Of a stretch of DNA of 64,000 bases, positions 1-64,000 are shown piece after piece. How positions within the stretch are numbered: the stretch's first letter is position 1; each line of letters opens with the position of its first letter. The stretch comes from Alphaproteobacteria bacterium (lineage in GTDB: Bacteria > Pseudomonadota > Alphaproteobacteria > Rs-D84). The notes under the pieces are model-generated. The model was not told the DNA's origin and ran no database searches. It saw only the letters and a list, made by a program, of their open reading frames with translations. Both the position numbers and the translations under genes were made by a program. Location: positions 34,834 through 98,833 of the forward strand of contig WRHR01000002.1 in the NCBI GenBank assembly GCA_009783145.1, written 5' to 3'.

Positions 1-90
1 CGCGCAGCTGTAATCCGAACGTTGAAGCCAGTTCGCCCGCGGTAGTCTTCGCCCCGCGCGGCCCGAATAAAAATTTCAATAGTTTCATCA
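1..90 (-). CDS. N-terminal fragment of a gene running off the left edge (MMKLLKFLFGPRGAKTTAGELAS...)
   Basis: ATG at 88-90 on minus strand, open to window edge; not in ORF track because partial. Confidence 0.2.
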
Positions 91-111
91 TAAAGGGAAT
101 TCTAAAACAAA

Positions 112-235
112 AATTAGCAATTAGCAATTAGCAATTAGCAATTAGCAGTTTGACGCAACAATAAGCATTGTCCATTATAATGGACAATGTTTCTAAATTC
201 TCCGAACCATTAATTGCTAATTGATAATTGCTAAT
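112..235. repeat. Heptamer-array hairpin element, family A: (gcaatta)x4 - spacer with TGTCCATTATAATGGACA - (taattgc)x3
   Basis: Tandem 7-mers 112-143 and inverted copies 209-235 flank perfect 18-bp palindrome 169-186. Confidence 0.85.
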
Positions 236-1015
236 TTATGGGCATTGGGACAGCAAATCCTGCACCATACGGACGTCGTCCGTTATCGAGACCGTAACTT
301 CGCGCTTCAGCCCGTCCTGAAAGGTATAAATGAACTGTGCGTCGGAAAAATCATCAAACGGCGCCAGCAGAGCGTCGAACCATTCGCGACGGTGGCACAG
401 GCAGACGTCCCGCACATCGGATACCGCATTCGCCGTCATAGTGCGCCGGTATTTCGCCTGAAGCTCGGCATCTCCGGTCACCAAGCAGCGATCGTTGAAT
501 CCGTAGAAGTTCGCGTCATCCACCATGAACTTGTATATGAGGCCGCGGGATGCCCCGGCATTTCGCAGTCTGTTCACCATTCCGCTTGTGCAGCAGGCGC
601 GCGACGCCCTCATCAGCGTTCTGTATCTTTTCACCAGCGGGCGCATATATTCCGCGTCCATATCTATTTCTTCCCCGGAATCTATCGCTCTTTGCAACGC
701 GGCCGTCCTTTCTTCCCCGATCGAGCGCGAGGGCAATTGCAACCCTTCCCTGACAAGCGGCTTGCGCGTCCAGATCCGGCACTCGGCATTCGTGAAAAAA
801 GGGCATCCCCTCTTTGAATACGGCGAAGAATAATTCAGCACGTTAAACGGTTTTCCGGCTTCGAATAAAAAGTCAAGCTCGTCAAATAAAACGGGGTCTC
901 CCTGAAAAACGATATCATCGGATATAAAGAAATCCGCGCTGCCGTCATCGGACGCAAACGCGCCGAACGAGCAAAGCGCAAACAGCAACGCGCAAATAGC
1001 AAATCTTGCTTTCAT
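236..1015 (-). CDS. Hypothetical secreted protein (cleavable signal peptide MKARFAICALLFALCSFGAFA)
   Basis: 259-aa ORF, N-terminal signal peptide; no recognisable domain. Confidence 0.5.
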   Translation of the reverse strand: MKARFAICALLFALCSFGAFASDDGSADFFISDDIVFQGDPVLFDELDFLFEAGKPFNVLNYSSPYSKRGCPFFTNAECRIWTRKPLVREGLQLPSRSIGEERTAALQRAIDSGEEIDMDAEYMRPLVKRYRTLMRASRACCTSGMVNRLRNAGASRGLIYKFMVDDANFYGFNDRCLVTGDAELQAKYRRTMTANAVSDVRDVCLCHRREWFDALLAPFDDFSDAQFIYTFQDGLKREVTVSITDDVRMVQDLLSQCP

Positions 1016-1035
1016 AATAAAGAATTATATCATAA

Positions 1036-1128
1036 ATAATGACTAATGACCAATGACTAATTACAAATGACCAATCCGCACCAAATTAGTCATTAATCAT
1101 TGGTCATTGGTCATTAAAAAAACCGCCT
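1036..1128. repeat. Heptamer-array hairpin element, family B: (aatgacN)x5 / inverted (attNgtc)x4
   Basis: taatgactaatgaccaatgactaat ... attagtcattaatcattggtcattggtcatt. Confidence 0.8.
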
Positions 1129-1147
1129 TTCGGCGGTTTTTTTTAGA
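1118..1147 (-). terminator. Intrinsic terminator (aaaccgcc-tttc-ggcggttt + T/A runs), bidirectional
   Basis: GC hairpin followed by U-tract on minus strand immediately after the stop of 1143-1817. Confidence 0.6.
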
Positions 1148-1817
1148 ATCCCTTGGGAGTTTCCATTTTGGTATTGGATATGCGCTTGTCCAATGCCGCG
1201 ACTATATCCGGCGTAATGTCCAAGCCTTTTATAGCGCTGGGCGCAACGCGGGCAAACCGGCCGTCGATTACCAATGACAGGTTCTTCTTCGCGATTATCG
1301 CATCCACTATCGGATCCAAATGATCCGACTGGATTTTGTTCAGGGCCTTTTGGAATGAAGTCTCTATCGCCTGGGCGCGAGTCGTCAGGTCCTGCTGCAA
1401 TTTGGAGACTTTCTGCTGGTATTCGACCACGCGTTTCTGCAGGGCTTCGCGCGAAAGCACGTCCTGGGACTTCTCGATCTCGACCTTTTCTTTTTCCAGC
1501 TCTTTCTGGCGGCGGGTCAGTTCGTCGCGCAGCTTGGTCTCGTACGATTCGCGCTGCTTGCGCAGGTCGATCAAGACTTTTGCCTCGGTCTGGATCGCAT
1601 CCATGCGGACGACCGCCATGCGCAGGTCCGCGCCGGTTACCGCCTCATTCGACACATGCGAAATCGCGCTATCTACCGACATCGGGCCTGAAAAATGCCG
1701 TACGGCCCAGAACCCCAAGATTGCGACAACCACAACCGCGGCGGCGATTATTCCGACTTTGGAATATTTTTTCAGATTGGCGGGAACCGCCACTTTTTTG
1801 GACATATTTACCTTCAT
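1143..1817 (-). CDS. OmpH/Skp-like periplasmic chaperone with N-terminal membrane anchor
   Basis: 224 aa, TM anchor then long K/E/Q-rich coiled coil typical of the OmpH family; call from composition only. Confidence 0.4.
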   Translation of the reverse strand: MKVNMSKKVAVPANLKKYSKVGIIAAAVVVVAILGFWAVRHFSGPMSVDSAISHVSNEAVTGADLRMAVVRMDAIQTEAKVLIDLRKQRESYETKLRDELTRRQKELEKEKVEIEKSQDVLSREALQKRVVEYQQKVSKLQQDLTTRAQAIETSFQKALNKIQSDHLDPIVDAIIAKKNLSLVIDGRFARVAPSAIKGLDITPDIVAALDKRISNTKMETPKGF

Positions 1818-1894
1818 AGCTTCTTCCTTTTTGTTATTAGGCGAGGAGAGTATAGCGAATTAATTACGGATTTCAATGAGAATTTTTGCGAAAT

Positions 1895-2596
1895 TTACCT
1901 TGCTGGAGACAGCCTGATTTCCACGCGCCGGTTCATACGGCGACCCGTATCGTCCTGGGCCGCGATCGGGCGCGCGGCGCCACGCCCGGTTATGAACATC
2001 CGCGACGTGTTGACCTCGTGCTTTGCCAGGAAAATCGCCACCCTTTGGGCCATGTCTGTCGACAGCGCAACCGCCGCGTCCTTGTCCCGCATAGCGTCCG
2101 TATATCCCGCGATTTCCATAAACGTGGCATCGTATTTTTTCAGAACCTTCGCGATGGTCTTCAACATATCCGCCCCGTCTGCGGAGATTTCCGGAGCATC
2201 CGAATACATAAACGAATCGCGCACAAGCAGCAAGACTACATCTGTCCCGACGCGCTGCACTTGGATTCCAGGCTTCAGCAAGGAATCATAAAGCTCTTGT
2301 TCCAACGCCACCATGTATTTGAATACCGCCGGGTCTATATCCGTACGGGCCGATTCCGCACCATAATTGCTGATTACTGATTGCTCATTGCCAATTAACT
2401 TGCCCCCATTGCCCAAGTAAACCGGGCGCTTTGCAATTTTCATAGTATCCGTCATTTCTCCCATGGTCGCCCCGCGAAGAATCGCGGGCCACTGGTCATG
2501 CGGCGGAGTTTTATATGCGACGCAGCCGCATATAAGAGTAAGAGAGTAGAAGAGTAGAAGAGTAGAAAAGAATGATAATAACCGATGTTTTTTCAT
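1895..2596 (-). CDS. OmpA-family peptidoglycan-binding (lipo)protein
   Basis: C-terminal OmpA_C/MotB-like domain (...TDAMRDKDAAVALSTDMAQRVAIFLAKHEV...NRRVEIRL); signal peptide encoded by the repeat at 2525-2640. Confidence 0.7.
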   Translation of the reverse strand: MKKHRLLSFFSTLLLFYSLTLICGCVAYKTPPHDQWPAILRGATMGEMTDTMKIAKRPVYLGNGGKLIGNEQSVISNYGAESARTDIDPAVFKYMVALEQELYDSLLKPGIQVQRVGTDVVLLLVRDSFMYSDAPEISADGADMLKTIAKVLKKYDATFMEIAGYTDAMRDKDAAVALSTDMAQRVAIFLAKHEVNTSRMFITGRGAARPIAAQDDTGRRMNRRVEIRLSPAR

Positions 2597-2640
2597 ATCT
2601 GATTCTCTCCTACTCTCTTACTCTTTTACTCTCATTTAAC
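2525..2640. repeat. Heptamer/octamer-array hairpin element, family C: (agagtaga)x4 / inverted (tactctc)
   Basis: gagtaagagagtagaagagtagaagagtagaaaag ... ctctcctactctcttactcttttactctc; left arm codes LLSFFSTLLLFYSLTL of the 1895-2596 product. Confidence 0.8.
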
Positions 2641-3456
2641 CCAAACCGCCACTTCGTTTTTATCCGCTTTGCGGCAGTAAGTCGCGGCGGATTCAAAGTA
2701 CCCGTTAACGCTGACGCGATCCGCCCAATCCAGCTTTACCGTCGCCAGCCAGCCGCAAGTCTTGAAATCCAGCCCATTCAGCACCAGCGCGAATTCGCGC
2801 ACTCCCGGATGGGCGAATACCGAGAAATCCGCACCCGCCAGCGGGCTTTTTTCTGTTTTCATCACACCAGATTTTACAAGATAGTCGGTGGAGATTCCCC
2901 CAAAATCACGCCGCGCGGCATACAGCAGTTTCGTATTGCTGGCAATCGCTTTCAAGTCTTCGACCGCAACCATGCGAATCTGGCGAGTGCGCACGACATT
3001 ATACATTGATATCGCGCCCGCAGTCATAACACCTGCGATTGCAAGAACGCCCAGCATCTCTATTAGCGAACGACCTGATTGCGACAGGTTGGAGGTTGGA
3101 GGTTGGAGGTTGGAGGTTATTGATTTTGTAGAACTTGAAAGCATCTTTTTTATCTCCTCACAGTCATTGTTGATATTGTTAAACCATTCTTCTGTCAGGT
3201 AATCATTATCTTTTAGCAATTCCAGCCAATACAAAGTTTCGGAACATTCTTTTAATGCTATGTATTGCTTATTTGCAAAATCTTTTCTGCTGCTGGCATA
3301 AGCAGCTTCTGCCAAATTAGCACCGATACTTGTCCCCGATCGTAAAATTTGTTTAGAAAGAATATATTCTTTTTTTTCATCACACAAAAATTTATATAAC
3401 TTTACAACTCGACTGGCAAACTTTTTACTCTTTGTAAAAATCATACTTTCTTTCAT
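2632..3456 (-). CDS. Chimeric ORF: N-terminal four-helix-bundle protein of the 23S-rRNA-IVS protein family (TIGR02436-like) + (TSNLQPP)x3 repeat linker + type IV pilin-like C-terminal half (GRSLIEMLGVLAIAGVMTAGAISMY prepilin motif)
   Basis: Residues 1-110 match the four-helix-bundle pattern (SIGANLAEA...FIALKECSETLYWLELL); AT-rich block 3125-3456; class-III signal motif internal to ORF. Confidence 0.5.
   Translation of the reverse strand: MKESMIFTKSKKFASRVVKLYKFLCDEKKEYILSKQILRSGTSIGANLAEAAYASSRKDFANKQYIALKECSETLYWLELLKDNDYLTEEWFNNINNDCEEIKKMLSSSTKSITSNLQPPTSNLSQSGRSLIEMLGVLAIAGVMTAGAISMYNVVRTRQIRMVAVEDLKAIASNTKLLYAARRDFGGISTDYLVKSGVMKTEKSPLAGADFSVFAHPGVREFALVLNGLDFKTCGWLATVKLDWADRVSVNGYFESAATYCRKADKNEVAVWVK
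3087..3118. repeat. (ggttgga)x4 tandem heptamer repeat, in-frame inside CDS 2632-3456
   Basis: ggttggaggttggaggttggaggttggagg encodes TSNLQPPTSNLQPP. Confidence 0.8.
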
Positions 3457-3460
3457 TTTT

Positions 3461-3492
3461 ACCTCCTACTTCCTACCTCTTACCTCCTACTT
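3461..3492. repeat. Family D (ggaagta/ggaggta) single arm between chimeric-gene start and dnaX stop
   Basis: acctcctacttcctacctcttacctcctactt. Confidence 0.6.
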
Positions 3493-5037
3493 AACCGATA
3501 CAACCTCTGCCCCCGCAAATAGATTCAAAGCGTTTGCAACGGCCGGGTCGGATTCTATTTCCGCTTTTTTTATTTCGCCCGGAGTTTGAAGCGGCTCAGG
3601 CCTTGAAGCCTGCTCTATTTTTTCCAGAGTCCAAGTTTTGCCGGTTTTTTCCAACAAGAACTTATTCAGCTTTATCTGGAAATCGCGATCGTCCCGTCGG
3701 TCAAAGAATTTTATATGCCCATCCGAAAACTCGATAACTTCTATATTGTTGTTCCAATGAGTCATCAGCAGCAATTCTTTTGCATCGGAAAGCGCACAAG
3801 CCAAATCCGCAGGAGAATTTAAAGCCGGAGGCGCGGAATGCGAGGACGGCTCCGGCTGCGCGGCTTTTACGCTTTTCGTTTTGCTTTTTTCGCCTTCGCT
3901 GTGCTGCAACAAAACGGAAACCGGCGGTATGTCCGCGATATGCATCAAGCGCACGAGCAGCATATCGAAGCACTGCTTTTGATTTCCCGCTGCCTGCATT
4001 TCCGGCTGCGCGGCCACCATAACCTGCCATATCCTCGACAAGGTATTTATCCCCGCGGTCTCGACGATTTTTTTGATCTGCTCTTTTTGGTCCGCAGTGT
4101 ACGGCGAGCTTGAAGCGCCGCCGGCGCGCAAGGCCGGATGCATTCTTGTCGCCCAATGAGTCCATTCCATCATGTCAGTCAGCAGCATAGTCAAATCCGC
4201 GCCGTTCGCGTACAGCGCGTCGGCTTTGGCGATCGCCGCCGCCACATCCCCGGATAGCAGAGTCTGCATAAAATCGACAACCACACCGCGGTCCGCGCGT
4301 TTCAGCATTTCCAAGACCGCCGCTTCATCAACCTTGCCCCCCGTCTGCGCGATTGCCTGGTCCAACAGAGATACTCCGTCGCGAGCGCTGCCGTCCGCGG
4401 CGCGGGCAATCAGATCATTCGCGCCTTCGGTCAGCTCTATCTTTTCTTGGTCCGCCATCCAAGCAAAATGCTTCTTTAAAATATCGACCGGTATGCGCAC
4501 CAGATCAAACCGCTGGCAGCGCGATAAAATAGTCACCGGGACTTTGCGGATTTCAGTTGTCGCAAGTATGAAAATAACATGCGATGGCGGTTCTTCCAGA
4601 GTCTTCAACAAAGCATTAAACGCGCTGGTCGACAGCATATGGACTTCGTCGATGATATATACTTTATAGCGGCCGTTCGTAGGGCGATACCCGGCGGCGT
4701 CCAGAATATCGCGCATATTATCCACGCCGGTGTGCGACGCGGCATCGATTTCCAAGACATCGATATGCTGGCCGGCGGCGATCGCGCGGCAGTTTTCGCA
4801 AGTCCCGCAAGGCGTCGCGGTGGCCTTGTCCGCGCTTTGGCAGTTCAAGGCTTTCGCCAGAATGCGCGCGGTGCTGGTTTTCCCGGTGCCGCGTATTCCG
4901 GTGAAGATATATGCGTGAGCAATACGGTCGGTATTGATTGCGGTGGTAAGAGTCTTGACCAAGACTTCCTGGCCGATAAGCGATGCGAAATCCTGCGAAC
5001 GGTATTTCCGCGCAAGAACGGTGTAATTTGTATCCAT
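3487..5037 (-). CDS. dnaX: DNA polymerase III subunit tau/gamma
   Basis: N-terminal clamp-loader AAA+ motifs (GTGKTSTARILAKALNC, Cys4 zinc module CGTCENC, DEVHML). Confidence 0.9.
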   Translation of the reverse strand: MDTNYTVLARKYRSQDFASLIGQEVLVKTLTTAINTDRIAHAYIFTGIRGTGKTSTARILAKALNCQSADKATATPCGTCENCRAIAAGQHIDVLEIDAASHTGVDNMRDILDAAGYRPTNGRYKVYIIDEVHMLSTSAFNALLKTLEEPPSHVIFILATTEIRKVPVTILSRCQRFDLVRIPVDILKKHFAWMADQEKIELTEGANDLIARAADGSARDGVSLLDQAIAQTGGKVDEAAVLEMLKRADRGVVVDFMQTLLSGDVAAAIAKADALYANGADLTMLLTDMMEWTHWATRMHPALRAGGASSSPYTADQKEQIKKIVETAGINTLSRIWQVMVAAQPEMQAAGNQKQCFDMLLVRLMHIADIPPVSVLLQHSEGEKSKTKSVKAAQPEPSSHSAPPALNSPADLACALSDAKELLLMTHWNNNIEVIEFSDGHIKFFDRRDDRDFQIKLNKFLLEKTGKTWTLEKIEQASRPEPLQTPGEIKKAEIESDPAVANALNLFAGAEVVSVK

Positions 5038-5094
5038 GATATTTTATTCCTTGTCGGCTAAGAATAGCAAAAATAAACCGCGTTTCAAGGAATA

Positions 5095-5265
5095 TGTTAG
5101 TCCCCCTTGTTAAAGGGGGAATTTTTGTTAATGAGCACGAAGTGCGAATTTACAAAAATAGGGGGATTATCGTTTTATACGAACATTACAAGATAATCCC
5201 CCTAAATCGCTAAACTCGCCTACGGCTCCTTAAGCGATTTTCCCCCTCTAACGAGGGGGATGACG
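5095..5265. repeat. Cluster of three G5/C5-stem hairpins upstream of dnaX
   Basis: cccccttgttaaaggggg; agggggattatc-N22-gataatccccct; ccccctctaacgaggggg. Confidence 0.6.
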
Positions 5266-5314
5266 AATAACATAACATTTGTAAATACCGACAAAATATG
5301 GTACAATTTACATT

Positions 5315-5566
5315 ATGAAACTGTTCAAACGCATCTTGGGCGTATCTTTGGTTACTGTAGGAGTCCTAGCGGGCAAGTCGGCCCTAGGTGCATCTTGCAA
5401 CTCGGCTATAGGGAACGGGACAGAAATTAATGGCGATTGTCGTTACGAAAGTTGCGTTAATGCAACCGATATTTTATCCAATGGAAAATGTTATTGCAAG
5501 AAAAGCAATTGTGATCCATCTGCCCCCATCAGTTTGTTCAGGCTTCGGGCCGGTTCAAACTGCTAA
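5315..5566 (+). CDS. Small secreted Cys-rich peptide (signal peptide + 8 Cys), AT-rich
   Basis: 83-aa ORF; low-GC block 5300-6330. Confidence 0.3.
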   Translation: MKLFKRILGVSLVTVGVLAGKSALGASCNSAIGNGTEINGDCRYESCVNATDILSNGKCYCKKSNCDPSAPISLFRLRAGSNC

Positions 5567-6322
5567 TCCTGCCTTGCTGGCTTGCTTTATATATTTCTTG
5601 AGTCTTCTGACCAAACCTTTTCTTTTCGCCATTTTATAAGCGAAACCGCATGGTCCATTATCCATCCAAGTATTATTATATCTTTCTTCTTCCCTGTCTT
5701 TATTAAACTGTAGTAACAGCTTATCCGCGCAAGCCGGGGACATTTTTTCATCTATTATGTGCTCCGCACACTTTTTCATCTGTGCATAAATCCGTTCGGT
5801 TTGCATTTGCAAGTTTTTCAGCGTCTGCTTATCATATTTTTGGGGCTTTACAATCCATTCATCGCGAAGCACGGAATACGAGGCCGCGTTTTTTGCGATA
5901 TCCGGCACCTGACCGTCTTTACCAAAAGTTCCGTCATTATTTTTGATATAAAAATTATGAAAAATAGCAATTTCCAATTTCCGCCCGCAAATTTTCGGCT
6001 TGAAAAAGCGAATGAAATAGTCTTGCAGATACCAAACGAATTCGTTGGCGATTTCAGGGTTGCAGACTTTAAGTATTCCCGATATATCCACAAAGATATG
6101 GACGTCTATATCGCTGGACCAGGTGTAAAAATAATTCGCCGCGGAACCGATAAGAACTATGTCCATAACATCCTTGTCATGATCAAGCTTTACATGAAAC
6201 GATTCTTCAAAAAAACCCAAAAACTCCCAGGCCCACTTCAATATGCATTGCCTAGCGGGCTGTCGCAACTTTTGCGAAGGCAGCCAAATTGTTTTTAATA
6301 ATTGTCGCTTTTGGGCAAACAT
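5555..6322 (-). CDS. Nucleotidyltransferase-fold protein (Pol-beta superfamily; GS-x10-DID motif)
   Basis: IVLIGSAANYFYTWSSDIDVHIFVD = hG[GS]...DxD signature; start taken at MFAQKRQLL (6322), 7 bp after the upstream stop; AT-rich. Confidence 0.5.
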   Translation of the reverse strand: MFAQKRQLLKTIWLPSQKLRQPARQCILKWAWEFLGFFEESFHVKLDHDKDVMDIVLIGSAANYFYTWSSDIDVHIFVDISGILKVCNPEIANEFVWYLQDYFIRFFKPKICGRKLEIAIFHNFYIKNNDGTFGKDGQVPDIAKNAASYSVLRDEWIVKPQKYDKQTLKNLQMQTERIYAQMKKCAEHIIDEKMSPACADKLLLQFNKDREEERYNNTWMDNGPCGFAYKMAKRKGLVRRLKKYIKQASKAGLAV

Positions 6323-6329
6323 ATTCTGA

Positions 6330-9212
6330 TTACGGACATGACCCACCGGGTGTTTCCATTTCCAACTGAAAACATTTCGGCACACCATTCAGCTTGCCAG
6401 CCCGAGTTATATAGCTACATCTAAGTCCAGCCGCGACGCATCCTTGCGGACCTTCCAGGTATCCCGTGCAGCTTTCATCCATAAATACCCAAACATAGTC
6501 TTCTGAACTATACGTTGAATGGTGCTCGCCATCACCATCTGCATAAGTGAAGCCATATCCTATAAAACCACAGGCAGGATTTATTGCCGCCCCTATTGTA
6601 AAAAGCCCTGAATCGCATCCGAAGCCTTTTGCCGGACATTGCGAATTACGTTCAACACAAGCCGAATTCTGGCTGGAACCTTGTGGTACTCCGCATATAC
6701 TGCCCAGCCATGTCGTTTCGATTGAACAGCAATGGTTATTGTCTGAATTTGCAGAACAAGTGCAATTCTCAATAAGTTGGCCAATTTCGCATGGCGGATA
6801 AACGCAGGAATTGCCGTTCGACTCTTGCCCTGTCGGACAGCAATACTGATTAATACCGGAAGTGCTTACGTCGCCGGGGCAAGCGCAAGACCCATCCATA
6901 GGGAAGTTTGCCGTCGAGCACTTGGGCTTACAGCCGTCGTCCCATGCTTGCCCGGACGGACAGCAATGTCCATGACTGGCGTTGCTGCAAGAGCACTCGT
7001 CCGTAGCGGGTCCCGGGATCGGGCACGGAGGCTTGCCCGTAACGCAATTCATCCCGTTCCAAATCTGTCCGACACCGCAATCCGGCTGACAACGGTTGAG
7101 GTTAATGTTCCAAACTTCGCCCGGCTCGCAGACGCCGTACGGCAATTCGCAGCGTCCCGAGATTACCAGATACCCGGCTTCGCAGACGCAGCGCTCATTC
7201 ACATAGAATCTCTGCAGACCCGTGTTTGGATCCGTTTGATATATTTGCCCAGGCCTTGGAATCGGCGCACCGACCTGCAACGACACCCAAGATGAATAAT
7301 CCGGACACAGCATCGACTGATAGAAGATATCCGATATGCTTTCTATGCATGTGTTCGGCTCGTCTATCGGACAAGCAACTTGATCGTCCGAGAACACCGC
7401 ATAGCCGCAAGTCAGCGCAACGTTCCGACACGCTCCTTTCAGCACCGCGTACACATTGTTGATATTCGCGTTATTAGACCAAGAATTAATCTGCATAACC
7501 TGCTGCGAATAGCACGCCGAAATTTCCGCCATACAACTGGAAGCGTAATCCGATATGATCCTTTCCTGAGCGGCGCGGATGCTGACCATCGCCCGCTGGA
7601 TATAATTCACCAATATATTATTCTTGTTGTTATACTTGCCGCGGTCGTCGTAAGTAAATGCGCGGCACTTGTCCAAGACCGGGCGGCAAAGGCCGCTGTT
7701 CGCATTGTCCCCCATTCCTATCTTCGAAAGCAGATACCGCACGATGCACTTGCCGTTATTGTTTTGAGCGTCGCAGGCGGAATAGCCGGACATGCTCCAC
7801 GCGCTGTTGATAAAGTTCGCATCTATCAGCGAATTATCATAATTAACCATCATCTTTCTTATCATAGAAATATTCTGGCCCAGTATGACTTCGCCATTTT
7901 CGTCTATGAATCTTTTTGTCGGATCCAAGCATTTCGCCATGTCGGCGCCGCAAACCATGTCGTCCTTCATGCATTGCTCCAAGGCCCCGACGCAGCCCTT
8001 GGCGTCGTACGCATTGTGGTCCTGCAGCACGGCCAGACGCGCCTTTTGCAGCATCTGCGTTGCGCTGCGCACGTTGGATTTAAGGGTATCGTTCATCTTT
8101 TCCAATCCCTTTTCGTACGCGATGCAGTCCTTGTCTATCTCCACGTCATAGCGGCCCGTAACCTGCCCGGTGTTCGCGCCCTTGGCCTTGCATGCGTTTA
8201 TCACGGGCGCGCAGCGCTTTTGCGCCATTTTGAACAAGTCCGTCCCGCGAAGGTTCGCAAACGAGGTATTGTTGTTCAGGCTGAACATTTCCGTAAAGTC
8301 CGTATCCAAATCGAAGTCCAAATCCAAATCCAGTCCGAAGTTGTTGTTGCCTTCCGCCACAAAAGATTCTGGGGTGCGTATCAGCTTTTCGATATCCGAC
8401 AGCATTCTGCGCGATTGGGTTGTGTCGCGGGCGTTCTGCAGTTCCAGCTCCGCTTCGGTGGCGGACATAATCGCGCGGATTTCCGGAGCCGTCAGCCCGA
8501 CATAGCGGATGCGCTGCGCCACGTCGTTCAACTGGCTGTTCGCTTCCTTTACGGCGCTTTCCACTCGCGCGTAAGACGACAAGCGCCCCGAACAGGCGCA
8601 TCGCTTTTGATTCGCGTCGATTACCGCGCAGAACTGATCCATGCAATCCGTGTACTGCACCATGCACGAATCGGTCGCAGCGCTGGTTTCTTCCCAGTTA
8701 AGCGCAGGCGCAGCAGGCGCAGAGGTCGCCGCGCGCGCCGTCAGATTACGGTTTTCGGCGCTTATATTCGAACCGGTTTGAAGGTCCGTGCCGACAATTT
8801 TCGCCCGTCCTCCGACTTCCGCCGTAGTCGGGCGCAAGGTAACCCCCGCGCGCCGCATAGGCGCGGACGCGTTCAGGCTTGCGGCATCGGTGCGCGCGGC
8901 GCGCCCTACTTGACGCGCGGCTTCGGTTATCGGGCTGGCGCGTCCGGATGCGGCCGGGGCCGCGTTCGCAACTTGACGAGATACGACTGCGCCGCGAGGA
9001 GACGGTGTCGCAGCTTGGACGCCAACTGCCGCCGGCTGATTCGCCGTTACGCGCGATACAACAGCGCCTTGGGTTTCAGTCTGATTTTGCGCGGACGAAG
9101 CGGCTGTAACGCCAACCTGCTGGCCTGGAATCGCGCGCGACGGGGCAACGTCAGCGGCCAGCGCCATGCCAGCGCAAAGAGCAAAGAACAAAGAGCAAAG
9201 AGCAAGTCTTTT
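6330..9212 (-). CDS. Large secreted Cys-rich protein B (signal peptide, A/T/G/R-rich disordered region, conserved Cys core, C-terminal Cys-dense repeats)
   Basis: about 960 aa from MKRLALCSLFFALCAGMALA; paralogous to 9215-11356 (YTDCMDQFCAV...RCACSGRL vs YYTCMDEICTA...RCACAGRV). Confidence 0.6.
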   Translation of the reverse strand, partial: KRLALCSLFFALCAGMALAADVAPSRAIPGQQVGVTAASSAQNQTETQGAVVSRVTANQPAAVGVQAATPSPRGAVVSRQVANAAPAASGRASPITEAARQVGRAARTDAASLNASAPMRRAGVTLRPTTAEVGGRAKIVGTDLQTGSNISAENRNLTARAATSAPAAPALNWEETSAATDSCMVQYTDCMDQFCAVIDANQKRCACSGRLSSYARVESAVKEANSQLNDVAQRIRYVGLTAPEIRAIMSATEAELELQNARDTTQSRRMLSDIEKLIRTPESFVAEGNNNFGLDLDLDFDLDTDFTEMFSLNNNTSFANLRGTDLFKMAQKRCAPVINACKAKGANTGQVTGRYDVEIDKDCIAYEKGLEKMNDTLKSNVRSATQMLQKARLAVLQDHNAYDAKGCVGALEQCMKDDMVCGADMAKCLDPTKRFIDENGEVILGQNISMIRKMMVNYDNSLIDANFINSAWSMSGYSACDAQNNNGKCIVRYLLSKIGMGDNANSGLCRPVLDKCRAFTYDDRGKYNNKNNILVNYIQRAMVSIRAAQERIISDYASSCMAEISACYSQQVMQINSWSNNANINNVYAVLKGACRNVALTCGYAVFSDDQVACPIDEPNTCIESISDIFYQSMLCPDYSSWVSLQVGAPIPRPGQIYQTDPNTGLQRFYVNERCVCEAGYLVISGRCELPYGVCEPGEVWNINLNRCQPDCGVGQIWNGMNCVTGKPPCPIPGPATDECSCSNASHGHCCPSGQAWDDGCKPKCSTANFPMDGSCACPGDVSTSGINQYCCPTGQESNGNSCVYPPCEIGQLIENCTCSANSDNNHCCSIETTWLGSICGVPQGSSQNSACVERNSQCPAKGFGCDSGLFTIGAAINPACGFIGYGFTYADGDGEHHSTYSSEDYVWVFMDESCTGYLEGPQGCVAAGLRCSYITRAGKLNGVPKCFQLEMETPGGSCP

Positions 9213-9214
9213 CA

Positions 9215-11356
9215 TTACCATTCGTGCGGCACGCATTGCCCGCCTTGGGTTTTGTACCCGTTGAAGCATCTGCATCCGATTTTCACGCATCCGTTCGTAC
9301 CGCCCGAGGTGGAAGTAATGCCATCGGAAGAAATGCCTTCGCAGACCGCGCTATAATCCGAATACGGAGGACACATCACGACGCCGGGGCCCCAGCCCGT
9401 GCCGAAGTCGCGGATAGAGCCTTCGCCATGCACGCCCGGCGTTTCCCGCAGGCAGCTTTCGCGCAACGATGCCGAGCTTTGTCCGCCAACCGCCGTTATG
9501 ACGTTCAGGATTTCCGTCAGCCGGACCACATTGCGGCAGTTATTGATGCTCCAATCCTGCGAGTTATTGCAACTGCCGGTGCTGTCCGGAACATCGATAA
9601 TTCTGCCCGCGCCTTGGCCGCATACCATGGTGTCATAGCAGCTTGGGACCTCCGAGCTCTGCGAGCAATAATTCCTTACGCGCGCCACGGTCCAATTCGG
9701 GTTAGACCGGTTCTGCTGGTCAAAGCAGTCATATATTTCATTGACGCAGTTCTTATAGTTCTCCTTGGCAGTCGCCAATTCGTTCGCCGTGTTCGTCGTT
9801 TCTTCCTGCGCGAACTCCAGACGCTTTTGCTGCAAGTATTGCGTCGCGGCGATCTTCTGATACGCCATGTTCGTCGCTTGCTTTTTCAGCTCTTCCCCAT
9901 ACAGGTCGCAATCCGCGTTCGCGTCCAGCGCATACTTTTGCAGGATGGAACGGCGCGCGTCCGCAACCGGGCGGCGCAAGTTCGCGTACGGGTCGCCGCT
10001 GGACGTCGTATAGCCATAGCACGCCGCGCTGGTGTTGCCGGTATAAGAATTTCCGGGGTTAACGAAGTTCAAATCGGACCCGTCGTTGCTGACGGTGATA
10101 GTGCTGTTAAGATTATACGGCCCGGTGGTGCCGCCGTACGATCCGCACGCTTCATAGATTCCGTTAAAGCAGGAATCCAGAACTCGGTTGCAGACGTTGT
10201 TGTGCCCGTACTGGAACAGCTGGTATCCCCAAAGCCTCGCCAGAAAGTCCGCCGACGTCTCGGTATTGAACAGGTTTATATCCGCCATCTGGCCCACTAT
10301 ATCGCTGACGTTCATGAACGAGTTGAACAAGTTGCCATCGTTGCTGCCCGTGATAACATTGATTTGGTTTATGGTGCTGGCATAGGTCTGCAGGTTCGCC
10401 AAGATATCGGAATCCGCGCCGTTCAGAACGCTCATAAACTCATTGAAGCTGTTCAGCCCCAGCGCGCCGTTGGTGCAGTACGAAGGCGGAGTCGTCGCAT
10501 TGCATGTCTCGCTGTATCCGGCGGTCTGTCCCATCATATGGTTGTTGCACCAGTCGGTCATGTTCTGCCCTGTGGTTTTCGCATCGCGCCAGGATACGCA
10601 GTTCAGGGTCTTTTCCGCATCGGTAAGTTGGAACGCCTCGTTCATGCTCTTGCCCCTGGTCATAATCAGCATAGACAGCTGGCCCGAAACTTTCAGCAAG
10701 TCTTCTTTCGCCTGCTGCAGTTGAGCCTCGACATTGGAAAAGGTCTTTACGCGTCCGGCGCAGGCGCAGCGGCGCTGGCCCGGATTGCGCGCGGTGCAGA
10801 TTTCGTCCATGCAGGTGTAATAAGATTCCAAACAGTTGGCGTAAGCGTCCGCGGAAATCAAGCCCGTGGTCGGATCTATTATGTTGGAATAAGTTCCCGT
10901 ATACAGCCTGTTCTGCAACAAGGTGTTCGAAGCGCTGACTCCGGCGCTGGCGCGGATCGGCACATCTCTCAGCGATATGCGCGCCTGGCTCGCGCCCGCC
11001 GGCATTGTTGCGGTACGCGCGGTGACACTGCGCGCCGGACTGCCGGGACGCGTCACTACATTTCTGGGGGTCGCGGCTGAAGCGGCATTCCCGCGCTGCG
11101 CCACGCCGCGCGAGGTCTGGCCGGTTGCTGCCGTGCCTCGGCTGGTCCCGGTTGTCGCGCCGGCTTTCGCCGCCGCCGATGTCGTTTGGGCACGTCCGGT
11201 GCGATTGTTCGCGGCGCCCGAGCGCCCGGACTGCGCGGCCGCAGTGGTCTGCGCAGGCACTGTCTGGTCGTACCCGGCAATCGGATCACCCAACGCTGGC
11301 AACGCAAAAGCGGCGCAAAGCGCAAACGCAAAGTATACAAAAAACCGGCTTTTCAT
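9215..11356 (-). CDS. Large secreted Cys-rich protein A (paralog of B)
   Basis: 713 aa, signal peptide MKSRFFVYFAFALCAAFALPALG; 4-bp overlap with downstream paralog suggests an operon. Confidence 0.6.
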   Translation of the reverse strand: MKSRFFVYFAFALCAAFALPALGDPIAGYDQTVPAQTTAAAQSGRSGAANNRTGRAQTTSAAAKAGATTGTSRGTAATGQTSRGVAQRGNAASAATPRNVVTRPGSPARSVTARTATMPAGASQARISLRDVPIRASAGVSASNTLLQNRLYTGTYSNIIDPTTGLISADAYANCLESYYTCMDEICTARNPGQRRCACAGRVKTFSNVEAQLQQAKEDLLKVSGQLSMLIMTRGKSMNEAFQLTDAEKTLNCVSWRDAKTTGQNMTDWCNNHMMGQTAGYSETCNATTPPSYCTNGALGLNSFNEFMSVLNGADSDILANLQTYASTINQINVITGSNDGNLFNSFMNVSDIVGQMADINLFNTETSADFLARLWGYQLFQYGHNNVCNRVLDSCFNGIYEACGSYGGTTGPYNLNSTITVSNDGSDLNFVNPGNSYTGNTSAACYGYTTSSGDPYANLRRPVADARRSILQKYALDANADCDLYGEELKKQATNMAYQKIAATQYLQQKRLEFAQEETTNTANELATAKENYKNCVNEIYDCFDQQNRSNPNWTVARVRNYCSQSSEVPSCYDTMVCGQGAGRIIDVPDSTGSCNNSQDWSINNCRNVVRLTEILNVITAVGGQSSASLRESCLRETPGVHGEGSIRDFGTGWGPGVVMCPPYSDYSAVCEGISSDGITSTSGGTNGCVKIGCRCFNGYKTQGGQCVPHEW

Positions 11357-11421
11357 AAAAAACCCCTTCCCTATATTCGTTTTATTATATCATAAAAACT
11401 AACTGAGTGAAAGCGTTATCA

Positions 11422-11508
11422 ATGACTAATGACCAATGACTAATGTTTAATGACCAATATAAGCGCCCATTAGTCATTCGTCATTTATCATTGGTCATTA
11501 GTCATTAA
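11422..11508. repeat. Heptamer-array hairpin element, family B (second copy)
   Basis: caatgactaatgaccaatgactaatg ... cattagtcattcgtcatttatcattggtcattagtcatt. Confidence 0.8.
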
Positions 11509-11536
11509 AAAATCGCCGCGAATACGGCGATTTTAT
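11509..11536 (-). terminator. Intrinsic terminator (aatcgccg-cgaata-cggcgatt + U-tract on minus)
   Basis: Hairpin plus T-run directly after the stop of 11537-11965. Confidence 0.55.
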
Positions 11537-11965
11537 TTACTCTTCGTCATTCGTTCCGACGACCTCTTCAATTTCTATCTTGCTTGCTTTCCATTCGGAT
11601 TTTTTAGCCTCGCATTTCTCGCCTCTATCGCCTTCTTTGGCGTCGCAATTCCATTCTTTTTTCATGCCGTCTTTTTTATCTTTCCATTTGGCTTTTTCCC
11701 CGGCTTTTTTATCCTTCCATTCTTTCTTCTTGCCTTCTTTTTTAGCTTTCATTTCGGCTTTCTTGGCATCTTTCGTACCTTTGCATTCCGTCTTTATGCT
11801 TTCGCGTTCTTGGGTCGCCTCTTCCGTGCCGGTGTACGATTTATCGGTAATCTCTACTGTCGCCGGCTCCTTTTTCTTGCCCAGGAAATCAAACATGCCG
11901 GCACTTGCCGCCGATATACCGATAACCAAAGCCAACCCCGAAATCATAACTTTTCTCATAAGCAA
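11537..11965 (-). CDS. Small secreted Lys/Glu-rich repeat protein (EWKDKKAGEKAKWKDKKDGMKKEW)
   Basis: 142 aa, signal peptide, internal K/E repeats with spaced Trp and Cys. Confidence 0.4.
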   Translation of the reverse strand: MLMRKVMISGLALVIGISAASAGMFDFLGKKKEPATVEITDKSYTGTEEATQERESIKTECKGTKDAKKAEMKAKKEGKKKEWKDKKAGEKAKWKDKKDGMKKEWNCDAKEGDRGEKCEAKKSEWKASKIEIEEVVGTNDEE

Positions 11966-12024
11966 TCTCCTTTCTGCTGTTGCTGAAGCACTCTAGCATT
12001 AATCGCTAAAAATGAAAAGCTGTT

Positions 12025-12237
12025 TTATCTGCCAAAGCCGAGTTCTTTTAACTCTTTCTTATATTTTTGAAAGTTCGGGCATTTTGACTGGTCGCAGCCG
12101 GCGCTCCAGAACCCGCAAGTTTCGCAGGGATTCCGGGGGCGCTGTAAATGGGCTGAGCCCGGCGGGGGGCCAAATTCCGACATTCTCGTTTCTTTTGTTA
12201 GAAGCATCAAAGACTGTAATAAAAAATTTCGCGACAT
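12025..12237 (-). CDS. Possible small Cys-rich zinc-binding protein (CETCGFWSAGCDQSKCPNF)
   Basis: 70-aa ORF, CxxC...C...C spacing; weak. Confidence 0.2.
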   Translation of the reverse strand: MSRNFLLQSLMLLTKETRMSEFGPPPGSAHLQRPRNPCETCGFWSAGCDQSKCPNFQKYKKELKELGFGR

Positions 12238-12440
12238 GCATCAGGAAAGGATTCAACCGCCCATTTTGCCGATATTATGAACATTTTCATACAACTATAA
12301 AGAGATGGACGCAAAATAAACAACCAATATTAGTTAGGAATAATTGCGTACAATTGTAAGTTGTATCTTTCCAACAATTCGCGCGCAGGATTTGTTTTAG
12401 CCCTCAAAACATGGTACAATAGCATCAAAAGGAGGGGGCT

Positions 12441-12716
12441 ATGAGCTACTTAACAATAATCCGCAATATAAGAAACACATTATTCAAAGTATTTTTGATA
12501 AACATTTTGTTTGTTATCGTATTTTGGGTATTCGCGATGCTGGATCTGATGCAGTACTTTATATGGGCGCTGCCCGGCTGGACATTGGAAATGACCAATG
12601 ATTATATCATATGGCTGATCGGGCTTATAGAAGTTGTAAACCTTGTTCTGTTCCTGGCGCCGACCTTGGCGCTGAGCTGGGAAATCGGCCGCGTAAAGCC
12701 GAAGAAAAAGAAATAA
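12441..12716 (+). CDS. Small membrane protein (2-3 TM)
   Basis: 91 aa hydrophobic; aggagggggct SD 6 nt upstream of ATG. Confidence 0.35.
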   Translation: MSYLTIIRNIRNTLFKVFLINILFVIVFWVFAMLDLMQYFIWALPGWTLEMTNDYIIWLIGLIEVVNLVLFLAPTLALSWEIGRVKPKKKK

Positions 12717-12747
12717 AAATTCCGCCGGATGGCGGGATTTTTATTCT

Positions 12748-13158
12748 TTATTTTTTTCTTTCGCCATATTGTTCCATCAACTGTTTGTCTATAGTCCTCC
12801 TTGCCGCGCTTCGCAATGCAAGCCATAATTTATACTTGTCGCAGTCGCATTCTCTCGGATCGCAATTCCTGCAATTTTTATGAGAACCGCAGCCGATTTT
12901 ATCCTCAATATCCACATTGGAAATACGCTGAACGGCGCGGCACACAGTATCGGCAATTTTACTACCCTTCTTTCCGCCCGCTTCTTGGCCAAGATAAGCT
13001 TCATCAAGACGCTTTGCGTCATCGAAATAACCGGCAGGCATTGTTTCTGCCCATTCTGCATTTGTTAACTTATCCCCGTCGTTATTAAACATAGCATTTC
13101 TCTTTTTTCCCCGCCAAAAACTCTCTTCCGTTAAACCTGGGCTGATTGTACAATACAT
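12748..13158 (-). CDS. Hypothetical protein with C-terminal Cys cluster (CGSHKNCRNCDPRECDCDKY)
   Basis: 136-aa ORF. Confidence 0.3.
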   Translation of the reverse strand: MYCTISPGLTEESFWRGKKRNAMFNNDGDKLTNAEWAETMPAGYFDDAKRLDEAYLGQEAGGKKGSKIADTVCRAVQRISNVDIEDKIGCGSHKNCRNCDPRECDCDKYKLWLALRSAARRTIDKQLMEQYGERKK

Positions 13159-13180
13159 AAGAAGCTTGTCAAGTTTTATA

Positions 13181-13207
13181 AAAAAATCCCGCTATGAAAG
13201 CGGGATA
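13181..13207 (-). terminator. Native rrn operon intrinsic terminator (aucccgcuuucauagcgggau + U7 on minus strand)
   Basis: Classic stem plus U-tract; lies just beyond a degenerate copy (13225-13258) of the 23S-5S spacer hairpin. Confidence 0.6.
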
Positions 13208-13258
13208 ATATTGTCGGTTTTTATGCTTGTCCGCCGAAGCCTTGGCGAAAGCGGATTA

Positions 13259-13284
13259 ACAGAAATTGGTTCTGGCGACGACCT
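13259..13284. repeat. 26-bp direct repeat = duplicated 3' end of the 5S rRNA gene (right junction of the inserted cassette)
   Basis: acagaaattggttctggcgacgacct identical to 15868-15893. Confidence 0.9.
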
Positions 13285-13286
13285 GG

Positions 13287-13889
13287 TTATGCACTCATAA
13301 TACTATCCACCAATTTATGGATTCCAGCAAGCTTAGACGCCTCATACTCCTTGCCATCCGCATTGCTAAGCCCCCAGCTCCTGGCCGTATCTTGTGCCAA
13401 TTCATACCTTTTCATCATGTCCTCGAAGTTAAACTTTGCTCCATCACTATGGTCATACCCAGGCATTATTTCTTCTAGCTTCTTTTGGCACTGATGTCTT
13501 GTCGTTGGGATATCAGAAGGCGGAACATAATGTGATAACGCCCATGCTTCTATACACGGCGTATTCAATGCTATTTGTACTTTTGGCCTATTGGCAACCG
13601 AATTGCTTTCCTTTGCCTTTTGATATGCCAGTCTTACTCTTTCCGCTTTATCATCGTGATCAAACACGCACCAATATTCTACGCTTTTCTCTATTCGCTT
13701 ATCTTTGACAAAAGATACCATTCCCTCAACAATCTTCAATGGATCCGTATGCTTGTGGGGTTGAATTTGAAGCATACATCTTGGATTTAATTTACTAATC
13801 GCATCCAAATACCTTGGTTCGGAATTCACTCCCTCACAAATCACATATACTGTTTTGGTAATCAAAGGTCTACTTGGCGGGCATCTCAT
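13287..13889 (-). CDS. RloB-like protein (AbiLii-like component)
   Basis: N-terminal VYVICEGVNSEPRYL matches the RloB (vICEGxtEpnYf) signature; 20-bp overlap with the upstream ATPase gene. Confidence 0.6.
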   Translation of the reverse strand: MRCPPSRPLITKTVYVICEGVNSEPRYLDAISKLNPRCMLQIQPHKHTDPLKIVEGMVSFVKDKRIEKSVEYWCVFDHDDKAERVRLAYQKAKESNSVANRPKVQIALNTPCIEAWALSHYVPPSDIPTTRHQCQKKLEEIMPGYDHSDGAKFNFEDMMKRYELAQDTARSWGLSNADGKEYEASKLAGIHKLVDSIMSA

Positions 13890-15192
13890 CCGTATTCTCC
13901 GCAGATTTTACACCATCCAAAAAGAGATGCGCCCCTAAAAAGGGAATTGCACCATATACGCCATTCAGATACCCTCTTTCCACATCTTTGTCTTTGCGGG
14001 GGGCAAAATCTGCCAACGAATATAATTTCGAGGAATGGTCAAAATCTTTTTTTACAAACCAAATTTCATCATCACGCCATATATCCTGAATATCCATTAG
14101 CAGCGTGTTATGCAAAGATACCAATATTTGTGAACCATTTTTATTATCTGCCAATAATTGCTGCAATAAGCGCTTTACAATGAACGGATGCAGAGAGCTA
14201 TCAAACTCATCAATTATCAATAAAGCGCCTTTTTGATAATTTTTAAAGTTATATAACGCCAAAGCAAGATGTATTAGCCTATTCGTCCCGGTAGATAGTT
14301 CTGACAACTCAAAATACTCGTTCTCGACTTTGATTTTCAACTTCTCTCCTTTCGCCTTTCCAGATGCAACATCAAATGTAAAAACATAGTAGTCTTCACC
14401 ATCCATATATGATAGAGCATCGCCGAATTTTACAGGTGTCGTATATTTGGACGGCTTACTCTTTAACAATTCATTTGTTAAATCATCTGAAATTTTTACA
14501 AATTCCGCGCACTGAATACCAACATCGGATTCTTGCAATAACCTATTTAAAAATTCGGGAAAACTACTCTGTGTGTTATAAACATTATAGAATGACGACA
14601 TCTTGACCTTGGTCTTATCGTTGAAAAGCAATATGGCCCCAAAAAATTCATATAAATTTTCTATATGATCTCTATACGACCAATCAATGCTATTGAGGCC
14701 GTCAGTATCTAATTTGCGAATATAAGACATTCGATCCGCAACGGTTTTATTTTCTCTCGACCAATTTCCACCACATTCGACCTTGCCTTTTGAGCGACGA
14801 AATATCAATTCAGTTTGCGAGTCGTCTTTTATCAGTTCAAATTTCTCACTAACAAATTCCGCAGGTCTGATCTTCATTTCATACAAATACTTTTTGTTGC
14901 TCCATATAAAGCTGATTTTAAAAACCGATTCGTTATTTTCGGAAAATCTGAATTGGCTTGCCTTTACATTCAACGAAGAAATATCATCCATTTCTATCAA
15001 CAAACTTAACCAGCTCAATGAATTCATAAAATTTGATTTTCCGCTCGCATTTGCACCATAAATTACTGCTCCTGATAAGTATTCATCTGAGACAATATGG
15101 TCCAAGTGTTGTCTGCTGCCGGTTTTTTCAAAACTAATCTCTTGTTCGGAATCAAACGAGCCAAAATTTGACACGGAATATTTCACAAGCAT
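13870..15192 (-). CDS. AAA_21-type ATPase (AbiLi-like / RloA-like component)
   Basis: Walker A GANASGKSNFMNSL, Walker B LLIIDEFDSSLHP typical of AAA_21. Confidence 0.7.
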   Translation of the reverse strand: MLVKYSVSNFGSFDSEQEISFEKTGSRQHLDHIVSDEYLSGAVIYGANASGKSNFMNSLSWLSLLIEMDDISSLNVKASQFRFSENNESVFKISFIWSNKKYLYEMKIRPAEFVSEKFELIKDDSQTELIFRRSKGKVECGGNWSRENKTVADRMSYIRKLDTDGLNSIDWSYRDHIENLYEFFGAILLFNDKTKVKMSSFYNVYNTQSSFPEFLNRLLQESDVGIQCAEFVKISDDLTNELLKSKPSKYTTPVKFGDALSYMDGEDYYVFTFDVASGKAKGEKLKIKVENEYFELSELSTGTNRLIHLALALYNFKNYQKGALLIIDEFDSSLHPFIVKRLLQQLLADNKNGSQILVSLHNTLLMDIQDIWRDDEIWFVKKDFDHSSKLYSLADFAPRKDKDVERGYLNGVYGAIPFLGAHLFLDGVKSAENTDEMPAK

Positions 15193-15487
15193 GATTAACC
15201 CCTTTTATAAAAACTTCGTAAGTTTATCTTAATCGTTACACCAATGTCCGAAAAAATCAAGCAGAAAATACGATAAAGTCGCAAAAAAACAAACACTCTT
15301 GCTATTCTCGATTTTTTCGCATTCTTTATTTGACTTTTCCGTAATAGTGTTGTATAATAAAAAAGAATCACCCGAAATGGATGATTCTTCCAAAACCGGA
15401 ATCAACAAATGGCAACTCAATTTCGGCTTAAAGCACCCTGATTATGCCATAAGATGATTCTTAAAACAACAGGTATTTTGACCACAT

Positions 15488-15826
15488 GTGCAAAATACCG
15501 CATACCAAAAACAAAGGATTTATCTAATGGTATATGTAATTAATGCAACCGGCAATTATCCAAAAGATTGCCCGCCTCAATACGATTCTTGGATCGATTA
15601 CTGGATAAAAAAACGCGGCCTGATACCCGAGTGGTGTAGACACTGCAAAACGAACACGAAAGAATTAGATGGCGGCCATGTACGAATTGTAGAACAGGGC
15701 CCGGACGGAAAATGGTATTATAAAGGCGAAACCTTGTATATCGTCCCGATTTGTCGCGGATGCAATAATCCTAACAACCAAGAAATTTTCTCAGTATCAG
15801 AAACAGACTTGGTTCCTGTACCATAA
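15488..15826 (+). CDS. Small HNH-like (bba-Me) zinc-finger nuclease candidate
   Basis: CRHC ... LDGGHV ... N ... IVPICRGCN spacing resembles CxxC-H-N-CxxC HNH cores. Confidence 0.4.
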   Translation: MQNTAYQKQRIYLMVYVINATGNYPKDCPPQYDSWIDYWIKKRGLIPEWCRHCKTNTKELDGGHVRIVEQGPDGKWYYKGETLYIVPICRGCNNPNNQEIFSVSETDLVPVP

Positions 15827-15829
15827 AAA

Positions 15830-15853
15830 ACGCCCCAAAAGGGGCGTTTAATT
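15830..15853. terminator. Bidirectional intrinsic terminator (aaacgcccc-aaaa-ggggcgttt), now terminating 5S/rrn on minus
   Basis: Perfect hairpin with A-run one side and T-run the other. Confidence 0.65.
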
Positions 15854-15876
15854 CGGTTTTTATGTTTTACAGAAAT

Positions 15877-15995
15877 TGGTTCTGGCGACGACCTACTCTT
15901 CCGTGGCTTAAGCCAAAGTACCATTGGCGATGCAGGGTTTCCCTGTCTGGTTCGGGATGGAACAGAGGGTGGCTCCCGCTCAATAATCACCAGAA
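15877..15995 (-). rRNA. rrf: 5S ribosomal RNA
   Basis: ...CCAUCCCGAACCAGACAGGGAAACCCUGCAUCGCCAAUGGUACU...GGAAGAGUAGGUCGUCGCCAG; flanked by 16-nt inverted processing arms 15870-15885 / 15989-16004. Confidence 0.85.
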
Positions 15996-16155
15996 CCAAT
16001 TTCTGCGCTTGTCCGCCGTAGCTTTAGCGAAGGCGGAAACATCGTAATTCAAAATATCAAAGAATCCATTCTTTCAACATACTCTTCAAGCATTCTGTTT
16101 GATTTCACGGCGCGCGAGGCGTCATGAAATCAAACAAAGATAAAAAGTCGATCAT

Positions 16156-19027
<2,872 letters not shown>

Positions 19028-19062
19028 TTTATCCAATGCTTGAAGAGTAGGTCGTAACGCGA

Positions 19063-19170
19063 GACGCGAGACACGAAACGCGAAAAAACCAACTGCTTCA
19101 AATTTGGTAAAATAACTTGAATGAGCTATAATCGCACGCGTCACGCATCTCGCGTTTCGCGTCTCGATTT
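19063..19170. repeat. Heptamer-array hairpin in the tRNA-23S spacer: (cgcgaga)x2(cacgaaa)(cgcgaaa) / inverted (tctcgcg)(tttcgcg)(tctcg)
   Basis: cgcgagacgcgagacacgaaacgcgaaaa ... cgtcacgcatctcgcgtttcgcgtctcg. Confidence 0.7.
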
Positions 19171-19603
19171 TCAGCAGTTGTAAGTTGATTCTTGTTCTTT
19201 GAATTGAATTTCATCGCGACGCAACCCGGGCCCTGAAAAAATCATAGATTTTTTTGGGTGGGAATTCGCGACGATACTTCTATTTTCAGAAAGATATTTT
19301 GAGATTATTACGATGTCTATTTAGTAGCTAGAAGCTACTAAACAAACACAAAAACCGATTCACAATATAAAGCAGATTCACATATGCGAACATATGGAAT
19401 CATTGGTAAATTCCGGGTTCGCACCGAGATGCGAACACGGGCTTGTCCGAAGACAAACAATTTACCAATGATTCCAACCTCATCAAAAAATAATACCAAA
19501 CTTGAACAGTCCCCCTTCGCGCTTTGCGCTTCGGGCGACACTCCTTCGCCTTCGCTGCTCGGCTTGGGTGGCTTGCCACCCGAAGCCTCGCAGAGGCGAA
19601 GGG

Positions 19604-19680
19604 TGGTGGGTCAGGAAGAACTCGAATCTTCGACCTCCGCTGTATCAGAGCGGCATTCTAACCAACTGAACTACTGACCC
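19604..19680 (-). tRNA. tRNA-Ile (anticodon GAU), CCA encoded
   Basis: Cloverleaf; anticodon loop CUGAUAC. Confidence 0.85.
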
Positions 19681-19685
19681 AAACT

Positions 19686-19761
19686 TGGTGGAGCCAATCG
19701 GACTCGAACCGACGACATCCACGTTGCAAACGTGGCGCTCTACCAGCTGAGCTATGACCCC
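19686..19761 (-). tRNA. tRNA-Ala (anticodon UGC), CCA encoded
   Basis: GGGGUCAUAGCUCAGCUGGUAGAGCGCCACGUUUGCAACGUGGAUGUCGUCGGUUCGAGUCCGAUUGGCUCCACCA. Confidence 0.9.
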
Positions 19762-19889
19762 GAAACAAACTCTGGGGACAACAATGGTTAAAAATTTGCT
19801 TTGCTGATACCAAAGTTTCTTCATCTTGTAAAGGGATGTTCAGACAGTCGTTTGGATTAATGACACTTCGTGAGAAGTGTTTTATCTAT

Positions 19890-21585
<1,696 letters not shown>

Positions 21586-21939
21586 TTAGAAAACTTGTTT
21601 GTTTGTCCGTGCACTAAACTAAACTGACATTGAATGTTAGTTCGTTTTACTATTTCGCAAGACAAGTATTTTAACGAGGCCACAAAATTTTGTAACCTAC
21701 TACCTGTCTAGGATATGCACTATGACAATTGTCAAAGTTTGGATTTTCCCAAATTCAACTGTCTGCACATCCCTTCTTTTTATGATTTGTATTTTGCAAC
21801 GCAAAACACCCATCATAAATCTTGATGAGCTGCTTTATTCACAATGTTGCGATTTTTCCTGGGACAACGAATCGTGTTGTTTCCATAAAACCGCAGAATT
21901 TCAGGGGTTGAAGCTTTTGTTCCAACTTGAAAGCCCGCA

Positions 21940-21969
21940 TAATATAAAGTGTTTTTATGAAAATGTCAA
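21940..21969 (-). promoter_or_regulatory. Candidate rrn P1 sigma-70 promoter (TTGACA - 16/17 nt - TATATT) with AT-rich UP region
   Basis: Minus-strand reading ccccTTGACAttttcataaaaacactTTATATTATgcggg, about 360 nt upstream of 16S. Confidence 0.5.
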
Positions 21970-22127
21970 GGGGAAAATTAAAAATATTTTCTGCGGCACC
22001 CTGCGGGAAACTAACGAAAAATGCATTTTTCTGTCTATACATGCCCGTTTTGTAAATCATCTTATACAAAACTGCGTTTTTTACCCGCAAATTCGCTATT
22101 AAAAAAATTTTGCATAGCAAAACTTGA

Positions 22128-22152
22128 TTATAAAAAATCCCGCAAAAGCGGG
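22128..22152. terminator. Intrinsic terminator (aaaatcccgc-aaaa-gcgggatttt)
   Basis: Perfect hairpin with flanking A/T runs after the stop of 22158-23060. Confidence 0.65.
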
Positions 22153-22157
22153 ATTTT

Positions 22158-23060
22158 TCAAAACCTATACATCAATCCCAGTTTTATCATCGGGAATAAT
22201 TTTAATTTCGCCAGTTCGTCATCGGCCATGCGCAACGCTGCTTTTTTATTGGTGTTAAGCTCGGTTTCTACCGGCGTGCCTTTGATAACCGGATCCCAAT
22301 TATCTCCATCGTCATGGCTGACCCATAAATTATCCAGCGGTATATTCAGCCCCAGTCTCGCAGTCCGGCTGGTAAACACTGCGCCCGCGTCCATATATAT
22401 CTTCACGCCCCACAACAGCCCCAGATCGAAACCGGTTCCCAGATACGGCCCGGAATATTTCCAAGTCATATCCGCGCCGACCTTCAGCTCGGTGCCGCTG
22501 TATCCGTAAAGGGTGTCGTTCAGCTCGAACGTTATCATATCGTCATCTGTGCGCGTCCCCTTGATGCCCGCGCCGGCGCCGATTTTTCCGGTCATATATC
22601 CCCCCGATATGCGCACACCCCCAAGGAACCAAGTATCCCCGAACGGATAGAAATCAACAATCGCGCCGATATGATTTGCTTTCAGATCGATATTGCCTTT
22701 TAGGGATATGTTGTCGTCGATTTCAAAGCCGTCATTGCCGACCGCCGAATCAATCGCCGAATTTATCGTGGATTTGATCGGAGAAGTCGTGGCGAAATCC
22801 AGGCGCAGCCCCAAACGCTTCCACCAGAACGAATCGAAATTTTTATTCGCGTATCCGACAAATCCGTTCAAGCCGGATGTAAAGGACACGCCGAGTCCCA
22901 ACTGCATTCCTTGCGGGAACTCGGTCTTGGGATTCGATGCCACGACCGGCGCCTTGACTTCCGATAAATCGGCTTTTATTTCTTCAAGCGCGCTCTCGTT
23001 CGCGAACGTGGGCAGGACAAACATCGTTGCAAAAATAACCGGCAAAATCTTTTTCATCAT
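22158..23060 (-). CDS. Outer-membrane beta-barrel protein (porin-like), C-terminal ...LMYRF
   Basis: Signal peptide, alternating amphipathic strands, terminal aromatic Phe; paralog of 23539-24819. Confidence 0.6.
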   Translation of the reverse strand: MMKKILPVIFATMFVLPTFANESALEEIKADLSEVKAPVVASNPKTEFPQGMQLGLGVSFTSGLNGFVGYANKNFDSFWWKRLGLRLDFATTSPIKSTINSAIDSAVGNDGFEIDDNISLKGNIDLKANHIGAIVDFYPFGDTWFLGGVRISGGYMTGKIGAGAGIKGTRTDDDMITFELNDTLYGYSGTELKVGADMTWKYSGPYLGTGFDLGLLWGVKIYMDAGAVFTSRTARLGLNIPLDNLWVSHDDGDNWDPVIKGTPVETELNTNKKAALRMADDELAKLKLFPMIKLGLMYRF

Positions 23061-23086
23061 ATGGGGAACTCCTTTTGTACAAAATA

Positions 23087-23347
23087 GGTCCAGAATTGGT
23101 TAAATTCCAGGTCAAGGCGGCAGGGAAATTAAAACAAGAACAAGGACTTTCGCGAAACAAGTATATTATACTTGTGAGCGGAAAGCCGCAGTTATTGGTT
23201 TAATTTGACGCCGTCCCGAAGGATGTGGCTAAAATCCCCCATCGCTTTGTCAAACCGGCTCGTCGTATTATATACGCCTTCGCCGATTTTCCGCGCGCTG
23301 TGCGATTTTATCTCGCACCTTGACCTGGAATTTAACCAATCCTGGAC
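23087..23347. mobile_element. MITE-like element: 261 bp bounded by 31-bp terminal inverted repeats, no ORF
   Basis: ggtccagaattggttaaattccaggtcaagg ... ccttgacctggaatttaaccaatcctggacc (30/31 match). Confidence 0.6.
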
Positions 23348-23430
23348 CTAACTATAACAATCAAAAGGAATGTTTTCAAGCGTATATTACATTAACCGTA
23401 TAACCATATAACCATTAATCACGAATCACT

Positions 23431-23520
23431 TGTCGTTCTAGTATACTAGAACGGCAAGTATAAAATAAAATGTCCATTATAACGGACAACGTTCATTATC
23501 GCGTACGACTTATGATTAGG
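23431..23520. repeat. Composite palindromic element: TTCTAGTATACTAGAA + TGTCCATTATAACGGACA + cgacttatgatta (copy 1)
   Basis: Homologous to 52131-52225. Confidence 0.7.
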
Positions 23521-23538
23521 GTCAGGACTCAATGAAAT

Positions 23539-24819
23539 TCAAAATCTATACATTACCCCCAGGCGCACTATCGGATAGAATTGAAAATCTTTCAGAATGT
23601 TATTGGCATCGCGCACTATATTATGGCGGCCGCGATGGTACTCGTCTATTATGCCCTGCACATCGGAATCCAGCGCGCTGTGCGCGTTCGCAACCGCATC
23701 CTGCACTATATTATTGATAGCGTCGCAATTGCCGCCGCATGCGGCGATACCCGCGCTGTACCAAATTGGCGGAGCGCCGCCTCCTATTACCCATGACGTT
23801 ATGTCGTTCAAAATGACGGTCGGATCTATATTGCCGGCAATCAAGATATTCTGGAACAGGCTGACGTCAGTCCCGTTGAAGTTTCCCCCCGGCGCGGTCA
23901 GGATTTCATCCAGGATGCTGCCGAGAAGCCCCGCGGTCGTCCCCGGTATATCGTTCTTATCAATATTAGTCCAACCGCATTCGAAGCCGTTGCCGATAAC
24001 GTAACAGGCTTGGATTTTATCATAGGGAAGAACTATATCGCTGTCATGCAGCTTGGGCGGATTGGTAAATATCACGCCCGCATCGACAAAGAACTTAAAG
24101 CCGCGAAACACGCCGATGTCCCAGCCAAGCCCTCCGTAAGGCCCGTTGTATTTCCAATTCAATTTTCCGCGGACTTGCGCGCCGCCTTGCAAACGGGTCC
24201 TGATTTCGCCGGCGGCGCCAACATCGATTATGAATCCGCCGGGCGGAGTATCATTCGGCACATTCGCCCGCAGATCGATGTCCAATCTGCCGATATAATA
24301 ACCGCCGGATAGGCGAAATCCGCCCACAACGGCGGTATCTCCAAAAGGATAAAAATCAATCAGCCCGCCGAACCGGTTATCATTTACGGAAAAGACGCCG
24401 TTAACTCCGTCCAGATTCACGTCTGCGCCATGAATTGCTATCGGGTCAAAGGCATCTTCCCATTTATAGTTATATTTCAGCCCCAGAACATTAAGATTGA
24501 AGTCTATGCTGGTCTCGTCATAAACGCGCGCCGAAATCATCTTATTCGTGCCGGTGGCCAAATCGGCGCGGAATCCGAATCGCTTTCCCCAAAAGCCCGG
24601 CGCGTCCTTATTCGCATATCCGACGAACCAGTTCACCGAAGAAAGAGGCCAAAGCGCCAAGGGAGCGCCGATTCCGAACTGCCATCCCGCATACGGTGAC
24701 TTTTGCGGAGCGGATTTGCCGTCTTTCAGAACTTCATCTATAGGCTTCAGATCGGGCGCTTCTGCAAAAGCAGGTATAGCAAATGCAACCGCAAAAATAA
24801 TCGGCAATATTTTTCTCAC
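23539..24819 (-). CDS. Outer-membrane beta-barrel protein paralog, C-terminal ...VMYRF
   Basis: 426 aa; signal peptide MRKILPIIFAVAFAIPAFA; shares N- and C-terminal blocks with 22158-23060. Confidence 0.6.
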   Translation of the reverse strand: MRKILPIIFAVAFAIPAFAEAPDLKPIDEVLKDGKSAPQKSPYAGWQFGIGAPLALWPLSSVNWFVGYANKDAPGFWGKRFGFRADLATGTNKMISARVYDETSIDFNLNVLGLKYNYKWEDAFDPIAIHGADVNLDGVNGVFSVNDNRFGGLIDFYPFGDTAVVGGFRLSGGYYIGRLDIDLRANVPNDTPPGGFIIDVGAAGEIRTRLQGGAQVRGKLNWKYNGPYGGLGWDIGVFRGFKFFVDAGVIFTNPPKLHDSDIVLPYDKIQACYVIGNGFECGWTNIDKNDIPGTTAGLLGSILDEILTAPGGNFNGTDVSLFQNILIAGNIDPTVILNDITSWVIGGGAPPIWYSAGIAACGGNCDAINNIVQDAVANAHSALDSDVQGIIDEYHRGRHNIVRDANNILKDFQFYPIVRLGVMYRF

Positions 24820-24846
24820 AAGCCGTTTATATAATTATATAGGGAT

Positions 24847-25611
24847 TTACTCAATAAGTTTAATTTCTTTTGCATTCAATTCGCGAACTTTGCCGGGCGC
24901 CAGATCACCCAGCCGGGTCGGTCCGTAAGATTCGCGATGAAGTTTTTTCACCAAAAATCCAAGATAGTCCATAACTATTCTAATCTCATTCTTTTTGCCT
25001 TCTTGCAATGTCAGGCGAACGGTTAAGGGATATCGCGACAGCAACTCTATCTCCATCGGCGCATATTGCACCCCGTCGATTTTTATCCCATTTCGCGCAT
25101 TATCAAAAATAAAATCATCGGAATTTAAGGGCGATAGAAAACCGCGCAAAGCCTTTGCCCGCGCAGGTGACTTTATTTCCGCAAAACTCTTGGGATGCAG
25201 CCCGGCGACATAAACTCGTTTTATTCCGCTGGAGGGCAAAGTCAGCCGCCGCGCCAGTTCGCCATCGTTCGTCAGCAGCAGCAAGCCCGTAGTTTTATAA
25301 TCCAATCTTCCAACATATTTGAAATTATGCAGCTTTGCCGGCAAGTAATCATAAATCGTCGCGCGCGCTTGCGGATCGCTGCGGGTCGTCATAGTATTTA
25401 TCGGTTTATTAAAAGCAAAAATTCGAGCCTGCGATTCGCCGGCTAATGATTTGCCATCAACTAAAATTTTCTCGTCGCCATTTATAAAAAATACTGGCGT
25501 AAGAATTTTCTCGCCATTCACGAAAACCTTGCCGTCGACGATAAGCTTTTCCGCCTCGCGGCGCGACGCGATTCCAGAGTCTGCGATAAATTTGGCGATT
25601 CTTGTTTTCAT
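24847..25611 (-). CDS. rluB: Ribosomal pseudouridine synthase, RsuA/RluB family (S4 domain + catalytic GRLDYKTTGLLLLTNDG)
   Basis: S4-like N-terminus, conserved catalytic Asp motif. Confidence 0.8.
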   Translation of the reverse strand: MKTRIAKFIADSGIASRREAEKLIVDGKVFVNGEKILTPVFFINGDEKILVDGKSLAGESQARIFAFNKPINTMTTRSDPQARATIYDYLPAKLHNFKYVGRLDYKTTGLLLLTNDGELARRLTLPSSGIKRVYVAGLHPKSFAEIKSPARAKALRGFLSPLNSDDFIFDNARNGIKIDGVQYAPMEIELLSRYPLTVRLTLQEGKKNEIRIVMDYLGFLVKKLHRESYGPTRLGDLAPGKVRELNAKEIKLIE

Positions 25612-25613
25612 TA

Positions 25614-25738
25614 ATTAGCGATTAGCAATTATCAATTAGCGATTAAAAATGCAACAATATGAAATGTCCAATATACTGGACAATGTTATTACCAGTTCCC
25701 CAATTGCTAATCGCTAATTGCTAATCGCTAATTCCTTT
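25614..25738. repeat. Heptamer-array hairpin element, family A (second copy) with central TGTCCAATATACTGGACA
   Basis: ttagcgattagcaattatcaattagcgatt ... ttgctaatcgctaattgctaatcgctaatt; shared gcaacaata flank. Confidence 0.85.
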
Positions 25739-27984
25739 ACTGTTTTCGTCTTCGGGTCGTATACCTTTGGGGTGCCGCGATATCCCATCGTAGAATGATG
25801 GCTGGGGATTAGAAATTCCGGCAGAGGCGTGCTTTCGCCCATACTCCTGAACGCCTGCAGCCGCGGGTCGGAATACGCCGGAGTATAATCCGCTTCGATC
25901 GGCCTGTGGTACCAGCCTTGGAATATTACCAGCTCCTTTTTCGCGTCCAGCTTCAGAATATCCATAGTGCTGTAAAGCGGCTTTCTTTCCGTCGTCGTAG
26001 TGTCTTTTCCGTCCGCGCCCTTGGTCTTTTTCTCCTCCACTTTTTCGCCCATCATATCCGAAAATCTTTTGGCGGTATCGGGGTCATTCTGGCGGAAAAC
26101 GATTTTCGCCGCAGTCGTGGAAATTATGGTTGCCGCCGCGTCCGCGCCGTACTTTTCCTGAATCTGGTGAATATCCTGGCCGATGATAAGATAAGACACT
26201 TTCTGTCCTCGGCCGATATCGGGCCCTTGGATAATCGCCTGCATCTTTTGCATTTTGGGCATTTCGTCCAAGACGAACAAGGCGGGGAACGGCCCGACTT
26301 TTTGACCCTTATGCTCGTCGCCGGGCGCGTTCGCAATCAGAAACTTAGACATAAGCTCGATAAATATTGCCGTTATCGGGTTCAAGGCGTCGGCATCGAC
26401 CTGATTGATGGACAGGTATACCGTAACCGGCTTTATTTTTCCATCGCGCGGGTCGATCATACCGCGCAGATCCGCGAAATGAAAATCACTGTGGCTGGTG
26501 CGATTTCGCACGGCGGCGTTTCGGAAAATCCCCAGCCCCGCCAGAACCGTGGACAGGATGGAGCCGCGCTCCTTGTCCGGGGTATTCGCAATCTGCGTAA
26601 GCTCCAAAACCGCGCGATGGCTGTATCCGTACTGCAGCGCTTCGTTCACCGCGTTCAGGAACAAGTCCTTCATGGGATCGGCCATCATCACCATCTGGTC
26701 GCCTTGCTTGCGGCGGTTTTCTATTTCCTCGGCGATCAGCACCTGATTTTTGTTCAGCCAGTCCAGAATCATGGACAAAGACGCCTCTTTCCCGATCCAA
26801 TCGTCCGGAATCTTCGCCCAAGTCCCGATATGGACATAGTTCATGGCATTCAACTGCCCGTTGGCCAAGGCATGCAGCGCGGCATCCGCATTCGGGTCAT
26901 TCATAAGGGTATAATACTCGCCCAGCAATGCGGCGTCTTCGGAATCGAATTGTCCAGATTGCAGGCGCGCGTAAAAATACTCGTCCGCCTTGACCTTGTC
27001 TATCTTGGAAACCATAAAGTTGATAAGACCCGAAAGCGCCGCGCGGCCGGAAATCGTCCAATGGGGGTCGGCGGTAGAGCTTGTCTTGTCCGCAATAAGC
27101 GTGGAGCATATGGAGTCTATGTAAAGGTCGCGCTCTTCGGCCAGAAACGGCACATGCGAAGGCGATAAAGGGTTCCAGGACGGATAATAAATGCCCGCCG
27201 CCGGATCGTCCTGGCCCGCCCAGTTCATGATAAACACCGGGCCTACTTTCTCCGCGCGATACGCGGACGACTGCTGCTTTAATTCCGGCTTCGGGTCGTT
27301 GATAATCATCGAAACGCCGGTGCAATCAAAGATAGTGGGCAAAACGACGCCTTGGGTTTTACCGGTCCCTGGAGGAGCCAAACATAGGGCGGAAAAAGTC
27401 TCCTTCATCATCAGCGGCTTTTTCTTCCAATAGCCCAGAACCATCATAAAACCGTCAAGCAGGCCCATTTTTTTGACATCTTCGTCATTGGCCTTGCGCG
27501 AGGACTCTTCTTTCAGGGTGTCTTTGCCATGTGGGTTGAACTCTTTAAGCAGGGTATCGTCCGCCAGGATGAAAAACACGGCCAGCGGAAGCAGCGGGGC
27601 AAGCGTCGCAATATCGGTCTGGGTGACGGCTCTCATAAGCCAATCCGGGACTTCGGCCAGCACGGACAAGCCGCCGCTGCGCAGCAGGTTTCCGAAATAT
27701 ACGCTGATCCACTTGGCGGCGGCCGGCGACCAGCCATAGCGCCATATATGCTCGATCGGAAACGCCAGAATAAACGCCAGCGCGCAGGACAGCCAGATAA
27801 TAAGCTTGTACCGCATATTCCAGAACAAGCGCGCCAAGGGCGTCCTTTCGTGGTCCTTGTACACGGACGAGTCGAATATCTTCAGCCCCTTGCCTTTGCC
27901 CGAAAACGATAAAAAGTTGAACTTTTCTGCCATTAGGTTTATTATACCAAAAAAATAGGTAATTGATAATGCAAAACTTGCCAA
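25714..27984 (-). CDS. virD4: Type IV secretion coupling protein VirD4/TraG family
   Basis: Two N-terminal TM segments, Walker A LAPPGTGKTQGVVLPT, Walker B FVLDEMP, 756 aa. Confidence 0.8.
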   Translation of the reverse strand: MASFALSITYFFGIINLMAEKFNFLSFSGKGKGLKIFDSSVYKDHERTPLARLFWNMRYKLIIWLSCALAFILAFPIEHIWRYGWSPAAAKWISVYFGNLLRSGGLSVLAEVPDWLMRAVTQTDIATLAPLLPLAVFFILADDTLLKEFNPHGKDTLKEESSRKANDEDVKKMGLLDGFMMVLGYWKKKPLMMKETFSALCLAPPGTGKTQGVVLPTIFDCTGVSMIINDPKPELKQQSSAYRAEKVGPVFIMNWAGQDDPAAGIYYPSWNPLSPSHVPFLAEERDLYIDSICSTLIADKTSSTADPHWTISGRAALSGLINFMVSKIDKVKADEYFYARLQSGQFDSEDAALLGEYYTLMNDPNADAALHALANGQLNAMNYVHIGTWAKIPDDWIGKEASLSMILDWLNKNQVLIAEEIENRRKQGDQMVMMADPMKDLFLNAVNEALQYGYSHRAVLELTQIANTPDKERGSILSTVLAGLGIFRNAAVRNRTSHSDFHFADLRGMIDPRDGKIKPVTVYLSINQVDADALNPITAIFIELMSKFLIANAPGDEHKGQKVGPFPALFVLDEMPKMQKMQAIIQGPDIGRGQKVSYLIIGQDIHQIQEKYGADAAATIISTTAAKIVFRQNDPDTAKRFSDMMGEKVEEKKTKGADGKDTTTTERKPLYSTMDILKLDAKKELVIFQGWYHRPIEADYTPAYSDPRLQAFRSMGESTPLPEFLIPSHHSTMGYRGTPKVYDPKTKTVKELAISN

Positions 27985-28742
27985 GGATTTTTATTAACGA
28001 GCCTTTGGAATCCGGAAAGCAAATCCCGATTTCCAAAGACCAGCTGCACTACCTGCAGAAAGTAATGCGGACGGAAAAATGTCTGGTTTTCAATGCCGGA
28101 AAAGAATTCAATGCGCAGGTCGCCGGCTCGCAGCTTTCGGTTCTGGATTTGACCGAGCATCCTGACCCGTCCAATAATTTGATCTTTGCATTTGCACCGA
28201 TAAAGCAGTCAAGAATGGAAGAAATGCTGAATGCGGCAACTCAAATGGGCGTGGCGAGGTTACAGCCGGTTATCACAGAGCGCACCACCGAGAGATTTCC
28301 AAAATGGGAAAGAATTAGAAAAATCATAATCGAAGCATCGGAACAATCGGGTCGCAATTCCGTCCCCGAACTCCTGCCGCCGATTAAATTTTCGGAATTC
28401 GTAGGGGCGAATGAAAATTCGCCCGGCAATTTAATTTTCGCAGACGAGCGGTTCGCGCATGAGGTGTTCCCCTCCTGTGGAGGGGTGGATGCGAGCGAAG
28501 TGAGCAGACGGGGTGGTTCTTGTAATATGCGAGAATTAAACGAACCACCCCGCCCTGCGGGCACCCCTCCACAGGAGGGGAACCGCGACCCCACCACCGT
28601 GCTCATTGGCCCCGAAGGAGGATTCTCCCCGGCGGAATTCTCGGCATTGGACGCATCCGATGCAATAGGAATCAGCCTTGGAAAAACAATCCTGCGCGCT
28701 GAAACCGCTGCAATCGCCGCATTGGCGAAAATTATTGATTAA
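27963..28742 (+). CDS. rsmE: 16S rRNA m3U1498 methyltransferase RsmE carrying an in-frame palindromic-element insertion
   Basis: N-terminal PUA-like and C-terminal SPOUT (LIGPEGGFSPAE) blocks; the only housekeeping gene on the plus strand. Confidence 0.75.
   Translation: MIMQNLPRIFINEPLESGKQIPISKDQLHYLQKVMRTEKCLVFNAGKEFNAQVAGSQLSVLDLTEHPDPSNNLIFAFAPIKQSRMEEMLNAATQMGVARLQPVITERTTERFPKWERIRKIIIEASEQSGRNSVPELLPPIKFSEFVGANENSPGNLIFADERFAHEVFPSCGGVDASEVSRRGGSCNMRELNEPPRPAGTPPQEGNRDPTTVLIGPEGGFSPAEFSALDASDAIGISLGKTILRAETAAIAALAKIID
28466..28583. mobile_element. RPE-like palindromic element (GTTCCCCTCCTGTGGAGGGGTGG ... CACCCCTCCACAGGAGGGGAAC) in-frame within rsmE
   Basis: 118-bp nested inverted repeat; copies at 31143-31252 and 35708-35834. 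Confidence 0.85.
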
Positions 28743-28773
28743 TGATTACAAAATAAACGCGGCTATGCCGCGT

Positions 28774-30384
28774 TTATTTTGTCGTTCTTTTTATCCACCA
28801 CATCTGGCCGATTCCGAACAGGTTGGAAACCGTCCAATACAGCACCAGTCCCGCCGGCATCCATGCAAACATCGCGGTAAATATTACAGGCATCCACTTC
28901 ATCATTTTCTGAGTCTGCGCCATCGGGTCGTTGCCCGTAACCTTGTTTGCAGCGGATTGCAGATGCATCTGCCACCACATTGACGCTCCCATTACTATCG
29001 GCAGGATAAAGTAAGGATCCATCACCGCCAAATCCGAAATCCACAAGAACTGCGAATGACGCAGCGGCGCCGCAATCAGCAGCGCTTTATAAAGCGCGAA
29101 GAAAATCGGAATCTGCAAAAGCATGGGCAAACATCCAGACATCGGACTGGTCTTGCTGTCTTTATACAGCTTCATCATCTCCTGTTGCATGCGTACCTTG
29201 TCGTCTGCATACAGCTTTTGAATGCGCTGCATTTCCGGCTGCATTTTCTGCATCGCGGCCATGCCGACAAAAGACTTGCGCGTCAGCGGCCACATCAGGA
29301 TTCTGATAATTATCGTCAGAAGAATAATCGCAACGCCATAGTTCGCCACCAGCGAATACAACGCATTCAGCGCCCAAAGGAACGGACGCGACAGGAACCA
29401 GAACCAGCCGTAATCAAGCGTCTGATCAATGCCGCGGATAGAGGTGGCCGCGGCTTTCAGCACTTCGGGCGTTTTGGGCCCTGCAAAAATTCTTGTTGTG
29501 AAAGTAGTTATCCCGCCGGCCGGCACAGAAACAGCCGACGCGCTTGCTTCGGCCTGCAAGCGCCCGTCTCCCAGCGGTTTTATTTTTATCGTTTGGTCCA
29601 CAGAACCCAGGCTGGCTATGACCTGCCAGTATTGGTCTTCGAATCCGACAAACCCTGCGGGCGTTGTCCAAGCATAAGATTTCTTACCGACGGATTTCCA
29701 GGATTCGCGTTCAATACTGCTGTTTGCAAAAGCAACCCCGCCGGTTGAAACTCCGGCCGTGTCGGCGCCTGCATCGCGCACGATCCGCGCATAAGGAACA
29801 AACGACACATCGCGCTTGGAATTGTTTCTGATAGTGTCGGTGATTGTAATTATGTAATTTTCTTTATCAGAAATTTCTATGGCGCGCGAAAATTCTATCC
29901 CATCGGAGTTTTTCCAAACAATATTCTCGAATCCGGTTCCTACGTTTTTTTGATTCCAGTGCGTAGCGACGTTCGGCGCGGTAGTTCCATTCGCAATCAA
30001 CCCGACTTCTATGAATTCATTTTTCCCGGACAAAATGCCAACGGCTTCTTCGCTATTTTTTGCGGCTTTGTAATTATGCAGGCGAATATCGCTGATGCGA
30101 AGCCCTTGGGCGTTAAAGCCCATTTTCCAACCCATGGTCTCGTGACCGAGCGGAACGACAACAGCATTTGAAACATCTTCGACCTGCGCCGCCGCGACAT
30201 CCGTATTTTGCTCTGCGGGCGCAGGGCTCTGCTTCGGAGACAGCCAAGCGCTGAAAATCCACCAAGCCAGCAGGAATATGACTATCCACCATAAAACTCC
30301 GGTGAATTTCGATTTCTTCGAATTCGCGTCTTTCGCCGCCAGCCAAGAGGAAAACCCTGAATTATTCTCTAAATATTTTACCAT
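28774..30384 (-). CDS. yidC: Membrane protein insertase YidC
   Basis: Large periplasmic domain then 5 conserved TM helices (…FGWGIILLTIIIRIL…); start taken at MVKYLENN. Confidence 0.85.
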   Translation of the reverse strand: MVKYLENNSGFSSWLAAKDANSKKSKFTGVLWWIVIFLLAWWIFSAWLSPKQSPAPAEQNTDVAAAQVEDVSNAVVVPLGHETMGWKMGFNAQGLRISDIRLHNYKAAKNSEEAVGILSGKNEFIEVGLIANGTTAPNVATHWNQKNVGTGFENIVWKNSDGIEFSRAIEISDKENYIITITDTIRNNSKRDVSFVPYARIVRDAGADTAGVSTGGVAFANSSIERESWKSVGKKSYAWTTPAGFVGFEDQYWQVIASLGSVDQTIKIKPLGDGRLQAEASASAVSVPAGGITTFTTRIFAGPKTPEVLKAAATSIRGIDQTLDYGWFWFLSRPFLWALNALYSLVANYGVAIILLTIIIRILMWPLTRKSFVGMAAMQKMQPEMQRIQKLYADDKVRMQQEMMKLYKDSKTSPMSGCLPMLLQIPIFFALYKALLIAAPLRHSQFLWISDLAVMDPYFILPIVMGASMWWQMHLQSAANKVTGNDPMAQTQKMMKWMPVIFTAMFAWMPAGLVLYWTVSNLFGIGQMWWIKRTTK

Positions 30385-30403
30385 TAAAAAACCTTCGGTT
30401 TTT

Positions 30404-30525
30404 AAGTAGGAAGTAGGAGGTAGGAAGTAGGAAATAAAAAGCAACAATAAACGATGTCCATTATAATGGACAACGATTACCTTACTCTATCACTTCCTAC
30501 TTCCTACCTCCTACTTCCTACTTCT
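30404..30525. repeat. Heptamer-array hairpin element, family D: (ggaagta)xn - TGTCCATTATAATGGACA - (tacttcc)xn
   Basis: taagtaggaagtaggaggtaggaagtaggaaat...cttcctacttcctacctcctacttcctacttc; palindrome at 30455-30472. Confidence 0.85.
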
Positions 30526-31062
30526 TGTTATTAACCATCCCAACAGATACGCCGCAACGCCGATGCTGATGCAAATGTCCGCCACATTGAACGCCGGCCA
30601 GTGAAATCCCCTCACGTGAAAATCTAAAAAGTCGATCACCGCGCCAAAGCGGATGCGGTCTATCAGATTCCCCAAGGCCCCGCCGATTATCAGCGACAAT
30701 GCTATGCGCTCGTACTTTTCTTTTGCGCGAGCGAACAGGTGATAAGCCAGAAAGCCTATTATCGCGCCCGTCAGCGCGATTATAACAAACGGCGCCGAGC
30801 TCCCCAGCGCACGGAATAATGAAAAGCTGGTTCCCGGATTCCAGACGAACACGAACTTGAACCAGGATGTCATAGGCAGACTCAGCAAGTCTGCGCCATG
30901 CACGACCATGCCTCCATTGCAAAATGGCGAGTGCAAGTCGCATGCGGCGCCGAACCAATGAAATCCGACCGGAGACATTGTCATAATCCAGCCCTTGGTC
31001 AATTGGTCGAGAACGACCACCAAAAGAATAAAGAATAAAGAATAAAGAATAGATTTCTTCAT
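30511..31062 (-). CDS. lspA: Lipoprotein signal peptidase II
   Basis: 183 aa, 4 TM, conserved Asp blocks; N-terminal MKKSILYSLFFIL coded by an (aagaata) array. Confidence 0.8.
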   Translation of the reverse strand: MKKSILYSLFFILLVVVLDQLTKGWIMTMSPVGFHWFGAACDLHSPFCNGGMVVHGADLLSLPMTSWFKFVFVWNPGTSFSLFRALGSSAPFVIIALTGAIIGFLAYHLFARAKEKYERIALSLIIGGALGNLIDRIRFGAVIDFLDFHVRGFHWPAFNVADICISIGVAAYLLGWLITRSRK

Positions 31063-31142
31063 ATATCAACCTTTTGATTGGGGCATTATAACGGAAAACT
31101 TCTGCAATACAAATGAAATATGGCAGAAGAAGCGGGGTCGCA

Positions 31143-31252
31143 GTTCCCCTCCTGTGGAGGGGTGGCCGCAGGCCGGGGTGGTTCTTGTAATCTGCGAAAA
31201 TTAAACGAACCACCCCGTCGGCTACGCCGACACCCCTCCACAGGAGGGGAAC
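31143..31252. mobile_element. RPE-like palindromic element, intergenic copy
   Basis: cagttcccctcctgtggaggggtgg...ggggtggttcttgtaatctgcgaaaattaaacgaaccacccc...cacccctccacaggaggggaac. Confidence 0.85.
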
Positions 31253-31267
31253 ACCACGGCGCAAATT

Positions 31268-33001
31268 TTAATGATTATGCTTTTCAATTGCGTCGGCCAA
31301 GGCTTTATAATTACTATCCCGCAAGGCGGTCAAAAGGCCGTCTATCTTATTCTTCTGAATCCCCAGCGCGATCAAGACTTCCTGGCCCAGCACAAAGCTG
31401 GATTCTATCGTTTCCGGCAATGCGACCAATGCGCCCTCGGCCCGCAATTCTTCCGATTCCTGCATATTGCGCACGCGCGCAAAGATTTTTACCCGCGGCG
31501 ATGCTAACCTGGCCGCGCGTATAGTCCGCTTCGCTATCGCGGCATTATTCAGCGCCACCACTACCGCGCGCGTGCGCCGTGGCGCAAGGCCCAGTCTTTT
31601 CAGAACAGCCTCGCTGGTCGTATCGCCGTAAAATACGTTAAAGCCCGCCTCGCGCGCAAAAGCCACCGCATCGACATTCGCGTCGATTGCAAGGTACGGA
31701 ATTTTTTGCGCCTCCAGCATCTGCGCGATAGTATGCCCCACGCGTCCGAACCCGCAGATAATTACTTCCGCCTTGATTTCCAGCAGCTTTTCGTTATTTA
31801 TCTTTTCGGCCTGAGCGGGATTGAATAATTTCCCGCGCGAATTCAGCAAGTCATAAACCGCCAGCAATATCGGCGTCACCATCATCGACACGACTATGAT
31901 TGCGGTCAAGACTTCGCCATGTCCGAACGGTATGGCTTGGATATCATTGGTTTTCATAGTCTGCAGAATCAGCAGCCCGAATTCGCCGCCTTGGGCCAGA
32001 ATCAATGCGATAAGGAACGATTCGCGGCTGGAAACATTTCTTACGCGCGCAACTATGTAGATCGCAAAGAACTTGATTACGACCAATGCGATAACGCCCA
32101 GCGCGATAACCCACCAGTTCTGGGCCAGCAGCGGCAAGTCCAGCCCCATGCCCAAAGCGATGAAAAAGAATGACAAGAACAATATCTGATAAGGTTGCAT
32201 GTCCGCCTGAACCTGATGGCGGTATACGGTCTCGGACAGCAGCATTCCGGCAAGGAACGCGCCCATCGCAGGGGGCAGCCCAAAATACCCGAACACCACC
32301 GCCCACAAAACTATGTTCAGCAATATGGCCAAAAGGAAGGCTTCTTTGGATTTGAGTTTTACAACGGCCCTCATCAAAGGATTCAACAGGAACCGGCCGA
32401 CGATGACGACGCCCAGAACAAGACCGGTCGACATAACCAGAATATCGATGACTTCGGCGCCAAGGTTAAACGAACGGCCGGCCAAAATAGGCAGCATCGC
32501 CAGCAAAGGAATAGACAGCAAGTCTTGAAACAGCAATATGGAAAAGGTCTGGCGGCCCATGTTCGACTGCAGCTCGTTTCGATCGGCCAGAACTTGCAAG
32601 TCGCCGGAAGTGCTGGACATAGCCAGCATCAAGGACACCATAACCGTCCCCATTATCGTCCAACTGGTCAGCCCGAAAAGAATAGGGAATATCATCACGG
32701 CAACCATCAGAACCTGCGCGGCGCCGAACCCGAAAATGCTATGGCGCAGTCCCCAAAGGCGCCGCATGTTTATTTCCAACCCTATGACGAACCACAAGAA
32801 TATGATTCCGATCTGCCCCAGGAAAGTCCATATTTCCGAAATCTCCCACAGCTTCAACGCATAAGGCCCGGCAATAACGCCCGCGGCCAGAAACGCCAGC
32901 AAGGTCCCGACGCGGAAAAGGCGCAGCAAGAACACCAGCGCGAACGCAACGCCCAGGAATATGAAAATAGAAGTGCTCATTTTTTCTCTCCGTCCCCGCA
33001 A
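31268..33001 (-). CDS. kefB: CPA2 K+/H+ antiporter with C-terminal TrkA-N (KefB/KefC type)
   Basis: About 12 TM Na_H exchanger domain + Rossmann GFGRVGHTIAQML. Confidence 0.8.
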   Translation of the reverse strand: MRGRREKMSTSIFIFLGVAFALVFLLRLFRVGTLLAFLAAGVIAGPYALKLWEISEIWTFLGQIGIIFLWFVIGLEINMRRLWGLRHSIFGFGAAQVLMVAVMIFPILFGLTSWTIMGTVMVSLMLAMSSTSGDLQVLADRNELQSNMGRQTFSILLFQDLLSIPLLAMLPILAGRSFNLGAEVIDILVMSTGLVLGVVIVGRFLLNPLMRAVVKLKSKEAFLLAILLNIVLWAVVFGYFGLPPAMGAFLAGMLLSETVYRHQVQADMQPYQILFLSFFFIALGMGLDLPLLAQNWWVIALGVIALVVIKFFAIYIVARVRNVSSRESFLIALILAQGGEFGLLILQTMKTNDIQAIPFGHGEVLTAIIVVSMMVTPILLAVYDLLNSRGKLFNPAQAEKINNEKLLEIKAEVIICGFGRVGHTIAQMLEAQKIPYLAIDANVDAVAFAREAGFNVFYGDTTSEAVLKRLGLAPRRTRAVVVALNNAAIAKRTIRAARLASPRVKIFARVRNMQESEELRAEGALVALPETIESSFVLGQEVLIALGIQKNKIDGLLTALRDSNYKALADAIEKHNH

Positions 33002-33004
33002 AAC

Positions 33005-33838
33005 TTATAGCACATTAGCGCGCGCTAGTTCAACAAACTTTTCCATAGGCAATTCTTCCGCGCGCTCTTGCCCGGTTAATCCGAATTGCGACCAATCGAC
33101 GCCGGGCATAATGCTGCGTATCATTTTCCTCCGCTGGCCGAAAAGCTTCGCGGTCAGCTTTTCAACGGATGACAGCTGAATTGTTTTTTTATCTTTCGGG
33201 ATTATCTGCACAACCGCGCTTTGGACTTTCGGCGCGGGGAAAAAAGCGGTATTCGGAATATTGAATAAAATCTTCGCGTCCGCAACCAAAGCGGTAAGAA
33301 CGCTCAGCCGGCCGTATTGCTTATCGCCGACGCGCGCGACGATTCTATCCGCCACTTCGCGCTGGAACATTAAGGTCATAGAGTGGAGAGTGGAGAGTGA
33401 AGAGTGTAGTTGGTGCAGCCACTGAATTAAAAGTTCAGTTCCGATATTATACGGAAGGTTGGAACAAATTGCTAAATCATCTGCACTCTTCACTCTCCAC
33501 TCTTCACTCTTGAAATATTTCAATGCGTCGCCATAAATAACTTCCAGGCGGCCGTCTGCGGCGTTCGAAATTTTTTTCAAAATCAGCCCGGTCGCACGGT
33601 CTTTTTCAATCGCGATAACTCGCGCGGCGCCGCACTCCAGCAAAGCGCGCGTCAGGCCGCCCGGCCCTGGGCCGACTTCGACAACCGTAGCGCCCTGTAT
33701 GCCCGGCACGCTGCGCGCTATTTTCCGCGTGAGGTTCAGATCGAACAGGAAATTCTGGCCCAGCTGCTTTTTGGGTTCCAGGCCCGCATCGCGCATCATT
33801 TCTGCAACTGGGGGAAGATTTAATAATTTTTCATTCAT
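33005..33838 (-). CDS. rsmA: 16S rRNA (A1518/A1519) dimethyltransferase
   Basis: SAM motifs VVEVGPGPGGLT, NLPYNI; contains a 28-bp inverted repeat pair in-frame. Confidence 0.85.
   Translation of the reverse strand: MNEKLLNLPPVAEMMRDAGLEPKKQLGQNFLFDLNLTRKIARSVPGIQGATVVEVGPGPGGLTRALLECGAARVIAIEKDRATGLILKKISNAADGRLEVIYGDALKYFKSEEWRVKSADDLAICSNLPYNIGTELLIQWLHQLHSSLSTLHSMTLMFQREVADRIVARVGDKQYGRLSVLTALVADAKILFNIPNTAFFPAPKVQSAVVQIIPKDKKTIQLSSVEKLTAKLFGQRRKMIRSIMPGVDWSQFGLTGQERAEELPMEKFVELARANVL
33379..33512. repeat. Inverted heptamer arrays (gagtgaa/gagtgga ... cactctt/cactctc) inside the rsmA coding sequence
   Basis: atagagtggagagtggagagtgaagagtgtag and ctgcactcttcactctccactcttcactcttg, 71 bp apart, bracketing the NLPYNI codons. 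Confidence 0.85.
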
Positions 33839-34464
33839 ATCTGCTTTCTGCCGCCGAACGCAATGCTCAGCGTTCCGTCGTCGATGTAATCCAGGTCGCC
33901 GCCCAAAGGCACGCCGGATGCCAGTTCTGTAAATTGTAGGGGCGAAATATTTTTCGCCCCAGGGGCGAATGATAATTCGCCCCTACAAACCTGTGCGACA
34001 TAATGCTGGGTTGTTTTTCCTTCCACCGTATTGGGCAGGGCAAAAATGATTTCGACTATTTTTTCATCATCGATACGCGCGGGCAGACTTGCGATATTCA
34101 AATCTTCGGGAGTGGTTCCCGCGGCGCCGGACAGCAAGCCGCCGATGATATGATAGCGCCCCTTGAACACGCCGGATTTTTCCAAAGTCCAAACATCGCC
34201 CAAATCGCGGACCAGACATAACTGGCCGTTAGCGCGCGCGGGATCGCGGCAGAATTCGCAATTATCACAATCGGTCAAACACCCGCATACGGGACAAGGA
34301 CGTACAGATTCGGCAGTATCATTCAGCGCTGCGGCCAGGGCAGCGGCCCTGCCTGTTTTGTCCTGCAACAGGGCCAAGACTATGCGCTGCGCCGCCCGCC
34401 CTCCGACCCTGGGCAGCTTTGCGAATTGTTTAATAAGCTTTTCGATTTTCTGATTCATCGACAA
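33835..34464 (-). CDS. recR: Recombination protein RecR
   Basis: HhH, C4 zinc finger CPVCGCLTDCDNCEFC, Toprim; carries a 53-bp in-frame double hairpin. Confidence 0.85.
   Translation of the reverse strand: MSMNQKIEKLIKQFAKLPRVGGRAAQRIVLALLQDKTGRAAALAAALNDTAESVRPCPVCGCLTDCDNCEFCRDPARANGQLCLVRDLGDVWTLEKSGVFKGRYHIIGGLLSGAAGTTPEDLNIASLPARIDDEKIVEIIFALPNTVEGKTTQHYVAQVCRGELSFAPGAKNISPLQFTELASGVPLGGDLDYIDDGTLSIAFGGRKQI
33935..33987. repeat. Tandem double hairpin (ggggcgaa-N-ttcgcccc)x2 framed by tgtagg...cctaca, in-frame inside recR
   Basis: tgtaggggcgaaatatttttcgccccaggggcgaatgataattcgcccctaca encodes CRGELSFAPGAKNISPL on minus. Confidence 0.8.
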
Positions 34465-34507
34465 AATATTAGCCTAAACTAACAACATAAATAAAGCACA
34501 AAAAACT

Positions 34508-34538
34508 TTGACAAATCAGTTTTAATCTATGTTATAAT
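34508..34538 (+). promoter_or_regulatory. Candidate sigma-70 promoter TTGACA-N19-(TGt)TATAAT with strong SD aaggaaagga
   Basis: tttgacaaatcagttttaatctatgttataatat 25 nt upstream of the ATG at 34565. Confidence 0.45.
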
Positions 34539-34564
34539 ATCCATAACCAAGGAAAGGATATAAA

Positions 34565-35692
34565 ATGGCGGACACTCAAAAATACCCGAAGTCATTCGAA
34601 GAAGTCTTGAAGATGGCGATGGACAAGAAACCGGAAAAAGGAAGATTTGGCGATTGGGGGGGCTGGCGCATCATGGCAAACGCCGGCAAGGCGGAATTTA
34701 TCGGAACCCCTTGGAGCGAGGGCTTTCCGAAAACACTGGATGATGCCAAACATCTGAGAGTTTGGCACGACAATGAAGAATTTTTCGAAATGTTTATCAA
34801 TGCTGACGCGGATAACTCCGCCGAAGCGAGGGATTTTCTGCAGCGCGCGAATCTTATCGGCGCCGTGCTGGATAATAACTTCAAAAGTCCGGAAAATATG
34901 ATTGTCTTTCTGAAAAACGTGAAATCCCTGACCGACGAGCAGCTGAAATACAATGTGCTGAAACAAGTATCCGACCACAACGATAAAAAAATAAATTATG
35001 ATAAAAATTTGATGCTTGCACAAAGCCCGTTTGTAACGACGAACGACCTGCAGCATGTTTTATGGGTGATTTACGAATATAACGACAGAAAAGACGACCT
35101 GGCGCAGTGGTCGGCGGAACAAAGGGAAATCGCGGCCAAAGTCGCGAATGATTTGCTTGCGCTTGCCGACAAGGAACTGCGCGCGGAACTTGCCAAAGAC
35201 ATTCCGGATACGCAGGTTTTCAAAGACCTTGAAAGAAATTCGGATGCGGCTATCAAGTATTTGCCGGCAGCGCAGGATTACAAAGAAAAACAAAATCTGG
35301 AGAAAGAAATCGCGAAAAAGTTCGATGTGAACCAATTGCTGGGCGACACCGAATATATCGCCAAGTACGACCAAAGCGTCTTGTTGAAAAACGAAGAGCT
35401 GAAAGCGGAAATAGAAAAACTGAATCGCGAAAAAGAGGAAAACGCCGCACAGCAACAGCGCGATTCCAAATATAGAACGGAACTGGAGCAAATGAACGCG
35501 CGATTGCAGGGAGAGATTACCGGGCTAGAAAACCAGCTGTCGGAAGCAAAGAACACTTCCCAAAACACGCAATCGAAATTAGCTAAGCTTCAAGAAGCCG
35601 TGGAAAATACTTCTGCAAAAACATCTTTGAAAACCGGCAGAATCGCAAATTTGCAAAAGATTGTAAAAGAGCAAACCGAACAAAAAAAATAA
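34565..35692 (+). CDS. Hypothetical soluble protein with a long C-terminal coiled coil (K/E/Q-rich)
   Basis: 375 aa, no signal peptide, no recognisable domain; one of the few plus-strand genes. Confidence 0.5.
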   Translation: MADTQKYPKSFEEVLKMAMDKKPEKGRFGDWGGWRIMANAGKAEFIGTPWSEGFPKTLDDAKHLRVWHDNEEFFEMFINADADNSAEARDFLQRANLIGAVLDNNFKSPENMIVFLKNVKSLTDEQLKYNVLKQVSDHNDKKINYDKNLMLAQSPFVTTNDLQHVLWVIYEYNDRKDDLAQWSAEQREIAAKVANDLLALADKELRAELAKDIPDTQVFKDLERNSDAAIKYLPAAQDYKEKQNLEKEIAKKFDVNQLLGDTEYIAKYDQSVLLKNEELKAEIEKLNREKEENAAQQQRDSKYRTELEQMNARLQGEITGLENQLSEAKNTSQNTQSKLAKLQEAVENTSAKTSLKTGRIANLQKIVKEQTEQKK

Positions 35693-35707
35693 TAAAAGCG
35701 GGGTGGT

Positions 35708-35834
35708 GTTCCCCTCCTGTGGAGGGGTCGGCGAAGCCGGGGGTGGTTCGGGTAATGTTCGTATGTTGTGTATAATTTCGTGCATTACATAAACCACCAC
35801 GGCCCTTTGGGCCACCCCTCCACAGGAGGGGAAC
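35708..35834. mobile_element. RPE-like palindromic element, intergenic copy 3
   Basis: gttcccctcctgtggaggggtcgg...ggggtggttcgg...accaccacgg...cacccctccacaggaggggaac. Confidence 0.85.
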
Positions 35835-35863
35835 ACCACCACACGAATTTCAGAATATTTTAA

Positions 35864-36976
35864 TCAATGAAACACAAAGCAATCTATCTGCTGCGTTTTG
35901 GCCGCCTGGCATGCGCTCTGCGCCGCGCTTTCCGACAGGCCGTTCGCACGCACGCGGAACATTCCGCTGGGGGAAGGCTCAACCACCGCTGACAGTCCTG
36001 TAATATTACGAACGCGCGTCACTTGCGATTCTGCGGCCGCCCGTGATCCGAAAGCACCAAATTGAACGCCAGTCCCGCCCGCGTTTTGCACGGGAACAAT
36101 TGCCGCGGGCTTGCTTAACGGCTTCGTTACGGCCACGGGCGGCGGCGCATAATTATTCTGCACCGCAACCGGCGCCGCGCCAGTTCCTAGTATTGTAAAT
36201 CCTTTATCCAGCATCCTTGTCGAAACCGCGGCGCGAATATCCTTGGTTTGCGCGCCCAGAACAACGCTCATCACGCGCCGACCGTCGCGTTTGGCTGTTG
36301 CCACCAGCGAATATTTGGACTTGTTCGTATATCCTGTCTTCATACCGTCGCATCCCGGATACGACGCCAGCAGCCGGTTCCCGTTGGTATAAGTCTGCCC
36401 GTTATAAGTCCAGCTTTGAATCCCGAAATATTTCCAATATTGCGGGAAATGCTTGTAAACCGCCATAGACAGCAATGCGATATCGCGCGCGCTTGACAGG
36501 TGGTCGTCGTCCGGCAATCCGGACGAGTTCTCGAAATTAGTCTTGGAAAGCCCGATTTCCGTCGCGACCTGTGTCATCAATGACGCGAAGTTTCCCTCCT
36601 TTCCACCCTTCAGGTTTTCCGCCAAAACCCGCGCGACATCATTCGCGCTGTGCACCGCGACGGCTTTTATCGCGTCTTCAACCCTTATCTTCGACCCCGC
36701 GGCCAGGCCCAGTTTTACAGGCAAAGCATTCGCCGCGCTTTGCGAAACGATTAAGTGGTCGTCCAGATTAAGACGCTTGTGCTCCAACGCGTCGAATGTC
36801 AGATACAGCGTCATGATTTTCGTAAGAGATGCCGGATAATTCAGGTCGTTCGCGTTCTCGGAATAAAGCACTTTGCCCGTATCCAAGTCCGCGACAAGCA
36901 CGGCGTTATAGTCGGCTGCAAACGCCGATACCGAAAGAATAAAGAATAAAGAATAAAGAATAAAGAATCTCTTCAT
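35864..36976 (-). CDS. dacA: D-alanyl-D-alanine carboxypeptidase (PBP5/6 class) with C-terminal SPOR domain
   Basis: SxxK (ASLTK), SxN (SAND), KTG motifs; C-terminal VQFGAF...SPOR-like; signal peptide MKRFFILYSLFFIL from a repeat arm. Confidence 0.8.
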   Translation of the reverse strand: MKRFFILYSLFFILSVSAFAADYNAVLVADLDTGKVLYSENANDLNYPASLTKIMTLYLTFDALEHKRLNLDDHLIVSQSAANALPVKLGLAAGSKIRVEDAIKAVAVHSANDVARVLAENLKGGKEGNFASLMTQVATEIGLSKTNFENSSGLPDDDHLSSARDIALLSMAVYKHFPQYWKYFGIQSWTYNGQTYTNGNRLLASYPGCDGMKTGYTNKSKYSLVATAKRDGRRVMSVVLGAQTKDIRAAVSTRMLDKGFTILGTGAAPVAVQNNYAPPPVAVTKPLSKPAAIVPVQNAGGTGVQFGAFGSRAAAESQVTRVRNITGLSAVVEPSPSGMFRVRANGLSESAAQSACQAAKTQQIDCFVFH

Positions 36977-37082
36977 AGCATGAAAGAGTACAAAATTTTC
37001 ATATAAAAGGTCAATTAATAAAAGTACCGCGCAACCTAGATTACGCGGCCCTAATTTATTCTTTATTCTCTATTCTTTATTC
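36937..37082. repeat. Heptamer-array hairpin element, family E: (aagaata)x3 - spacer - (tattctt)x3; left arm codes the dacA signal peptide, right arm abuts the pyk stop
   Basis: gaaagaataaagaataaagaataaagaat ... ttattctttattctctattctttattcttta. Confidence 0.8.
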
Positions 37083-37083
37083 T

Positions 37084-38472
37084 TTAATCCAAATCTCTCA
37101 ACGAAATTTTATCCCCTTCGACTATTACCAGCTTTCCGCGCGTGACGCCAAAGCGACGCGCCGCCTCGGACGCGTCCTTTTGTCCGAACATCTGCTCGTT
37201 AAAAATCGGATAGACCCCGCGCGAAAGGCACAACTGATTCGCATCTATCGCATCGTTGCAGACCGCGATTATCGGCATATCGGGTTTCCGACAGGAAACA
37301 GCCGTCGCAATTTCAGTCCCCGCGTCAAACACCACGATCGCCGCGGCTTTGTTCAAATGAGCCATCGACGCGACGCTGCGCGACCAGTCGTTTTCGGGCA
37401 AGTTCTCGATTCGCGTCCAATCCTGTCCGTTCTCATAAACGTCCCCGTCGGCGTTGGTCACGATTTTCGACATAGTATCGATCACGTTTATGGGATTGTC
37501 GCCAATGGTCGTTTCTTCGCTGGTCATAACGCAGTCCGCGCGCAAATAAGACGCCAGCGCGACGTCGGAAATTTCCGCGCGCAAGGGGAACTCGCTGTGA
37601 ACCATGCTGCCCAGCATCTGCGTTGCGACGATGATCGGCTTGTTCATCTTGCGGCACATGCGGATGCTTTCGCGCTGCAGCGCGGGAAGCTTTTCAAAAG
37701 GTATTTCCACGGCCAAATCCCCGCGCGCGAACATAATAGCGTCGGAAATCTGAATGATTTCTTCCAGCCGTTCCAACGCCTGGGGCCGTTCTATTTTCGA
37801 AATGATTTTAATAGGCTGACTGGAACGAGCCGTGATAAAATCGCGGGCCTCGGCCACGTCTTCGGGCCGCTGCACGAAAGAAATCGCAACCCAATCGGGG
37901 TTCTTGGTCAGCGCGTATTCCAAATCCGTACGGTCTTTTGGCGTCAGCACCGAAGTTTCTATATCGGTATCGGGAATATTGAACCCGCGGCGCGACCAGA
38001 TTTCGTCGCCGCGCTTTACTTTTGTCGTCACGGAGCAGAGCCTGGATTCAACCGTGCAATTGTTATTCAGAACTTCCAGCTCTATCTTTCCATCATTCAA
38101 TAAAACGCGGTCGCCGACTTTCAAGGACTTCAAGACATCGTTATCCGGCAGGCAGACGCGGGTTTCATCGCCGCGAGCAGGATTATTGTCCAGAACGAAT
38201 TCCTGACCGACTTTCAAAGGATAGTGGTTTTCGGTTTTAAAGTCGCCTATGCGGTGCTTTGGCCCCTGCAAGTCCGCGATGATCGCAATCGGACGGCCCA
38301 GTTCTTCGGATATCTGTCGTATCAAGTCAATCTTTTGCCCCTGGACATCGCCGGTGTCATGCGAAAAATTCAGGCGGCAGGCATTCACGCCCGCATCAAC
38401 CATCGACTTCAAAGTCTTGTAATCCTGGCTGTTCGGTCCGATGGACGCGATTATTTTAGTGAGTTTGGTCAT
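37084..38472 (-). CDS. pyk: Pyruvate kinase
   Basis: MTKLTKIIASIGP..., conserved K+/Mg sites, 462 aa. Confidence 0.85.
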   Translation of the reverse strand: MTKLTKIIASIGPNSQDYKTLKSMVDAGVNACRLNFSHDTGDVQGQKIDLIRQISEELGRPIAIIADLQGPKHRIGDFKTENHYPLKVGQEFVLDNNPARGDETRVCLPDNDVLKSLKVGDRVLLNDGKIELEVLNNNCTVESRLCSVTTKVKRGDEIWSRRGFNIPDTDIETSVLTPKDRTDLEYALTKNPDWVAISFVQRPEDVAEARDFITARSSQPIKIISKIERPQALERLEEIIQISDAIMFARGDLAVEIPFEKLPALQRESIRMCRKMNKPIIVATQMLGSMVHSEFPLRAEISDVALASYLRADCVMTSEETTIGDNPINVIDTMSKIVTNADGDVYENGQDWTRIENLPENDWSRSVASMAHLNKAAAIVVFDAGTEIATAVSCRKPDMPIIAVCNDAIDANQLCLSRGVYPIFNEQMFGQKDASEAARRFGVTRGKLVIVEGDKISLRDLD

Positions 38473-38553
38473 AAGAAATTACTCCGTAAATTCTAATTGA
38501 TTTTTCATTTTTCAATGATACCATACCTGCGCAAATAAACAAGAGGGATTTTT

Positions 38554-38802
38554 ATGGCAAAAGAAAACCACGGCTCCATAGACAATAAACAATTGCTGAC
38601 CATCATAGAGCGCGTTGAAAAACTGCAGGAAGAAACCAAGGCAATCGCGGCCGATATCAAAGAGATATACGCCGAGGCTAAATCGGCCGGATACGACCCG
38701 AAATACATCCGCCAGATGATACGCCTGCGCAAACTGGATCCGGATGAAATCGACGAAGCGGACGAGCTGACCAAGATGTACCGCAACGCTCTCGGTTTAT
38801 AA
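38554..38802 (+). CDS. GapR-like DUF2312 (UPF0335) small DNA-binding protein
   Basis: 82 aa; LLTIIERVEKLQEE...IKEIYAEAKSAGYD matches the alphaproteobacterial DUF2312 pattern. Confidence 0.65.
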   Translation: MAKENHGSIDNKQLLTIIERVEKLQEETKAIAADIKEIYAEAKSAGYDPKYIRQMIRLRKLDPDEIDEADELTKMYRNALGL

Positions 38803-38839
38803 ATCGCTTTCGCGATTTATAAACCGAGAGCAGAGTAGC

Positions 38840-38935
38840 GCGCGCTTCGCGCGCAGAGTAGAAGAGTAGGAGATTATTAGATACTCTCTAACTCTTTTAC
38901 TCTGCGCGCGAAGCGAGCGTTACTCTCTTACTCTT
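38840..38935. repeat. Heptamer/octamer-array hairpin element, family C (copy 2) with GC hairpins gcgcgcgcttcgcgcgc
   Basis: cagagtagaagagtaggag ... tactctctaactcttttactctgcgcgcgaagcgagcgttactctcttactctt. Confidence 0.8.
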
Positions 38936-39235
38936 ATGAAAAGATTCTCTCGCACTATTGAAAACTTTACCTGCGCGCATTGCGGCGCGAGCGTGAAAGG
39001 TGACGGCTATACCAACCATTGCCCACGCTGCCTTTGGTCGCGGGATGTGGATATAACTCCTGGCGACCGCGCATCCAGATGCGGCGGAATGATGCGTCCC
39101 ATCGGAGTCGAAACCACAAGCGACGGATTCATAATAATTCACAAATGCGAGAAATGCGGCAAGATTGCCCGCTGCCGCGCCAGCGAAAATGACGACACGG
39201 GCGCAATAATCAAGATTTCAGTGCAGCCGCTATGA
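38936..39235 (+). CDS. RNHCP-domain zinc-ribbon protein
   Basis: CAHCG ... TNHCPRC ... CEKCG spacing. Confidence 0.5.
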   Translation: MKRFSRTIENFTCAHCGASVKGDGYTNHCPRCLWSRDVDITPGDRASRCGGMMRPIGVETTSDGFIIIHKCEKCGKIARCRASENDDTGAIIKISVQPL

Positions 39236-40793
39236 ATGCGGTAAAAAGCGGATGTCCAGTATAGGGACTGCTTTGAAACTCCGGATGGAACTGGCCCGCG
39301 ATATAGAACGGATGATCCGGAATTTCGATTATTTCGGGCAGGCGGCCGTCCGGAGACTTTCCACTGATTACCATCCCGTGCGCGCTAAGAATATTTTCGT
39401 ACTTTATATTTAATTCGTAACGATGCCGGTGGCGTTCCGAAATTTTGGGCGCGCCGTAAATCTTTTCCGCCAGCGTTCCCGGTTTTATAAAGCAAGGATA
39501 CGCGCCCAGGCGCAACGTTCCGCCCAAATCGATCTTGTCGTGACCCGGCATTATGTCTATTACCGGCTCGCACTTGTCCGAGAACTCCGTACTGTGCGCA
39601 TTTTTTATTCCGGCGACATTGCGCATGAATTCTATAACCGCGACCTGCATCCCCAGACAAATTCCAAGATAAGGGATTTTGTTTTCGCGCGCGTATTCTG
39701 CGGCGGCTATCTTCCCGTCTATCCCGCGCGCGCCGAATCCGCCGGGGACCAGAATTGCGGACACGCCCGCCAAGTCTTTCGGATCGAATTTCTCCGCATC
39801 GACTTTTTTGATTTTCACGCGGACGTTGTTTTGAATTCCGGCATGGAATAACGCTTCATTCAACGATTTGTACGCATCGGGAACGTCAAAATACTTTCCG
39901 ACCATCGCGATTTCAACCTCTTGCAAATCGCCGGACAAGTACTTTTCGATACGATGAAAGCGCGACAGATCGCCGGCTTTGTTCTCCAGGCCGAAATGCT
40001 CCGCCGCGCGCGCGAACATATCCTGGGCCTCGTACGCCAGCGGAATCTTGTAAATATTATCAACGTTGACCCCCGAAATCACACTGCGCTCCGGCAGATT
40101 GCAGAACAGACCGATTTTTTCACGCTCGCTTTGCTCCAGCATGCGCGGGCTCCGCACGATCAGCATATCCGCCTGGATTCCGCTTTCCAGCAGCAGGCGC
40201 GTCGATTGCTGCGTTGGCTTCGTTTTCAATTCTCCGCTCTGTTCCAGATAAGGCGCCAAGGTCAAATGTACGAACATCACATTGCGCCGCCCGATATCGT
40301 TCGCGAACTGGCGGATTGATTCAAGAAGCACATTGGCTTCCATATCGCCTACGGTTCCGCCAAGCTCGCAAATTATGAAATCGGCATTGTCCGCAGGGGC
40401 GGCGATGTATTCCTTTATCTTATCCGTAATATGCGGAATTGTCTGAACCGTCGCGCCCAAGTAATCGCCGCGCCTTTCCGCATTCAGGACTTCCCAATAA
40501 ACTCGGCCCCCAGATACGGAATCGTTCCGCGACAACTTTATATCCAGAAATCTTTCATAATACCCCAGGTCCAAATCAGTCTCGAACCCGTCGTCGGTAA
40601 CGTAAACTTCCCCATGCTGCAGAGGCGACATAGTGCCGGGATCGACATTCAGATAACCGTCGAACTTGCGCGAATGAACGGCATATCCGCGCGATTGCAG
40701 CAGCGCGCCCAAGCTTACGGCCGCGACGCCCTTGCCCAATGACGATACTACGCCGCCGGTTATGAAAATATATTTGGGGGATTTTTGTTCCAT
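39210..40793 (-). CDS. pyrG: CTP synthase
   Basis: N-terminal synthetase P-loop GGVVSSLGKG, C-terminal GATase (GICLGMQ). Confidence 0.9.
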   Translation of the reverse strand: MEQKSPKYIFITGGVVSSLGKGVAAVSLGALLQSRGYAVHSRKFDGYLNVDPGTMSPLQHGEVYVTDDGFETDLDLGYYERFLDIKLSRNDSVSGGRVYWEVLNAERRGDYLGATVQTIPHITDKIKEYIAAPADNADFIICELGGTVGDMEANVLLESIRQFANDIGRRNVMFVHLTLAPYLEQSGELKTKPTQQSTRLLLESGIQADMLIVRSPRMLEQSEREKIGLFCNLPERSVISGVNVDNIYKIPLAYEAQDMFARAAEHFGLENKAGDLSRFHRIEKYLSGDLQEVEIAMVGKYFDVPDAYKSLNEALFHAGIQNNVRVKIKKVDAEKFDPKDLAGVSAILVPGGFGARGIDGKIAAAEYARENKIPYLGICLGMQVAVIEFMRNVAGIKNAHSTEFSDKCEPVIDIMPGHDKIDLGGTLRLGAYPCFIKPGTLAEKIYGAPKISERHRHRYELNIKYENILSAHGMVISGKSPDGRLPEIIEIPDHPFYIAGQFHPEFQSSPYTGHPLFTAFIAAALKS

Positions 40794-40846
40794 AAGAAAA
40801 CTCCTTATGGACTTCTATAATAGCATTTATTAGGATTTGATTCAAG

Positions 40847-42766
40847 ATGAATTCGGCATTTGCTCTTTTCTCGTTCTGCGCGGGTATCGCGATTTATTTC
40901 ACATTGCCGTTGGAGCCGTCGGTCGCCTATCCTTTGCTAATAGCGGCTTTATGCGCGGCGAACTTTTTCGTCTGGCGGAAAAACCGCGCCGCGATCGTTT
41001 TCGCGCTTCTGTTCGGGTTCTTCTATTCAGCCCTCTATACCCGGCTGATAGACATTCCGCGGATAACATATCCAAAGCGCGATATAGAAATCTCCGGCAT
41101 CGTGAAAGGCATAGATTACACGCCGGATAGAATCCGGATATTCATAAAGACATCGCTTATCGGCGCGGGAGCATACGGCCGGCCCGAAGACGCGACAACC
41201 ACGCCTATGCTCGTGCGTTTATCCATGGCGGCAGATAGCCAGCTGCCGGGCATAGGCGATGAAATCACGGCAACCGCAACCTTGTTCCCGCCAAGGGCTG
41301 CGGACAGTATTGGGGGATTCGACAGCGCCGAATGGGCTTACTTCGCTGGAATTTCCGCGACCGGCGTAATAAAAGAAATGTCCGTAACGAATCCGAAGCC
41401 GAAATCGGATATCGCGACTTTGCGCGATTATATGCATCATCAGTTCCGCTCGCCGCTGTTCGATTCGCTTGTGCTGGGATACAAGCGCACTATGACCGCG
41501 GAAGAAAACAACGCTTGGAAAGCAGCCGGCGTCGCGCATGTATTCGCCATCAGCGGATTTCATATGACTCTGGTCGGAGGATGGCTGTTCGCGATATTCT
41601 ATTTTCTGTTCCGCGCCATGCCGGCAGTGACGCGGAGGTCTTCCGCAAGGTATCCGGCAATGATCTGCGCTTGGTTCGGACTGCTGTTTTATCTGTTCCT
41701 GTCGGGCGCCAATGTCGCGACGCAAAGGGCGTTCCTGATGACCAGTTTCGTATTCGCGGCATTCATGTTCGGGCGCAGCGTCTTCTCGATGCGCAACGCA
41801 TGCATAGTCTTTGTCGCATTGCTGCTTGCATGCCCGCATTATTTGCTGCAGGCGGGATTCCAGCTTTCATTCAGCGCGATCTTCGGACTGATATGGTATT
41901 TCAGCGGCGCAAAGTATGCAAAGCTTTCGCGCTGGCAGAAAGTAAAGCGCGGCATAAAGGCCATGGTTATGACGACGATGGTCGCGACGCTCTTCACCGG
42001 GCCGTTCATCGCGTATCATTTCAATATGGTTCAGATTTACAGCCTGATCGGCAATCTGCTTTGCCTGCCGATTTTCTCTTTTCTGATTATGCCGCTGGTA
42101 TTGCTTGGACGCGTGGAATGGGCGGGGACGGTTTACGGCTTCGCGCTGGATATCGCGCGATGGATTGAAACTCTGCCGGCCGCGCTGTTGCAAATCCCAA
42201 GGGTTTCGGGACCAGCCTTGACCTTGATGGTCGTCGGACTGCTGTGCCTGATAATGGTTAAGAATAAAAGAATGCAAATTATTGCGACGGCATCCTGTTT
42301 TCTGTTATCCGCGATTTGGATTACGGCAAGCCCCAGGCCGGTATTCTACGCAAGCGCGGACCACGAGCTCATAGGACTGGTCAAAGACGGAAAATTGCAT
42401 TTCAACAGAAATAAAGCCAGCGGAAATAACTTCGCGTTCGATTCGTGGAAGCTGTCAAACTTCGAGCAGGCAGGCACAATAAACCTGCGCATAAAGTGCG
42501 AAAAAGGACTATGCGAAATCAATACCGAAAAATGGAATCTGGCGTATACTCAAAAGTTCATTCCGCTGTTGAACAATATGGAAAAGTTATGCGCGGAAAA
42601 TGACTTCATAGTTTCGTATTTGAAAATAGAAGCGCCGAACTGCAGGGCCGAAATCCTGCGCGGGGGATTCGTGATTTACAAAAGCGGCAAGGTGGAATAC
42701 GTAACCGCTAACCGTTACTGGCATATTCGGCCGAAACAAAATACAGACCGGACGGCGGAGCAGTAG
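40847..42766 (+). CDS. comEC: ComEC/Rec2-family DNA internalisation channel protein (no obvious metallo-beta-lactamase domain)
   Basis: DUF4131 + competence domain (AGVAHVFAISGFHMTLVGGW), about 10 TM, 639 aa. Confidence 0.65.
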   Translation: MNSAFALFSFCAGIAIYFTLPLEPSVAYPLLIAALCAANFFVWRKNRAAIVFALLFGFFYSALYTRLIDIPRITYPKRDIEISGIVKGIDYTPDRIRIFIKTSLIGAGAYGRPEDATTTPMLVRLSMAADSQLPGIGDEITATATLFPPRAADSIGGFDSAEWAYFAGISATGVIKEMSVTNPKPKSDIATLRDYMHHQFRSPLFDSLVLGYKRTMTAEENNAWKAAGVAHVFAISGFHMTLVGGWLFAIFYFLFRAMPAVTRRSSARYPAMICAWFGLLFYLFLSGANVATQRAFLMTSFVFAAFMFGRSVFSMRNACIVFVALLLACPHYLLQAGFQLSFSAIFGLIWYFSGAKYAKLSRWQKVKRGIKAMVMTTMVATLFTGPFIAYHFNMVQIYSLIGNLLCLPIFSFLIMPLVLLGRVEWAGTVYGFALDIARWIETLPAALLQIPRVSGPALTLMVVGLLCLIMVKNKRMQIIATASCFLLSAIWITASPRPVFYASADHELIGLVKDGKLHFNRNKASGNNFAFDSWKLSNFEQAGTINLRIKCEKGLCEINTEKWNLAYTQKFIPLLNNMEKLCAENDFIVSYLKIEAPNCRAEILRGGFVIYKSGKVEYVTANRYWHIRPKQNTDRTAEQ

Positions 42767-43457
42767 GCCCCGCGGCGCTGCGATTTTTCGCCGCAAAGAT
42801 TTCATCTATGTCGTACGGTTTTCCCAGCCCGATTTCAACCAAGGTCCCGACCATATTGCGGACTTGGTGATGCAGGAATGACCGCGCGGAAAAATCAATC
42901 GTTATCAGTTCCCCGTTACTTGTTATTCGTATTTCATCAAGAGTTTTTACGGGCGATTTAGCCTGGCATTCCGAAGCGCGAAAACTCGTGAAGTCATGAT
43001 TGCCATGCAGTTTCTCAGCCGCAGCGCGCATAGCGTCGATATCCAGCGATCGCGGAATCCACCAGACCTTATTTTTATCCAATACGGCCGGCGCGCGCCT
43101 ATTCAAAATCACATAGCGATAATTTCGCCGCAGGCAAGAAAATCGAGCATGAAAATCATCGGGAACAATTTCGCAATTCAGAACGCAAACCGGCGCATCG
43201 TTCAGATAAAAATTAAGCGCGCGCATAACCGTTTCCGCATCATGATCTGAATCAGATAAATCAAAATGGCAAGCCATGCCAAGAGCATGCACGCCGGCGT
43301 CCGTGCGGCCAGCTGCAAAGACTTCCACGTATTGCTGGCAGAACTTGAACACAGCATCCTGCAGCAAAGACTGCACGGATGGCCCCTGAGCATTTTCCTG
43401 CCAGCCGATCAAATCCGTCCCGTCGTATTCAAGAGTGAGTTTATAGCGAGTCATTTT
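42708..43457 (-). CDS. truA: tRNA pseudouridine(38-40) synthase
   Basis: GRTDAGVHALGM catalytic motif; start taken at MTRYKLTLEYDG. Confidence 0.8.
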   Translation of the reverse strand, partial: KMTRYKLTLEYDGTDLIGWQENAQGPSVQSLLQDAVFKFCQQYVEVFAAGRTDAGVHALGMACHFDLSDSDHDAETVMRALNFYLNDAPVCVLNCEIVPDDFHARFSCLRRNYRYVILNRRAPAVLDKNKVWWIPRSLDIDAMRAAAEKLHGNHDFTSFRASECQAKSPVKTLDEIRITSNGELITIDFSARSFLHHQVRNMVGTLVEIGLGKPYDIDEIFAAKNRSAAGPTAPPSGLYFVSAEYASNG

Positions 43458-44251
43458 CCAAATTCTATCTTCCCGCGCTGGCCGTTTACAAAATCTTTCC
43501 ACGCCATAGGCTTCTTTCCGGCGGGCTGCACGCGCAGGATTTCTAATTTTCCATCCACTATCTTTGTTTCCAAAATCTTTACATCAATCCCGTTGATAAC
43601 CGTGCGGGCGCCAATGCTGCGAACTTGATTATGAATTTCGCGCGGGCTTTGCGACCAATCAATCAGTTCGTCATCTCCCGTCCATTTGCGCGTGAATGTC
43701 GGCGTTCCAACTTGCGGCCGTGGGGGATACTTCTCCGGCGAACGCAGATATTCCAAAATCATCGGCGTGGCGATTTCGCCAACGCGCGCCTCGACATCGG
43801 CCAAGGCATCGTTTTCGCCAATAGCAAATGCCTGCCGCATCAGCACATCGCCCGCGTCGACTTCCTTTGCTACTTGCATCAGGCAGACCGCGCTGTCCGC
43901 GTCGCCGTTGTAAATGGCAGTAGTCATAGGCGACGGCCCGCGATACTTTGGCAAATCACTGGGATGAATATTAAGCGTCGGCGCGGCATTCAACACGTCG
44001 TCTTTCAATATAACGCCATAAGATGCAACAAGGATATAATCGGCACCGTTTCCTTGAAATTCCTTAATGCTGGTATGCACTGGAATTCCATGCGATTCGG
44101 CCCATTCGTGAACCGCGGATTTCTTCAGCTCTTTTTTGCGGCCCGCCGGTTTTGGCGCGCGAGTAAATACGGCAACGATATCATGCTCCGCCGCCACGCG
44201 GTCAAATACCGGTATTACCCAAGAAGATGTGCCCATTAAAATCAGCTTCAT
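43451..44251 (-). CDS. fmt: Methionyl-tRNA formyltransferase (short form, 266 aa)
   Basis: Formyl_trans_N (HPSDLPKYRGPSP) + shortened C-domain; fmt-def adjacency. Confidence 0.8.
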   Translation of the reverse strand: MKLILMGTSSWVIPVFDRVAAEHDIVAVFTRAPKPAGRKKELKKSAVHEWAESHGIPVHTSIKEFQGNGADYILVASYGVILKDDVLNAAPTLNIHPSDLPKYRGPSPMTTAIYNGDADSAVCLMQVAKEVDAGDVLMRQAFAIGENDALADVEARVGEIATPMILEYLRSPEKYPPRPQVGTPTFTRKWTGDDELIDWSQSPREIHNQVRSIGARTVINGIDVKILETKIVDGKLEILRVQPAGKKPMAWKDFVNGQRGKIEFGK

Positions 44252-44766
44252 TTTCTCTTCCTAACTTTCCTCATCATCATCTCGCGCTTTACGGGCGACA
44301 AATGGTCTATAAACAAGATTCCGTCCAGGTGGTCTATTTCATGCTGGAAAATCCGCCCGGAAAACCCGGTCAACTCTCGCGTCTGGCGCGCCCCAAGCTC
44401 GTCCGTCCATTCGGCGATTACTGATTCGGGACGCTCCACATCCGCATATATCGGCAAATCGTCCGGCCCCAGAATGGACAAGCAGCCTTCTTCCTTTATG
44501 CAAATCTTTTCGGACTTCGATATAATCCGCGGGTTTATCATTTTATGCAGTATGCCGGGGTCTTTGCGATTTTTCACTTCCCTCATCACGATAAAGCGCA
44601 AAAGGACTCCGACCTGGGGCGCGGCCAGGCCGACGCCGTTCTGCTCGTCCATCATTTCGGCCATTTGGGCTAATTGGTCGCGAACTTGGGGAGTAATATT
44701 CCCCACCGGCGCGCACTTTTCACGCAGCACAAGGTCCCCGCAAAGTTTCATTTGTAATTTGCTCAT
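44248..44766 (-). CDS. def: Peptide deformylase
   Basis: GVGLAAPQ, EGCLS, HEIDHLDG motifs. Confidence 0.9.
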   Translation of the reverse strand: MSKLQMKLCGDLVLREKCAPVGNITPQVRDQLAQMAEMMDEQNGVGLAAPQVGVLLRFIVMREVKNRKDPGILHKMINPRIISKSEKICIKEEGCLSILGPDDLPIYADVERPESVIAEWTDELGARQTRELTGFSGRIFQHEIDHLDGILFIDHLSPVKREMMMRKVRKRK

Positions 44767-44798
44767 AGCTGGTTATAATCATAACAAAGGAAATTGAA

Positions 44799-45671
44799 AT
44801 GGCAATCATTTTCGCACTTTTGGGCGTAATTATAATTCTACTGGTGATTTTGCTGGTCCGGCGCCAAACCGTGGACTTATCCAGTCTGCGCGAGGATAAC
44901 GTCCGTATGCGGGAAAAACTGGCCGAGCGCTTGGGCGCCTTGGCACAGAACGCTGCGGACCTGAAGAACATCAGCGGCGATATCGCGAATTTCAAGAATA
45001 TCCTTATGGGCTCGAAACAAGCGCGCGGAAGTTTTGGCGAACGCCAATTGGAAGATCTGGTCGCCGATATAATGCCTCCGGAAACTTATGCTTTCCAGAC
45101 AACTATGGAAAACGGAGTTCGCCCGGATTGCATAATCCGCCTTCCCTATCCGCCAGGAGATATGATTATAGACAGCAAGTTCCCGCTGGAGGGATACGCG
45201 AAATACACCGAAACGCCAGACGACGGGACAAGGAAGATTTTTGAGCTTTCCGTGCGCACTCATATAGATTCGATCGCATCGAAATATATTATTCCGGGCA
45301 AGACGGCTGAAAGCGCAATGATGTTCATCGCGTCGGAATCGATTTTCGAAACCCTGCATCGCGAGTTTCCGGGTATCATAGATTACGCCGCGCGCAAGAA
45401 AGTCTTTATAGTGTCGCCAGCGACATTGTGGGCGACATTGAATACAATCCGCGCAGTGCTGTCTGACATAAAAATCAAGCGCGTTGCGGGACAGATAAAA
45501 AAAGAATTGGATATGCTGCTGACGGACTTGGGGCGCCTGAACGAGCGCGCAGGAAAACTTGACTCTCACTTCCGCGCAACAGCGACGGATTTGGAAGACT
45601 TGCAAACCTCAATCCGCAAAATCACCCCGCGCGCGGAAAAGCTGAGAGAATTAGAATTCGGCGACGAGTAA
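44799..45671 (+). CDS. rmuC: DNA recombination protein RmuC (short)
   Basis: N-terminal TM + coiled coil + RmuC nuclease-like domain. Confidence 0.65.
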   Translation: MAIIFALLGVIIILLVILLVRRQTVDLSSLREDNVRMREKLAERLGALAQNAADLKNISGDIANFKNILMGSKQARGSFGERQLEDLVADIMPPETYAFQTTMENGVRPDCIIRLPYPPGDMIIDSKFPLEGYAKYTETPDDGTRKIFELSVRTHIDSIASKYIIPGKTAESAMMFIASESIFETLHREFPGIIDYAARKKVFIVSPATLWATLNTIRAVLSDIKIKRVAGQIKKELDMLLTDLGRLNERAGKLDSHFRATATDLEDLQTSIRKITPRAEKLRELEFGDE

Positions 45672-45673
45672 TC

Positions 45674-46312
45674 TTATCCCGAAACGCGCTGACCGGTTTT
45701 CGGATTTATCCAGATTTGCTCTTTCGCCAATGACATCATCGGCATGTCGGATTTATTATCCGAATAAGCCCGGACTACATTCGGCATTATTTTTTTACGC
45801 CGCGCCCATCCGTCCAAAGCAACGACCTTGTTCTCGCCCCAGTTGAACGACTTAAACGACTTGTACTTCCAAGGCTGCGCGCGATCCATCTCCGAACAGA
45901 TAACACCGTCAAAGCCCAAGTCCTCCACCAGCGGCTTTATCAAATAACTTGGCGACGCGGAAAGGCACAGCGCTATATTTCCGGCAGCTTTTTCTGCGGC
46001 CACCGTTTTTTTCGCCCACGCGAAACGTTTCTTTTTAAATCCTCGGATAAATTCCGGCGCAAGCCGCGCCACCATATCCGCCGATAAGCACCGGCGCATT
46101 ACCCGGCGCCACAAAAATGAAAGCGACGTTATGCGCCCCGGCACGCGCGGCCGGTCGAACAGCTTCAATATTCCGCCAAGCAGAATAAGCGGCAGAAAAA
46201 ACCAAGGACGCGGCGAATGCATAAAGCAATATAATACAAATCCGGTATTCGCATCACCAGCCGACAGCGTCCCGTCAAAATCAAAAACAACAATGTTTTG
46301 TTTTTTTATCAT
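45674..46312 (-). CDS. HAD-superfamily hydrolase (HAD-IB-like)
   Basis: Motif I VVFDFDGTL. Confidence 0.55.
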   Translation of the reverse strand: MIKKQNIVVFDFDGTLSAGDANTGFVLYCFMHSPRPWFFLPLILLGGILKLFDRPRVPGRITSLSFLWRRVMRRCLSADMVARLAPEFIRGFKKKRFAWAKKTVAAEKAAGNIALCLSASPSYLIKPLVEDLGFDGVICSEMDRAQPWKYKSFKSFNWGENKVVALDGWARRKKIMPNVVRAYSDNKSDMPMMSLAKEQIWINPKTGQRVSG

Positions 46313-46317
46313 TCCAC

Positions 46318-46438
46318 TACCCCGCCCACTTCGTGGGCACCCCTTCGCCAGCGAATGGGAATTTAGACCGAGCCATGCCGAAGCAAATTCCCCTTCGCTG
46401 GCGAAGGGGTGGCGGCGAAGCCGCCGGGGTAGTGGTTT
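46318..46438. repeat. Nested palindromic element (ccactaccccg...ccccttcgccagcgaa...ttcgctggcgaagggg...cggggtagtgg)
   Basis: Two concentric inverted repeats between the acrB stop and the HAD start. Confidence 0.7.
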
Positions 46439-49400
46439 TTATTTATTACGATTACGCACGCGTTCCATCAGAGTGAATATAGCCGGTGTGACCATGAAAG
46501 TCCAGAACAATGATGCCAGGATTCCGCCGCAAATAACCGCGGCCATGCTGCTTTTCATCCCGTCCACGGACCAAAGCTGCGGCACCATTCCGGCCGCAAC
46601 CGCAATCGTGGCCATCAGAATCATACGTTTTTTGTCGTTAAACTCCGCCCACAGCGCGCTTGTCCGCGATTCCCCCTGGTTTATCCTGGCAATCGTCGGC
46701 TCCAACAGCAGAATATTGTTGTTCACGACCAAGCCCACCAGCATGACTATGGCCAGCATCGCGGCCACATTGATGGTGGCCCCCGACAGGAACATCAATA
46801 TGAACACTCCGGAAAAGCTGGTGAGTATTCCCGTCGCAATCGTAAACGGATGCACCCAGGTATTCATCATCGCCGCCAGCAGCATAAAAGTCAAAATCGT
46901 CGCCAGCAGAAACGCCTGCCCGATTTCCCCGGTCGTCTCGGACTGGATTTCGCTCATCCCGCCGAACTGCGCGTAATAACCGGGCGCCCAGTCGATGGTT
47001 TTCAGCGCCGATTCTATCCTGCTCTGCACGGGACCTATGGTGCTTTTACCCAGATTGATATTTATTTCAGTAATGCGGTTTTTATCCAGGCGGCGGATAT
47101 CCGGCGTTGCTTGCGCGAATTTTATCTCGCCCAATTCCGACATCGGCACCAGGCCCTTTTGCGACGCGACGAACACGCTGTCGAACATCTCGCGATTTTT
47201 GAACGGCTTCGCGAATTCCAAGACTATCGGGTATTCCTTGCCCGCTTCCTTGTATTTGTAAGAGTCATTTCCAAACAATGCGGTTCGCAAGGCGGTGCCG
47301 GCGTACGCATTTTTTATTCCCCAGAAACTCATCGCGTCGGCGTCCGGAACAAACGTGATTTCCATGCCGGGGGCTTGCTGCGCGCGAACCGCGCTTTGGA
47401 TTTCCGGAATTCGGTTCAGCAGCTCTATGACCTGATCCGCGTATGCTTCGCGCTTTGTATCGTCTTCACCATTTATGTCCAAAATCATGTCGGACGAGTA
47501 ATCGCCGCCCATAGCTTCGCCCGCGCGAATCTGAATTTCCGCGTCCGGAATCTGAGACAATGCGGGCAGCATAACTTGGGCCAAGCGCTTGTCCGAAAGT
47601 TTTCTTTTCCCATACGGCACCAGCTCTACCTTTACGGTTACATTCTGAACGCCGCGCTCCCCGATTTTTACCGAAGTGGATTTTACTTCCGTAAATTCGC
47701 GCAGCTTTTCCTCGATCTGCAGCGCGATCTTTTCGGCCTTCGCATAAGAGCTTCCCGCCGGCGCCCGCGCCGTGACCGTGATTTGACTTGCGTCTATATC
47801 AGGCCTGAACTCGTTCCCGACCCAACGCATCGGAATCAAGCTGAGCACCAAAACAGCCGCGGCAATACCGACCGCTTGCCATGGTTTTTTCAACTGCCAA
47901 TCATAAATCGGTTTGAACCAAGAAAGAGAATTGTCATTTTTCTTTTCTTTATTCTTTATTCTTTTTTCTTTATTCTTTCTTAAAATCTTCGCGATCATCA
48001 TCGGCGTCAGGGTAAAGCTGAACATCAAAGACAATATCGTCAAAAACACGACGGTCAATCCAAACTGAGCCATAAACTGACCCGCAATCCCGCCCATGAA
48101 CGCGATTGGCAGAAACACGACTATATTCGTGCCCGTCGCCGCCAGGATCGGAACCACGACTTTTTTGGTGCCGTCGACCGCCGCTTGTTCCGGCGTTTTC
48201 CCGACATCTAATTCTTTCAGCGCCGCCTCTATCAGAACTATCGCGTTGGAGATCAAAGTCCCCAAAGCCGACGAGCACGCCAGCAAAGTCATCGCGTTAA
48301 TCGTAAATCCCGCCGCGTCCATAAACAGGAATCCCGCAACCAAAGATGCCGGTATCACAATGCCGGCTATTACCGTGGACCGCCAGTTGCGCGTAAAAAA
48401 TAAAAGCGTCAAAACAGTAAGGGCCAACCCCAAAACTATCCCAAGAATCGTGTTGTTTGTTTCCTTTGAAACAGCAACAGAAGAATCGGATATTATTTCC
48501 ATCCGCGCATCCGGATAGCGCGTCTGCATGTCTTTTTCCAGTGCGGGCAATTGCTTATGCAATTGGTTGGCAATCTTTATGGCATTTCCGTCAGTGGCTT
48601 TTACCACGGATAAAATCACGACCGGCTTGCCGTCATAACGCGCGCCGGTCTCGATATCGCGCGCGGCATCTTTGACATCCGCGATGTCGCGCAAGGCAAA
48701 GTTCTGGCCTTCGGCCGTAGTGATATGCAGGCCCTTGATATCGTCGACAGATTGGAATTCTCCAATAAAGCGTATGTTGTTGGAGTCCTGCCCCGCCTCT
48801 ATCTTTCCGCCCGGCACGTTCAGGTTATGGGCGGCCAGCGCCCCCACTATATCCATAACGGCAACGCCGCGCGCGGCCATCAGCTCTGGATTCATAAATA
48901 TGCGAACAGCGCGGCTTTCCCCGCCGAACAGAGAAACGGAGGCAACGCCCTTCACAGCCGTAATTTTATTCGCAAGCGCGTCGTTGACATAGAATTCCAA
49001 GTCGCGCGGGTTGGTCCCGGTCAGAACTATATCCACAACCGATTGCTGCAGAGGGTTCAGCTTTTCCACAACCGGCTGTTTTAATCCTTCGGGGAATTCG
49101 TTCGAAATCGCGTCCAGCTTTGCCTTCACTTCGGCCGCCTTGTCATTGACATTCACGCCGATGTTGAATTCCGCCATGACGAAGCCGCCGTTTTCAAAGG
49201 CTTGGGATTGTATGCGCTTTATTCCCGCAACTTCGGACATGGCATCTTCCGCTTTTTGAACGACCTGGGTTTCTATTTCCGCAGGAGACGCGCCGGGATA
49301 GACAAGCGTCGCCGTAACCATGGGCAGGTCTATGGGGGGTATGCGCTCCACATTCATTTTCGGGAACGCGACAATCCCCAGCACCACCCACAAAAGTACG

Positions 49401-49444
49401 AACATAATCGTAGTAACCGGCCGCTGCACGAAAAATTTTATCAT
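46439..49444 (-). CDS. acrB: RND multidrug efflux permease (AcrB/HAE1 family)
   Basis: 1001 aa, 12 TM, two large periplasmic loops; contains an in-frame (aagaata) repeat at 47943-47983. Confidence 0.85.
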   Translation of the reverse strand: MIKFFVQRPVTTIMFVLLWVVLGIVAFPKMNVERIPPIDLPMVTATLVYPGASPAEIETQVVQKAEDAMSEVAGIKRIQSQAFENGGFVMAEFNIGVNVNDKAAEVKAKLDAISNEFPEGLKQPVVEKLNPLQQSVVDIVLTGTNPRDLEFYVNDALANKITAVKGVASVSLFGGESRAVRIFMNPELMAARGVAVMDIVGALAAHNLNVPGGKIEAGQDSNNIRFIGEFQSVDDIKGLHITTAEGQNFALRDIADVKDAARDIETGARYDGKPVVILSVVKATDGNAIKIANQLHKQLPALEKDMQTRYPDARMEIISDSSVAVSKETNNTILGIVLGLALTVLTLLFFTRNWRSTVIAGIVIPASLVAGFLFMDAAGFTINAMTLLACSSALGTLISNAIVLIEAALKELDVGKTPEQAAVDGTKKVVVPILAATGTNIVVFLPIAFMGGIAGQFMAQFGLTVVFLTILSLMFSFTLTPMMIAKILRKNKEKRIKNKEKKNDNSLSWFKPIYDWQLKKPWQAVGIAAAVLVLSLIPMRWVGNEFRPDIDASQITVTARAPAGSSYAKAEKIALQIEEKLREFTEVKSTSVKIGERGVQNVTVKVELVPYGKRKLSDKRLAQVMLPALSQIPDAEIQIRAGEAMGGDYSSDMILDINGEDDTKREAYADQVIELLNRIPEIQSAVRAQQAPGMEITFVPDADAMSFWGIKNAYAGTALRTALFGNDSYKYKEAGKEYPIVLEFAKPFKNREMFDSVFVASQKGLVPMSELGEIKFAQATPDIRRLDKNRITEININLGKSTIGPVQSRIESALKTIDWAPGYYAQFGGMSEIQSETTGEIGQAFLLATILTFMLLAAMMNTWVHPFTIATGILTSFSGVFILMFLSGATINVAAMLAIVMLVGLVVNNNILLLEPTIARINQGESRTSALWAEFNDKKRMILMATIAVAAGMVPQLWSVDGMKSSMAAVICGGILASLFWTFMVTPAIFTLMERVRNRNK

Positions 49445-49466
49445 TTTAAAAACCTTTGGTTTTATT

Positions 49467-49590
49467 AGGTAGGAGGTAGGAAGTTGGAGGTAGGAGGTAA
49501 GAGAGTAAAAGTTTTTTCTTTTAATTTATAGAATAAATTCTTAATCACCAACTTCCTACCTCCTACTTCCTACTTTCTACTTTTGTCCCT
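49467..49590. repeat. Heptamer-array hairpin element, family D with central ttggtgattaagaatttat core (inverted relative to the 53330-53462 copy)
   Basis: taggtaggaggtaggaagttggaggtaggaggtaagagagtaaaag ... accaacttcctacctcctacttcctactttctac. Confidence 0.8.
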
Positions 49591-50123
49591 TCTTCCACCC
49601 TGGAAAGAATAATCACATCGCCGTCATTCAATCCGCGCTGGATTATGGCGTTTTCTGAATCTGCGCCCAGCACTTTCACTTCGCGGCGCACCGCGATTCC
49701 GTTTTCCAGGGCCATCACGGCACTGTTATTCACCGCGTAAATCGGAACCATAATACCAGTATATCTCGCTTCGGCGAATTGCTCGCCATCTTCGGCCCCC
49801 TGCGTTTTTATCATATACATTCCGGTATCCAGGTCCAGTCTGGAAGCGACGGAAACTATGCGCCCCGCGCCGACGCGCTGACCCACGCCGAACTTTCCAA
49901 TGCGGGCTCCGGACACGAACGAGCGGTTATTATGGATGAACAAGGGCTCGCGCAATACGCCCATTTCTTCCTGCGCGGTAATGGTTTGAACGGGCACGTG
50001 CGAGGCGCGCGCGGCGTTGAATACTTCGCGTTTGCTTTCCGAATAAATCGAATGGACGCGGAATCCGATCCAGCCCGCCATTATAACGCCTAATAAAATA
50101 TATATTGTCTTTTTCATAACCAC
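49563..50123 (-). CDS. Short RND periplasmic adaptor (membrane fusion protein) lacking the alpha-hairpin region
   Basis: 186 aa, N-terminal TM + beta-barrel/MP-like C-terminal half; position between tolC and acrB. Confidence 0.5.
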   Translation of the reverse strand: MVMKKTIYILLGVIMAGWIGFRVHSIYSESKREVFNAARASHVPVQTITAQEEMGVLREPLFIHNNRSFVSGARIGKFGVGQRVGAGRIVSVASRLDLDTGMYMIKTQGAEDGEQFAEARYTGIMVPIYAVNNSAVMALENGIAVRREVKVLGADSENAIIQRGLNDGDVIILSRVEEGTKVESRK

Positions 50124-50133
50124 CCCGTTTTAT

Positions 50134-51462
50134 TTATGATTTTTCGCCATTAAGTTTCTTAATTTGTTCCGCGGACATCAGCAAATTATATTTCGCGTTC
50201 AAGACCGCCATATCCATCTGAGACAATGCAGCCGATACGTCGGACAGCTCCACCGCGCTGGTTTGCCCGGCCGCAAACCTGTCGCGGGAATATCCGTACG
50301 CTTTCTCGGCCAAATTGCGCGCGTTTTCAAGACCCGCTAAGTTCCCCCGCAGGTGGTCGTACCTTTTCACCGCGGTATTATACTCCTCGGACTTGAGCTT
50401 TTTGGACTTGTCCAAGTCCTGGCGCGCCGCTTCGGCATCCATTGCGGCGACCGTGGCATTGGCGCGGTTCAGGCCTCCGTCGAAAATCGGCACGGTCAAG
50501 CTGAGGCCCCAATAAGCGTTTTGCGCCTTGCTTCCATTCCACAGCTGATAGTCGTCTTTCATAGCGACGTAGTTATAAGACGCCATCGCCGCCAAGGTGG
50601 GCAAATATCCGGCGCGCTTCGACGAAGCATTCCTCTCATGCATCCTCACCTGCTGGGACAGCAAGTCCCATTCCGGATTGTTTTCCATCTTGCCCGCTTC
50701 CAGCATGCCAAAGGAGGACGGGAAATCGTCGAGCAGGACCAACTGCTCGTCCGCGTCGATGCCAGCCATGATTTTCAGCATCCTTTGCGCAGTGTCGCGG
50801 TTAAACTGAGCATCGGACAGGTTTATTTCCTTGGCGGCGATGTCGGCTTCTATCTTCACAAGGTTGGCGCGGGACGCGCGGCCGGCGCTGGTCAGCTTTT
50901 TCCTCGCGGCATATGCGTCATTCAAAGATTTTTCGGAAATCGTAACCGCACCGTCCGCCATTTTTGCCGTCCAATACAATTGGGCCGCCGCATAGCGCAC
51001 TTCGCGGCGGGTCAGCTCCTTGCCGGATTCGGACATCTTTATCGCGCTACGCAGGCCATCGACCGCATATCCTATTTTCCCAAAGGTATAAATCGGCTGA
51101 GTGATTGTCACGCCGGCTATCAGAAAATTATCGGGAATGGAAATATTTTGATTTCCGTTGTTAATCTGAGCAAGCAGCCCGCCGAATTCCGGCGGCAGAT
51201 CCACGCCTTCGGAGCTGAAGGGTTTGCGAACGTTAATAAGGTTCATATATGTTGCGGTGCCCTCTACATGAAACCAGCGGTTGGCATTCGCGGCACTAAG
51301 CCCGGCTTGGGCCTTTCTTAAATTCGCGTCGGCTTTTTTCGCGTCGTGCGATTCGGCTTCTATCATCTTGACGGCGTCCTCGAAAGAAAGATCGCGCGCA
51401 TACGCGCCGGGCAACACAAACGCACTCGCCAATACGGCGTAAAGTAATTTATTCACCTGCAT
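50134..51462 (-). CDS. tolC: TolC-family outer-membrane efflux channel
   Basis: Signal peptide, duplicated OEP repeats, 442 aa. Confidence 0.8.
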   Translation of the reverse strand: MQVNKLLYAVLASAFVLPGAYARDLSFEDAVKMIEAESHDAKKADANLRKAQAGLSAANANRWFHVEGTATYMNLINVRKPFSSEGVDLPPEFGGLLAQINNGNQNISIPDNFLIAGVTITQPIYTFGKIGYAVDGLRSAIKMSESGKELTRREVRYAAAQLYWTAKMADGAVTISEKSLNDAYAARKKLTSAGRASRANLVKIEADIAAKEINLSDAQFNRDTAQRMLKIMAGIDADEQLVLLDDFPSSFGMLEAGKMENNPEWDLLSQQVRMHERNASSKRAGYLPTLAAMASYNYVAMKDDYQLWNGSKAQNAYWGLSLTVPIFDGGLNRANATVAAMDAEAARQDLDKSKKLKSEEYNTAVKRYDHLRGNLAGLENARNLAEKAYGYSRDRFAAGQTSAVELSDVSAALSQMDMAVLNAKYNLLMSAEQIKKLNGEKS

Positions 51463-51518
51463 TTCTCCTTGTTTTCACATTTTGCAACGCCATCGGCGTA
51501 TCCTCACGATGCGCACAT

Positions 51519-51547
51519 CAAAAATTTTCTAATAACGAAAATTTTTG
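51519..51547. promoter_or_regulatory. Inverted repeat CAAAAATTTTC-N7-GAAAATTTTTG between marR and tolC, candidate MarR operator
   Basis: Perfect 11-bp arms in the promoter region of the efflux operon. Confidence 0.4.
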
Positions 51548-51571
51548 TGTGCTTTTACGCTCGGATTCATT

Positions 51572-52006
51572 TTATTGTTCCATTTTGTTCAGAAGTTTAT
51601 TTATGGTTTCCAAAGCATCGGTAAGCTTTTCCTCGTCCTGGCGACTGATTCCGGAAAAGAATTCTTCGACCCGCGTCCGCAGCAGGTCCATCGCGCGATC
51701 GGCCAATTTGGCACCCTTGGCGCTTACGGAATACCAAGTGTTGCGCCGGTCGGATTCGTCGATTTCGCGGCTGATCAGCCCGTCCTTTTCAAGATTTCTG
51801 AAAAGCGCGCATAAATTCGACGCTGGCGTCATTTCGCGCCGCGCGATATCTTTCAGCTTCGCGCGCCCCGACAGGCGCAGGCGAACAATCATCTGAAGTT
51901 GTGCGCGCGAATATCCAAAGAAGTCCGCGCCGGCTTTCAACCTGTCCGACATCCTGTCTATGGCCCGCATATTGCTTTCGATAAGTTCTACAAATCTTTT
52001 CTTCAT
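51572..52006 (-). CDS. marR: MarR-family transcriptional regulator
   Basis: Winged HTH (LSGRAKLKDIARREMTPASNLCALFRNLEKDGLISREIDESDRRN). Confidence 0.8.
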   Translation of the reverse strand: MKKRFVELIESNMRAIDRMSDRLKAGADFFGYSRAQLQMIVRLRLSGRAKLKDIARREMTPASNLCALFRNLEKDGLISREIDESDRRNTWYSVSAKGAKLADRAMDLLRTRVEEFFSGISRQDEEKLTDALETINKLLNKMEQ

Positions 52007-52130
52007 GATTTATTGTCCTCTATAATTATTATAGATAATAATAATTATTACAGACAATAAAATAATTTGCAAGGAAAATTTTCATAAGCCGCGAATCGTA
52101 AGCCGTTAACGGATGGCTTGGCGATAATAT

Positions 52131-52225
52131 TTGCTATTCTAGTATACTAGAATAGCAAACATAAAACCAAATGTCCATTATAATGAACATTGTCCATTGT
52201 TGCATTCGACTTACGATTAACGATT
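52131..52225. repeat. Composite palindromic element copy 2: TTCTAGTATACTAGAA + TGTCCATTATAATGAACA + cgacttacgattaacgatt
   Basis: Homologous to 23431-23520. Confidence 0.7.
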
Positions 52226-52231
52226 CATGGC

Positions 52232-53311
52232 TTACGATTGCTTCAGGATTTCTTCAGCGATGTTAGCAACGGCATTGTTTTCAATCTTCGCCTTTGCCGC
52301 CATCTTTTTCAGGCGCGCCCCATTGCTAAACAATTCCTCCAGCGTTGCGGATAGCCACCTTGAAGTAAATTTGCTCTGCGGGATTGCAATGCCGCCGCCT
52401 TGCGAAGCAAAAACTTCCGCATTCGCCGCCTGGTCGGGGTTTATCCCCAACGGGACCAGAATCGCCGGACGGCCAACGGTCTGCAATTCCGCGACCGTGC
52501 TTGCGCCGCTGCGCCCTATCACCAAGTCCGCCGCCGCCACTTCCGATGCCATATCATGAATGAACGACAGCACGTTCGCCTTCACGCTGTTGCCGGCATA
52601 GAACCTTTGCAAGCGCGCGACGTTTTCCGGCCGGGTCTGATGCACTATGAACAGCTTCTTTACGATGGATGACGGAAGAAGGATGATGGACGACGGAACC
52701 ACGTCGTCCAAAATCTGCGCCCCTAACGAACCACCGGTGACAAGAAGACGGATGATGGATGATGGATGATGGATGATGGATGACATAAATTCTTTACGAA
52801 CAGGTAATCCTGTATAAACAACTTTCAACTTTCCATCATCCGTCATCCGTCTTCCATCATCCATTCCCTCCACCTTTGGAAAACTTGTCATCAAAGTATT
52901 TACCCAGCGCAGGGCGAATTTATTCGCGCGACCAATTGCCGCGTTCTGCTCGTGCAATAATGTCGGGATTTTCCAAACGCGCGCCGCCAAAATTGCAGGA
53001 ACGGACGCATAGCCGCCGAATGCCACAACTCTGTCCGGTCGGAAAACCATAAAGCGCAGCGTCAGAGCAACCGCCGAAAAGCCGATCTTCATCAATGCGA
53101 AGACTTGCTGCAACTTTCCCTTGGCGCCGACGCCGGACGCCCAAACCCAAGCGATTCCCGCGCGCGGAGGCTTATTCTTTTTCACCATATCCATAACGCG
53201 CGAATCGGTCGAGATTATCACGCGATTATGGCGCCGCACCAATTCTTCGGCAACGACCAGCGCTGGAAAAACATGCCCGCCGGTTCCCCCGGTCGCAATC
53301 CATATCTTCAT
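52232..53311 (-). CDS. murG: UDP-GlcNAc:undecaprenyl-PP-MurNAc-pentapeptide GlcNAc transferase
   Basis: GGTGGHVFPAL N-terminus, C-domain LLVTGGSLGA; linker holds an inverted (ggatgat) array element. Confidence 0.85.
   Translation of the reverse strand: MKIWIATGGTGGHVFPALVVAEELVRRHNRVIISTDSRVMDMVKKNKPPRAGIAWVWASGVGAKGKLQQVFALMKIGFSAVALTLRFMVFRPDRVVAFGGYASVPAILAARVWKIPTLLHEQNAAIGRANKFALRWVNTLMTSFPKVEGMDDGRRMTDDGKLKVVYTGLPVRKEFMSSIIHHPSSIIRLLVTGGSLGAQILDDVVPSSIILLPSSIVKKLFIVHQTRPENVARLQRFYAGNSVKANVLSFIHDMASEVAAADLVIGRSGASTVAELQTVGRPAILVPLGINPDQAANAEVFASQGGGIAIPQSKFTSRWLSATLEELFSNGARLKKMAAKAKIENNAVANIAEEILKQS
52748..52867. repeat. Inverted heptamer arrays (ggatgat)x5 ... (atcatcc)x4 inside the murG inter-domain linker, in-frame
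   Basis: gacggatgatggatgatggatgatggatgatggatgacat ... ccatcatccgtcatccgtcttccatcatccattcc; codes MSSIIHHPSSII and GMDDGRRMTDDG around the conserved GLPVR block. Confidence 0.85.
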
Positions 53312-53329
53312 AAAAAAACCTCCGGTTTC

Positions 53330-53462
53330 TATAAAGTAGGAGGTAGGAAGTAGGAAGTTGGTGATTAAGAATTTATATCTCGAAATAAAAGCTCTTACTC
53401 TCTTATTTCCTACCTCCTACCTCCTACCTCCTACTTCCTACTTCCTACTTTCTACTTCCACT
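53330..53462. repeat. Heptamer-array hairpin element, family D between ftsW and murG (right arm overlaps the ftsW 3' end)
   Basis: agtaggaggtaggaagtaggaagttggtgattaagaatttat ... ttcctacctcctacctcctacctcctacttcctacttcctactttctacttcc. Confidence 0.8.
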
Positions 53463-54597
53463 TGTCCTCTCGCACCAATGCCAATATCATACCAAACATC
53501 AGGCAGAATGCAACAAAAGACGAGCCGCCGTAAGATATGAACGGCAAAGTCATTCCCTTTGGCGGAAACAGCCCCAGCGCCGACATCACGTTTATGCAAA
53601 CTTGAGTGCCGAACAAGGCGAACAATCCGCCGCATGCATAAAAAACAAACTTGTCCTTGGCTCGCGTCGCGTCTGTAGCCAGGCGTTTCATCACGTATAA
53701 AAATCCCAGCAAAAGGACGCAGGCTATTATGGCGCCGGAATCTTCCGCTATCGCGGAAAAAACAAAGTCCGTATGCGCGTCGGGCAGCGATTGCTTTATA
53801 AAGCTGTCTTCGCCGCGGCCGAATAATCCGCCGTGCTTTACCGCCTCTACCGATTTTTTAATCTGATAGTTATCGCCGCCGCCGGCAAGACCCAAGAACC
53901 CCAGCACCCTCATTCGTACGTGCGACATGGTGAAGAATGCGAACACTCCACCCGACGCACCGACGCCCGCAAAAATCGGAAGAAAATACATCGGCAAGCC
54001 CGCCAGAAAAATCATAGAAGCGAACACGATTAAATAAAGAACGAACGAGCCGAAATCCGGATGAGTCAATATAATCAAAATCGCGGGCAGAAATAATGCC
54101 AGATATGCCGGCCAGCCGTCCCATTTCCATGCTCGCTTTGCAAAGAATATATCGCCCGGCGCCAGCTTTTCAATGCGCGTCAAGAACCATGCGGTTAAAA
54201 TTATGAAGCCCGGTTTCAACAAGTCGCTGGGCATAACGGACGCAAAGCCCAGATTGACCCAGCGCGCGGATCCTTTGACCGCTGCGGGCATGACCAAGGT
54301 CGCAATCAGCAGCAGCCCGCATATGACCACGTTCACGAACGCGACGGCGAAAACTTGCCTTTTGCTTAAGAATGACGACACAAGCAGCGTTATCAGCCCC
54401 AGTATGTAAAAGGGTATCGCTTTCAGCAGAAAGAAATGCCACGGCTGGGGCGGATTCATACGCTCGGCCGCCACAGAGCCGGCGGACACCATCGCCCACA
54501 TGCCGACGAATATAAGCGCGATAACGCACCAGAACAGACGGCGGTCTATTTCAAAATACCAGCTTGTTAATTTGCTCTCTTCGCTTCGGCGCAGCAT
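53452..54597 (-). CDS. ftsW: Cell division/peptidoglycan polymerase FtsW (SEDS family)
   Basis: 10 TM SEDS topology, 381 aa, dcw-cluster context. Confidence 0.85.
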   Translation of the reverse strand: MLRRSEESKLTSWYFEIDRRLFWCVIALIFVGMWAMVSAGSVAAERMNPPQPWHFFLLKAIPFYILGLITLLVSSFLSKRQVFAVAFVNVVICGLLLIATLVMPAAVKGSARWVNLGFASVMPSDLLKPGFIILTAWFLTRIEKLAPGDIFFAKRAWKWDGWPAYLALFLPAILIILTHPDFGSFVLYLIVFASMIFLAGLPMYFLPIFAGVGASGGVFAFFTMSHVRMRVLGFLGLAGGGDNYQIKKSVEAVKHGGLFGRGEDSFIKQSLPDAHTDFVFSAIAEDSGAIIACVLLLGFLYVMKRLATDATRAKDKFVFYACGGLFALFGTQVCINVMSALGLFPPKGMTLPFISYGGSSFVAFCLMFGMILALVREDKWK

Positions 54598-54598
54598 T

Positions 54599-55666
54599 TT
54601 ACAACCTCAACAATAACAACGCGATTCCTGAAAACAGAATCGACATTATGAAAAACCTTTCCACGATTTTTGATTCGGGCAGGCCCAGTTCTTCGAAATG
54701 ATGATGCAGCGGCGCGCGCTTGAAGACTCTCTTGCCGACTCCGTTTTTCTTGGTCAGCTTATACACGAAAGTCTGAATAAAGCTGGACAGCAATATGGCG
54801 ACCAGCATCAGGGACGCAACGCCGATTACTATCTCGGCCTTAAGCAGCATCGATACGGTTCCGACAAATCCGCCAAGAGCAAGGCTGCCCGTATCGCCCA
54901 TAAAGATACTTGCGGGCGCGGAATTGAACCACAGGAATCCGACCAGCGCGCCCAGCGCCGCTCCGATTATCGGAAACAGGCTTGCCGCTTCGGGCAACAT
55001 AACCGCGTTCGGGATAAAGCCAAGGCGCGTCACTCCGAACAAGGCGATCAACGCCACGACCAAAATCGGAATATAAATTTTCGACAGCATGCCGTCCAGC
55101 CCGTCCGTAATATTCGCGGCATTGGCCGTGCCAGCGATTACGAAATACGCCAGGACGAAATATAAAATCCCCAGCGGCAAAAGATACCCGCCCGGAAACC
55201 AAAGCGAATATTCCGGCAGATAGAAAGGCATCGTCTGATTGATGAAATAAGCCAGCCCCAAAACGCCCAGCCCTTCCAGCCCCAGGCGCATTTTGGGCGA
55301 CAGGCCGTTGTCGGCTTTCTTGCTCTGAGAGCGGACTTTTTTAAAGTCGTCGGCAAATCCTATGGCGCCGAACCATAACAAGGCCGCGATTGAGATCCAA
55401 GGCGCATCCTGGCCCCAGTCCATAAACAAAACGCCGCCAACAACAATTGCCAAGACCATCAGCAGCCCGCCCATAGTCGGCGTTCCCGACTTGATCAAAT
55501 GCGACTGCGGCAAGTTTTCGTTAATGGGCTGTCCTTTTTTCTGCCAGCGGCGCATGGCGTTTATGTAGCCCCGCCCGAAAATAACCATAATCAGAAAAGC
55601 TGCAGCAAACCCGCAAGCGAAAAGCGCCCCGCCGCCAAGTTCAATGTTCAAGAGTTGTGGTAACAT
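54599..55666 (-). CDS. mraY: Phospho-N-acetylmuramoyl-pentapeptide transferase
   Basis: 355 aa, 10 TM, conserved DD/DGLDG and HHH motifs. Confidence 0.9.
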   Translation of the reverse strand: MLPQLLNIELGGGALFACGFAAAFLIMVIFGRGYINAMRRWQKKGQPINENLPQSHLIKSGTPTMGGLLMVLAIVVGGVLFMDWGQDAPWISIAALLWFGAIGFADDFKKVRSQSKKADNGLSPKMRLGLEGLGVLGLAYFINQTMPFYLPEYSLWFPGGYLLPLGILYFVLAYFVIAGTANAANITDGLDGMLSKIYIPILVVALIALFGVTRLGFIPNAVMLPEAASLFPIIGAALGALVGFLWFNSAPASIFMGDTGSLALGGFVGTVSMLLKAEIVIGVASLMLVAILLSSFIQTFVYKLTKKNGVGKRVFKRAPLHHHFEELGLPESKIVERFFIMSILFSGIALLLLRL

Positions 55667-55674
55667 AGTTTGTT

Positions 55675-55750
55675 CCTTTTTTTATTTACGATTTAAGATT
55701 TGCGATTTTACTCCCGACAAATCGTAAATCGCAAATCGTAAATTATTTTT
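55675..55750. repeat. Heptamer-array hairpin element, family F: (tttacga) / (atcgtaa) arms around GGGAG-like core
   Basis: ttatttacgatttaagatttgcgattttactcccgacaaatcgtaaatcgcaaatcgtaaatt. Confidence 0.8.
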
Positions 55751-55754
55751 TCCA

Positions 55755-56486
55755 TTATATCCCCAAAATCGTCCAAAGCAATCTCCGCGCGTCGATATAC
55801 GATTTATACAGCAATTCGCCGACCCTCTTCCACCGCGCCACCAGATATTTTTTCTTTTCGGCATAATTGATGCTGCTGGCCACGCCCTTGCGTTCCCAAG
55901 CGATGTTAGGGAATACCGACCGGCCGCGGACGCGGTACTTCCAATATTTTATGTACTCGTGGTCATGCGGGACGAACATAGGCAGCATTTTGGCGACATA
56001 TCTTTTCGCCGCATCGCGCTTTATCAGATAAGCCCCGGATTTGTTCTGATGAAACGCGTTCCTTACCAGATGATATTTTCCGCCAAGCAACTTGCGCATA
56101 CGGATTTTTCCGCCTCCATGTGTGCCGTATAGCTTCACGATATCCCAATCGTCCTTTGATATTATGTCGTCCAAGACCTGCTTGAAATCCACAGCGAACT
56201 CCATATCGTCTTCCAGTATCAGGCCGATGTCGGCGCCCGTTTCGACGAATTTCTCCAATGCCTCGTAATGCGAGATATAGCACCCGATTTCATTGTTCAT
56301 CACGATTCTGCCGTGGACGAAAGTATGAAGGCCGCGATTGACCTCCCTGCTTGTAAATGTCCGTATCTTGCCGTCGGTGCCCGAAACGCGGACAAAATCC
56401 AAGCCGACAGCTTTCAGGTTTTTTTCGGTTTGTTCCATGCGCTCGGGTGCGCGGTCCAAATTTATTACGAGCGTTTTCATTTTCAT
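55755..56486 (-). CDS. Glycosyltransferase family 25 (LPS core beta-glycosyltransferase-like)
   Basis: MKMKTLVINLDRAPERMEQTEKNL... typical GT25 N-terminus. Confidence 0.65.
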   Translation of the reverse strand: MKMKTLVINLDRAPERMEQTEKNLKAVGLDFVRVSGTDGKIRTFTSREVNRGLHTFVHGRIVMNNEIGCYISHYEALEKFVETGADIGLILEDDMEFAVDFKQVLDDIISKDDWDIVKLYGTHGGGKIRMRKLLGGKYHLVRNAFHQNKSGAYLIKRDAAKRYVAKMLPMFVPHDHEYIKYWKYRVRGRSVFPNIAWERKGVASSINYAEKKKYLVARWKRVGELLYKSYIDARRLLWTILGI

Positions 56487-57793
56487 TTCTTCTTTCCCTC
56501 CGCAAAGATTTTTCGCCAGTCGGAAACTTGCTTTTTCGTATTATCCCAAATCTTTTTCAGGTCGCCGCTGACTTGCTTGCCGAACGACTCGTCTATCTTT
56601 CCGCCCATGTCTTCCGCAATCTTGGTCGCTTTATCCGCCAGATATGCGACCAGGCAGCCGACTATCAGGACCGGCATAAAGCCTTCGGATTGCACTGTCG
56701 GAACCTTGTCTCCCAAATCAGTTGTAACCACTCCGCCCAGCAATGCCGCGCCTATGGCCGCAACGACCGCGAGTATAATGAAGTAAATCACCGCCTGGAT
56801 GAACCTTTTTATCTGGTCGGGCAGCGAGGTATATTTGAAAATTCCCGCAAAGGCCGTAAATATGGTGGCCGGGATGCCTTCCAAGTTTGTGGCCTTCTTG
56901 CCGCCGAAGCATTCCGTAATAGCGGTAAACGGAAGCAGCATTATCGCCATGAACAAGTCCACTATCACGCCCAGCGCCAGCAAGGCGAACTTCCAGATAT
57001 TTATCGTGAAAATCACGACAAAGACAGCGCCCGCGACGAAAGTCAGCGCGCTGTGGCCGATCCCAAACCACATCCACTTGAAGCCCGCCGCGACGCAGGT
57101 ATAAAAGAATCCCGATAGACGCGTCGGCAGGCATAATAAATCCGCCGTGTAACGCGATGATACTATCCCGCCGCTATTACCCACAAACTGGCGGATCGCA
57201 TCGCAAGTATCGGGCAGCTTTGTCCCCGCCGCGCCCGCGACGGAATCCAGTATCAGGTTCGACATATACGCGCCGGCGCTTATTATTGGCCCGAAGATCG
57301 TCATAAAAATCTGGCCCGGATTGTTGGACAGCACCCACAGCCAGACGGAAATCAACAGCGCTTTCTTTGCGACCTCTACGCCCAACTTTTTAACATCACC
57401 CTGGCCTTTTATGAGATTATAAGCCTCGAACATTATCCAGAACGCGAACAGGGCCACCAGCAGGGTTTGCACGAACTCGAACAGAGAACGCTGCAGAGCG
57501 TCGCTGATGCGGGACAGGGCGCCGATAAAGGCCTTTCCCACGCGCGCTTCTATAGGAACGTAATCTTTTACCAGCGCTTTCTGAAAATTGCCCTGGAACG
57601 AATCTATGTCCAGCGACAGATTGCTCATAAGAAGTTTCTGTTTTTGTTCGTCGAGCCAAGAGCCGGTATTCCCACCAGCGACGATTTCGCCGGCTATGGC
57701 TTCATTATTAATCACAGGAGACAGAACATCATCGGCAAAGGCATTGCCGATGCAAAGAATAAAGAATAAAGAATAAAGAATAAATTTTTTCAT
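56483..57793 (-). CDS. VirB6/TrbL-like type IV secretion inner-membrane protein, paralog D
   Basis: Signal peptide MKKFILYSLFFILCIGNAFA (repeat-encoded), multi-TM core, hydrophilic C-tail; start taken at MKKFIL. Confidence 0.55.
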   Translation of the reverse strand: MKKFILYSLFFILCIGNAFADDVLSPVINNEAIAGEIVAGGNTGSWLDEQKQKLLMSNLSLDIDSFQGNFQKALVKDYVPIEARVGKAFIGALSRISDALQRSLFEFVQTLLVALFAFWIMFEAYNLIKGQGDVKKLGVEVAKKALLISVWLWVLSNNPGQIFMTIFGPIISAGAYMSNLILDSVAGAAGTKLPDTCDAIRQFVGNSGGIVSSRYTADLLCLPTRLSGFFYTCVAAGFKWMWFGIGHSALTFVAGAVFVVIFTINIWKFALLALGVIVDLFMAIMLLPFTAITECFGGKKATNLEGIPATIFTAFAGIFKYTSLPDQIKRFIQAVIYFIILAVVAAIGAALLGGVVTTDLGDKVPTVQSEGFMPVLIVGCLVAYLADKATKIAEDMGGKIDESFGKQVSGDLKKIWDNTKKQVSDWRKIFAEGKKK

Positions 57794-57797
57794 TCTA

Positions 57798-59261
57798 TCA
57801 ACTCTTCTTCCCAAACGCGCCCGTGACTTTTTTCGTTATGCCGGACGGGATATCCCACAGCTTTTTCCCGAACTCCTTGAACGTGCTGCCGATATTTAAT
57901 ATGCCGTCCTTGCCGCCTTGCGTGTCTCCTACCAGAATCTTGTCGATCTTATCCTGCACAACATAGAAATAGACCAGGAATATCCCCAGCATCAGCATAA
58001 AGAACTGCCAGCCGTCCTTCATAAAGTCGAACGCGCCCGGATGCTGGGCCTCCACGATGGCCTTTTCGCGGCTAAAGCATTCTTTAAATAAATTCTTGTC
58101 CATTACGCCGTCGACCAGCGATATGCTTTCGCATTCGGCAAATACTTGCGCCACAACGACGTTTCGCGAGTTCTCGGCCGTCTGCATTCCGGCAAGACCA
58201 GGCGGGAAAATCGCGGAGTATCCGTCCAGAGGTCCCGGGAAATATTCGTCCGCGGCATAGGTCACCACCGCATAGATTATCAGGACTTTCAAGGTAATCG
58301 CGACCACCCGCACAGCGCAATTCACCAGCATTTCGACGGATTTCCCCACTGCGCCCTTTAATATATTCCAAACGTTCTCATATGCATAACTGGCGATAAT
58401 AACGGGCAAGAAGATTATTATAAATACAAGGCGGAAAACTACATTTAAGATATCGAAGAACAGGCTGAACCCGATGATTAAGAACATGATGACCAAACCC
58501 AGGCCCGCCATCCAAGTGAACAATCCCCCGCCCATCCCCATCCAGGAAAAATTCATCAGCGAAAAGCCCCCTGACGCGCCGGCAAGTATCACCGTGCTGG
58601 CATTACCAATAACGCACATAAACGGTTTTAACGCCGGCCCTATGACGTTGCTTTCTCCGGCGCTGGACAGAGCCGGACAGCTTGCCGCGCTGACCGCACC
58701 GGTCGCGGCCATAGCCAGTTCCGAGCCCACATACATAACAGGCCTGATAGTAATATCGGATACCGCCTTTAAAATCCCGGTCCCGCCAAGCGACAGCGCG
58801 CCCAGGAAAGCGCCCACCGCCAGCACGCGCGCGCCCTGCTTCCATACCCCGTCGAACCACTTTTGAAAGTCAAGTTTTCTTTCGTCCTCTTTCATTTCAA
58901 TGTTTTGTTTGTTCGCTTCCCGCAGAGTCTTCACCGTATGCATAAACAGGAAAATCACGAACCCCAGCGCCAACAGTATCCATAGGTTGCCGACCAGCGC
59001 TTCCCAGAAATCTTTCGTCGCCGTCCCTATTATATTGAACAACTGCTGGACGTACGGGCATAAAAAGCATCCGCGGCTTGCGGATATGTCGCAAACGCCA
59101 TTTGCATCGCAAGCCCCAGTGGCGTGCAGAAAGCTGTCCAGGCTGACATAACTGATAGAATCGCCGTTAATGCTGGACGACAAGTACCAGATGCCGACGC
59201 CCAGCGCGATTATCCACATAATCGCCTCTACCGCCATCAAGATGAGTTTCGACTTCAACAT
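57798..59261 (-). CDS. VirB6/TrbL-like protein, paralog C
   Basis: 487 aa; N-terminal TM, periplasmic CFLCPYVQQLF Cys pair, polytopic core. Confidence 0.55.
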   Translation of the reverse strand: MLKSKLILMAVEAIMWIIALGVGIWYLSSSINGDSISYVSLDSFLHATGACDANGVCDISASRGCFLCPYVQQLFNIIGTATKDFWEALVGNLWILLALGFVIFLFMHTVKTLREANKQNIEMKEDERKLDFQKWFDGVWKQGARVLAVGAFLGALSLGGTGILKAVSDITIRPVMYVGSELAMAATGAVSAASCPALSSAGESNVIGPALKPFMCVIGNASTVILAGASGGFSLMNFSWMGMGGGLFTWMAGLGLVIMFLIIGFSLFFDILNVVFRLVFIIIFLPVIIASYAYENVWNILKGAVGKSVEMLVNCAVRVVAITLKVLIIYAVVTYAADEYFPGPLDGYSAIFPPGLAGMQTAENSRNVVVAQVFAECESISLVDGVMDKNLFKECFSREKAIVEAQHPGAFDFMKDGWQFFMLMLGIFLVYFYVVQDKIDKILVGDTQGGKDGILNIGSTFKEFGKKLWDIPSGITKKVTGAFGKKS

Positions 59262-59340
59262 GATTTACGATTTACGATTTACGATTTACGATTTAGGGAG
59301 TCAAATCGTAATTCGCAAATCGTAAATTATTTTTTCTCCT
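59262..59340. repeat. Family F heptamer-array hairpin filling the gap between virB6 paralogs C and B
   Basis: atgatttacgatttacgatttacgatttagggagtcaaatcgtaattcgcaaatcgtaaatt. Confidence 0.85.
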
Positions 59341-60586
59341 CTGTTCCCGATTTTGCTTCTTTCTTGTCTCCGTCTTCGGCTTTTTTCTCCGGCTCTTTTC
59401 CCGTTGCCGCGTTCCACAGGATTGTTCCCGTTTTCTTCGCGAAATCAAAAGTATTCTGTCCGATTTTTAATGCGTCTTCGCCCAGCTTGTCGCCAATGGG
59501 GTGCCTTTCTTCTATATTGAACGTTTTATGTATCTCTTTCGCCACATCCCCGATATGGTCGGCCAGGTATTGCACGACATAGATCAGGACTATGACCCCG
59601 CCCAGCGTTACCATCGCCAGATTGTCGCCCTCCAGATCGCCCGCGAAAACGCTGCCATCCATTATGCCTTTGGCGAGAGCGGCGCTGTCCGCTCCGGGGC
59701 TGGAAAAGAACTTCGCGACAATCGTCATTATCACGACATAGGTTATCACGACCGTTGCCAAGGACACTATGGAGTTTATCACATTTCGGAAGTATCCTTT
59801 TTCGCCGACTATGGCGGTCCCGATGCTTTTCACCCACTTGGCGGACTCGCCGAATTGGGCGTTTTGTATTACGAAAAAGACCAGCATTATCGGAAAGAAG
59901 AACGCGAAGAATGTAAGGTCTATGATCACGTCCACAAAGTAAAAGCAGAATTTTATGAACAGCCTGAAAAACGACCAGACAATAAAAAGCCCCATAAAGA
60001 ACAGCATTATATGCTTTATAAGATTGCTGACCGGCCAAAGGGCTTTCCAAGTGAGCGAATGGTCCACAATCACCATTCCCATCTTCATCATCGCCTGGAA
60101 CTGAGTAATGCTGGTCTTCATCAAAAGGACTATGCGGTCGCGGAGCTCGGGCCGGTAAAACCCGTTGTCCGGCATCTGTTCGGTTCTGTATACTACTTTT
60201 TCCGAGACCTTTCCTTCTTCGGTATTCAGCATGGAATGAGTATATACCAGGGTCATATCGGCAACGGGCTCGAAAGTTATAGTAGTGATAAACCGCGGCA
60301 CCATAACGCCCAGCCCAAGGATGGCGATAACGACAAGCGAGTTTATCATAACCGGTTTGAAATATTTCTGATACGTCGGGTCAATATCGTCGGATTTCAG
60401 ATTCTGCAGGACCGCATACAAGACGTAAAAGGCGACAAACACGGACAGCAATACGGCCGCCAGCAACGCCATCTTGTCATAAATCGCGGCAGCCGCGGCG
60501 CTGATTACCTGGAACAGGCGGTCGAATATTGGGCAGCTCCAGCACTGCACGGTTTTACCAACAAAAGTGTCTATTAATGTGTTCAT
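59327..60586 (-). CDS. VirB6/TrbL-like protein, paralog B
   Basis: 419 aa; CWSCPIFDRLF motif, polytopic, KE-rich C-tail. Confidence 0.55.
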   Translation of the reverse strand: MNTLIDTFVGKTVQCWSCPIFDRLFQVISAAAAAIYDKMALLAAVLLSVFVAFYVLYAVLQNLKSDDIDPTYQKYFKPVMINSLVVIAILGLGVMVPRFITTITFEPVADMTLVYTHSMLNTEEGKVSEKVVYRTEQMPDNGFYRPELRDRIVLLMKTSITQFQAMMKMGMVIVDHSLTWKALWPVSNLIKHIMLFFMGLFIVWSFFRLFIKFCFYFVDVIIDLTFFAFFFPIMLVFFVIQNAQFGESAKWVKSIGTAIVGEKGYFRNVINSIVSLATVVITYVVIMTIVAKFFSSPGADSAALAKGIMDGSVFAGDLEGDNLAMVTLGGVIVLIYVVQYLADHIGDVAKEIHKTFNIEERHPIGDKLGEDALKIGQNTFDFAKKTGTILWNAATGKEPEKKAEDGDKKEAKSGTEEKK

Positions 60587-60665
60587 TTACGATTTACGAT
60601 TTACGATTTACGATTTACGATTTAAGGAGTCAAATCGCAAATCGTAATTCGTAAATATTAAATTA
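60587..60665. repeat. Family F heptamer-array hairpin filling the gap between paralogs B and A
   Basis: (tttacga)x5-tttaaggagtcaa-(atcgcaa)(atcgtaa)... Confidence 0.85.
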
Positions 60666-61946
60666 TTTTCCTTTTACCCACCCCAGCGCTTTCCCCGCCT
60701 TCTTGCCCCATTCGTTCACGTTCTTGTATGCTGTTTTGGTGTCCGCTTTCGCGTTATCGTACAGCTTGGTCATACTCTTATCCTTATCGGCGCCCGTATA
60801 TTTCATCAGTTGCTCTTTCGTCTCGTCAAAGATTTTGAACATCAAAAAGAACGTAAGCAGCGCGGACAGCCAGACGATGGAATGCCCTCCGAATCCCATC
60901 GCCCCGTCCCCGTTCCCCGAGAATGCGGGACCGTTAAAGTTAAACAAGGCGCGCACCGCCGCGATATTGATCGCCAATATAAACACGCATGCAATCATAG
61001 TTATAACCAGCTTCTTCAAGCTGTCTATTATACCCCCGAATGCGGGCCACGGATCAATCCATTTATCCGAGTCTTTCGCAACAAACATCAGGACTTTGAA
61101 CGGGTACAGCATCAAGGCCATTCCGAACTCGAAGATGCCCTGGATTATCAACAATGCCATAAAGAAGTTGCTGGACACAAAAGCAAATACCAGGAAAATC
61201 CCCGTAATCAGATTCAATAAATCCCGCCCGCCGTTCGGGACAAGATTGGCCATTCCAGTCAAGCCGGATGTTATGAATGTCAGCCCGCGCTTTATTATCT
61301 GATTATTGACATGGGTTATATCGGCGACGGGTTGGACCAGGAATTGGCAACTTTCTTTTGAGATATACTCTTTTTTTATGATGTTTTCCGGGCATTCAAT
61401 CTGCCGCGCGCCGGCGAACTCATTATTTTTATTTATGATTTCGGAAATGCTGTGCGTATAAAGCGCGCCAAAGCGCAGGAAAGGATCGACCACGACTTGC
61501 GTGACATATTGGGGCTTTACCTGCAAAAGCAATCCGGCGGCGATGATTCCGCGCAAGGCGGGCTTTACCAGGTCCTCGGAAATTTTCAGCGCGGACGCTT
61601 TGCCTTCCCACATCTGTCCGCCTTTCATTCCGAAAAAGGACAGCCAGCTTGGCGGCAGATACATCTTGACCAGATACATTCCGATAAAAAAGCCCAGCCA
61701 TCCCCAAACGAACAAGTAAATAATCCCGTCGCCCTTGCCGACAAAGAACTCGTACCCCGCCATAGCGATGGACATGAACGAGTCCAAAACTATGGGAACA
61801 AACGGGGACAAGTCCAGGCCGTCCACCAGCCCCCAAGCGGCATGCGCCCCAAGGGGCGCAGAGCATAGAGCAAAGAGCAAAGAGCATAGATAAAAGAGTT
61901 TTCTCGAGAATTTCATCCAATCCTGATTATAGCATAAAAAGCCCAA
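60663..61946 (-). CDS. VirB6/TrbL-like protein, paralog A (true start probably MKFSRK about 61913)
   Basis: Signal peptide LFYLCSLLFALCSAPLGAHA, CQFLVQPVADI motif, polytopic. Confidence 0.55.
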   Translation of the reverse strand: MGFLCYNQDWMKFSRKLFYLCSLLFALCSAPLGAHAAWGLVDGLDLSPFVPIVLDSFMSIAMAGYEFFVGKGDGIIYLFVWGWLGFFIGMYLVKMYLPPSWLSFFGMKGGQMWEGKASALKISEDLVKPALRGIIAAGLLLQVKPQYVTQVVVDPFLRFGALYTHSISEIINKNNEFAGARQIECPENIIKKEYISKESCQFLVQPVADITHVNNQIIKRGLTFITSGLTGMANLVPNGGRDLLNLITGIFLVFAFVSSNFFMALLIIQGIFEFGMALMLYPFKVLMFVAKDSDKWIDPWPAFGGIIDSLKKLVITMIACVFILAINIAAVRALFNFNGPAFSGNGDGAMGFGGHSIVWLSALLTFFLMFKIFDETKEQLMKYTGADKDKSMTKLYDNAKADTKTAYKNVNEWGKKAGKALGWVKGK

Positions 61947-61973
61947 TCAAATTATGATATAATTGATAAAAAC

Positions 61974-63368
61974 ATGACCCGCTGGCGCAAATTTTGGATA
62001 ATTTTTCTTTCTTTCCTCCCCTTCGGCGCGGGGGCGGTTGCTCCGTTGGTAATCGGGCTGATTGCCGGCGGGATTTCAATCGCAGGTTTTTCAATTTACC
62101 GGTCTATGTCGCCCGTTAATATGCAGGACGCGCTCTCGTTCTTTTCCAGTTGCTGGTCATGCGGCATATTCAACGACATAATGCTGGCCATGTCCGATAT
62201 TTTGCCGAAAATCTATTCCGCAATCGGCGAGTTCTGCGTGCCTATGGCATTCGCGCTTACGGCCGTTTACTTCGGCTGGGAAATCTTAAAGGGCTATATC
62301 GGCGTGGGAAAGCAGCCCGATGCATGGAGCATTTCGGGCCAATTCGGCACGCACTTGGTAAAACTGGCACTCGTCGTCGCGCTTTTTCTGTTCCCTTTGC
62401 CGCGCTTCATAACGAACGTCGCGATAGAGCCCATATTCAACGTCGGCCTATCCCTTGGGCATGCGGTTGACGGCAAGTTCGCCAAGGGTACCGCCAGCGA
62501 GCATTCGTTCGAGTCCTGCCTGGTCGCGACCGCAGTGATGGACCCGTCCAGCGCAGAGCTCGCAGCAAAAGGGGGCCTGTCCCCCGAAGCCTTGGCGAAG
62601 GGGGGCGCTTTTTCACCAAAGCTGCGCCATAACATGACATGCCAACTGGGCCAGGTCCATCAGATGACGGGGCTGGGCCTGACCGCAGGCTGGACCATTA
62701 TGAACATGGCGTTCAACGGCGAATATATGCACAAGCTGATCATCCCGATATTCCCGAACGTGGCGATGTTCTTGGCGGGAATGCTGGTTACGGTATTGTT
62801 TTTCTTTGCGCTGATTCCCGTGCCGCTTTACTTTCTGCTGACTTTCATAAGACTGTCGATGAACCTGGTGATGCTTCCGCTGATGCTGTTGGGGTGGCTT
62901 TTCGAAGGATGGCAAATATTTCCCCAAGGCAACAAGCCCAAAATTATCATCGACCAGGTGGTTCAGGATTCTCTGGGCATCGCGATGGTCGGGATATTTA
63001 CGGCCTTTTCGGTATTGTTCCTGAATGCGGCGTTCGGCAAATGGGGGGGCGCGAGCGTATTGCAGACCGCATTGGAGACAAACGATTCGCATTATCTTAT
63101 AGACGGCCTGATGATGAATAACGGAAGCCTGATCACGATACTGATGCTGGGAATATTCCTGGCTATGTTTATGAACTCCATACCGGCGCTGACCCAAGCA
63201 TTGTTCGGCGAGGTCAAAATCCCGGAAGATTACTATAAGAAAGCCCGCGACGACCTGAAAAAAATCAGCGGAAATGTGACTGACTGGTGGAAAAAAGTCA
63301 GCAAGGCAAATAAAGGTGAAAGTGCAGGTGCAAGTGAAAGTGGAAATGCAAACAAAACAACTAACTAA
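61974..63368 (+). CDS. VirB6/TrbL-like protein, paralog E (opposite strand to A-D)
   Basis: 464 aa; CWSCGIFNDIM motif; C-tail GESAGASESG coded by a hairpin arm. Confidence 0.55.
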   Translation: MTRWRKFWIIFLSFLPFGAGAVAPLVIGLIAGGISIAGFSIYRSMSPVNMQDALSFFSSCWSCGIFNDIMLAMSDILPKIYSAIGEFCVPMAFALTAVYFGWEILKGYIGVGKQPDAWSISGQFGTHLVKLALVVALFLFPLPRFITNVAIEPIFNVGLSLGHAVDGKFAKGTASEHSFESCLVATAVMDPSSAELAAKGGLSPEALAKGGAFSPKLRHNMTCQLGQVHQMTGLGLTAGWTIMNMAFNGEYMHKLIIPIFPNVAMFLAGMLVTVLFFFALIPVPLYFLLTFIRLSMNLVMLPLMLLGWLFEGWQIFPQGNKPKIIIDQVVQDSLGIAMVGIFTAFSVLFLNAAFGKWGGASVLQTALETNDSHYLIDGLMMNNGSLITILMLGIFLAMFMNSIPALTQALFGEVKIPEDYYKKARDDLKKISGNVTDWWKKVSKANKGESAGASESGNANKTTN

Positions 63369-63395
63369 CCCTTTCACCTGCACTTGCACCTGCAC
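63314..63395. repeat. Hairpin (gtgcaggtgcaagtg / cacttgcacctgcac) spanning the stop codon of virB6 paralog E
   Basis: 15-bp perfect stem, one arm coding, the other just 3' of the stop. Confidence 0.55.
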
Positions 63396-63574
63396 GATTC
63401 GCCAGAAAGTCAAGTTTTTTATTTTTTCGGGCGGGATTTTTTTTGGCTTCCGAATCTGATATAATTTTCTTTGATGAATTGTGAACCGCTGAATTCTCCG
63501 ACTTTATTCTGGCCCAAAAGCCGATGCCGCGATTCGGACGTCTATCAAGCGGCAAGGCGCGTTATTTCGGATAA

Positions 63575-64000
63575 ACATGGCGAAATGCCAAGGGTGGCAT
63601 CCAATGACCTCGATATGGCGGAGTTCTTCAAGGCCGGCCCGGACACGATTCTTTACTATCCAGTGTTTGCGAATTCGGTCGGCTGGTGGGGAGAGCTGCT
63701 GGGCGGCGGGGCGCGCGTATGCGACCAGTTGAAGATATCGCCGGAATGCAGGCTGATGGCGATAACGGGCACCCAAGAGTCCCCCTTCGCCAAGGCTACG
63801 GCGGACAGGCCAGCGCCCAAAAATCAGAACCTCCTGTTCGCGGCCGAGATTTTTCCAACCCCCGGATTTTTCAAGAAACTCGCATCGGTCGGGGCAACCA
63901 TATCCGATATGCTGGCGACAGAATCCGGCACTGCTTTGGCTCTTTTCTCCAGCAAAAATCAAAGCAAATTCCAAAATTTCATAGAATCCACGGGCAACTT
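63575..64000 (+). CDS. 5' portion of an unknown protein running off the right edge (MPRVASNDLDMAEFFKAGPDTILYYPVF...)
   Basis: GC3-rich open frame to window end; preferred over the antisense minus ORF 63504-63974. Confidence 0.35.

Follow-up and report, generated by a model that had tools for sequence, protein, structure and literature searches.

Genes and signals behind the rRNA operon

The features of the rRNA (rrn) operon and of the DNA following it are collected in Table 1, with positions given in the window, that is, the whole 64-kb stretch of DNA analysed. The operon lies on the minus strand. Behind its intact 5S gene is a block with three open reading frames: a gene for a 99-aa protein, which converges on the operon, and the AbiLi and AbiLii genes, which lie on the same strand and overlap by 20 nt. 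A second accessory block follows, and the backbone resumes at a small conserved ORF with a CxxC motif.

Table 1. The rRNA operon and the segment behind it: features, positions in the window and supporting evidence.
Feature	Position	Strand	Evidence or remark
Small conserved CxxC ORF, backbone resumes	12025-12237	-	51-71% aa identity to ORFs of L045, L046, L049
Second accessory block	12441-13172		without counterpart in syntenic relatives
91-aa gene	12441-12716	+	
Two-way terminator	12712-12745	both	
114-aa gene	12748-13092	-	
Promoter, second accessory block	13145-13172	-	
termL, intrinsic terminator	13186-13206	-	terminator scan; -13.2 kcal/mol, z -5.3
Left 12-mer copy TCGGTTTTTATG	13214-13225		
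H2, 30-nt hairpin inserted in left rrn trailer copy	13226-13255		
Left 26-bp repeat copy (orphan 5S tail stub)	13259-13284		exact match
AbiLii, RloB-like	13287-13889	-	Pfam RloB 87.3 bits (cut-off 31.5); PADLOC AbiLii E=3.7e-15
AbiLi, AAA_15/AAA_21 ABC-type ATPase	13870-15192	-	PADLOC AbiLi E=2.1e-68; Pfam AAA_21 E=1e-23
Regulatory block between diverging genes	15300-15372		~80% identical to region upstream of L010 AbiLi
Promoter TTGACT-17-TATAAT	15330-15358	+	promoter scan, 11/12; inside regulatory block
Terminator-like hairpin upstream of AbiLi	15361-15391	-	terminator scan
99-aa cysteine-rich protein, CxxC...GGHV...YIVPICxxCNN	15527-15826	+	zinc-type
termR, two-way intrinsic terminator	15828-15849	both	terminator scan; -17.2 kcal/mol, z -4.6
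Right 12-mer copy TCGGTTTTTATG	15853-15864		rrn strand CATAAAAACCGA, motif conserved after 5S in relatives
Right 26-bp repeat copy	15869-15894		exact match; 5S end 15 nt + trailer 11 nt
5S rRNA, intact	15880-15994	-	Rfam RF00001, 72.5 bits, model positions 1-120; folds with 21-bp leader/trailer helix
H1, hairpin copy in 23S-5S spacer	16008-16037		clean 30-nt insertion relative to L007
23S rRNA	16139-19031	-	Rfam
16S rRNA	19890-21586	-	Rfam

The original prediction, made from the letters of the DNA, had placed an RloB-like gene and an AAA_21 ATPase in the block, and both are recovered by Pfam and PADLOC: AbiLi scores 85.3 bits against AAA_21 (cut-off 27) and 43 bits against AAA_15 (cut-off 32.1). 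By gene identity, the predicted pair is clearly an AbiL system. Judged from the family, AbiLi, an ABC ATPase, would be the putative sensor and AbiLii, RloB/TOPRIM-like, the putative effector of what we infer to be a joint abortive-infection defence. AbiL systems fall in the OLD-like class, which combines an ABC ATPase with a TOPRIM protein and also includes PARIS and Gabija, and the overlapping two-gene operon is found here likewise. The window pair differs in being chromosomal and directly behind rrn, and in its distance from known relatives: among 5.8 billion clusters, the nearest three AbiLi homologues, two from related genomes (L009, L010-12) and one from an unrelated AT-rich organism, are only 45-47% identical. 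The block, which had been proposed to be foreign, differs in composition from its surroundings, its G+C content being 34-40% against 52-60% for backbone genes.

The regulatory block contains a CGAAAAAATCGAG inverted-repeat motif (inverted repeat I17). The terminator-like hairpin upstream of AbiLi would shield the AbiL genes from rrn read-through; at the same position, L010 has a hairpin that differs in sequence and precedes a T-run. AbiL pair and conserved regulatory block make up a testable, putative defence module of an uncultured gut alphaproteobacterial lineage.

The two terminators, termR and termL, had been claimed before and are confirmed by scan hits and by folding. termR is predicted to end both the rrn transcript and the converging transcript of the 99-aa gene, while the AbiL operon is now predicted to end at termL.

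The direct repeat of the 5S tail

The 26-mer ACAGAAATTGGTTCTGGCGACGACCT is present in exactly two copies in the 64-kb window, enclosing 2,584 bp. Measured from the Rfam boundary of the 5S gene, it consists of the last 15 nt of 5S and 11 nt of trailer, and folding shows that it supplies the 3' strand of the 21-bp leader/trailer helix in the 5S precursor. A third copy with up to three mismatches was not found in the window, and 100 shuffles gave none. The direct repeat exists and is no product of chance. The exact repeat originally predicted is therefore there, with its right copy shifted by one base, but its extent had been underestimated: a second exact 12-mer, TCGGTTTTTATG, is common to both copies, so that the duplicated unit is about 42 bp long. 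In the left copy this unit is split by the 30-nt hairpin H2. Leaving H2 aside, the two copies agree at 38 of 38 positions (26+12 bp), and the repeat reaches 27 nt beyond the 5S gene end, as far as the terminator.

The hairpin to the left of the repeat had been described as a degenerate copy of the one in the 23S-5S spacer. The copy is confirmed (direct repeat D1); the sequence is, however, a dispersed repeat and not a specific spacer element, with four copies in the window (H1, H2, 62576-62605 and 63780-63809).

Dispersal at many loci, which had been named as a check on the 26-mer, does not apply to the tail repeat itself. Scans of genomes, metagenomes and viral contigs with its 20-mer core found, outside the two window copies, only the 5S gene of the relative L007 and two chance matches (L003, L008), both within coding DNA; a dispersed-repeat reading is thus ruled out. 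A candidate third copy at 12652-12666, a 15-mer with two mismatches, was rejected: chance alone would give about 0.1 such matches, and it lies inside a coding region with no trailer after it.

Breaks and misjoins at rRNA operons are frequent in metagenome assemblies, and a false join at a shared k-mer might produce a repeat of this kind. Such an artefact is scarcely credible here: the window sequence across the repeat copies recurs at 100% identity in contigs of several independent metagenome samples, and a 22.9-kb ENA contig, L004, covers both copies, 5S and part of 23S.

The 99-aa protein and the search for mobile functions

The 99-aa protein had been called HNH-like and a candidate homing nuclease. 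It has no match in Pfam, PADLOC or PHROG, Pfam HNH models included (E<=0.1). The AF2 model is of high quality (pLDDT 96.5), and fold searches with it gave neither a match nor a beta-beta-alpha-metal fold; as modelled, the family, with 149 cluster representatives, would be a confidently predicted small fold without a known structural relative. C37, C76, C79, H51 and N80 are conserved in the family, while the central Asn position is occupied by Tyr or Phe. Pfam and fold searches thus lend the HNH-like label no support, and both this and the homing proposal go back to the cysteine/histidine motif.

For homing to explain the locus, the 99-aa protein would be a free-standing nuclease cutting the empty 5S tail, the cassette being copied in by repair. 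Consistent with this are the family pattern CxxC...GH...CxxCN, weak HNH matches (the family profile to the PDB HNH protein 4h9d at E=0.059; one of 40 scanned members to Pfam HNH and one to HNH_5, E ~0.005-0.008), the occurrence of family members in phage genomes, and, at the equivalent place in L010, a small unrelated ORF whose motif resembles GIY...YIG. Homing yields no 42-bp duplication, however, and besides the lack of a Pfam HNH match in the protein itself, its closest homologue, P0122, is found near a ResIII helicase and adjoins neither AbiL nor rRNA. The L010 ORF (134 aa) has no Pfam match either, and was set aside as a GIY-YIG nuclease. We regard homing as highly improbable. Nor is the 99-aa protein a conserved third component of AbiL: it is absent from L009, L010 and L044, and its phage homologues have no ATPase partner.

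As stated in the original prediction, no integrase is encoded in the block, and the ORFs of at least 150 aa in the 64-kb window contain no integrase or transposase domain. Terminal inverted repeats are absent from the block ends, and the cassette DNA has no match in plasmids or phages. The repeat had been termed a target duplication. A unit of about 42 bp is not one of the transposase type, which is short, 2-15 bp, and, with neither transposase nor terminal inverted repeats, a transposon was rejected. An integron-like cassette was also discarded, since no integron integrase is found among the window ORFs.

The slot in related lineages and the origin of the repeat

In five syntenic relative lineages (L045, L046, L049, L134, L135) the same rrn precedes the same Cys-rich gene. 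The gene order TraG/VirD4, RluX, rrn, slot, Cys-rich, Cys-rich, DnaX, OmpA, OmpH is seen in full in L045 and L049, and from 5S onward in the other three. In L045, L046 and L049 the Cys-rich gene has a counterpart of the small CxxC ORF immediately upstream. The length of the segment between rrn and the Cys-rich gene ranges from ~0.1 kb in L046, where just ~115 nt separate the rrn terminator from the small ORF, to more than 6 kb in L009 and L134. Its content is different in nearly every lineage, with at least six different contents among related lineages: AbiL alleles are found in the window, L009 and L010, an unrelated hydrolase in L049 and L135, and in L007, a relative without synteny, a Zeta-toxin gene follows the rrn terminator. 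Judged by these sequence comparisons, the segment from rrn to the small ORF and Cys-rich gene is a variable accessory or defence slot across a family of gut Alphaproteobacteria. It shares with defence-island hotspots the constant core flanks (rrn, Cys-rich gene) and a cargo that differs by lineage; unlike them, it is bordered on one side by the rrn operon itself, part of which is duplicated.

Relatives had been suggested as the test of an insertion. The five syntenic lineages do lack the block, but the 114-aa and 91-aa genes, left of the repeat, are missing from them as well, so that the variable DNA extends beyond the repeat. (The 114-aa gene was considered as a paralogue of the small CxxC ORF, with which it has no similarity.) As models of an empty site these relatives are of family level only, with 16S ~92% identical and trailers different from those of the window. 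Searches for a species-level relative, a donor haplotype or an empty site found none: exact-protein look-ups with AbiLi and its 114-aa neighbour retrieved contigs identical to the window and no others, each of them occupied.

The same genes in relatives, with different flanks and no direct repeat, had been named as evidence against insertion, and the AbiLi homologues of L009 and L010-12 are partly of this kind: in L009 and L010 the same Cys-rich gene is close by, the flanks are others and there is no repeat. The L009 homologue is 1.75 kb downstream of 5S, on a contig that begins with the identical last 31 nt of that gene. Between L009 and L010 the flanking Cys-rich protein is 93% identical, over the 59 residues covered by both contigs, and AbiLi only 48%; this contrast suggests that alleles have been exchanged at the slot.

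Both window copies of the repeat belong to a complete rrn tail, composed of trailer, CATAAAAACCGA, AT-rich spacer and terminator, in the order also found in L007, L009, L045, L046, L049, L134 and L135. Trailers vary between genera (ACCAATTTCTG, ACGAAATTCAT, ATAAATCCAGT), yet the window copies agree at 38 of 38 positions, which points to one species-level lineage, not to a distant donor. The left terminator had been taken as the native one. termL does resemble, in spacer and stem alike, the rrn terminators of L134 (28/37) and L007 (28/38), but termR is identical at 29 of 32 positions to that of the closest syntenic relatives, L045 and L046, so that either of the two may be ancestral. GCGGGATTTTT-type terminators recur elsewhere in the window (12712-12745, ~63428-63445). 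The stem type is for this reason weak as an orthology marker, and was set aside as such.

Site-specific insertion into 5S, as originally proposed, becomes one of several routes: the repeat and the distinct block stand, while no integrase was found and the repeat is not the boundary. In such an event a small element with a 5S-tail-like attachment site would have integrated through a recombinase acting in trans or later deleted, with the RNA gene rebuilt and the native tail and terminator displaced, as at tRNA and tmRNA islands. This reading would account for a block of distinct composition between exact direct repeats that take in the 3' end of an RNA gene, for an element end 2 nt from the AbiLii stop codon, for a block with its own terminator and regulatory region, and for the likeness of termL to the native rrn terminator of the syntenic L134. 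It is nevertheless rather unlikely. Neither the block nor the window ORFs of at least 150 aa supply an integrase; plasmids, phages, viral contigs and the 20-mer scans show the element nowhere else; the L009 and L010 contigs have AbiL homologues with neither repeat nor integrase; termR may be native and not element-borne; and the DNA further left of the repeat is variable too. Islands at tRNA and tmRNA 3' ends share with the locus the direct repeat with a stable-RNA 3' end, the low-G+C accessory genes and the intact RNA gene, but here the target would be 5S, no integrase is found, the block is only 2.6 kb long, the repeat runs 27 nt past the gene end and the variable DNA exceeds the repeat. That the 5S tail is the true attachment site of a small non-autonomous defence cassette, moving between rrn operons or strains by means of a trans recombinase or of the 99-aa zinc protein, seems improbable; if so, 5S would be a new class of integration target, beside tRNA and tmRNA genes.

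A rearrangement within the chromosome would start from an ancestral second rrn tail, left by a tandem rrn or a segmental duplication, with a deletion fusing the AbiLii end to the last 15 nt of the second 5S. The left copy does look like a full native rrn tail, with trailer and terminator, cut inside 5S, and identity at all 38 positions apart from H2 is as for paralogous tails in one genome. At this locus, however, no second rrn and no further 5S tail is seen in any syntenic relative, and both an extra ancestral state, never observed, and a precise deletion are needed. We give this explanation little chance.

The reading we put forward, to which we assign about an even chance, is that the repeat is an rrn tail displaced by integrase-free recombination between two haplotypes of the slot, anchored in rrn. 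The slot would then hold two stacked versions of the region downstream of rrn. The first, joined to the intact 5S, would comprise trailer, termR, the 99-aa gene, the regulatory block, AbiLi and AbiLii; the second, beginning 15 nt inside the 5S tail, the stub, the trailer with H2, termL and the 114-aa and 91-aa genes. The 26+12-bp repeat would be the rrn tail present in both. The partners would be haplotypes of one species or of close relatives; no dedicated integrase would be involved, and the long, conserved rrn operon would be the homologous anchor. Two routes may be envisaged: a circularised fragment, entering by a single crossover inside the 26-42 bp of shared tail, or homology-facilitated illegitimate recombination, in which the DNA up to 2 nt past the AbiLii stop would have been joined, without homology, to the last 15 nt of the other 5S. 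By either route, one rrn tail would have been pushed downstream, where it now would terminate the AbiL operon; H2 may be a later insertion, or may have been present in one haplotype already.

Some points speak against this reading. At 26-42 bp, the shared tail is about as short as RecA-dependent crossover allows. The joint, only 2 nt past the AbiLii stop, is more precise than a random illegitimate event would typically leave, and is rather what the end of a defined element would give. With neither a species-level relative nor a donor haplotype or an empty site found, the structure looks no different from one left by an integrase that was afterwards lost.

Displaced orphan 3' ends, produced by anchored illegitimate recombination, are described for T6SS effector-immunity and Rhs loci (PMC5361080). 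Rhs, CDI and T6SS loci of this type (PMC5361080) share with the slot a conserved upstream anchor, here rrn, a module bringing its own anchor 3' end, an older stub pushed distally together with its downstream genes, here the left repeat copy with trailer and terminator downstream of AbiL, and different modules at the same locus in relatives. Here, unlike there, the anchor is an rRNA operon instead of a gene for a protein, the stub consists of 15 nt of 5S with trailer and terminator, and a single displacement step is visible.

rRNA operons are the longest, most conserved DNA common to different genera. If a displaced rrn tail is indeed what the repeat represents, an rRNA operon can serve a defence-gene hotspot as its conserved homologous anchor, alleles for defence, AbiL among them, would be exchangeable across fairly distant relatives, and a displaced gene tail would mark each step, as at Rhs/T6SS loci; this would be a useful, incremental addition to what is known of defence islands. 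The source of the alleles may lie within the lineage or outside it: the G+C content of the AbiL block is 34-40% in all three carrier genomes (window, L009, L010), so that repeated import from outside fits as well as exchange within the lineage. Uptake of DNA is plausible, given that ComEC is encoded in the window, at 40847-42766.

The 5S-tail repeat and the genes it brackets

The window contains one rRNA operon (rrn), whose features are listed, with the others, in the table. Two exact copies of the 26-mer ACAGAAATTGGTTCTGGCGACGACCT are found in the window, as originally predicted, the right one shifted by one base with respect to the prediction; no third copy with up to three mismatches was found in the window, and shuffled sequence likewise gave none. 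On the rrn strand, the 26-mer consists of 15 nt of the 5S 3' end, followed by 11 nt of trailer, and makes up the 3' strand of a 21-bp leader/trailer helix, enclosing the 5S in the precursor. The likeness reaches beyond the span initially described: the 12-mer TCGGTTTTTATG is also common, exactly, to both sides, and the copies align as a single unit of about 42 bp, the left one being split by a 30-nt hairpin. Each unit ends at an intrinsic terminator, termL on the left and termR on the right, where the order, on the rrn strand, is 26-mer, AAAACATAAAAACCGA, termR. An assembly artefact is ruled out: several independent metagenome samples yielded contigs that match the window at 100% over the repeat copies, and both copies lie, together with the 5S and a portion of the 23S, on one 22.9-kb ENA contig.

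Features of the rrn region and of the rest of the window (window coordinates)
Feature	Position	Strand	Remarks
~100-nt repeat	1038-1145; 11421-11506		second copy upstream of 713-aa gene
23S_rRNA_IVP-family gene	2632-3456		
Cys-rich gene, 986 aa	6330-9290	-	secreted; no Pfam domain
Cys-rich gene, 713 aa	9215-11356	-	secreted; no Pfam domain
Small CxxC ORF	12025-12237		seen in L045, L046, L049
termL	13186-13206		intrinsic terminator
12-mer	13214-13225; 15853-15864		exact
30-nt hairpin	13226-13255; 16008-16037; 62576-62605; 63780-63809	+; +; +; -	
26-mer	13259-13284; 15869-15894		exact
AbiLii	13287-13889	-	Pfam RloB, 87.3 bits (cut-off 31.5 bits); PADLOC AbiLii, E=3.7e-15
AbiLi	13870-15192	-	PADLOC AbiLi, E=2.1e-68; Pfam AAA_21 and AAA_15
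~70-nt block	15300-15372		upstream of AbiLi
99-aa gene	15527-15826	+	diverges from AbiL pair
termR	15828-15849	both	intrinsic terminator; scores on both strands
5S	15880-15994	-	rrn
23S	16139-19031	-	rrn
23S extra block	about 18354-18505	-	~150 nt, 23S positions 527-678
tRNA-Ala, tRNA-Ile	between 16S and 23S	-	within rrn
16S	19890-21586	-	rrn
16S extra block	about 21331-21515	-	~185 nt, 16S positions 72-256
VirD4/TraG gene	25714-27984	-	upstream of rrn
Five long ORFs	56483-63368		no Pfam match at E<=1e-4

The 2,584 bp bracketed by the two 26-mers contain three genes, and their G+C content is 34–40%, versus 52–60% in the neighbouring backbone genes. Two of them, overlapping by 20 nt, are identified by their profile matches as AbiLi and AbiLii, an AbiL abortive-infection pair, which is a new member of an already known family.

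The third gene encodes a 99-aa protein, without matches in Pfam, PADLOC or PHROG. An exhaustive HMMER search collected its family in 149 cluster representatives, mostly of about 100 aa, sharing the pattern CxxC...GGHV...YIVPLCxxCNN; 30 viral contigs carry members, and the family is found in both bacteria and phages. Phage homologues have variable homing-endonuclease-like ORFs as neighbours and lack an ATPase partner, while the closest bacterial homologue adjoins a ResIII helicase. These gene contexts lend no support to the suggestion of a candidate homing nuclease, which is still a guess. AlphaFold models the protein with very high confidence (pLDDT 96.5), but neither PDB nor BFVD contains a structural neighbour: the protein may represent an undescribed small zinc-binding fold.

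No integrase or transposase domain is present in any window ORF of 150 aa or more, in agreement with the original prediction, and cassette DNA has no match in plasmid and phage collections. ComEC is present in the window. Upstream of rrn is the gene of a type IV secretion coupling protein of VirD4/TraG type; its position is the same in two relatives (contigs L045 and L049), and it is therefore resident, rather than part of a mobile element.

A variable slot behind rrn

The source organism is an uncultured "Alphaproteobacteria bacterium" MAG. Five syntenic lineages (contigs L045, L046-48, L049-51, L134 and L135-136) were reached through homologues, 56–66% identical, of the downstream 713-aa Cys-rich protein; L045 and L049 share about 92% identity with the window in 16S, and 93–94% in 23S. 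The common order is TraG/VirD4, pseudouridine synthase, two genes, rrn, terminator, variable segment, small CxxC ORF, Cys-rich, second Cys-rich, DnaX, OmpA, OmpH: it is complete in L045 and L049, while L046, L134 and L135 show the part from 5S onward. The variable segment, or slot, measures about 115 nt in L046, about 0.5 kb in L045, about 1.5 kb in L049 and L135, with an Abhydrolase_2 gene, 6.4 kb in L134, with nine other genes, and about 3.6 kb in the window, where it includes a 114-aa and a 91-aa gene, left of the repeat. These two genes have no counterpart in any syntenic relative, and neither AbiL nor a second 5S tail is found in the five lineages. The locus is therefore a slot behind rrn, with variable accessory and defence content; in the window, the region downstream of rrn is present in two stacked versions, and each of these has an rrn tail and a terminator of its own.

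The adjoining Cys-rich genes, always syntenic with DnaX, are a lineage-specific family: homologues of the 713-aa protein number more than 1,200 at E<=1e-10, the named ones coming from gut "Alphaproteobacteria" and "Rickettsiales" MAGs.

In a database of 5.8 billion clusters, the three AbiLi homologues nearest to that of the window are 45–47% identical; two of them are in related genomes (contigs L009 and L010-12), near the same Cys-rich gene. L009 starts with the last 31 nt of a 5S, identical to the window, plus a terminator; next come four genes, AbiLi and AbiLii, at a distance of 1.75 kb, another three genes and the homologue of the Cys-rich gene. On L010-12, AbiL is accompanied by a PagL-like region and, again, by the Cys-rich homologue. 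In both genomes the AbiL genes are likewise low in G+C, and no 5S-tail repeat is present. Between L009 and L010, the flanking Cys-rich protein is 93% identical (59 residues on both contigs), AbiLi only 48%, and an unrelated AT-rich organism has a homologue that is about equally close; on these comparisons, AbiL alleles appear to have been exchanged at the slot, not simply inherited.

Over the ~70-nt block preceding AbiLi, the window and L010 (about 2660-2740) are about 80% identical, while the AbiLi proteins are only 47% identical; the two AbiL are therefore alleles of one module. The block features a near-consensus promoter pointing away from AbiLi and the inverted-repeat motif CGAAAAAATCGAG, and probably is an operator and promoter common to the two genomes. 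A terminator hairpin precedes the block in each of them, but the hairpins differ in sequence.

Small accessory genes of other kinds hold the same neighbourhood in L010 and in L007, a further relative. In L010, a 134-aa ORF (2134-2538, minus strand) with a GIY...YIG-like motif and no Pfam match diverges from AbiLi. In L007, whose 5S is 99% identical and whose trailer is identical to the window's, the order is 5S, trailer, CAAAAACCGA, hairpin-like element, terminator, followed directly by a Zeta-toxin gene (4964-5524, minus strand); the downstream flank is non-syntenic.

Terminators and origin of the stacked arrangement

In all relatives the 5S is followed by trailer, CATAAAAACCGA-like motif, AT-rich spacer and terminator, and both window copies have this full layout. 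termR is 29/32 identical to the terminator of the syntenic relatives closest to the window, L045 and L046, while spacer and stem of termL match L134 (28/37) and L007 (28/38); neither match is decisive, because the window has simple C-rich terminators at other places, too. It is therefore not proven that the cassette lies, as proposed, between the 5S and the native terminator; the opposite assignment, with the left terminator not native, is at least as likely. Trailers differ between genera (ACCAATTTCTG, ACGAAATTCAT, ATAAATCCAGT); the identity of the two window tails (38/38) points to their origin from the same species-level lineage.

For the recombination route, which, like its direction, we infer, two possibilities may be considered. 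A circular fragment, by a single crossover within the shared tail, would leave the observed structure. The same structure would be left by anchored illegitimate recombination, where rrn would provide the homologous anchor, and the joint would fall 15 nt inside the other 5S; displaced orphan 3' ends, known at T6SS effector-immunity and Rhs loci (PMC5361080), are a precedent.

Integration by an integrase, later lost, is possible and would give an identical end product. The joint, where the left repeat starts only 2 nt (CC) past the AbiLii stop codon, favours a defined element end. This site-specific reading is weakened, under the refuting condition originally set for it, by L009 and L010-12, where the same genes occur without the repeat and with different flanks, and which are the key evidence against a one-off insertion. 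Another possible origin, with support from no relative, is a deletion in which a second rrn tail, present in the past, took part. What was originally observed holds, and its interpretation holds in part: the repeat, the distinct block and the lack of an integrase among ORFs of 150 aa or more stand, other elements being weakened or undecided. Gene identities, synteny and the variability of the slot are likewise established. The 5S-tail duplication at an rrn-anchored slot, seen in one genome, is a variation of known island and displacement architectures.

Dispersed elements and other features

The 30-nt hairpin (consensus about CTTGTCCGCCGAAGCCTTGGCGAAAGCGGA) had been described as a feature of the rrn spacer; with four copies in 64 kb, it is instead a small palindromic element of dispersed occurrence. 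Compared with L007, the 23S-5S spacer carries its copy as a clean insertion of 30 nt, and the copy in the left tail breaks an otherwise continuous match to the right tail. Two of the four lie within long ORFs, where 30 nt would leave the reading frame intact. The hairpin may be a miniature palindromic insertion element of this lineage. A second dispersed repeat, of about 100 nt, is composed of gactaatgaccaatga-like units, its copies being 76–83% identical.

The five consecutive ORFs at the right end lie beside mraY/ftsW/murG, where mur/fts genes are expected; they may be listed on the wrong strand, or encode very divergent proteins.

The 16S is 1,697 nt long, versus 1,533 in the model; in place of its extra block, L045 and L049 have about 12 nt (BLAST). 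The extra blocks of 16S and 23S look like intervening sequences, and a gene for a 23S_rRNA_IVP-family protein is also present in the window.

Follow-up and report, generated by a model that had tools for sequence, protein, structure and literature searches.

The 64-kb window (the whole stretch of DNA analysed here) probably harbors an AbiL-type defence operon, composed of genes for an ABC ATPase and an RloB Toprim-like nuclease and carried by a foreign 2.6-kb cassette at the 3' end of the 5S rRNA gene. The combination of ATPase and RloB is itself a known family; what is new here is a further, diverged member.

Structure and conserved motifs of the gene pair

The abiLi-like gene (13870..15192, minus strand) encodes a 440-aa ABC-type ATPase of the AAA_15/AAA_21 class with a Rad50/SMC-like head. 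It is followed by the adjacent and co-directional abiLii-like gene (13287..13889, minus strand), whose 200-aa product is a putative nuclease effector of the RloB family (Toprim-like). The two genes overlap by 20 bp (13870-13889), the TAG stop of abiLi being located at 13872-13870 and the ATG of abiLii at 13889-13887. A GGAG Shine-Dalgarno sequence was found 6-7 nt 5' of the RloB start codon and AAAGGGG precedes the ATG of abiLi. A promoter scan of the intergenic region found no strong sigma-70-like promoter for abiLi on the minus strand.

Profile matches far beyond chance confirmed both ORFs as real coding genes. The ATPase matched Pfam AAA_21 at E=1e-23 (85 bits vs a cut-off of 27) and AAA_15 at E=6e-11; its best PADLOC model by far was AbiLi (E=2.1e-68, 229 bits), the runner-up reaching 83 bits. 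The second protein matched Pfam RloB at E=2e-24 (87 bits vs a cut-off of 31.5) over profile positions 2-194 of 195, and PADLOC AbiLii at E=3.7e-15. A preliminary description had proposed an AbiL-like module of an AAA_21 ATPase and an RloB-like protein with a 20-bp overlap, and had recommended HMM and defence-system searches as a check. The Pfam and PADLOC searches placed both genes in the expected families, the second protein falling within Pfam RloB and PADLOC AbiLii, and the overlap was found as described. The proposed AbiLi/AbiLii (RloA/RloB-like) architecture likewise held in order, overlap and motifs, and is kept in relatives.

The three motif strings quoted in that description were all present in the two ORFs: Walker A (GANASGKSNF) at residues 46-55 and Walker B (LLIIDEFDSSLHP) at residues 324-336 of the ATPase, and the RloB N-terminal signature (VICEGVNSEPRYL) at residues 16-28 of the second protein. 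Invariant positions of the ATPase in an alignment of 53 sequences were G46, G51 and K52 of Walker A, S300 and G302 of the signature, D328 and E329 of Walker B, H335, and H361, the intact H-loop. Its C-terminal tail (residues about 405-418, ...GYLxGxYGAIPFLG) was also conserved and is common with the ATPase of a Lactococcus prophage (alignments).

Across six partners with 17-45% identity, which include the 'RloB family protein' of an E. coli plasmid and an Abi protein from a Lactococcus prophage, RloB residues E19, G20, E24, D77, E114 and W116 did not vary. Acidic residues of the Toprim type were present (E19, E24, D77 and E114, as well as D79). No solved structure matched RloB significantly, either with the single sequence or with a 4-sequence profile, so the Toprim assignment rests on Pfam and PADLOC, the conserved acidic residues and the literature. 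Word-indexed homolog searches with RloB and with the neighboring orf99 returned self-hits only; RloB relatives were therefore drawn from the loci of ATPase relatives. Judged by sequence, abiLi and abiLii form an intact AbiL-type two-gene module, an unremarkable representative of a family that occurs widely.

Relatives of the gene pair

The overlapping ATPase-RloB pair was kept in relatives at 41-47% identity and in unrelated contexts, order and overlap being as in the window in L006-L013, L132 and plasmid L127. The closest ATPase relative in the databases searched displayed at most 47% identity. A mobilizable E. coli plasmid of 3.9 kb also carried a pair, as almost its sole cargo, and so did prophage proPhi7 of Lactococcus, in which each of the two genes bears the annotation 'abortive phage resistance protein'. 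With plasmid and prophage members the ATPase shared 24-29% identity; for the proPhi7 ATPase the value was 24% over the full length (E=1e-19), the comparator being this prophage pair and not the pND861 prototype. AbiL-type homologs numbered more than 3,400 at E<1e-5, with 174 plasmid records, and one truncated homolog (P0009, 276 aa) was encountered elsewhere. The names 'ATP-binding protein' and 'RloB family protein' had already been assigned by NCBI (Alphaproteobacteria MAG).

The exact ATPase protein was present in five independent metagenome assemblies. Over stretches of up to 11.5 kb, the DNA of these five copies matched the window at 100% identity and therefore offered no population signal of purifying selection. 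ERZ27257320, ERZ27257305, SRR5248970, SRR6220664 and JGI 3300002504 are the source samples. A general preference of AbiL cassettes for 5S was considered and rejected, since the other relatives sit in unrelated contexts; in L006, VIT1 and Pur_DNA_glyco border the pair, which lies at a distance of 1.7 kb from 5S and is devoid of repeats.

Insertion at the 3' end of the 5S rRNA gene

The rRNA operon is ordered 16S-tRNAAla-tRNAIle-23S-5S, with 5S as its last gene (Rfam, tRNA scan). The insertion point coincides with the 3' end of the 5S rRNA gene (15880..15994, minus strand; Rfam), which is contained in both flanking repeats. The right direct repeat, DR-A (15853..15894), comprises the last 15 nt of 5S and a 27-nt trailer ending with CATAAAAACCGA on the minus strand. 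The left direct repeat, DR-B (13214..13284), begins 2 nt past the RloB stop codon and is a displaced copy of the 5S tail and trailer, split by a 30-nt hairpin (13226-13255) of which related copies were found at 16011-16037 and 63780-63806. Within this 42-nt interrupted direct repeat, an exact 26-nt match (13259-13284 = 15869-15894) is among the few repeated 25-mers of the window; shuffled sequences are expected to give 0 matches.

Terminators are found on both sides. A bidirectional intrinsic terminator (15828..15849) lies between the 5S trailer of DR-A and the stop of orf99 and shields the cassette from rRNA read-through; its hairpin, ACGCCCCTTTTGGGGCGT, is nearly the same as the terminator that natively follows 5S in a related genome, L022. 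Another intrinsic terminator (13186..13206, minus strand), past DR-B and downstream of abiLii, is probably the original terminator of the rRNA operon, now closing the abiL operon. Alignment of relatives indicated a layout of 5S, spacer, the same trailer end and terminator. An empty site would read as the 5S body joined directly to ...TTAATCCGCTTTCGCC...

The insert, consisting of the abiL pair and orf99, has a low GC3 of 0.38-0.41 vs 0.57-0.72 in host genes. The abiL genes were absent from 80 out of 80 related species, about 28 of which keep the 5S...p713 synteny, and a scan of species-representative genomes with AbiLi retrieved no relative, the family being absent at close range from the GTDB representatives of the clade. 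Composition, direct repeats and absence from the 80 species support the view that the pair is foreign cargo at the 5S 3' end, and the term 'cargo' used in the preliminary description was therefore apt. The composition is still strongly foreign and reduced genomes quickly lose useless DNA, which together suggest a recent acquisition. All contigs with the flanking 114-aa protein also carry the insert, so no island-free allele was found, and JGI metagenome contigs yielded no exact match to the host 5S tail.

AbiLi, RloB and orf99 are the only products of the insert, which encodes no recombinase or integrase; in relatives, the subset of 5S-proximal gap ORFs that was scanned contained no recombinase either. 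R-M domains, helicase and permease were lacking from the insert and from the neighboring ORFs tested, the neighbors having no Pfam matches. Rfam gave no match near threshold for a structured RNA, antitoxin RNA or riboswitch in the insert.

Divergent from abiLi, orf99 (15527..15826, plus strand) encodes a small Cys-rich protein with the pattern CxxC...GGHV...YIVPICxxCNN; an alternative GTG start at 15488 would extend it to 112 aa. It is a putative zinc-binding co-passenger unrelated to the abiL pair, and linkage of orf99 to AbiL was not seen elsewhere. Sequence hints at HNH were weak (PDB 4h9d, E=0.11; few Pfam members) and no HNH fold match was obtained; orf99 searches ruled out a methylase or a restriction enzyme. 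The intergenic region (15193..15526) that separates it from abiLi contains a sigma-70-like promoter for orf99 on the plus strand (TTGACT-17-TATAAT, 15330-15358; promoter scan) as well as a stable hairpin (15361-15391). Compared with shuffled sequences, the region is more strongly folded (z=-4.8), and it holds no Rfam family at threshold.

Comparison with known systems

The window pair most resembled AbiL of L. lactis and RloA/RloB-type pairs, with which it shares an overlapping operon, an AAA_15/21 ABC ATPase in first position, an RloB/Toprim-like protein in second position and strong matches to the AbiLi and AbiLii models. It differs in being chromosomal and located directly at the 5S rRNA 3' end, instead of on a plasmid or prophage, and in its host, an uncultured reduced-genome gut alphaproteobacterium.

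PARIS, composed of the ABC ATPase AriA and the DUF4435 Toprim nuclease AriB, also combines a separate ABC ATPase with a Toprim-type effector, and PARIS and AbiL were placed in one ATPase tree (PMC11464382). PADLOC AriA models matched the window ATPase at 1e-21, far below the AbiLi score. The effector, however, is RloB and not DUF4435, being matched only by RloB (Pfam) and AbiLii (PADLOC), and AbiLii superposes poorly on AriB (PMC13064643). The trigger Ocr and the substrate tRNA of PARIS cannot be assumed for the window pair.

P2 Old (OLD class 1) and Gabija GajA (class 2) share with the pair an ABC ATPase, Toprim chemistry and an acidic Glu/Asp metal-binding set, and weak PADLOC Old and GajA matches were obtained. 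In those proteins the domains are fused, whereas the window encodes two separate proteins, and Gabija needs a UvrD-like helicase (GajB), absent in and beside the insert. PtuA, known from Septu and retron-associated PtuA-PtuB, ranked with the nearest solved folds of the ATPase model (E about 1e-11 to 1e-12), but its partner is an HNH nuclease, in contrast to RloB, the conserved partner here. Unlike RloAB of Campylobacter type I R-M loci, the window pair has no adjacent hsd/R-M genes.

The cassette is comparable to islands at tRNA and tmRNA 3' ends, including integrase-less remnants and cis-mobilizable cassettes, in that foreign cargo adjoins the 3' end of a stable RNA gene. In both cases direct repeats recreate the RNA 3' end, by which the RNA gene stays intact. 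The target is 5S rRNA here, the insert is only 2.6 kb long and devoid of integrase, and a 30-nt hairpin distinguishes the two copies of the repeat, which are accompanied by different terminators.

Proposed mechanism and alternative explanations

As suggested in the preliminary description, the pair may serve in anti-phage defence, a role proposed from its sequence. AbiL blocks lactococcal phages and has been grouped with PARIS and OLD as an ABC ATPase plus TOPRIM system, its mechanism being still open (PMC13064643, PMC11464382). The operon has not evolved in place but belongs, together with orf99, to one foreign cassette, and abiLii would be translationally coupled to the upstream abiLi. By analogy with OLD, Gabija and PARIS, the ATPase would most likely keep the nuclease inactive in a complex and act as infection sensor. 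A phage cue would then change the state of the ATPase and thereby free or activate the nuclease, and activated RloB would cut nucleic acid, either DNA or RNA, with abortion of phage replication as the outcome. AbiLii of F. nucleatum was toxic in E. coli when produced alone (PMC3985639), which is consistent, by analogy, with a nuclease effector role. In the same study, which is the sole one to have put an AbiL homolog to a TA-type test, AbiLi failed to neutralise AbiLii toxicity (PMC3985639). Given this lack of neutralising effect, the simple model of an ATPase that holds the nuclease inactive may be wrong.

The toxicity of isolated AbiLii would also suit a mainly selfish, toxin-antitoxin-like addiction module with RloB as toxin and the ATPase as direct or indirect antidote, which would stabilise itself and adjoining DNA and not defend against phage. 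Such modules typically occupy niches like the 3.9-kb mobilizable plasmids that carry the pair as near-only cargo, and PARIS has been described as type II TA-like in action (PMC13064643). We consider this reading unlikely, as the F. nucleatum AbiLi did not counteract its AbiLii and the lactococcal prototype confers phage resistance (PMC13064643); addiction and defence are, moreover, not mutually exclusive. More improbable still is that the cassette was left behind by an old insertion and has fallen silent or is decaying, with no function remaining. A reduced host genome, an insert with no remaining recombinase, the missing strong promoter of abiLi and the truncated homolog P0009 would all be in keeping with decay, but both ORFs are full length with all catalytic motifs intact, both genes have proper ribosome-binding sites and a terminator, and a reduced genome would quickly have dropped useless DNA, yet the insert is still strongly foreign in composition.

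Two further readings concern the partners of the ATPase. The RloB family owes its name to R-M-linked ORFs (PMC13064643), and methylases occur in the 5S-proximal region of L040 and L056, so that the pair might work with R-M enzymes as an RloAB-type accessory of the kind known from Campylobacter type I R-M loci. With no R-M gene in the 2.6-kb insert or its flanks, where neighbors lack Pfam matches, with orf99 being neither methylase nor restriction enzyme, and with relatives of the pair also found away from R-M neighbors, this is very improbable. The notion that the ATPase is a housekeeping SMC, RecF or ABC-transporter protein, its pairing with RloB being incidental, is effectively refuted. It could draw on a Pfam SMC_N match exactly at threshold (40.0 bits), a weak RecF NCBIfam match, ABC-transporter NCBIfam matches and the AF2 model (pLDDT 90.8), predicted as a Rad50/SMC-type ABC head whose nearest solved folds were Rad50, SMC heads and PtuA. 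AAA_15/21 defence ATPases, however, share this known ancestry, which accounts for both the SMC_N match and the fold. The transporter matches were negligible (E about 0.003-0.007, ~16 bits vs cut-offs of >260) and, like that of RecF, spanned only the shared P-loop and signature, far under curated cut-offs. The 440-aa model displayed a short insertion only and lacked both a hinge and a long coiled coil, and neither permease nor other membrane partner accompanied it. The AbiLi model scored ~150 bits above any other, pairing with RloB was conserved across hosts, and the gene was missing from all 80 related genomes. These data support assignment to the AbiL-type defence ATPases, set apart from the SMC and transporter families, the two classes named in the preliminary description as those that would speak against it.

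Host lineage and implications

The preliminary description had also judged the organism to look host-restricted. This fits the clade Rs-D84 / Ca. Enterousia, an order whose genomes are mostly <1 Mb and for which a partner-dependent lifestyle has been proposed (PMC12306168). The abiL module alone adds little and its genomic context is the most interesting part. Duplication of the 5S module around cargo was found in three species: the window, with AbiL and orf99; L034, in which a Schlafen/AlbA_2-HATPase gene is enclosed by a 100-nt repeat (96% identity); and L043, in which a 31-nt repeat encloses a 1.15-kb insert. The R-M methylases of L040 and L056 belong to the 5S-proximal variable region, that of L040 being at the matching spot.

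These cases raise the possibility, which we regard as rather doubtful at present, that the 5S 3' end is a dedicated landing site in Rs-D84 for small recombinase-less cassettes, often for defence, captured when a module reading '5S tail - spacer - hairpin - TAAAAACCGA - terminator' is duplicated. If true, cassette capture would depend either on mobilisation in trans or on homology-anchored recombination at the conserved rRNA operon, a kind of system that is not known to have been described for 5S rRNA genes. The insertion geometry may indicate a simple way for tiny genomes to acquire and swap defence cassettes without a recombinase, in which the rRNA operon could be the conserved anchor for exchange.

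To our knowledge, no AbiL structure exists, and the compact, diverged abiL pair is a possible extra subject for structural work on a system of unsolved mechanism. For the reduced-genome Rs-D84 lineage, the insert shows ongoing uptake of foreign DNA, and the retention of fresh defence DNA in a lineage with genomes of ~1 Mb suggests that phage pressure persists.

The ATPase-RloB gene pair

Two minus-strand ORFs, an abiLi-like ATPase gene (13870-15192, 440 aa) and an RloB-family gene (13287-13889, 200 aa), had 20 bp in common. The ATPase contained the strings GANASGKSNF and LLIIDEFDSSLHP, and its partner the string VICEGVNSEPRYL; overlap and motifs were thus exactly as stated in the preliminary description. 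Shine-Dalgarno-like sequences were found upstream of both genes, and an intrinsic terminator was predicted 3' of the RloB gene (13206-13186).

Profile searches assigned the first protein to the proposed AAA_21/AbiLi type, with matches to Pfam AAA_21 (1e-23), AAA_15 and, at threshold level only, SMC_N, and to PADLOC AbiLi (2.1e-68). The PADLOC runners-up PDC-M12A, AriA, MADS3, HEC-01A, GajA, PtuA and Old scored much lower, and NCBIfam returned only sub-threshold fragments (MAD3, RecF, ABC transporters). All residues invariant in an alignment of 53 homologs were present: Walker A G46, G51 and K52, signature S300 and G302, Walker B D328 and E329, D-loop H335 and H-loop H361; the conserved C-terminal tail was retained as well. 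The AlphaFold model computed from this alignment was confident (pLDDT 90.8, pTM 0.88), and its nearest solved structures were Rad50 heads, SMC heads and PtuA, the defence ATPase of Septu and retron systems. The model displayed no long coiled coil or hinge, and the ATPase was therefore rejected as an SMC protein proper.

The second protein matched Pfam RloB over its full length (2e-24) and PADLOC AbiLii (3.7e-15), which places it in the expected family. Across six proteins with identities down to 17%, including the 'RloB family protein' of an E. coli plasmid and a Lactococcus prophage Abi protein, the invariant residues were E19 and G20 ('CEG' motif), E24, D77 (in 'FDHDD'), E114 and W116. Sequence searches found no RloB relative among solved structures, and the Toprim assignment therefore rests on conserved residues and published structure predictions (PMC13064643).

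Homologs of the ATPase were numerous (more than 3,400 at E<1e-5), the closest other than itself being 47% identical. Wherever the contig of an examined relative was long enough, an RloB gene overlapped or abutted the ATPase gene downstream, and the neighbourhoods of these pairs were unrelated to one another. By tblastn, the ATPase was present on 174 plasmids and in a few prophages; in mobilizable 3.9-kb E. coli plasmids, it formed the sole cargo together with a 'RloB family protein'. The two genes of Lactococcus prophage proPhi7 carry the annotation 'abortive phage resistance protein' and are positioned after the lysin gene; the proPhi7 ATPase was 24% identical to that of the window over its full length (E=1e-19). 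Such a distribution is what a mobile defence module of two genes normally shows. Profiles, intact motifs and conserved pairing together support the reading as an AbiL-type pair.

The original definition of AbiL, in Lactococcus, is that of an abortive-infection system of two genes which acts at a stage after phage transcription. [quoted passage not shown] AbiLii of F. nucleatum is toxic in E. coli, and the cognate AbiLi displays no antitoxin action on it (PMC3985639). Going beyond motif integrity and pairing, we infer that the ATPase would most likely act as a sensor or regulator triggered by phage, and RloB as the nuclease effector.

A cassette at the 3' end of the 5S rRNA gene

The pair was located immediately 3' of a complete, co-oriented rRNA operon, with 16S (19890-21586), 23S (16139-19031) and 5S (15880-15994) genes and spacer tRNAs (19604-19761) in the order 16S-tRNA-Ala(TGC)-tRNA-Ile(GAT)-23S. 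A direct repeat (left copy 13214-13284, right copy 15853-15894) enclosed the pair and a small divergent gene, orf99 (15527-15826, plus strand). It consisted of an exact 26-nt core (13259-13284 = 15869-15894) and a second block (13214-13225 = 15853-15864), and comprised the last 15 nt of the 5S gene and its trailer as far as the CATAAAAACCGA motif. The left copy began 2 nt past the RloB stop codon and contained an extra 30-nt hairpin. The native order in the closest relatives was 5S, spacer, CATAAAAACCGA, terminator; in the window this module of 5S tail and trailer occurred twice, with one terminator per copy, and the 5S-proximal terminator was almost identical to the one native to a relative (L022).

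GC3 was 0.38-0.41 in the 2.6-kb insert versus 0.57-0.72 in surrounding genes. For comparison, 80 syntenic loci were gathered from species-representative genomes by means of the conserved 713-aa secreted protein encoded downstream (p713); in about 28 of them, 1.6-10 kb separated a 5S gene from the 713-aa homolog that came after it. None of the 80 contained AbiLi, RloB, orf99 or the three small flanking ORFs. Low GC3, bracketing repeat and this absence support the earlier label of 'cargo', and the foreign origin and precise boundaries of the insert are well supported. No recombinase was encoded in the 2.6 kb.

The small ORFs (140, 91 and 114/136 aa; 11537-13158), located between insert and p713, had no Pfam match. 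Since they were missing from the 80 loci and the 114-aa ORF displayed a foreign-like GC3 of 0.42, the variable region reaches past the repeat-bounded cassette.

orf99 belongs to an uncharacterised zinc-binding family of about 100 aa (149 cluster representatives; motif CxxC...GGHV...YIxPLCxxCNN), with relatives on 30 viral contigs, including phages of 118-196 kb. Sequence similarity to HNH nucleases was weak, and the very confident model (pLDDT 96.7) had no significant structural neighbour. orf99 was never found beside AbiL elsewhere; it is treated as a co-passenger rather than as part of the system.

A GC-rich hairpin of about 27 nt (GTCCGCCGAAGCCTTGGCGAAAGCGGA and variants) was present in the left repeat (13229-13255), in the 23S-5S spacer (16011-16037) and at a third, distant site (63780-63806). 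A related hairpin (..GCCTTGGCGAA..) occurred inside the repeat module of locus L034, and a different one at the same position in L022. The element may be a small mobile or processing element. The intergenic region between abiLi and orf99 (15193-15530) folded much more stably than shuffled sequences (z=-4.8), included a hairpin with a 13-bp stem (15361-15391) and had no Rfam match.

The same region in related genomes

The geometry of the repeat was encountered again in L034, a human-gut MAG (uncultured Rickettsiales UMGS1304, URSJ01000003.1, positions 2303-4303). Here, two copies of a 100-nt module (5S last 12 nt, spacer, hairpin, TAAAAACCGA, terminator), 96% identical and 1,901 bp apart, bracketed a single low-GC gene of 558 aa with Schlafen AlbA_2, HATPase_c_4 and wHTH domains and weak matches to PADLOC defence models. 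In a termite-gut MAG (L043, Pcl387_bin15, 6583-7764), a 31-nt direct repeat of 5S end and trailer (90% identical) surrounded a 1.15-kb insert that comprised small ORFs and, in triplicate, a 47-nt repeat with the palindrome TTGTCCTTTATAAAGGACAA. The duplicated 5S trailer thus brackets cargo in three species.

Other relatives displayed a Dam-like methylase and a neighbouring gene immediately 3' of the 5S (L040) or an Eco57I-like methylase inside the 5S-to-p713 gap (L056 and L083). The closest AbiLi homolog (47% identity; RloB 44%) was found in L006, of the same clade as the window, where the pair (1779-3699; GC 0.38 versus 0.53 in the flanks) was positioned within the same interval between VIT1 and Pur_DNA_glyco, which are separated by only 7-112 bp in six relatives. 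No flanking repeats surrounded this pair. Taken together, these loci identify the 5S-to-p713 interval as a region that varies throughout the clade and has taken up cargo of defence type more than once. L024 (1703-2725) and L022 (728-1780) are the nearest relatives from termite guts; in both, the position of the AbiL insert was occupied by the first gene 3' of the 5S, whose product has wHTH, HATPase_c and DUF4325 (STAS-like) domains.

Three routes of arrival are possible: insertion by a site-specific recombinase acting in trans, homology-facilitated illegitimate recombination with the conserved rRNA operon as anchor, and Campbell-type re-integration of excised circles. The scanned 5S-gap ORFs of relatives included no recombinase, and neither JGI metagenome contigs nor contigs carrying the flanking 114-aa protein displayed an empty insertion site. 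All five metagenome copies of the insert were identical. Over up to 11.5 kb, contigs L001-L005, L014 and L015, from five different metagenome assemblies (ENA, Logan, JGI), matched the window at 100% identity; the samplings of this organism thus repeatedly captured one clone.

Other features of the window

The 16S gene measured 1,697 nt versus 1,533 nt for the model and contained an insertion of about 175 nt (21333-21515, minus strand) near 16S position 72 (V1/helix 6) that was absent from five related species. Its predicted fold was an extended hairpin of very high stability (-93.8 kcal/mol for 211 nt, z=-11.2), and the insertion may represent either an intervening sequence or an expansion segment. 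Most bacterial rRNA operons have their spacer tRNAs ordered Ile then Ala; the window displayed the reverse.

The adjacent genes p986 and p713 (6330-11356) encoded large Cys-rich secreted proteins without Pfam match. The 713-aa protein had relatives in species across the clade, on at least 216 stretches (L016-L095 among them), indicating a conserved family of surface or secreted proteins specific to this lineage. An AT-rich imperfect palindrome (11416-11511; 43-nt arms, 81% complementary, AATGAC[TC]AAT units) separated the start of the 713-aa gene from the stop of the 140-aa Lys/Glu-rich ORF. Tandem heptanucleotides (AAAGAAT)n at ~31023 and ~36934, and an exact repeat of at least 27 nt (CACCCCTCCACAGGAGGGGAACACCAC) at 31231 and 35813, may delimit another rearranged segment (31023-31260, 35813-36960). 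Further heptamer arrays were (AATTAGC)n (112-147) and (AGGTTGG)n (3086-3118).

Host and genomic context

Relatives were labelled Ca. Enterousia, 'Rickettsiales bacterium' or Alphaproteobacteria MAGs and originated from termite, ruminant, chicken and human guts; one of them, KS320-82, stems from the study describing order Rs-D84 (PMC12306168). Genomes of this order are mostly smaller than 1 Mb and a lifestyle as obligate symbiont or parasite is probable (PMC12306168), which fits the initial impression of a host-restricted organism. The cassette, which encodes no recombinase, was probably acquired recently and lies where the 5S rRNA gene ends in a reduced genome. The pair itself belongs to the known AbiL/RloAB-type ATPase and Toprim systems and is recognisable already by standard annotation; the added value lies in its context, a defence cassette at the 3' end of the 5S gene with a duplicated-trailer signature that recurs in related species.

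Follow-up and report, generated by a model that had tools for sequence, protein, structure and literature searches.

Intervening sequences (IVSs) are known from helices 9, 25 and 45 of 23S rRNA and from 16S rRNA, with examples in Salmonella, Coxiella, Leptospira and the Alphaproteobacteria (PMC4990558). In an IVS, the tetraloop of the host helix is replaced by an extended stem-loop, the ends of which are complementary over about 28 bp and which is cut by RNase III; more than 25 years after their discovery, both the origin and the function of these inserts are unclear (PMC4990558). Correia elements, which can lie between a promoter and its gene, are also cut by RNase III, in this case at their inverted repeats (PMC2649163, PMC10969869). 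The locus described here has features of both. An element with near-perfect inverted ends lies in the predicted leader of a protein gene, and its homolog lies in 23S helix 25 of a related bacterium.

The window, by which we mean the whole 64,000-nt stretch of DNA that was analysed, carries the element in a 478-nt spacer between two co-directional minus-strand genes encoding outer membrane protein (OMP)-like products of 426 and 300 aa (Table 1). The two proteins are 35% identical to each other, and both have a signal-peptide-like N-terminus and end in ..MYRF. They are thus paralogs, as the original prediction had it, but "porin", the name given to them there, was a guess, neither protein having a match in Pfam, NCBIfam or the PDB. 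Read in the sense of the genes, the spacer consists of the stop codon of the upstream gene, a terminator-like hairpin, a 32-nt palindrome, the promoter of the 300-aa gene, the element, AAGGAG and the ATG. The predicted -10 box (23356-23351) abuts the element and the predicted start of transcription falls ~6-8 nt inside its 5' arm; at the other end, the Shine-Dalgarno sequence begins 10 nt past the stem and is followed, after 8 nt, by the ATG at 23060. Hence the "promoter region" to which the element had been assigned is more precisely the predicted transcribed leader, after the -10 box and 10 nt before AAGGAG. The 32-nt near-perfect palindrome ACTTGCCGTTCTAGTATACTAGAACGACAAGT (23428-23459), between the upstream terminator and the OMP promoter, has ends that resemble the conserved tip CAAGTATAATATACTTG of the element (23157-23175); an operator and a second small hairpin element are both conceivable.

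Table 1. Coordinates (window numbering) of the element, its flanking signals and genes, and the heptamer-array hairpins of the window
Feature	Position	Strand	Remarks
426-aa upstream paralog	23539-24819	-	OMP-like
Intrinsic-terminator-like hairpin and T-run ending the 426-aa paralog	23471..23488	-	after the upstream stop codon
Predicted sigma-70-type promoter of the 300-aa OMP gene	23351..23379	-	TTGAAA, 17 nt, TG-n-TATAGT; consensus match only
Closing stem, 5' arm (sense RNA)	23314..23350	-	core 23318-23348, outer TA 23349-23350
Core domain A, long imperfect hairpin	23230..23310	-	tip 23262-23278
Core domain B, long imperfect hairpin	23123..23217	-	tip CAAGUAUAAUAUACUUG, 23157-23175
Closing stem, 3' arm	23085..23122	-	core 23087-23117, outer TA 23085-23086
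Shine-Dalgarno AAGGAG of the OMP gene	23069..23074	-	unpaired in predicted fold
300-aa OMP-like gene, leader carries the element	22158..23060	-	signal peptide, ends ..MYRF
Heptamer-array hairpins	108-240, 1025-1121, 2531-2628, 11416-11511, 25613-25733, 33380-33510, 36934-37089
Heptamer-array hairpins, continued	38832-38926, 49469-49580, 52750-52862, 53330-53454, 59257-59333, 60599-60669

The 300-aa gene is followed directly by an rRNA operon (16S, 21586-19890; two tRNAs; 23S, 19031-16139; 5S). At 21516-21988, between the OMP gene and the 16S gene, the sequence is 74% identical to its counterpart in L007 (L numbers are our handles for the retrieved loci), and on that ground is probably the conserved rRNA promoter and leader; a 126-aa ORF at 21722-22102 (plus strand), annotated publicly in L001 and L004, is likely spurious. 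Elsewhere in the window there are housekeeping genes, a TraG/VirD4-like coupling protein and an RloB/AAA pair. The coupling protein gene (25714-27984, minus) belongs to the conserved synteny YidC-RsmE-TraG-RluB-OMP-rRNA (L001, L005, L006 and L094), and homologs of TrbI and CagX are encoded ~15 kb beyond the window start (L095 16990-20780); the set resembles the chromosomal type IV secretion systems of Rickettsiales more than it does a mobile element. The RloB-like protein and an AAA_21/AbiEii-type ATPase (13287-15192, minus) are likely a defence or OLD-like pair; their genes adjoin the 5S end of the rRNA operon and are preceded by several small ORFs without a family match (9399-13158). Two large minus-strand ORFs, 6330-9290 (986 aa) and 9215-11356 (713 aa), have no Pfam match and are kept in L095 and L096, which are assemblies of the same organism.

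The core of the left arm is GGTCCAGAATTGGTTAAATTCCAGGTCAAGG (23087-23117, plus strand), and its inverted copy at 23318-23348 matches at 30 of 31 positions, exactly as had been claimed, although the element, which had been given as 261 bp with its end at 23347, in fact ends at 23348 and spans 262 bp from core to core. A TA on each side (23085-23086 and 23349-23350) extends the inverted repeat outward to 33 nt and the element to a total of 266 bp. With an imperfect inward extension detected by a repeat finder, the arms reach 44 nt at 86% complementarity (23085-23128 and 23307-23350), leaving a gap of 178 nt between them. Two matches to the arm were found in none of 100 dinucleotide shuffles of the window, and the 64-kb window itself contains no further copy of the arm at ≤3 mismatches. 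The minimum free energy (MFE) of the 295-nt region is -126 kcal/mol, with z = -9.4 against shuffles. In the predicted fold, a stem of 33-35 bp closes a core of ~200 nt made of two long hairpins, domain A, in which AGAUAAAAUC pairs with GAUUUUAGC, and domain B; the inner end of the 5' arm carries the conserved stem base GGUGCG and that of the 3' arm carries ..GC..CGCC.

A coding interior was rejected. All six frames contain stops, the longest stop-free runs being ~40-50 codons, and the differences from the homolog described below are indels of 1, 1, 3, 1 and 2 nt and compensatory pair changes, so that the interior is indeed non-coding. Heptamer arrays, which the other hairpins of the window have, are missing from the element, and it was thus rightly set apart from the heptamer families.

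That the element is an insertion can be seen from comparison with orthologous loci. The syntenic relatives L005 and L006 share the gene order YidC-RsmE-TraG-RluB-small OMP-OMP, but their inter-OMP spacers are only 136-139 nt long and comprise a terminator, TTGAAT-18-TATGAT, ~35 nt and the ATG. About 20 more orthologous leaders follow the same plan, with -35 and -10 boxes, 20-35 nt and AAGGA, and the position of the OMP promoter in the window is equivalent to that in these orthologs; in all, the insertion is absent from the orthologous OMP leader in ~22 related genomes. When the element is removed from the window sequence with one TA kept, the result is TTGAAA-17-TATAGT-TA-TTTTGTACAAAAGGAG..ATG, which matches the ortholog plan. 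Since the ortholog leaders lack the insert and the element-removed sequence fits them, the element is an insertion, placed around +1 to +8 of the OMP transcript. With no close relative present in the data, the insertion is specific to this lineage: the identical OMP protein is annotated as "MAG: Alphaproteobacteria bacterium" (FWF97_00950), and the relatives, labelled "Rickettsiales bacterium" and Candidatus Enterousia, reach at best 56% OMP identity. In four independent assemblies of this organism from metagenomes (ENA, two Logan runs and JGI), the locus is identical and has the same orientation; the L004 contig ends within the element. As for a target-site duplication, the only candidate is the TA on either side, which is palindromic and would equally be an extension of the inverted repeat, and the flanks beyond it differ (ACAAAA versus ACTATA).

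The homolog came from L007, a locus of a related alphaproteobacterial MAG that had been retrieved only for its OMP ortholog. Searched by nhmmer with the whole element, L007 was matched at 9258-9503 (E 1.8e-13), and reciprocal searches in ~0.6 Mb aligned window 23119-23321 with L007 9278-9479 at E 2.9e-17, with low bias, and 6.6e-13. The match is inside the 23S rRNA gene (8720 to beyond 10939). The L007 insert, at 9249-9514, is also 266 nt long and has its own complementary ends of 32 nt (9249-9280 and 9483-9514, 91%). Two conserved 23S motifs around helix 25 are 331 nt apart in L007 and 70 nt apart in eight relatives, in which the short helix 25 is GCCGGTTTTCCGGT, and the L007 insert sits at exactly the tip of that helix. 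From its placement in 23S helix 25 and its complementary ends, the L007 insert is an IVS by position and by shape; there is no TA or other duplication at its borders. The same distance is 212 nt in the 23S of the window itself, owing to an unrelated insert, and 97 nt in L092, so that the core of the element occupies helix 25 in one of ten readable relatives, the window and L092 have other inserts there and eight relatives have none. The alignment matches the sense strand of the L007 23S gene with the minus strand of the window, on which the OMP genes and the rRNA operon are encoded. The two organisms are ~91% identical in 16S rRNA and 67% in OMP coding DNA, and their other intergenic DNA does not align.

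The pattern of conservation between the two copies is informative. The identity is 40% in the 5' outer arm and 52% in the 3' outer arm, 100% in the stem base, 69% in domain A (L007 9289-9370, with 5 compensatory pairs), 67% in the linker and 64% in domain B (L007 9380-9475, with 8 compensatory pairs). In other words, the outer arms, ~30 nt each, are unrelated in sequence between the homologs yet complementary within each of them. RNAalifold predicts a consensus fold common to both, again consisting of the closing stem and the two long hairpins, in which 21 of the 78 pairs are compensatory, i.e. changed on both sides, 5 are changed on one side through G-U and none is broken, although these counts come from one pairwise comparison and are inflated by the fold having been predicted from the same two sequences. 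Controls in which the pairing partner was slid by 1-3 columns gave 0-3 compensatory pairs, and none of 500 shuffles reached the observed values. The antisense alignment folds worse, with 66 pairs, 15 of them compensatory, and -50.6 kcal/mol versus -55.6 kcal/mol for the sense alignment, and the one position at which the core arms mismatch forms a G-U pair in the sense RNA, while the antisense has A-C there; the single-sequence energy does not fix the strand, the antisense MFE of L007 being slightly better than the sense. Pairing that is conserved without conservation of the arm sequence points to an RNA stem rather than to terminal inverted repeats (TIRs) bound by a transposase, and the sharing of the interior but not the arms among family members argues the same.

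The window and its 20 kb of flanking contigs (~84 kb in all) contain no second copy, and blastn-short and nhmmer with the whole element found nothing else in the window. In ~640 kb from relatives there was no copy apart from that in the L007 rRNA, and covariance model R1 recovered only the two known members over 688 kb; a marginal R1 match at L092 7125-7204 (E 0.012), antisense in an rRNA leader, was treated as noise. Exact scans with the TIR gave 0 matches (31-mer in genome contigs, 22-mer in metagenome and viral contigs), as did a paired-TIR pattern with a 205-235 nt gap in genome contigs, these being weak nulls that say nothing on copy number, since the scanned collections evidently exclude the source genome, whose own locus went unmatched. 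A blastn search of the PLSDB plasmids with the element found nothing. The original prediction had named a cognate transposase as something to look for; Pfam searches detected no transposase or recombinase domain in the window. What stands of the mobile element proposed there is a discrete insertion bounded by inverted repeats, absent in ~22 relatives and with a relative at a different type of site; its status as a MITE, or as a repeat at all, is not supported, given the single copy in ~84 kb, the lack of a transposase domain in the window and the arms that its homolog does not share.

Other hairpins in this genome occur in both rRNA genes and intergenic DNA. The 142-nt insert in helix 25 of the window's own 23S (~18350-18505, minus), unrelated to the element, is built of two copies of a GCAATTTAATTCGC..GCGAATTAAATTGC hairpin that flank an (AGTTATA)n/(TATAACT)n heptamer hairpin, and helix 25 of L092 has one such small hairpin (97 versus 70 nt), which would fit entry of the heptamer hairpin into a target hairpin of this kind, the whole of which was duplicated in the process. 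The window 16S gene is 1697 nt long. It has a 168-nt insert in helix 6 (~21340-21508, minus), in which a duplicated CCAATCAATTTTT.. hairpin surrounds an (AGAGTAN)n heptamer hairpin, and near model position 190 it is longer by 21 nt; the 16S of L092 is enlarged as well, to 1677 nt. The intergenic heptamer hairpins, unusual and abundant here, have a tandem heptamer array in one arm and the complementary array in the other, and the heptamers seen are AATTAGC, AATGACY, AGAGTAG, GTAGGAG, AAAGAAT, GGATGAT and ATTTACG. Parts of the 16S insert match intergenic hairpins, at 94% (38832-38927) and 93% (2535-2564), which means that IVS sites in rRNA and intergenic sites share hairpin sequences in this genome, and the relationship of our element to an rRNA insert is thereby less isolated. 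[quoted passage not shown]

Our preferred reading, to which we give a probability of roughly 60%, is that the element is an IVS-type structured insertion in the OMP mRNA leader with its arms forming a dsRNA stem. Going by the sequence comparison, it appears to belong to a family that occurs at more than one type of site. Among the points against it are that the family has two members and that the window copy is outside rRNA, so that it fails the location by which IVSs are defined. The conservation of the core might instead reflect recent lateral transfer, and the divergence of the arms might reflect co-evolution with a diverged transposase. A rival is the classical MITE, in which the 31-nt TIRs would be bound by a transposase encoded elsewhere (e.g. 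IS630/Tc1-like, given the TA), the element would have inserted at a TA with duplication of the TA, and the rRNA copy in the relative would be the insertion of a related MITE. The long near-perfect TIRs, the TA on both sides, the typical size and the non-coding interior are all as expected of a MITE, as are the absence from the orthologous site in relatives and the presence of a homolog at an unrelated site in another genome, and the hypothesis that IVSs are remnants of transposition exists in the literature (PMC4990558). The single copy in ~84 kb of this genome, with none in ~640 kb of relatives apart from L007, and the lack of a transposase domain in the window, together with the weak nulls of the TIR scans, speak against it, and since the TA extends the inverted repeat it is no evidence of a duplication, nor does the L007 copy have one. 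Above all, it is the arms that are least conserved and the interior that is better conserved and shows compensatory changes, which is the reverse of what binding by a transposase would lead one to expect. The element is thus probably not a classical MITE, and we consider that origin unlikely. Inverted repeats could also be crossover sites of a recombinase. Invertons have repeats of 20-30 bp flanking ~150-200 bp in leaders, e.g. those of cwpV and flgB in Clostridioides difficile, and the cwpV switch works through an orientation-dependent terminator in the leader. Here, flipping of the 200-bp segment between the 31-nt repeats would switch OMP expression, the agent being an internal promoter or, as at cwpV, a leader terminator that depends on orientation, and the length and spacing of the repeats and their site upstream of a surface-protein gene are typical of invertons; there is even a weak terminator-like hairpin of 5 bp with a T-run (23292-23304) on the plus strand, which would be in sense after inversion. 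However, the window and the four other assemblies all show one orientation, neither strand of the element has an internal sigma-70-like promoter and the window encodes no recombinase domain. Moreover, the homolog is within 23S rRNA, where inversion would destroy the rRNA, so that the role of the arms must differ there, and the window copy shares its sense with the rRNA copy. An inverton is therefore very improbable.

The conserved core might, on the other hand, be a host-functional RNA, either a cis-regulatory leader or a processed small RNA, a module that one species would obtain from its rRNA precursor and another from its OMP leader. The core is as conserved (64-69%) as the OMP coding DNA (67%) when other intergenic DNA cannot be aligned, its fold is kept by compensatory changes and both copies are in the transcribed sense. 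The Rfam 15 covariance models, however, give no match in 23085-23350 at E ≤ 1, and the distribution, one of ten relatives in helix 25 and none of ~22 OMP leaders, is more sporadic than that of a needed function should be; a selfish element that depends on an autonomous fold and clean excision would also keep its structure. We find a host function quite unlikely. Finally, the arms could be a one-off local palindrome, such as an operator, a protein-binding site or an accident of duplication and inversion, which would suit the single copy in the searchable data and the presence of another 32-nt palindrome 80 nt upstream. Arms of 31-44 nt placed ~200 bp apart are far longer than operator half-sites, and the significant homolog with a conserved fold in another genome, L007, largely refutes this idea, which we regard as hardly credible.

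If the element is an IVS-type insertion in the leader, as we prefer, a pathway can be envisioned in which its insertion, possibly into a TA, placed it downstream of the -10 box and upstream of the Shine-Dalgarno sequence of the 300-aa OMP gene. The 5' end of the OMP mRNA would then consist of the element from about its 7th nucleotide onward, transcribed in the same sense as its rRNA homolog; as it emerges, the leader would take up the two-hairpin fold, with a near-perfect duplex of ~26-33 bp closing the core. By analogy with IVSs and Correia elements, this closing stem would most likely be a substrate for RNase III, a gene for which was not seen in the ~84 kb examined. The core would be lost on cleavage, and what remained would be a short leader, monophosphorylated and with an undamaged ribosome-binding site. 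In Escherichia coli, the ompA mRNA is stabilised by a stem at its 5' terminus. An uncleaved OMP leader would begin with a 5'-terminal stem of 26-27 bp, which should shield the mRNA from decay that depends on its 5' end. Whether the leader is cleaved or not, the translation signals would be spared, which could explain why the insertion is tolerated, and the effect on the OMP gene may be only a modest post-transcriptional modulation. That the element is distributed so sporadically speaks for its being selfish or neutral.

So far, IVSs have been known from a few helices of rRNA only, where they occur sporadically. The presence of a helix-25 IVS homolog in the leader of a protein gene means that for one IVS family, at least, sites outside rRNA are accessible, and suggests, as far as two homologous copies can, that rRNA inserts are not confined to rRNA. 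A core that is conserved while the arms change freely speaks for selection preserving a self-contained fold closed by a long dsRNA stem. It is tempting to go further and propose that IVSs and intergenic hairpin repeats are the same kind of mobile element, this locus being an IVS family member outside rRNA, in an mRNA leader adjacent to the rRNA operon, and the 16S and 23S inserts of the same genome being made of hairpins that are also seen between genes, which we hold to be possible but put forward only tentatively. If true, IVSs would not be specific to rRNA: they would be hairpin elements that can persist at any site where they are neutralised by RNase III or by the fold of the local RNA, the old idea of IVSs as transposition remnants would gain direct support, and the locus would be a natural case of IVS-type RNase III processing controlling the mRNA of an outer membrane protein. 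There is also a practical side, in that inserts near or inside rRNA operons break assemblies and can confuse analyses based on 16S and 23S; the organisms affected here are uncultured, apparently gut- or digester-associated Alphaproteobacteria.

Set against the known systems, the element resembles IVSs in being a non-coding stem-loop with complementary ends of ~30 bp and a sporadic distribution, in its direct homology of sequence and structure to the L007 helix-25 insert in the same sense, and in its long dsRNA stem of the RNase III type. It differs in residing in the mRNA leader of a protein gene, so that the outcome of excision would be a processed mRNA and not a fragmented rRNA, and the helix 25 of the window's own 23S carries a different insertion. 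With the Correia repeat-enclosed elements of Neisseria (CREE, NEMIS) it shares the small size, the bounding inverted repeats, the conserved core, the TA, the position between promoter and gene in a transcribed leader and the putative role as an RNase III substrate, with consequences for the mRNA. A resemblance of the arms themselves to Correia repeats was rejected, the published patterns being at an edit distance of at least 10 from the arms (10-11 for the best), and the 26-nt Correia termini TATAG[CT]GGATTAA... (PMC2649163) have no match with ≤5 mismatches in the window. CREE number more than 100 copies per genome with conserved TIRs and carry outward promoters and IHF sites, whereas we see one copy of the element, its arms are not conserved between homologs and neither promoters nor IHF sites were detected in it. 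Invertons share with it the inverted repeats flanking ~200 bp between a promoter and a surface-protein gene, and differ in their orientation polymorphism and recombinase, and in that the homolog here is embedded in rRNA. ERIC, RUP, Rickettsia palindromic elements (RPEs) and REPINs, compared by description only, are likewise short non-coding hairpin inserts tolerated in transcribed regions, but they are multi-copy families and no second copy of the element was seen in ~84 kb here; at 266 nt, with a two-hairpin core, it is also larger and more structured than REP, REPIN or RPE. RPEs occur even inside genes, and they do so in Rickettsiales-like Alphaproteobacteria. By analogy of position and expected processing, CREE are the best functional analogue of the element, and we file it as an IVS-type hairpin, a sporadically distributed stem-loop of the IVS kind that is located in an mRNA leader rather than in rRNA.

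Follow-up and report, generated by a model that had tools for sequence, protein, structure and literature searches.

Palindromic sequences that are translated as part of a protein have reportedly been regarded as a peculiarity of Rickettsia; their mode of spread has been left open because no enzyme accompanies them, and for the Rickettsia palindromic elements (RPEs) themselves we know of no associated enzyme. The families RPE-1 to RPE-10 (Ogata et al. 2000, 2002) are hairpin-forming, multi-copy sequences of 100-150 bp. They lie between genes and also in frame within unrelated housekeeping genes, where the added peptide spares the fold of the host protein (PMC10969869). Other systems that invite comparison are the REPINs (defined in PMC3116915 and PMC3337134), MITEs that give rise to in-frame fusions, such as ERIC, QMITE1 of Coxiella and the Anabaena MITEs (PMC10969869, PMC5896051, PMC2229807), homing insertions, which include inteins, group I introns and the free-standing Vsr-like I-Bth0305I (PMC2677866, PMC3424549), and the coding palindromes of Nematomorpha mitochondria (PMC6649704).

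The window analysed here, a 64-kb stretch of DNA from an alphaproteobacterium, contains six exact matches to the 20-mer GTTCCCCTCCTGTGGAGGGG, arranged as three inverted pairs, where 0.00 were expected (100 shuffles). Each pair forms the ends of a nested palindrome, and the coordinates assigned to the three copies in a preliminary description all proved correct: copy 1 occupies 28466-28583 (118 nt), copy 2 31143-31252 (110 nt) and copy 3 35708-35834 (127 nt). All three fold into an outer stem of 20-21 bp with three hairpins, with a dG of -78 to -85 kcal/mol and z of -8.3 to -11.7 on either strand. Copy 1 (dG -78.7, z -10.1) is made up of the left 20-mer (28466-28485), a degenerate hairpin A (about 28487-28509), a central stem-loop (28510-28551), hairpin B (28552-28562) and the right 20-mer (28564-28583). 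It shares its centre with copy 2 (dG -82.7/-84.6) at 95% identity, and this centre recurs in loci L004, L018, L056 and L073, while the centre of copy 3 (dG -81/-78) is longer and different. A fourth, related element at 46314-46435 fills the gap between two minus-strand genes; it is a head-to-head doublet of a variant unit with the layout AATTCCCCTTCGCTGGCGAAGGGG-T-GGCGGCGAAGCCGCC-GGGGTAGTGG (dG -90.6, z -11.5).

Copies 2 and 3 had been described as intergenic, and the gene positions on either side bear this out. Copy 2 lies between lspA (30511-31062, minus strand) and a kefB-like gene (31268-33001, minus strand), and copy 3 between convergent genes at 34565-35692 (plus strand) and 35864-36976 (dacA-like, minus strand). 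The linked rrn operon reported earlier is also present (16S-tRNA-tRNA-23S-5S, 15880-21586). The proposal that all copies encode similar peptides in one frame stands only in part: because copy 2 is 110 nt long (2 mod 3), its peptide begins FPSCGGV but ends HPSTGGEH, and copy 3 has stops in all three plus-strand frames and is open on the minus strand only. Open frames are hardly more frequent in the doublets than in their shuffles (2.2 versus 1.7 of 6), and this slight excess gives no sign of coding design. No target-site duplications were found: neither copies 1-3 nor the copies in rsmE and queA are bordered by direct repeats; the AA and TT at the two element edges are an extension of the palindrome only. 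No Rfam family and no plasmid or phage record matches the elements.

The elements are built as inverted doublets of a structured unit of ~43 nt, joined tail-to-tail in copies 1-3. The unit reads 5'-(AA)GTT-CCCCTCC-NNN-GGAGGGG-T-(variable GC hairpin, GNA-type loop)-GGGGTGGT-3' and comprises a 5' tail, (AA)GTTC, a conserved hairpin, a hypervariable covarying hairpin and the GGGGTGGT box. The variable hairpin is represented by 65 distinct sequences among 94 units, and yet a perfect stem of at least 4 bp is retained in 83% of them versus 14% of shuffles; double changes affect three of its five pairs, a degree of covariation reached by none of 500 shuffles. Its loops are strongly biased (GAA 30 times and GCA 12 times, versus TTC once), and the GNA bias is symmetric about the two ends of the element, which fits neither a single transcribed strand nor single-strand transposition of the IS200 type. 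All told, 136 units were found in the window and in 108 loci selected by the 20-mer alone; most are single, 11 pairs form tail-to-tail doublets, and in one locus (L121) units cluster locally.

The first copy sits within rsmE (27969-28742, plus strand; Pfam PF04452, E 6.2e-38), which encodes the 16S rRNA m3U1498 methyltransferase of the SPOUT fold. The ORF caller places the start at a TTG at 27963 (27963-28742), and orthologs begin at the methionine of MQNLPRIF at 27969. Copy 1 contributes 39 in-frame codons with no frameshift or stop, and its peptide, FPSCGGVDASEVSRRGGSCNMRELNEPPRPAGTPPQEGN, stands between FADERFAH and LIGPEGG; the ORF and the alignment agree with the earlier placement between conserved blocks. 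An independent JGI metagenome assembly carries the identical RsmE segment (P0001). The ortholog alignment that had been proposed as a check (n=120) reveals a length gain at a variable loop, which measures 51 aa against an ortholog mode of 18-19 aa. The original figure of about 40 added residues is right for the element, but set against typical orthologs the loop is about 32 aa longer. The loop is enlarged in 13 of the 120 orthologs, filled and empty forms are interleaved, and the insert occupies the identical position, in frame, in five species with a strongly diverged interior. A second palindrome family occupies the same loop, as do DUF559 and hairpins in a distant RsmE (P0360), although a metagenome scan for the rsmE-unit junction turned up no DUF559 insertion in rsmE among close relatives. 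Matches to RsmE in the PDB break into two stretches on either side of the insert, and the AlphaFold2 model (mean pLDDT 88.4) assigns residues ~167-210 a pLDDT of 54-64 and no secondary structure; as modelled, the insert is a disordered loop on an intact RsmE fold. The ORF is intact, all invariant RsmE residues are kept, and the gene ends in an intrinsic terminator of its own (28748-28782). Neither an unchanged length nor a frameshifted pseudogene was encountered.

A syntenic locus from a relative (L113) is empty at all three copy sites. At the site of copy 2 a hairpin stands instead, and at that of copy 3 a canonical terminator, AAACCGCCCTTGGGCGGTTTTTT. This difference could in principle reflect deletion instead of insertion. 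A second site in queA is found in full, solo-unit and empty states across L093, L108 and L034. The nearest relatives are MAGs of Alphaproteobacteria from gut and termites, Ca. Enterousia among them, with DNA identities of 65-73%. The exact 20-mer is common to several phyla, and the same units also occur in Bacteroidota. In-frame units or doublets are found in mutS, der, nth and mnmE, and also in the genes for QueA, a type ISP restriction-modification enzyme and an M48 peptidase.

Two findings go beyond the preliminary description: the unit crosses phyla, and its full-length relatives bracket an endonuclease ORF. Elements of 435-442 bp with the same units at their ends occur in gut Alphaproteobacteria, in Bacteroidota and on one viral contig. 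The ends of three of them (L093a, 435 nt; L093b, 441 nt; L108, 442 nt) are as in the window arms, and the left end of the L108 element matches the left arm of copy 2 at 41 of 43 positions. The bracketed ORF runs to about 115 codons and encodes DUF559 (PF04480), a Vsr-like PD-(D/E)XK endonuclease; where this ORF would be, the window doublets have an AT-rich centre of 22-50 nt. Such elements are found in frame in queA and in restriction-modification genes. DUF559 occurs nine times, in 8 of the 108 loci; most occurrences have units on both sides, and by Pfam it is the sole recurrent nuclease or mobility family among 134 unit-adjacent ORFs. The association also emerges from the protein side. DUF559 homologs from Desulfuromonas, Trichlorobacter, Oscillospiraceae and others bear translated units, NSPPLEGWQAQPDGVV ... 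NHPALTGTPPQEGN; of the best 120 homologs, 70 (58%) show the C-side signature, and the DNA of L121 and of the viral contig L154 confirms the arrangement. Free-standing DUF559 ORFs read through the right unit, which forms their C-terminal tail. The embedded nuclease has a dN/dS of 0.03, the mark of purifying selection. That said, to our knowledge no transposase or homing activity has been demonstrated for DUF559, its nearest solved structure (3HRL) has no known function, and one DUF559 gene (P0186), which keeps a fixed position in a type I restriction-modification operon in many samples, resembles a resident gene more closely than an active mobile one.

Copies 1-3 are probably non-autonomous, selfish miniatures of the DUF559 cassette, similar in kind to REPINs or MITEs. 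By analogy, the doublets would stand to that cassette as MITEs stand to an IS, or REPINs to their RAYT, and the DUF559-bearing parent element is apparently widespread and undescribed. Under this scheme a DUF559 nuclease whose gene lies elsewhere in the genome would mobilise the doublets in trans, or would once have done so; the 64-kb window holds no DUF559 gene, so a trans-acting copy in this genome is an assumption. The substrate of the nuclease would be the hairpin-forming ends, probably in single-stranded or extruded form, and insertion would favour sites beside hairpin-prone DNA such as terminators and the GPEGG codons. Within genes, only stop-free, in-frame copies in tolerant loops would survive, and copy 1 would for this reason be translated, as a Gly/Pro-rich disordered loop of 39 aa in an RsmE that still functions. 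Intergenic copies may incidentally take over from terminator or stabiliser hairpins. More tentatively, the hairpin units and the DUF559 gene may together represent an undescribed, cross-phylum class of selfish element, neither intron nor intein, in which a Vsr-like nuclease recognises hairpin ends, drives both its own cassette and the miniatures, and lives in frame and unspliced in essential genes (rsmE, queA, mutS, der, nth and mnmE).

The order of events might also be reversed, with the palindromic doublet, selfish or host-made, being primary and spreading by other means; DUF559 would then be a later invader of the doublet centre, and the window copies unoccupied hosts and not deletion derivatives. 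Homing endonuclease genes use introns and inteins as safe landing sites in an analogous way. Doublets and solo units do far outnumber DUF559, the miniature with one given centre is itself present in several copies, and the DUF559/Vsr clade includes a proven homing endonuclease, I-Bth0305I (PMC3424549, PMC2677866). Such an invasion is nevertheless unlikely, given that some solo units retain the last DUF559 codons beside the box (GGGGTGGTTAGAGAGCCAGAGAAAAA), which points to truncated full elements, that the run of the ORF through the right unit indicates tight integration, and that no other enzyme recurs beside the units. Singletons and inverted doublets of a short palindromic unit whose 5' tail is conserved, mostly intergenic, with hairpin-forming ends and without target-site duplications, would suit a classical REP/REPIN system whose single-copy RAYT, an HUH Y1 transposase, lies outside the examined sequences. 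RAYT genes are normally flanked by their own REPs, however, and Y1_Tnp is absent from the recurrent Pfam families of the unit-adjacent ORFs. A phmmer search with E. coli RayT (E <= 10) likewise found no homolog in the window and about 115 loci (about 0.9 Mb), and no other transposase was associated with the units. With a 5' tail of GTTC and not GTAG, and an exact 20-mer that crosses phyla whereas REPINs are lineage-specific and vertically inherited, a hidden RAYT appears improbable.

Equally hard to credit is the idea that selection, and not selfish spread, maintains the elements as host-beneficial structures, be they terminators, mRNA 3' stabilisers or RNase III sites. It draws on the very stable folds, on pairing preserved by compensatory changes and on the placement of copies 2 and 3 exactly at terminator-type hairpins of the empty relative. 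But no T-run follows the elements, a terminator scan calls none of them, no Rfam family describes them, and the copies within RsmE, MutS, Der, Nth and other coding regions cannot be terminators. The loop bias, moreover, is symmetric per end and not per transcript, and the association with a nuclease ORF and the spread across phyla suit mobile DNA better. A 20-bp perfect stem could serve as an RNase III substrate, and in the mRNA the rsmE insert forms a structure of -79 kcal/mol, which could suit a gene that is a dying pseudogene or an insert that is removed before the protein is made, in the manner of an intron or intein. With every invariant residue present in an intact ORF, the frame kept in five species despite the heavily diverged interior, and no intein boundary residues, intron family match or ribozyme-like unpaired core, either fate is very improbable.

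If the more tentative reading, of an undescribed class of selfish element, is true, DUF559 would supply RPE-type protein-coding palindromes with their first candidate enzyme, and the pairing would represent a second, non-HUH solution to the REP/RAYT lifestyle. RPE-type behaviour now extends to free-living bacteria of the gut and of termites, from at least two phyla, and here the palindromes have ends in common with the ORF of a conserved nuclease under purifying selection, which makes the mechanism directly testable. For annotation, one mobile family would explain DUF559 genes called as 'very-short-patch-repair endonuclease', odd peptides at the N and C termini (SPPLEGW..., ...TPPQEGN), and the larger loops or inserted domains of RsmE, QueA, MutS and others. 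The insertions are also natural experiments in the tolerance of essential enzymes to unstructured or folded inserts.

Yeast mitochondria contain mobile, GC-rich palindromic clusters; these and the Nematomorpha palindromes resemble the elements described here in forming hairpins and being tolerated in protein-coding sequence; they differ in being organellar, unrelated in sequence and without an associated nuclease ORF. The likeness to homing insertions lies in a nuclease ORF, from a clade containing a homing endonuclease, inside conserved genes at recurrent sites, and in single sites that are full, degenerate or empty (queA site 2 and the rsmE loop). An intron or intein was considered and rejected (no Rfam intron or ribozyme match; boundaries without intein Cys/Ser ... 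His-Asn). In contrast to homing insertions, there is no RNA or protein splicing and the insert remains in the host protein, and the same ends at many unrelated sites are more transposition-like. As with MITEs, ends of ~43 nt are common to the doublets and the longer 435-442-nt DUF559 elements, and non-autonomous miniatures occasionally lie in frame within genes. However, target-site duplications are lacking, the ends are long structured hairpin modules and not simple inverted repeats, and the parent ORF is no DDE enzyme but a Vsr-like nuclease without known transposase activity.

REP, BIME and REPIN-RAYT systems share with these elements a unit with a conserved 5' tail found as singletons, inverted doublets and local clusters (as in L121), the absence of target-site duplication, and a nuclease gene flanked by inverted units. 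Here, though, the partner is a PD-(D/E)XK nuclease and not an HUH Y1 transposase, the 5' end is (AA)GTTC in place of the conserved GTAG, the unit combines a hypervariable hairpin with a second one, intragenic, translated copies are numerous where REPINs are extragenic, and the distribution is cross-phylum and not lineage-specific. The resemblance to RPEs proposed in the preliminary description is upheld by a multi-copy nested palindrome with one copy in frame in rsmE, two between genes and an empty relative locus. It extends to size and fold (three copies of 110-127 nt and one variant; dG -78 to -91 kcal/mol, z -8 to -12) and to fold-compatible insertion in frame, in RsmE here and, for relatives, in MutS, Der, Nth, MnmE and QueA. 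As that description also held, the elements appear to belong to a sequence family other than the recognisable RPEs. Unlike RPEs, they reside in gut and termite Alphaproteobacteria with a linked rrn operon and not in Rickettsia or other Rickettsiales, they cross phyla, Bacteroidota included, they are inverted doublets of a unit that is also found alone, and their full-length relatives carry a DUF559 endonuclease ORF.

Direct reading of the sequence bore out the three nested palindromes of the preliminary description, at 28466-28583 (copy 1, inside rsmE), 31143-31252 (copy 2) and 35708-35834 (copy 3). The 20-mer GTTCCCCTCCTGTGGAGGGG, absent from all 100 dinucleotide-preserving shuffles, has six exact matches in the 64-kb window, which form three inverted pairs at the ends of these copies. 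Alignment on both strands resolves the copies into three kinds of column: the ends and an inner inverted repeat (GGGGTGGTTC ... GAACCACCCC), both without variation, and two short segments that differ in each copy. Each copy folds on either strand into a 20-21-bp outer stem closing a three-hairpin junction, with free energies of -78 to -85 kcal/mol and z scores of -8.3 to -11.7 against shuffles. No flanking direct repeats were found at any of the three copies.

The extra sequence in rsmE (ORF 27963-28742; PF04452, E 6e-38) is apparent from comparison with RsmE sequences in the PDB, which align to the window protein as two blocks with the insert between them. The spacing from (F/L)(A/G)DE(R/K) to (I/V)GP(E/A)GG is 16-29 residues in 107 of the 120 closest homologues, with a mode of 18-19, versus 51 in the window protein, and the absence of any stop or frameshift sustains the claim that the insertion is in frame. 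Copy 1 supplies the last base of a Val codon and 39 further codons (FPSCGG...PPQEGN), and the peptide encoded across it reads FAHEVFPSCGGV...PPQEGNRDPT. An AlphaFold2 model built on the 120-sequence alignment has a mean pLDDT of 88.4 and a core above 90, while residues ~167-210, at pLDDT 54-64 and devoid of secondary structure, are placed between a strand-helix at 157-166 and a strand at 212-215 that precedes the GPEGG loop. An RsmE fragment from an independent JGI assembly (P0001) is identical in protein sequence, so the insert is not an assembly artefact.

An empty version of the region is provided by the termite-gut contig L113, which is syntenic over virD4-rsmE-...-yidC-lspA-kefB-rsmA-recR-orf-dacA and lacks all three copies. 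Its RsmE loop measures 90 nt between the motifs, versus 186 nt in the window, and short intergenic hairpins, one of them a canonical terminator (AAACCGCCCTTGGGCGGTTTTTT), occupy the sites of copies 2 and 3. The contig also has a YfbR-like HD-domain gene between rsmE and yidC (5094-5754) that is missing from the window (28742-28774), where a strong terminator comes straight after rsmE and the end of yidC comes next.

A scan for the 20-mer, with one genome per species, returned at least 108 stretches, and the 8 kb around each match served as a comparison locus. Among the matches listed, the carriers are mostly Alphaproteobacteria MAGs from gut, rumen and termite, including Ca. Enterousia; the best are 65-73% identical to the window, whose own genome is not among them. 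Also listed are one Cyanobacteriota MAG and three Bacteroidota whose assignments look sound: Th196P3bin14, in which one host protein carries a T9SS sorting domain, a 3.55-Mb Breznakibacter contig and a Prolixibacteraceae MAG. MAG labels can err, and two 'Muribaculaceae' contigs (L056 and L073), whose proteins are homologous to alphaproteobacterial ones, may be mis-binned, so the presence in Bacteroidota rests on the other three genomes. Blastn in distant mode gave no match to the element in plasmid and phage collections. Viral contigs gave no exact 20-mer match; a looser unit pattern retrieved 28 stretches from them, one of which is a full element of the kind described below.

In the comparison loci the 20-mer usually lies within a single unit of ~43 nt, (AA)GTT-CCCCTCC-TGT-GGAGGGG-T-[hairpin]-GGGGTGGT(C/T)TT. 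Each of copies 1-3 consists of two such units joined tail to tail. At 46314-46435 a fourth element follows the same plan, as a head-to-head doublet of a variant unit. The unit's internal hairpin is hypervariable, 94 units among the matches listed having 65 distinct versions of it, and perfect stems of at least 4 bp occur in 83% of these hairpins versus 14% of shuffles. Among 22 units of equal length, three of the five pairs have changes on both sides, 93.6% of cells are paired versus ~50% when the partners are slid, and the observed covariation was reached by none of 500 shuffles. Read inward from their own end, the loops are GAA (30), GCA (12), GAAC and AAC (6 each) and TTC (1), a bias that is strand-specific at each end but symmetric over the whole element. 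C-GNA-G loops are a hallmark of exceptionally stable DNA mini-hairpins, and loops of the GNA type would be compatible with a DNA intermediate that is single-stranded or extruded.

Units also occur within other genes. A search for long ORFs running through units found them in frame, singly or as doublets, in MutS, Der/EngA, Nth, MnmE, QueA, an M48 peptidase and a type ISP restriction-modification enzyme. A domain of DUF559 (PF04480), a Vsr-like PD-(D/E)XK endonuclease family, is present in several of the same ORFs. The queA genes of three loci illustrate the range of states: L093 has two in-frame DUF559 insertions; L108 has the first site filled and a solo unit only at the second; L034 has two units at the first site and an empty second. 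Each DUF559 ORF lies between a left unit and a right unit in inverted orientation, and the resulting elements measure 435, 441 and 442 nt. The left end of the L108 element matches the left arm of copy 2 at 41 of 43 positions, and the hairpin GCCCGCAGGGC is common to the left end of the first L093 element (L093a) and the right arm of copy 1. Among the matches listed, DUF559 occurs nine times in 8 of 108 loci, the Bacteroidota copies among them being 57-63% identical to the alphaproteobacterial ones; the 64-kb window has none.

Wider surveys point to the same family. When the 134 ORFs lying no more than 350 nt from a unit were assigned to Pfam, DUF559 was the top recurring family, and neither this census nor ORF clustering found a transposase among the unit-flanking ORFs. 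Between the two copies within one queA, dN is 0.108 and dS is saturated (ratio ~0.03), which implies that the nuclease is kept by selection. A database search with one whole insert returned 1088 DUF559 homologues; most of the best 120 are free-standing proteins, 125-220 aa long and drawn from many phyla, and many of the 120 open with ...NSPPLEGWQAQPDGVV and close with ...NHPALTGTPPQEGN or HPSTGGE, the peptides that the units encode. Of these best 120, 70 have the C-side signature. At the DNA level, units accompany the free-standing gene of an unrelated locus (L121), along with a ~450-nt cluster of at least six further units in alternating orientation 3' of it (2926-3387) that recalls the BIME arrays of E. 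coli. The full element on the IMG/VR viral contig L154 is likewise free-standing, with an ATG directly after the left box and an ORF that runs through the right unit.

DUF559 was repeatedly seen in or beside restriction-modification genes, in L036 (1298-5266) and L076 (2-2014), both from Bacteroidota, and in L120-L127 (2501-2926). Its hosts are a type ISP enzyme and the ORF of an MmeI-like methyltransferase, and in a type I operon conserved across many samples one such gene keeps a single fixed position, with hsdM on one side and the downstream genes of the system on the other. Such neighbours may point to a role in defence or to a favoured landing zone. Among solved structures the closest is 3HRL, to which no function is assigned, and the Vsr/DUF559 clade includes a homing endonuclease (PMC3424549).

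The RsmE loop is itself a recurrent site. A homologous insert is found at this position in four further species (P0002, P0003, P0004 and P0012; DNA L109-L112), with strongly diverged interiors and terminal hairpins that are still self-complementary with different stems: CCCCTCC/GGAGGGG, CCCCTCTG/CAGAGGGG and CCCCTCTA/TAGAGGGG. Filled and empty orthologues are interleaved in a neighbour-joining tree of RsmE (202 gap-free columns), which indicates repeated gain or repeated loss, a single-gene tree being weak evidence for either; a single ancestral insertion was set aside on the same evidence. In other gut Alphaproteobacteria the loop is filled in frame by an unrelated palindrome of the same four-way architecture (L114, 3001-3834; L115, 132-938). 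The outer stem of this palindrome is TGTGTCATCCCGG...CCGGGATGACACA, with three hairpins inside it, and the peptides encoded include ...VIPGRGNAASPG... and ...FRDD. Its motif GATCCCGG..CCGGGATGAC also adjoins units in two further loci (L078 and L086). An exhaustive search of representative proteins with RsmE yielded a 487-aa RsmE from a 65%-GC alphaproteobacterium with the domain order PUA-Methyltrans_RNA-DUF559-Methyltrans_RNA, so that DUF559 and GC-rich hairpin modules occupy the same loop. That search found the fusion in distant RsmE only, and a metagenome pattern scan for it at the same junction in close relatives gave only the P0002 and P0003 contigs. In all, at least three different element types have entered the RsmE loop.

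Shared ends, architecture and kinds of insertion site support reading copies 1-3 as miniature derivatives, or at least members, of a DUF559-cassette family. The centres of copies 1 and 2 are 95% identical and recur in L004, L018, L056 and L073, a pattern that favours spread of the miniature itself over separate decay at every site; judging from these sequences, the mini form is itself multi-copy. By its association with the units, DUF559 is the putative mobilising enzyme. The main rival takes it to be a secondary invader of a pre-existing palindrome. A classical REPIN-RAYT system is less well supported, and phmmer with E. coli RayT found no match in ORFs of at least 60 aa from the window and loci.

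A purely host-beneficial RNA or DNA structure is also less well supported, the conserved pairing notwithstanding. Rfam at gathering thresholds returned only rRNA and tRNA from the window, L154, L093 and L121, and at E <= 1 the region 28300-36000 gave no known RNA family, only sub-threshold miRNA-like long-hairpin matches. An rsmE pseudogene or spliced insert is less well supported too; all invariant RsmE residues are kept. Copy 1 most likely persists by being in frame and stop-free in the only RsmE loop that accommodates differences in length. Doublets average 2.2 open frames of 6 versus 1.7 in shuffles, no convincing stop-codon depletion, and design for coding was rejected; as a class they are not notably open in all frames, so the in-frame copies look like survivors of selection rather than products of design.

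The window holds other palindromes and cassettes. Its 16S rRNA gene (19890-21586) spans 1697 nt against a 1533-nt model and contains, directly after GCAAGTCGAACGG in the helix-6 region, ~160 nt of nested hairpins (21355-21515, minus strand) with AGAGTAA-type 7/8-nt repeats and a GCGCGCTTCGCGCGC hairpin. This insert looks like an intervening sequence and has a related palindrome at 38821-38927. A second palindromic element class consists of more than 35 tandem arrays of a 7-nt repeat, with 4-8 copies each; most form inverted pairs that make long intergenic hairpins, and the heptamer changes between pairs (AATTAGC, AAGTAGG, GATTTAC, AAAGAAT and others). Examples are at 112-236, 1037-1116, 11421-11507, 25613-25733, 30404-30524, 36934-37086, 49467-49582, 52750-52864, 53334-53463, 59262-59336 and 60585-60672. 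One family has a conserved core, TGTCCATTATAATGGACA, between copy-specific heptamer arms (155-192, 23457-23494, 25651-25688, 30441-30478 and 52158-52195). In rsmA/ksgA (33005-33838, minus strand), inverted arms at 33380-33419 and 33471-33510 (AGAGTGG / TCTTCAC; 85% complementary) flank the conserved NLPYNIG motif in frame and add six and four residues relative to the L113 orthologue, making this a second rRNA methyltransferase gene with translated palindrome arms. A 23S_rRNA_IVP gene (about 3130-3465, minus strand, in a stop-to-stop ORF at 2635-3465; PF05635, four-helix bundle, E 5e-31), with homologues in four fetched loci, is flanked by heptamer/octamer arrays at 2534-2633 and 3460-3490 and may be another small selfish cassette.

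Several known classes were rejected from the sequence: an integron attC site, as the GTT/AAC ends are in the reverse order; a CRISPR repeat, there being no regular spacers; an intein, lacking splicing motifs; and a ribozyme, lacking a conserved unpaired core. Full-text searches of literature outside subscription journals, with the 17-mer, the encoded peptides and DUF559, found no description of the elements, and the system of units and DUF559 has a substantial chance of being a selfish element of a new class. It differs from a MITE in having neither target-site duplication nor a known transposase, and from an intein or intron in showing no splicing features. Its structural likeness is to REP/REPIN/BIME sequences (PMC3116915, PMC3337134), with a PD-(D/E)XK nuclease in place of RAYT. 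At the level of function the behaviour is that of Rickettsia palindromic elements (PMC10969869), in another host range and with another sequence family, much as the preliminary description had proposed.
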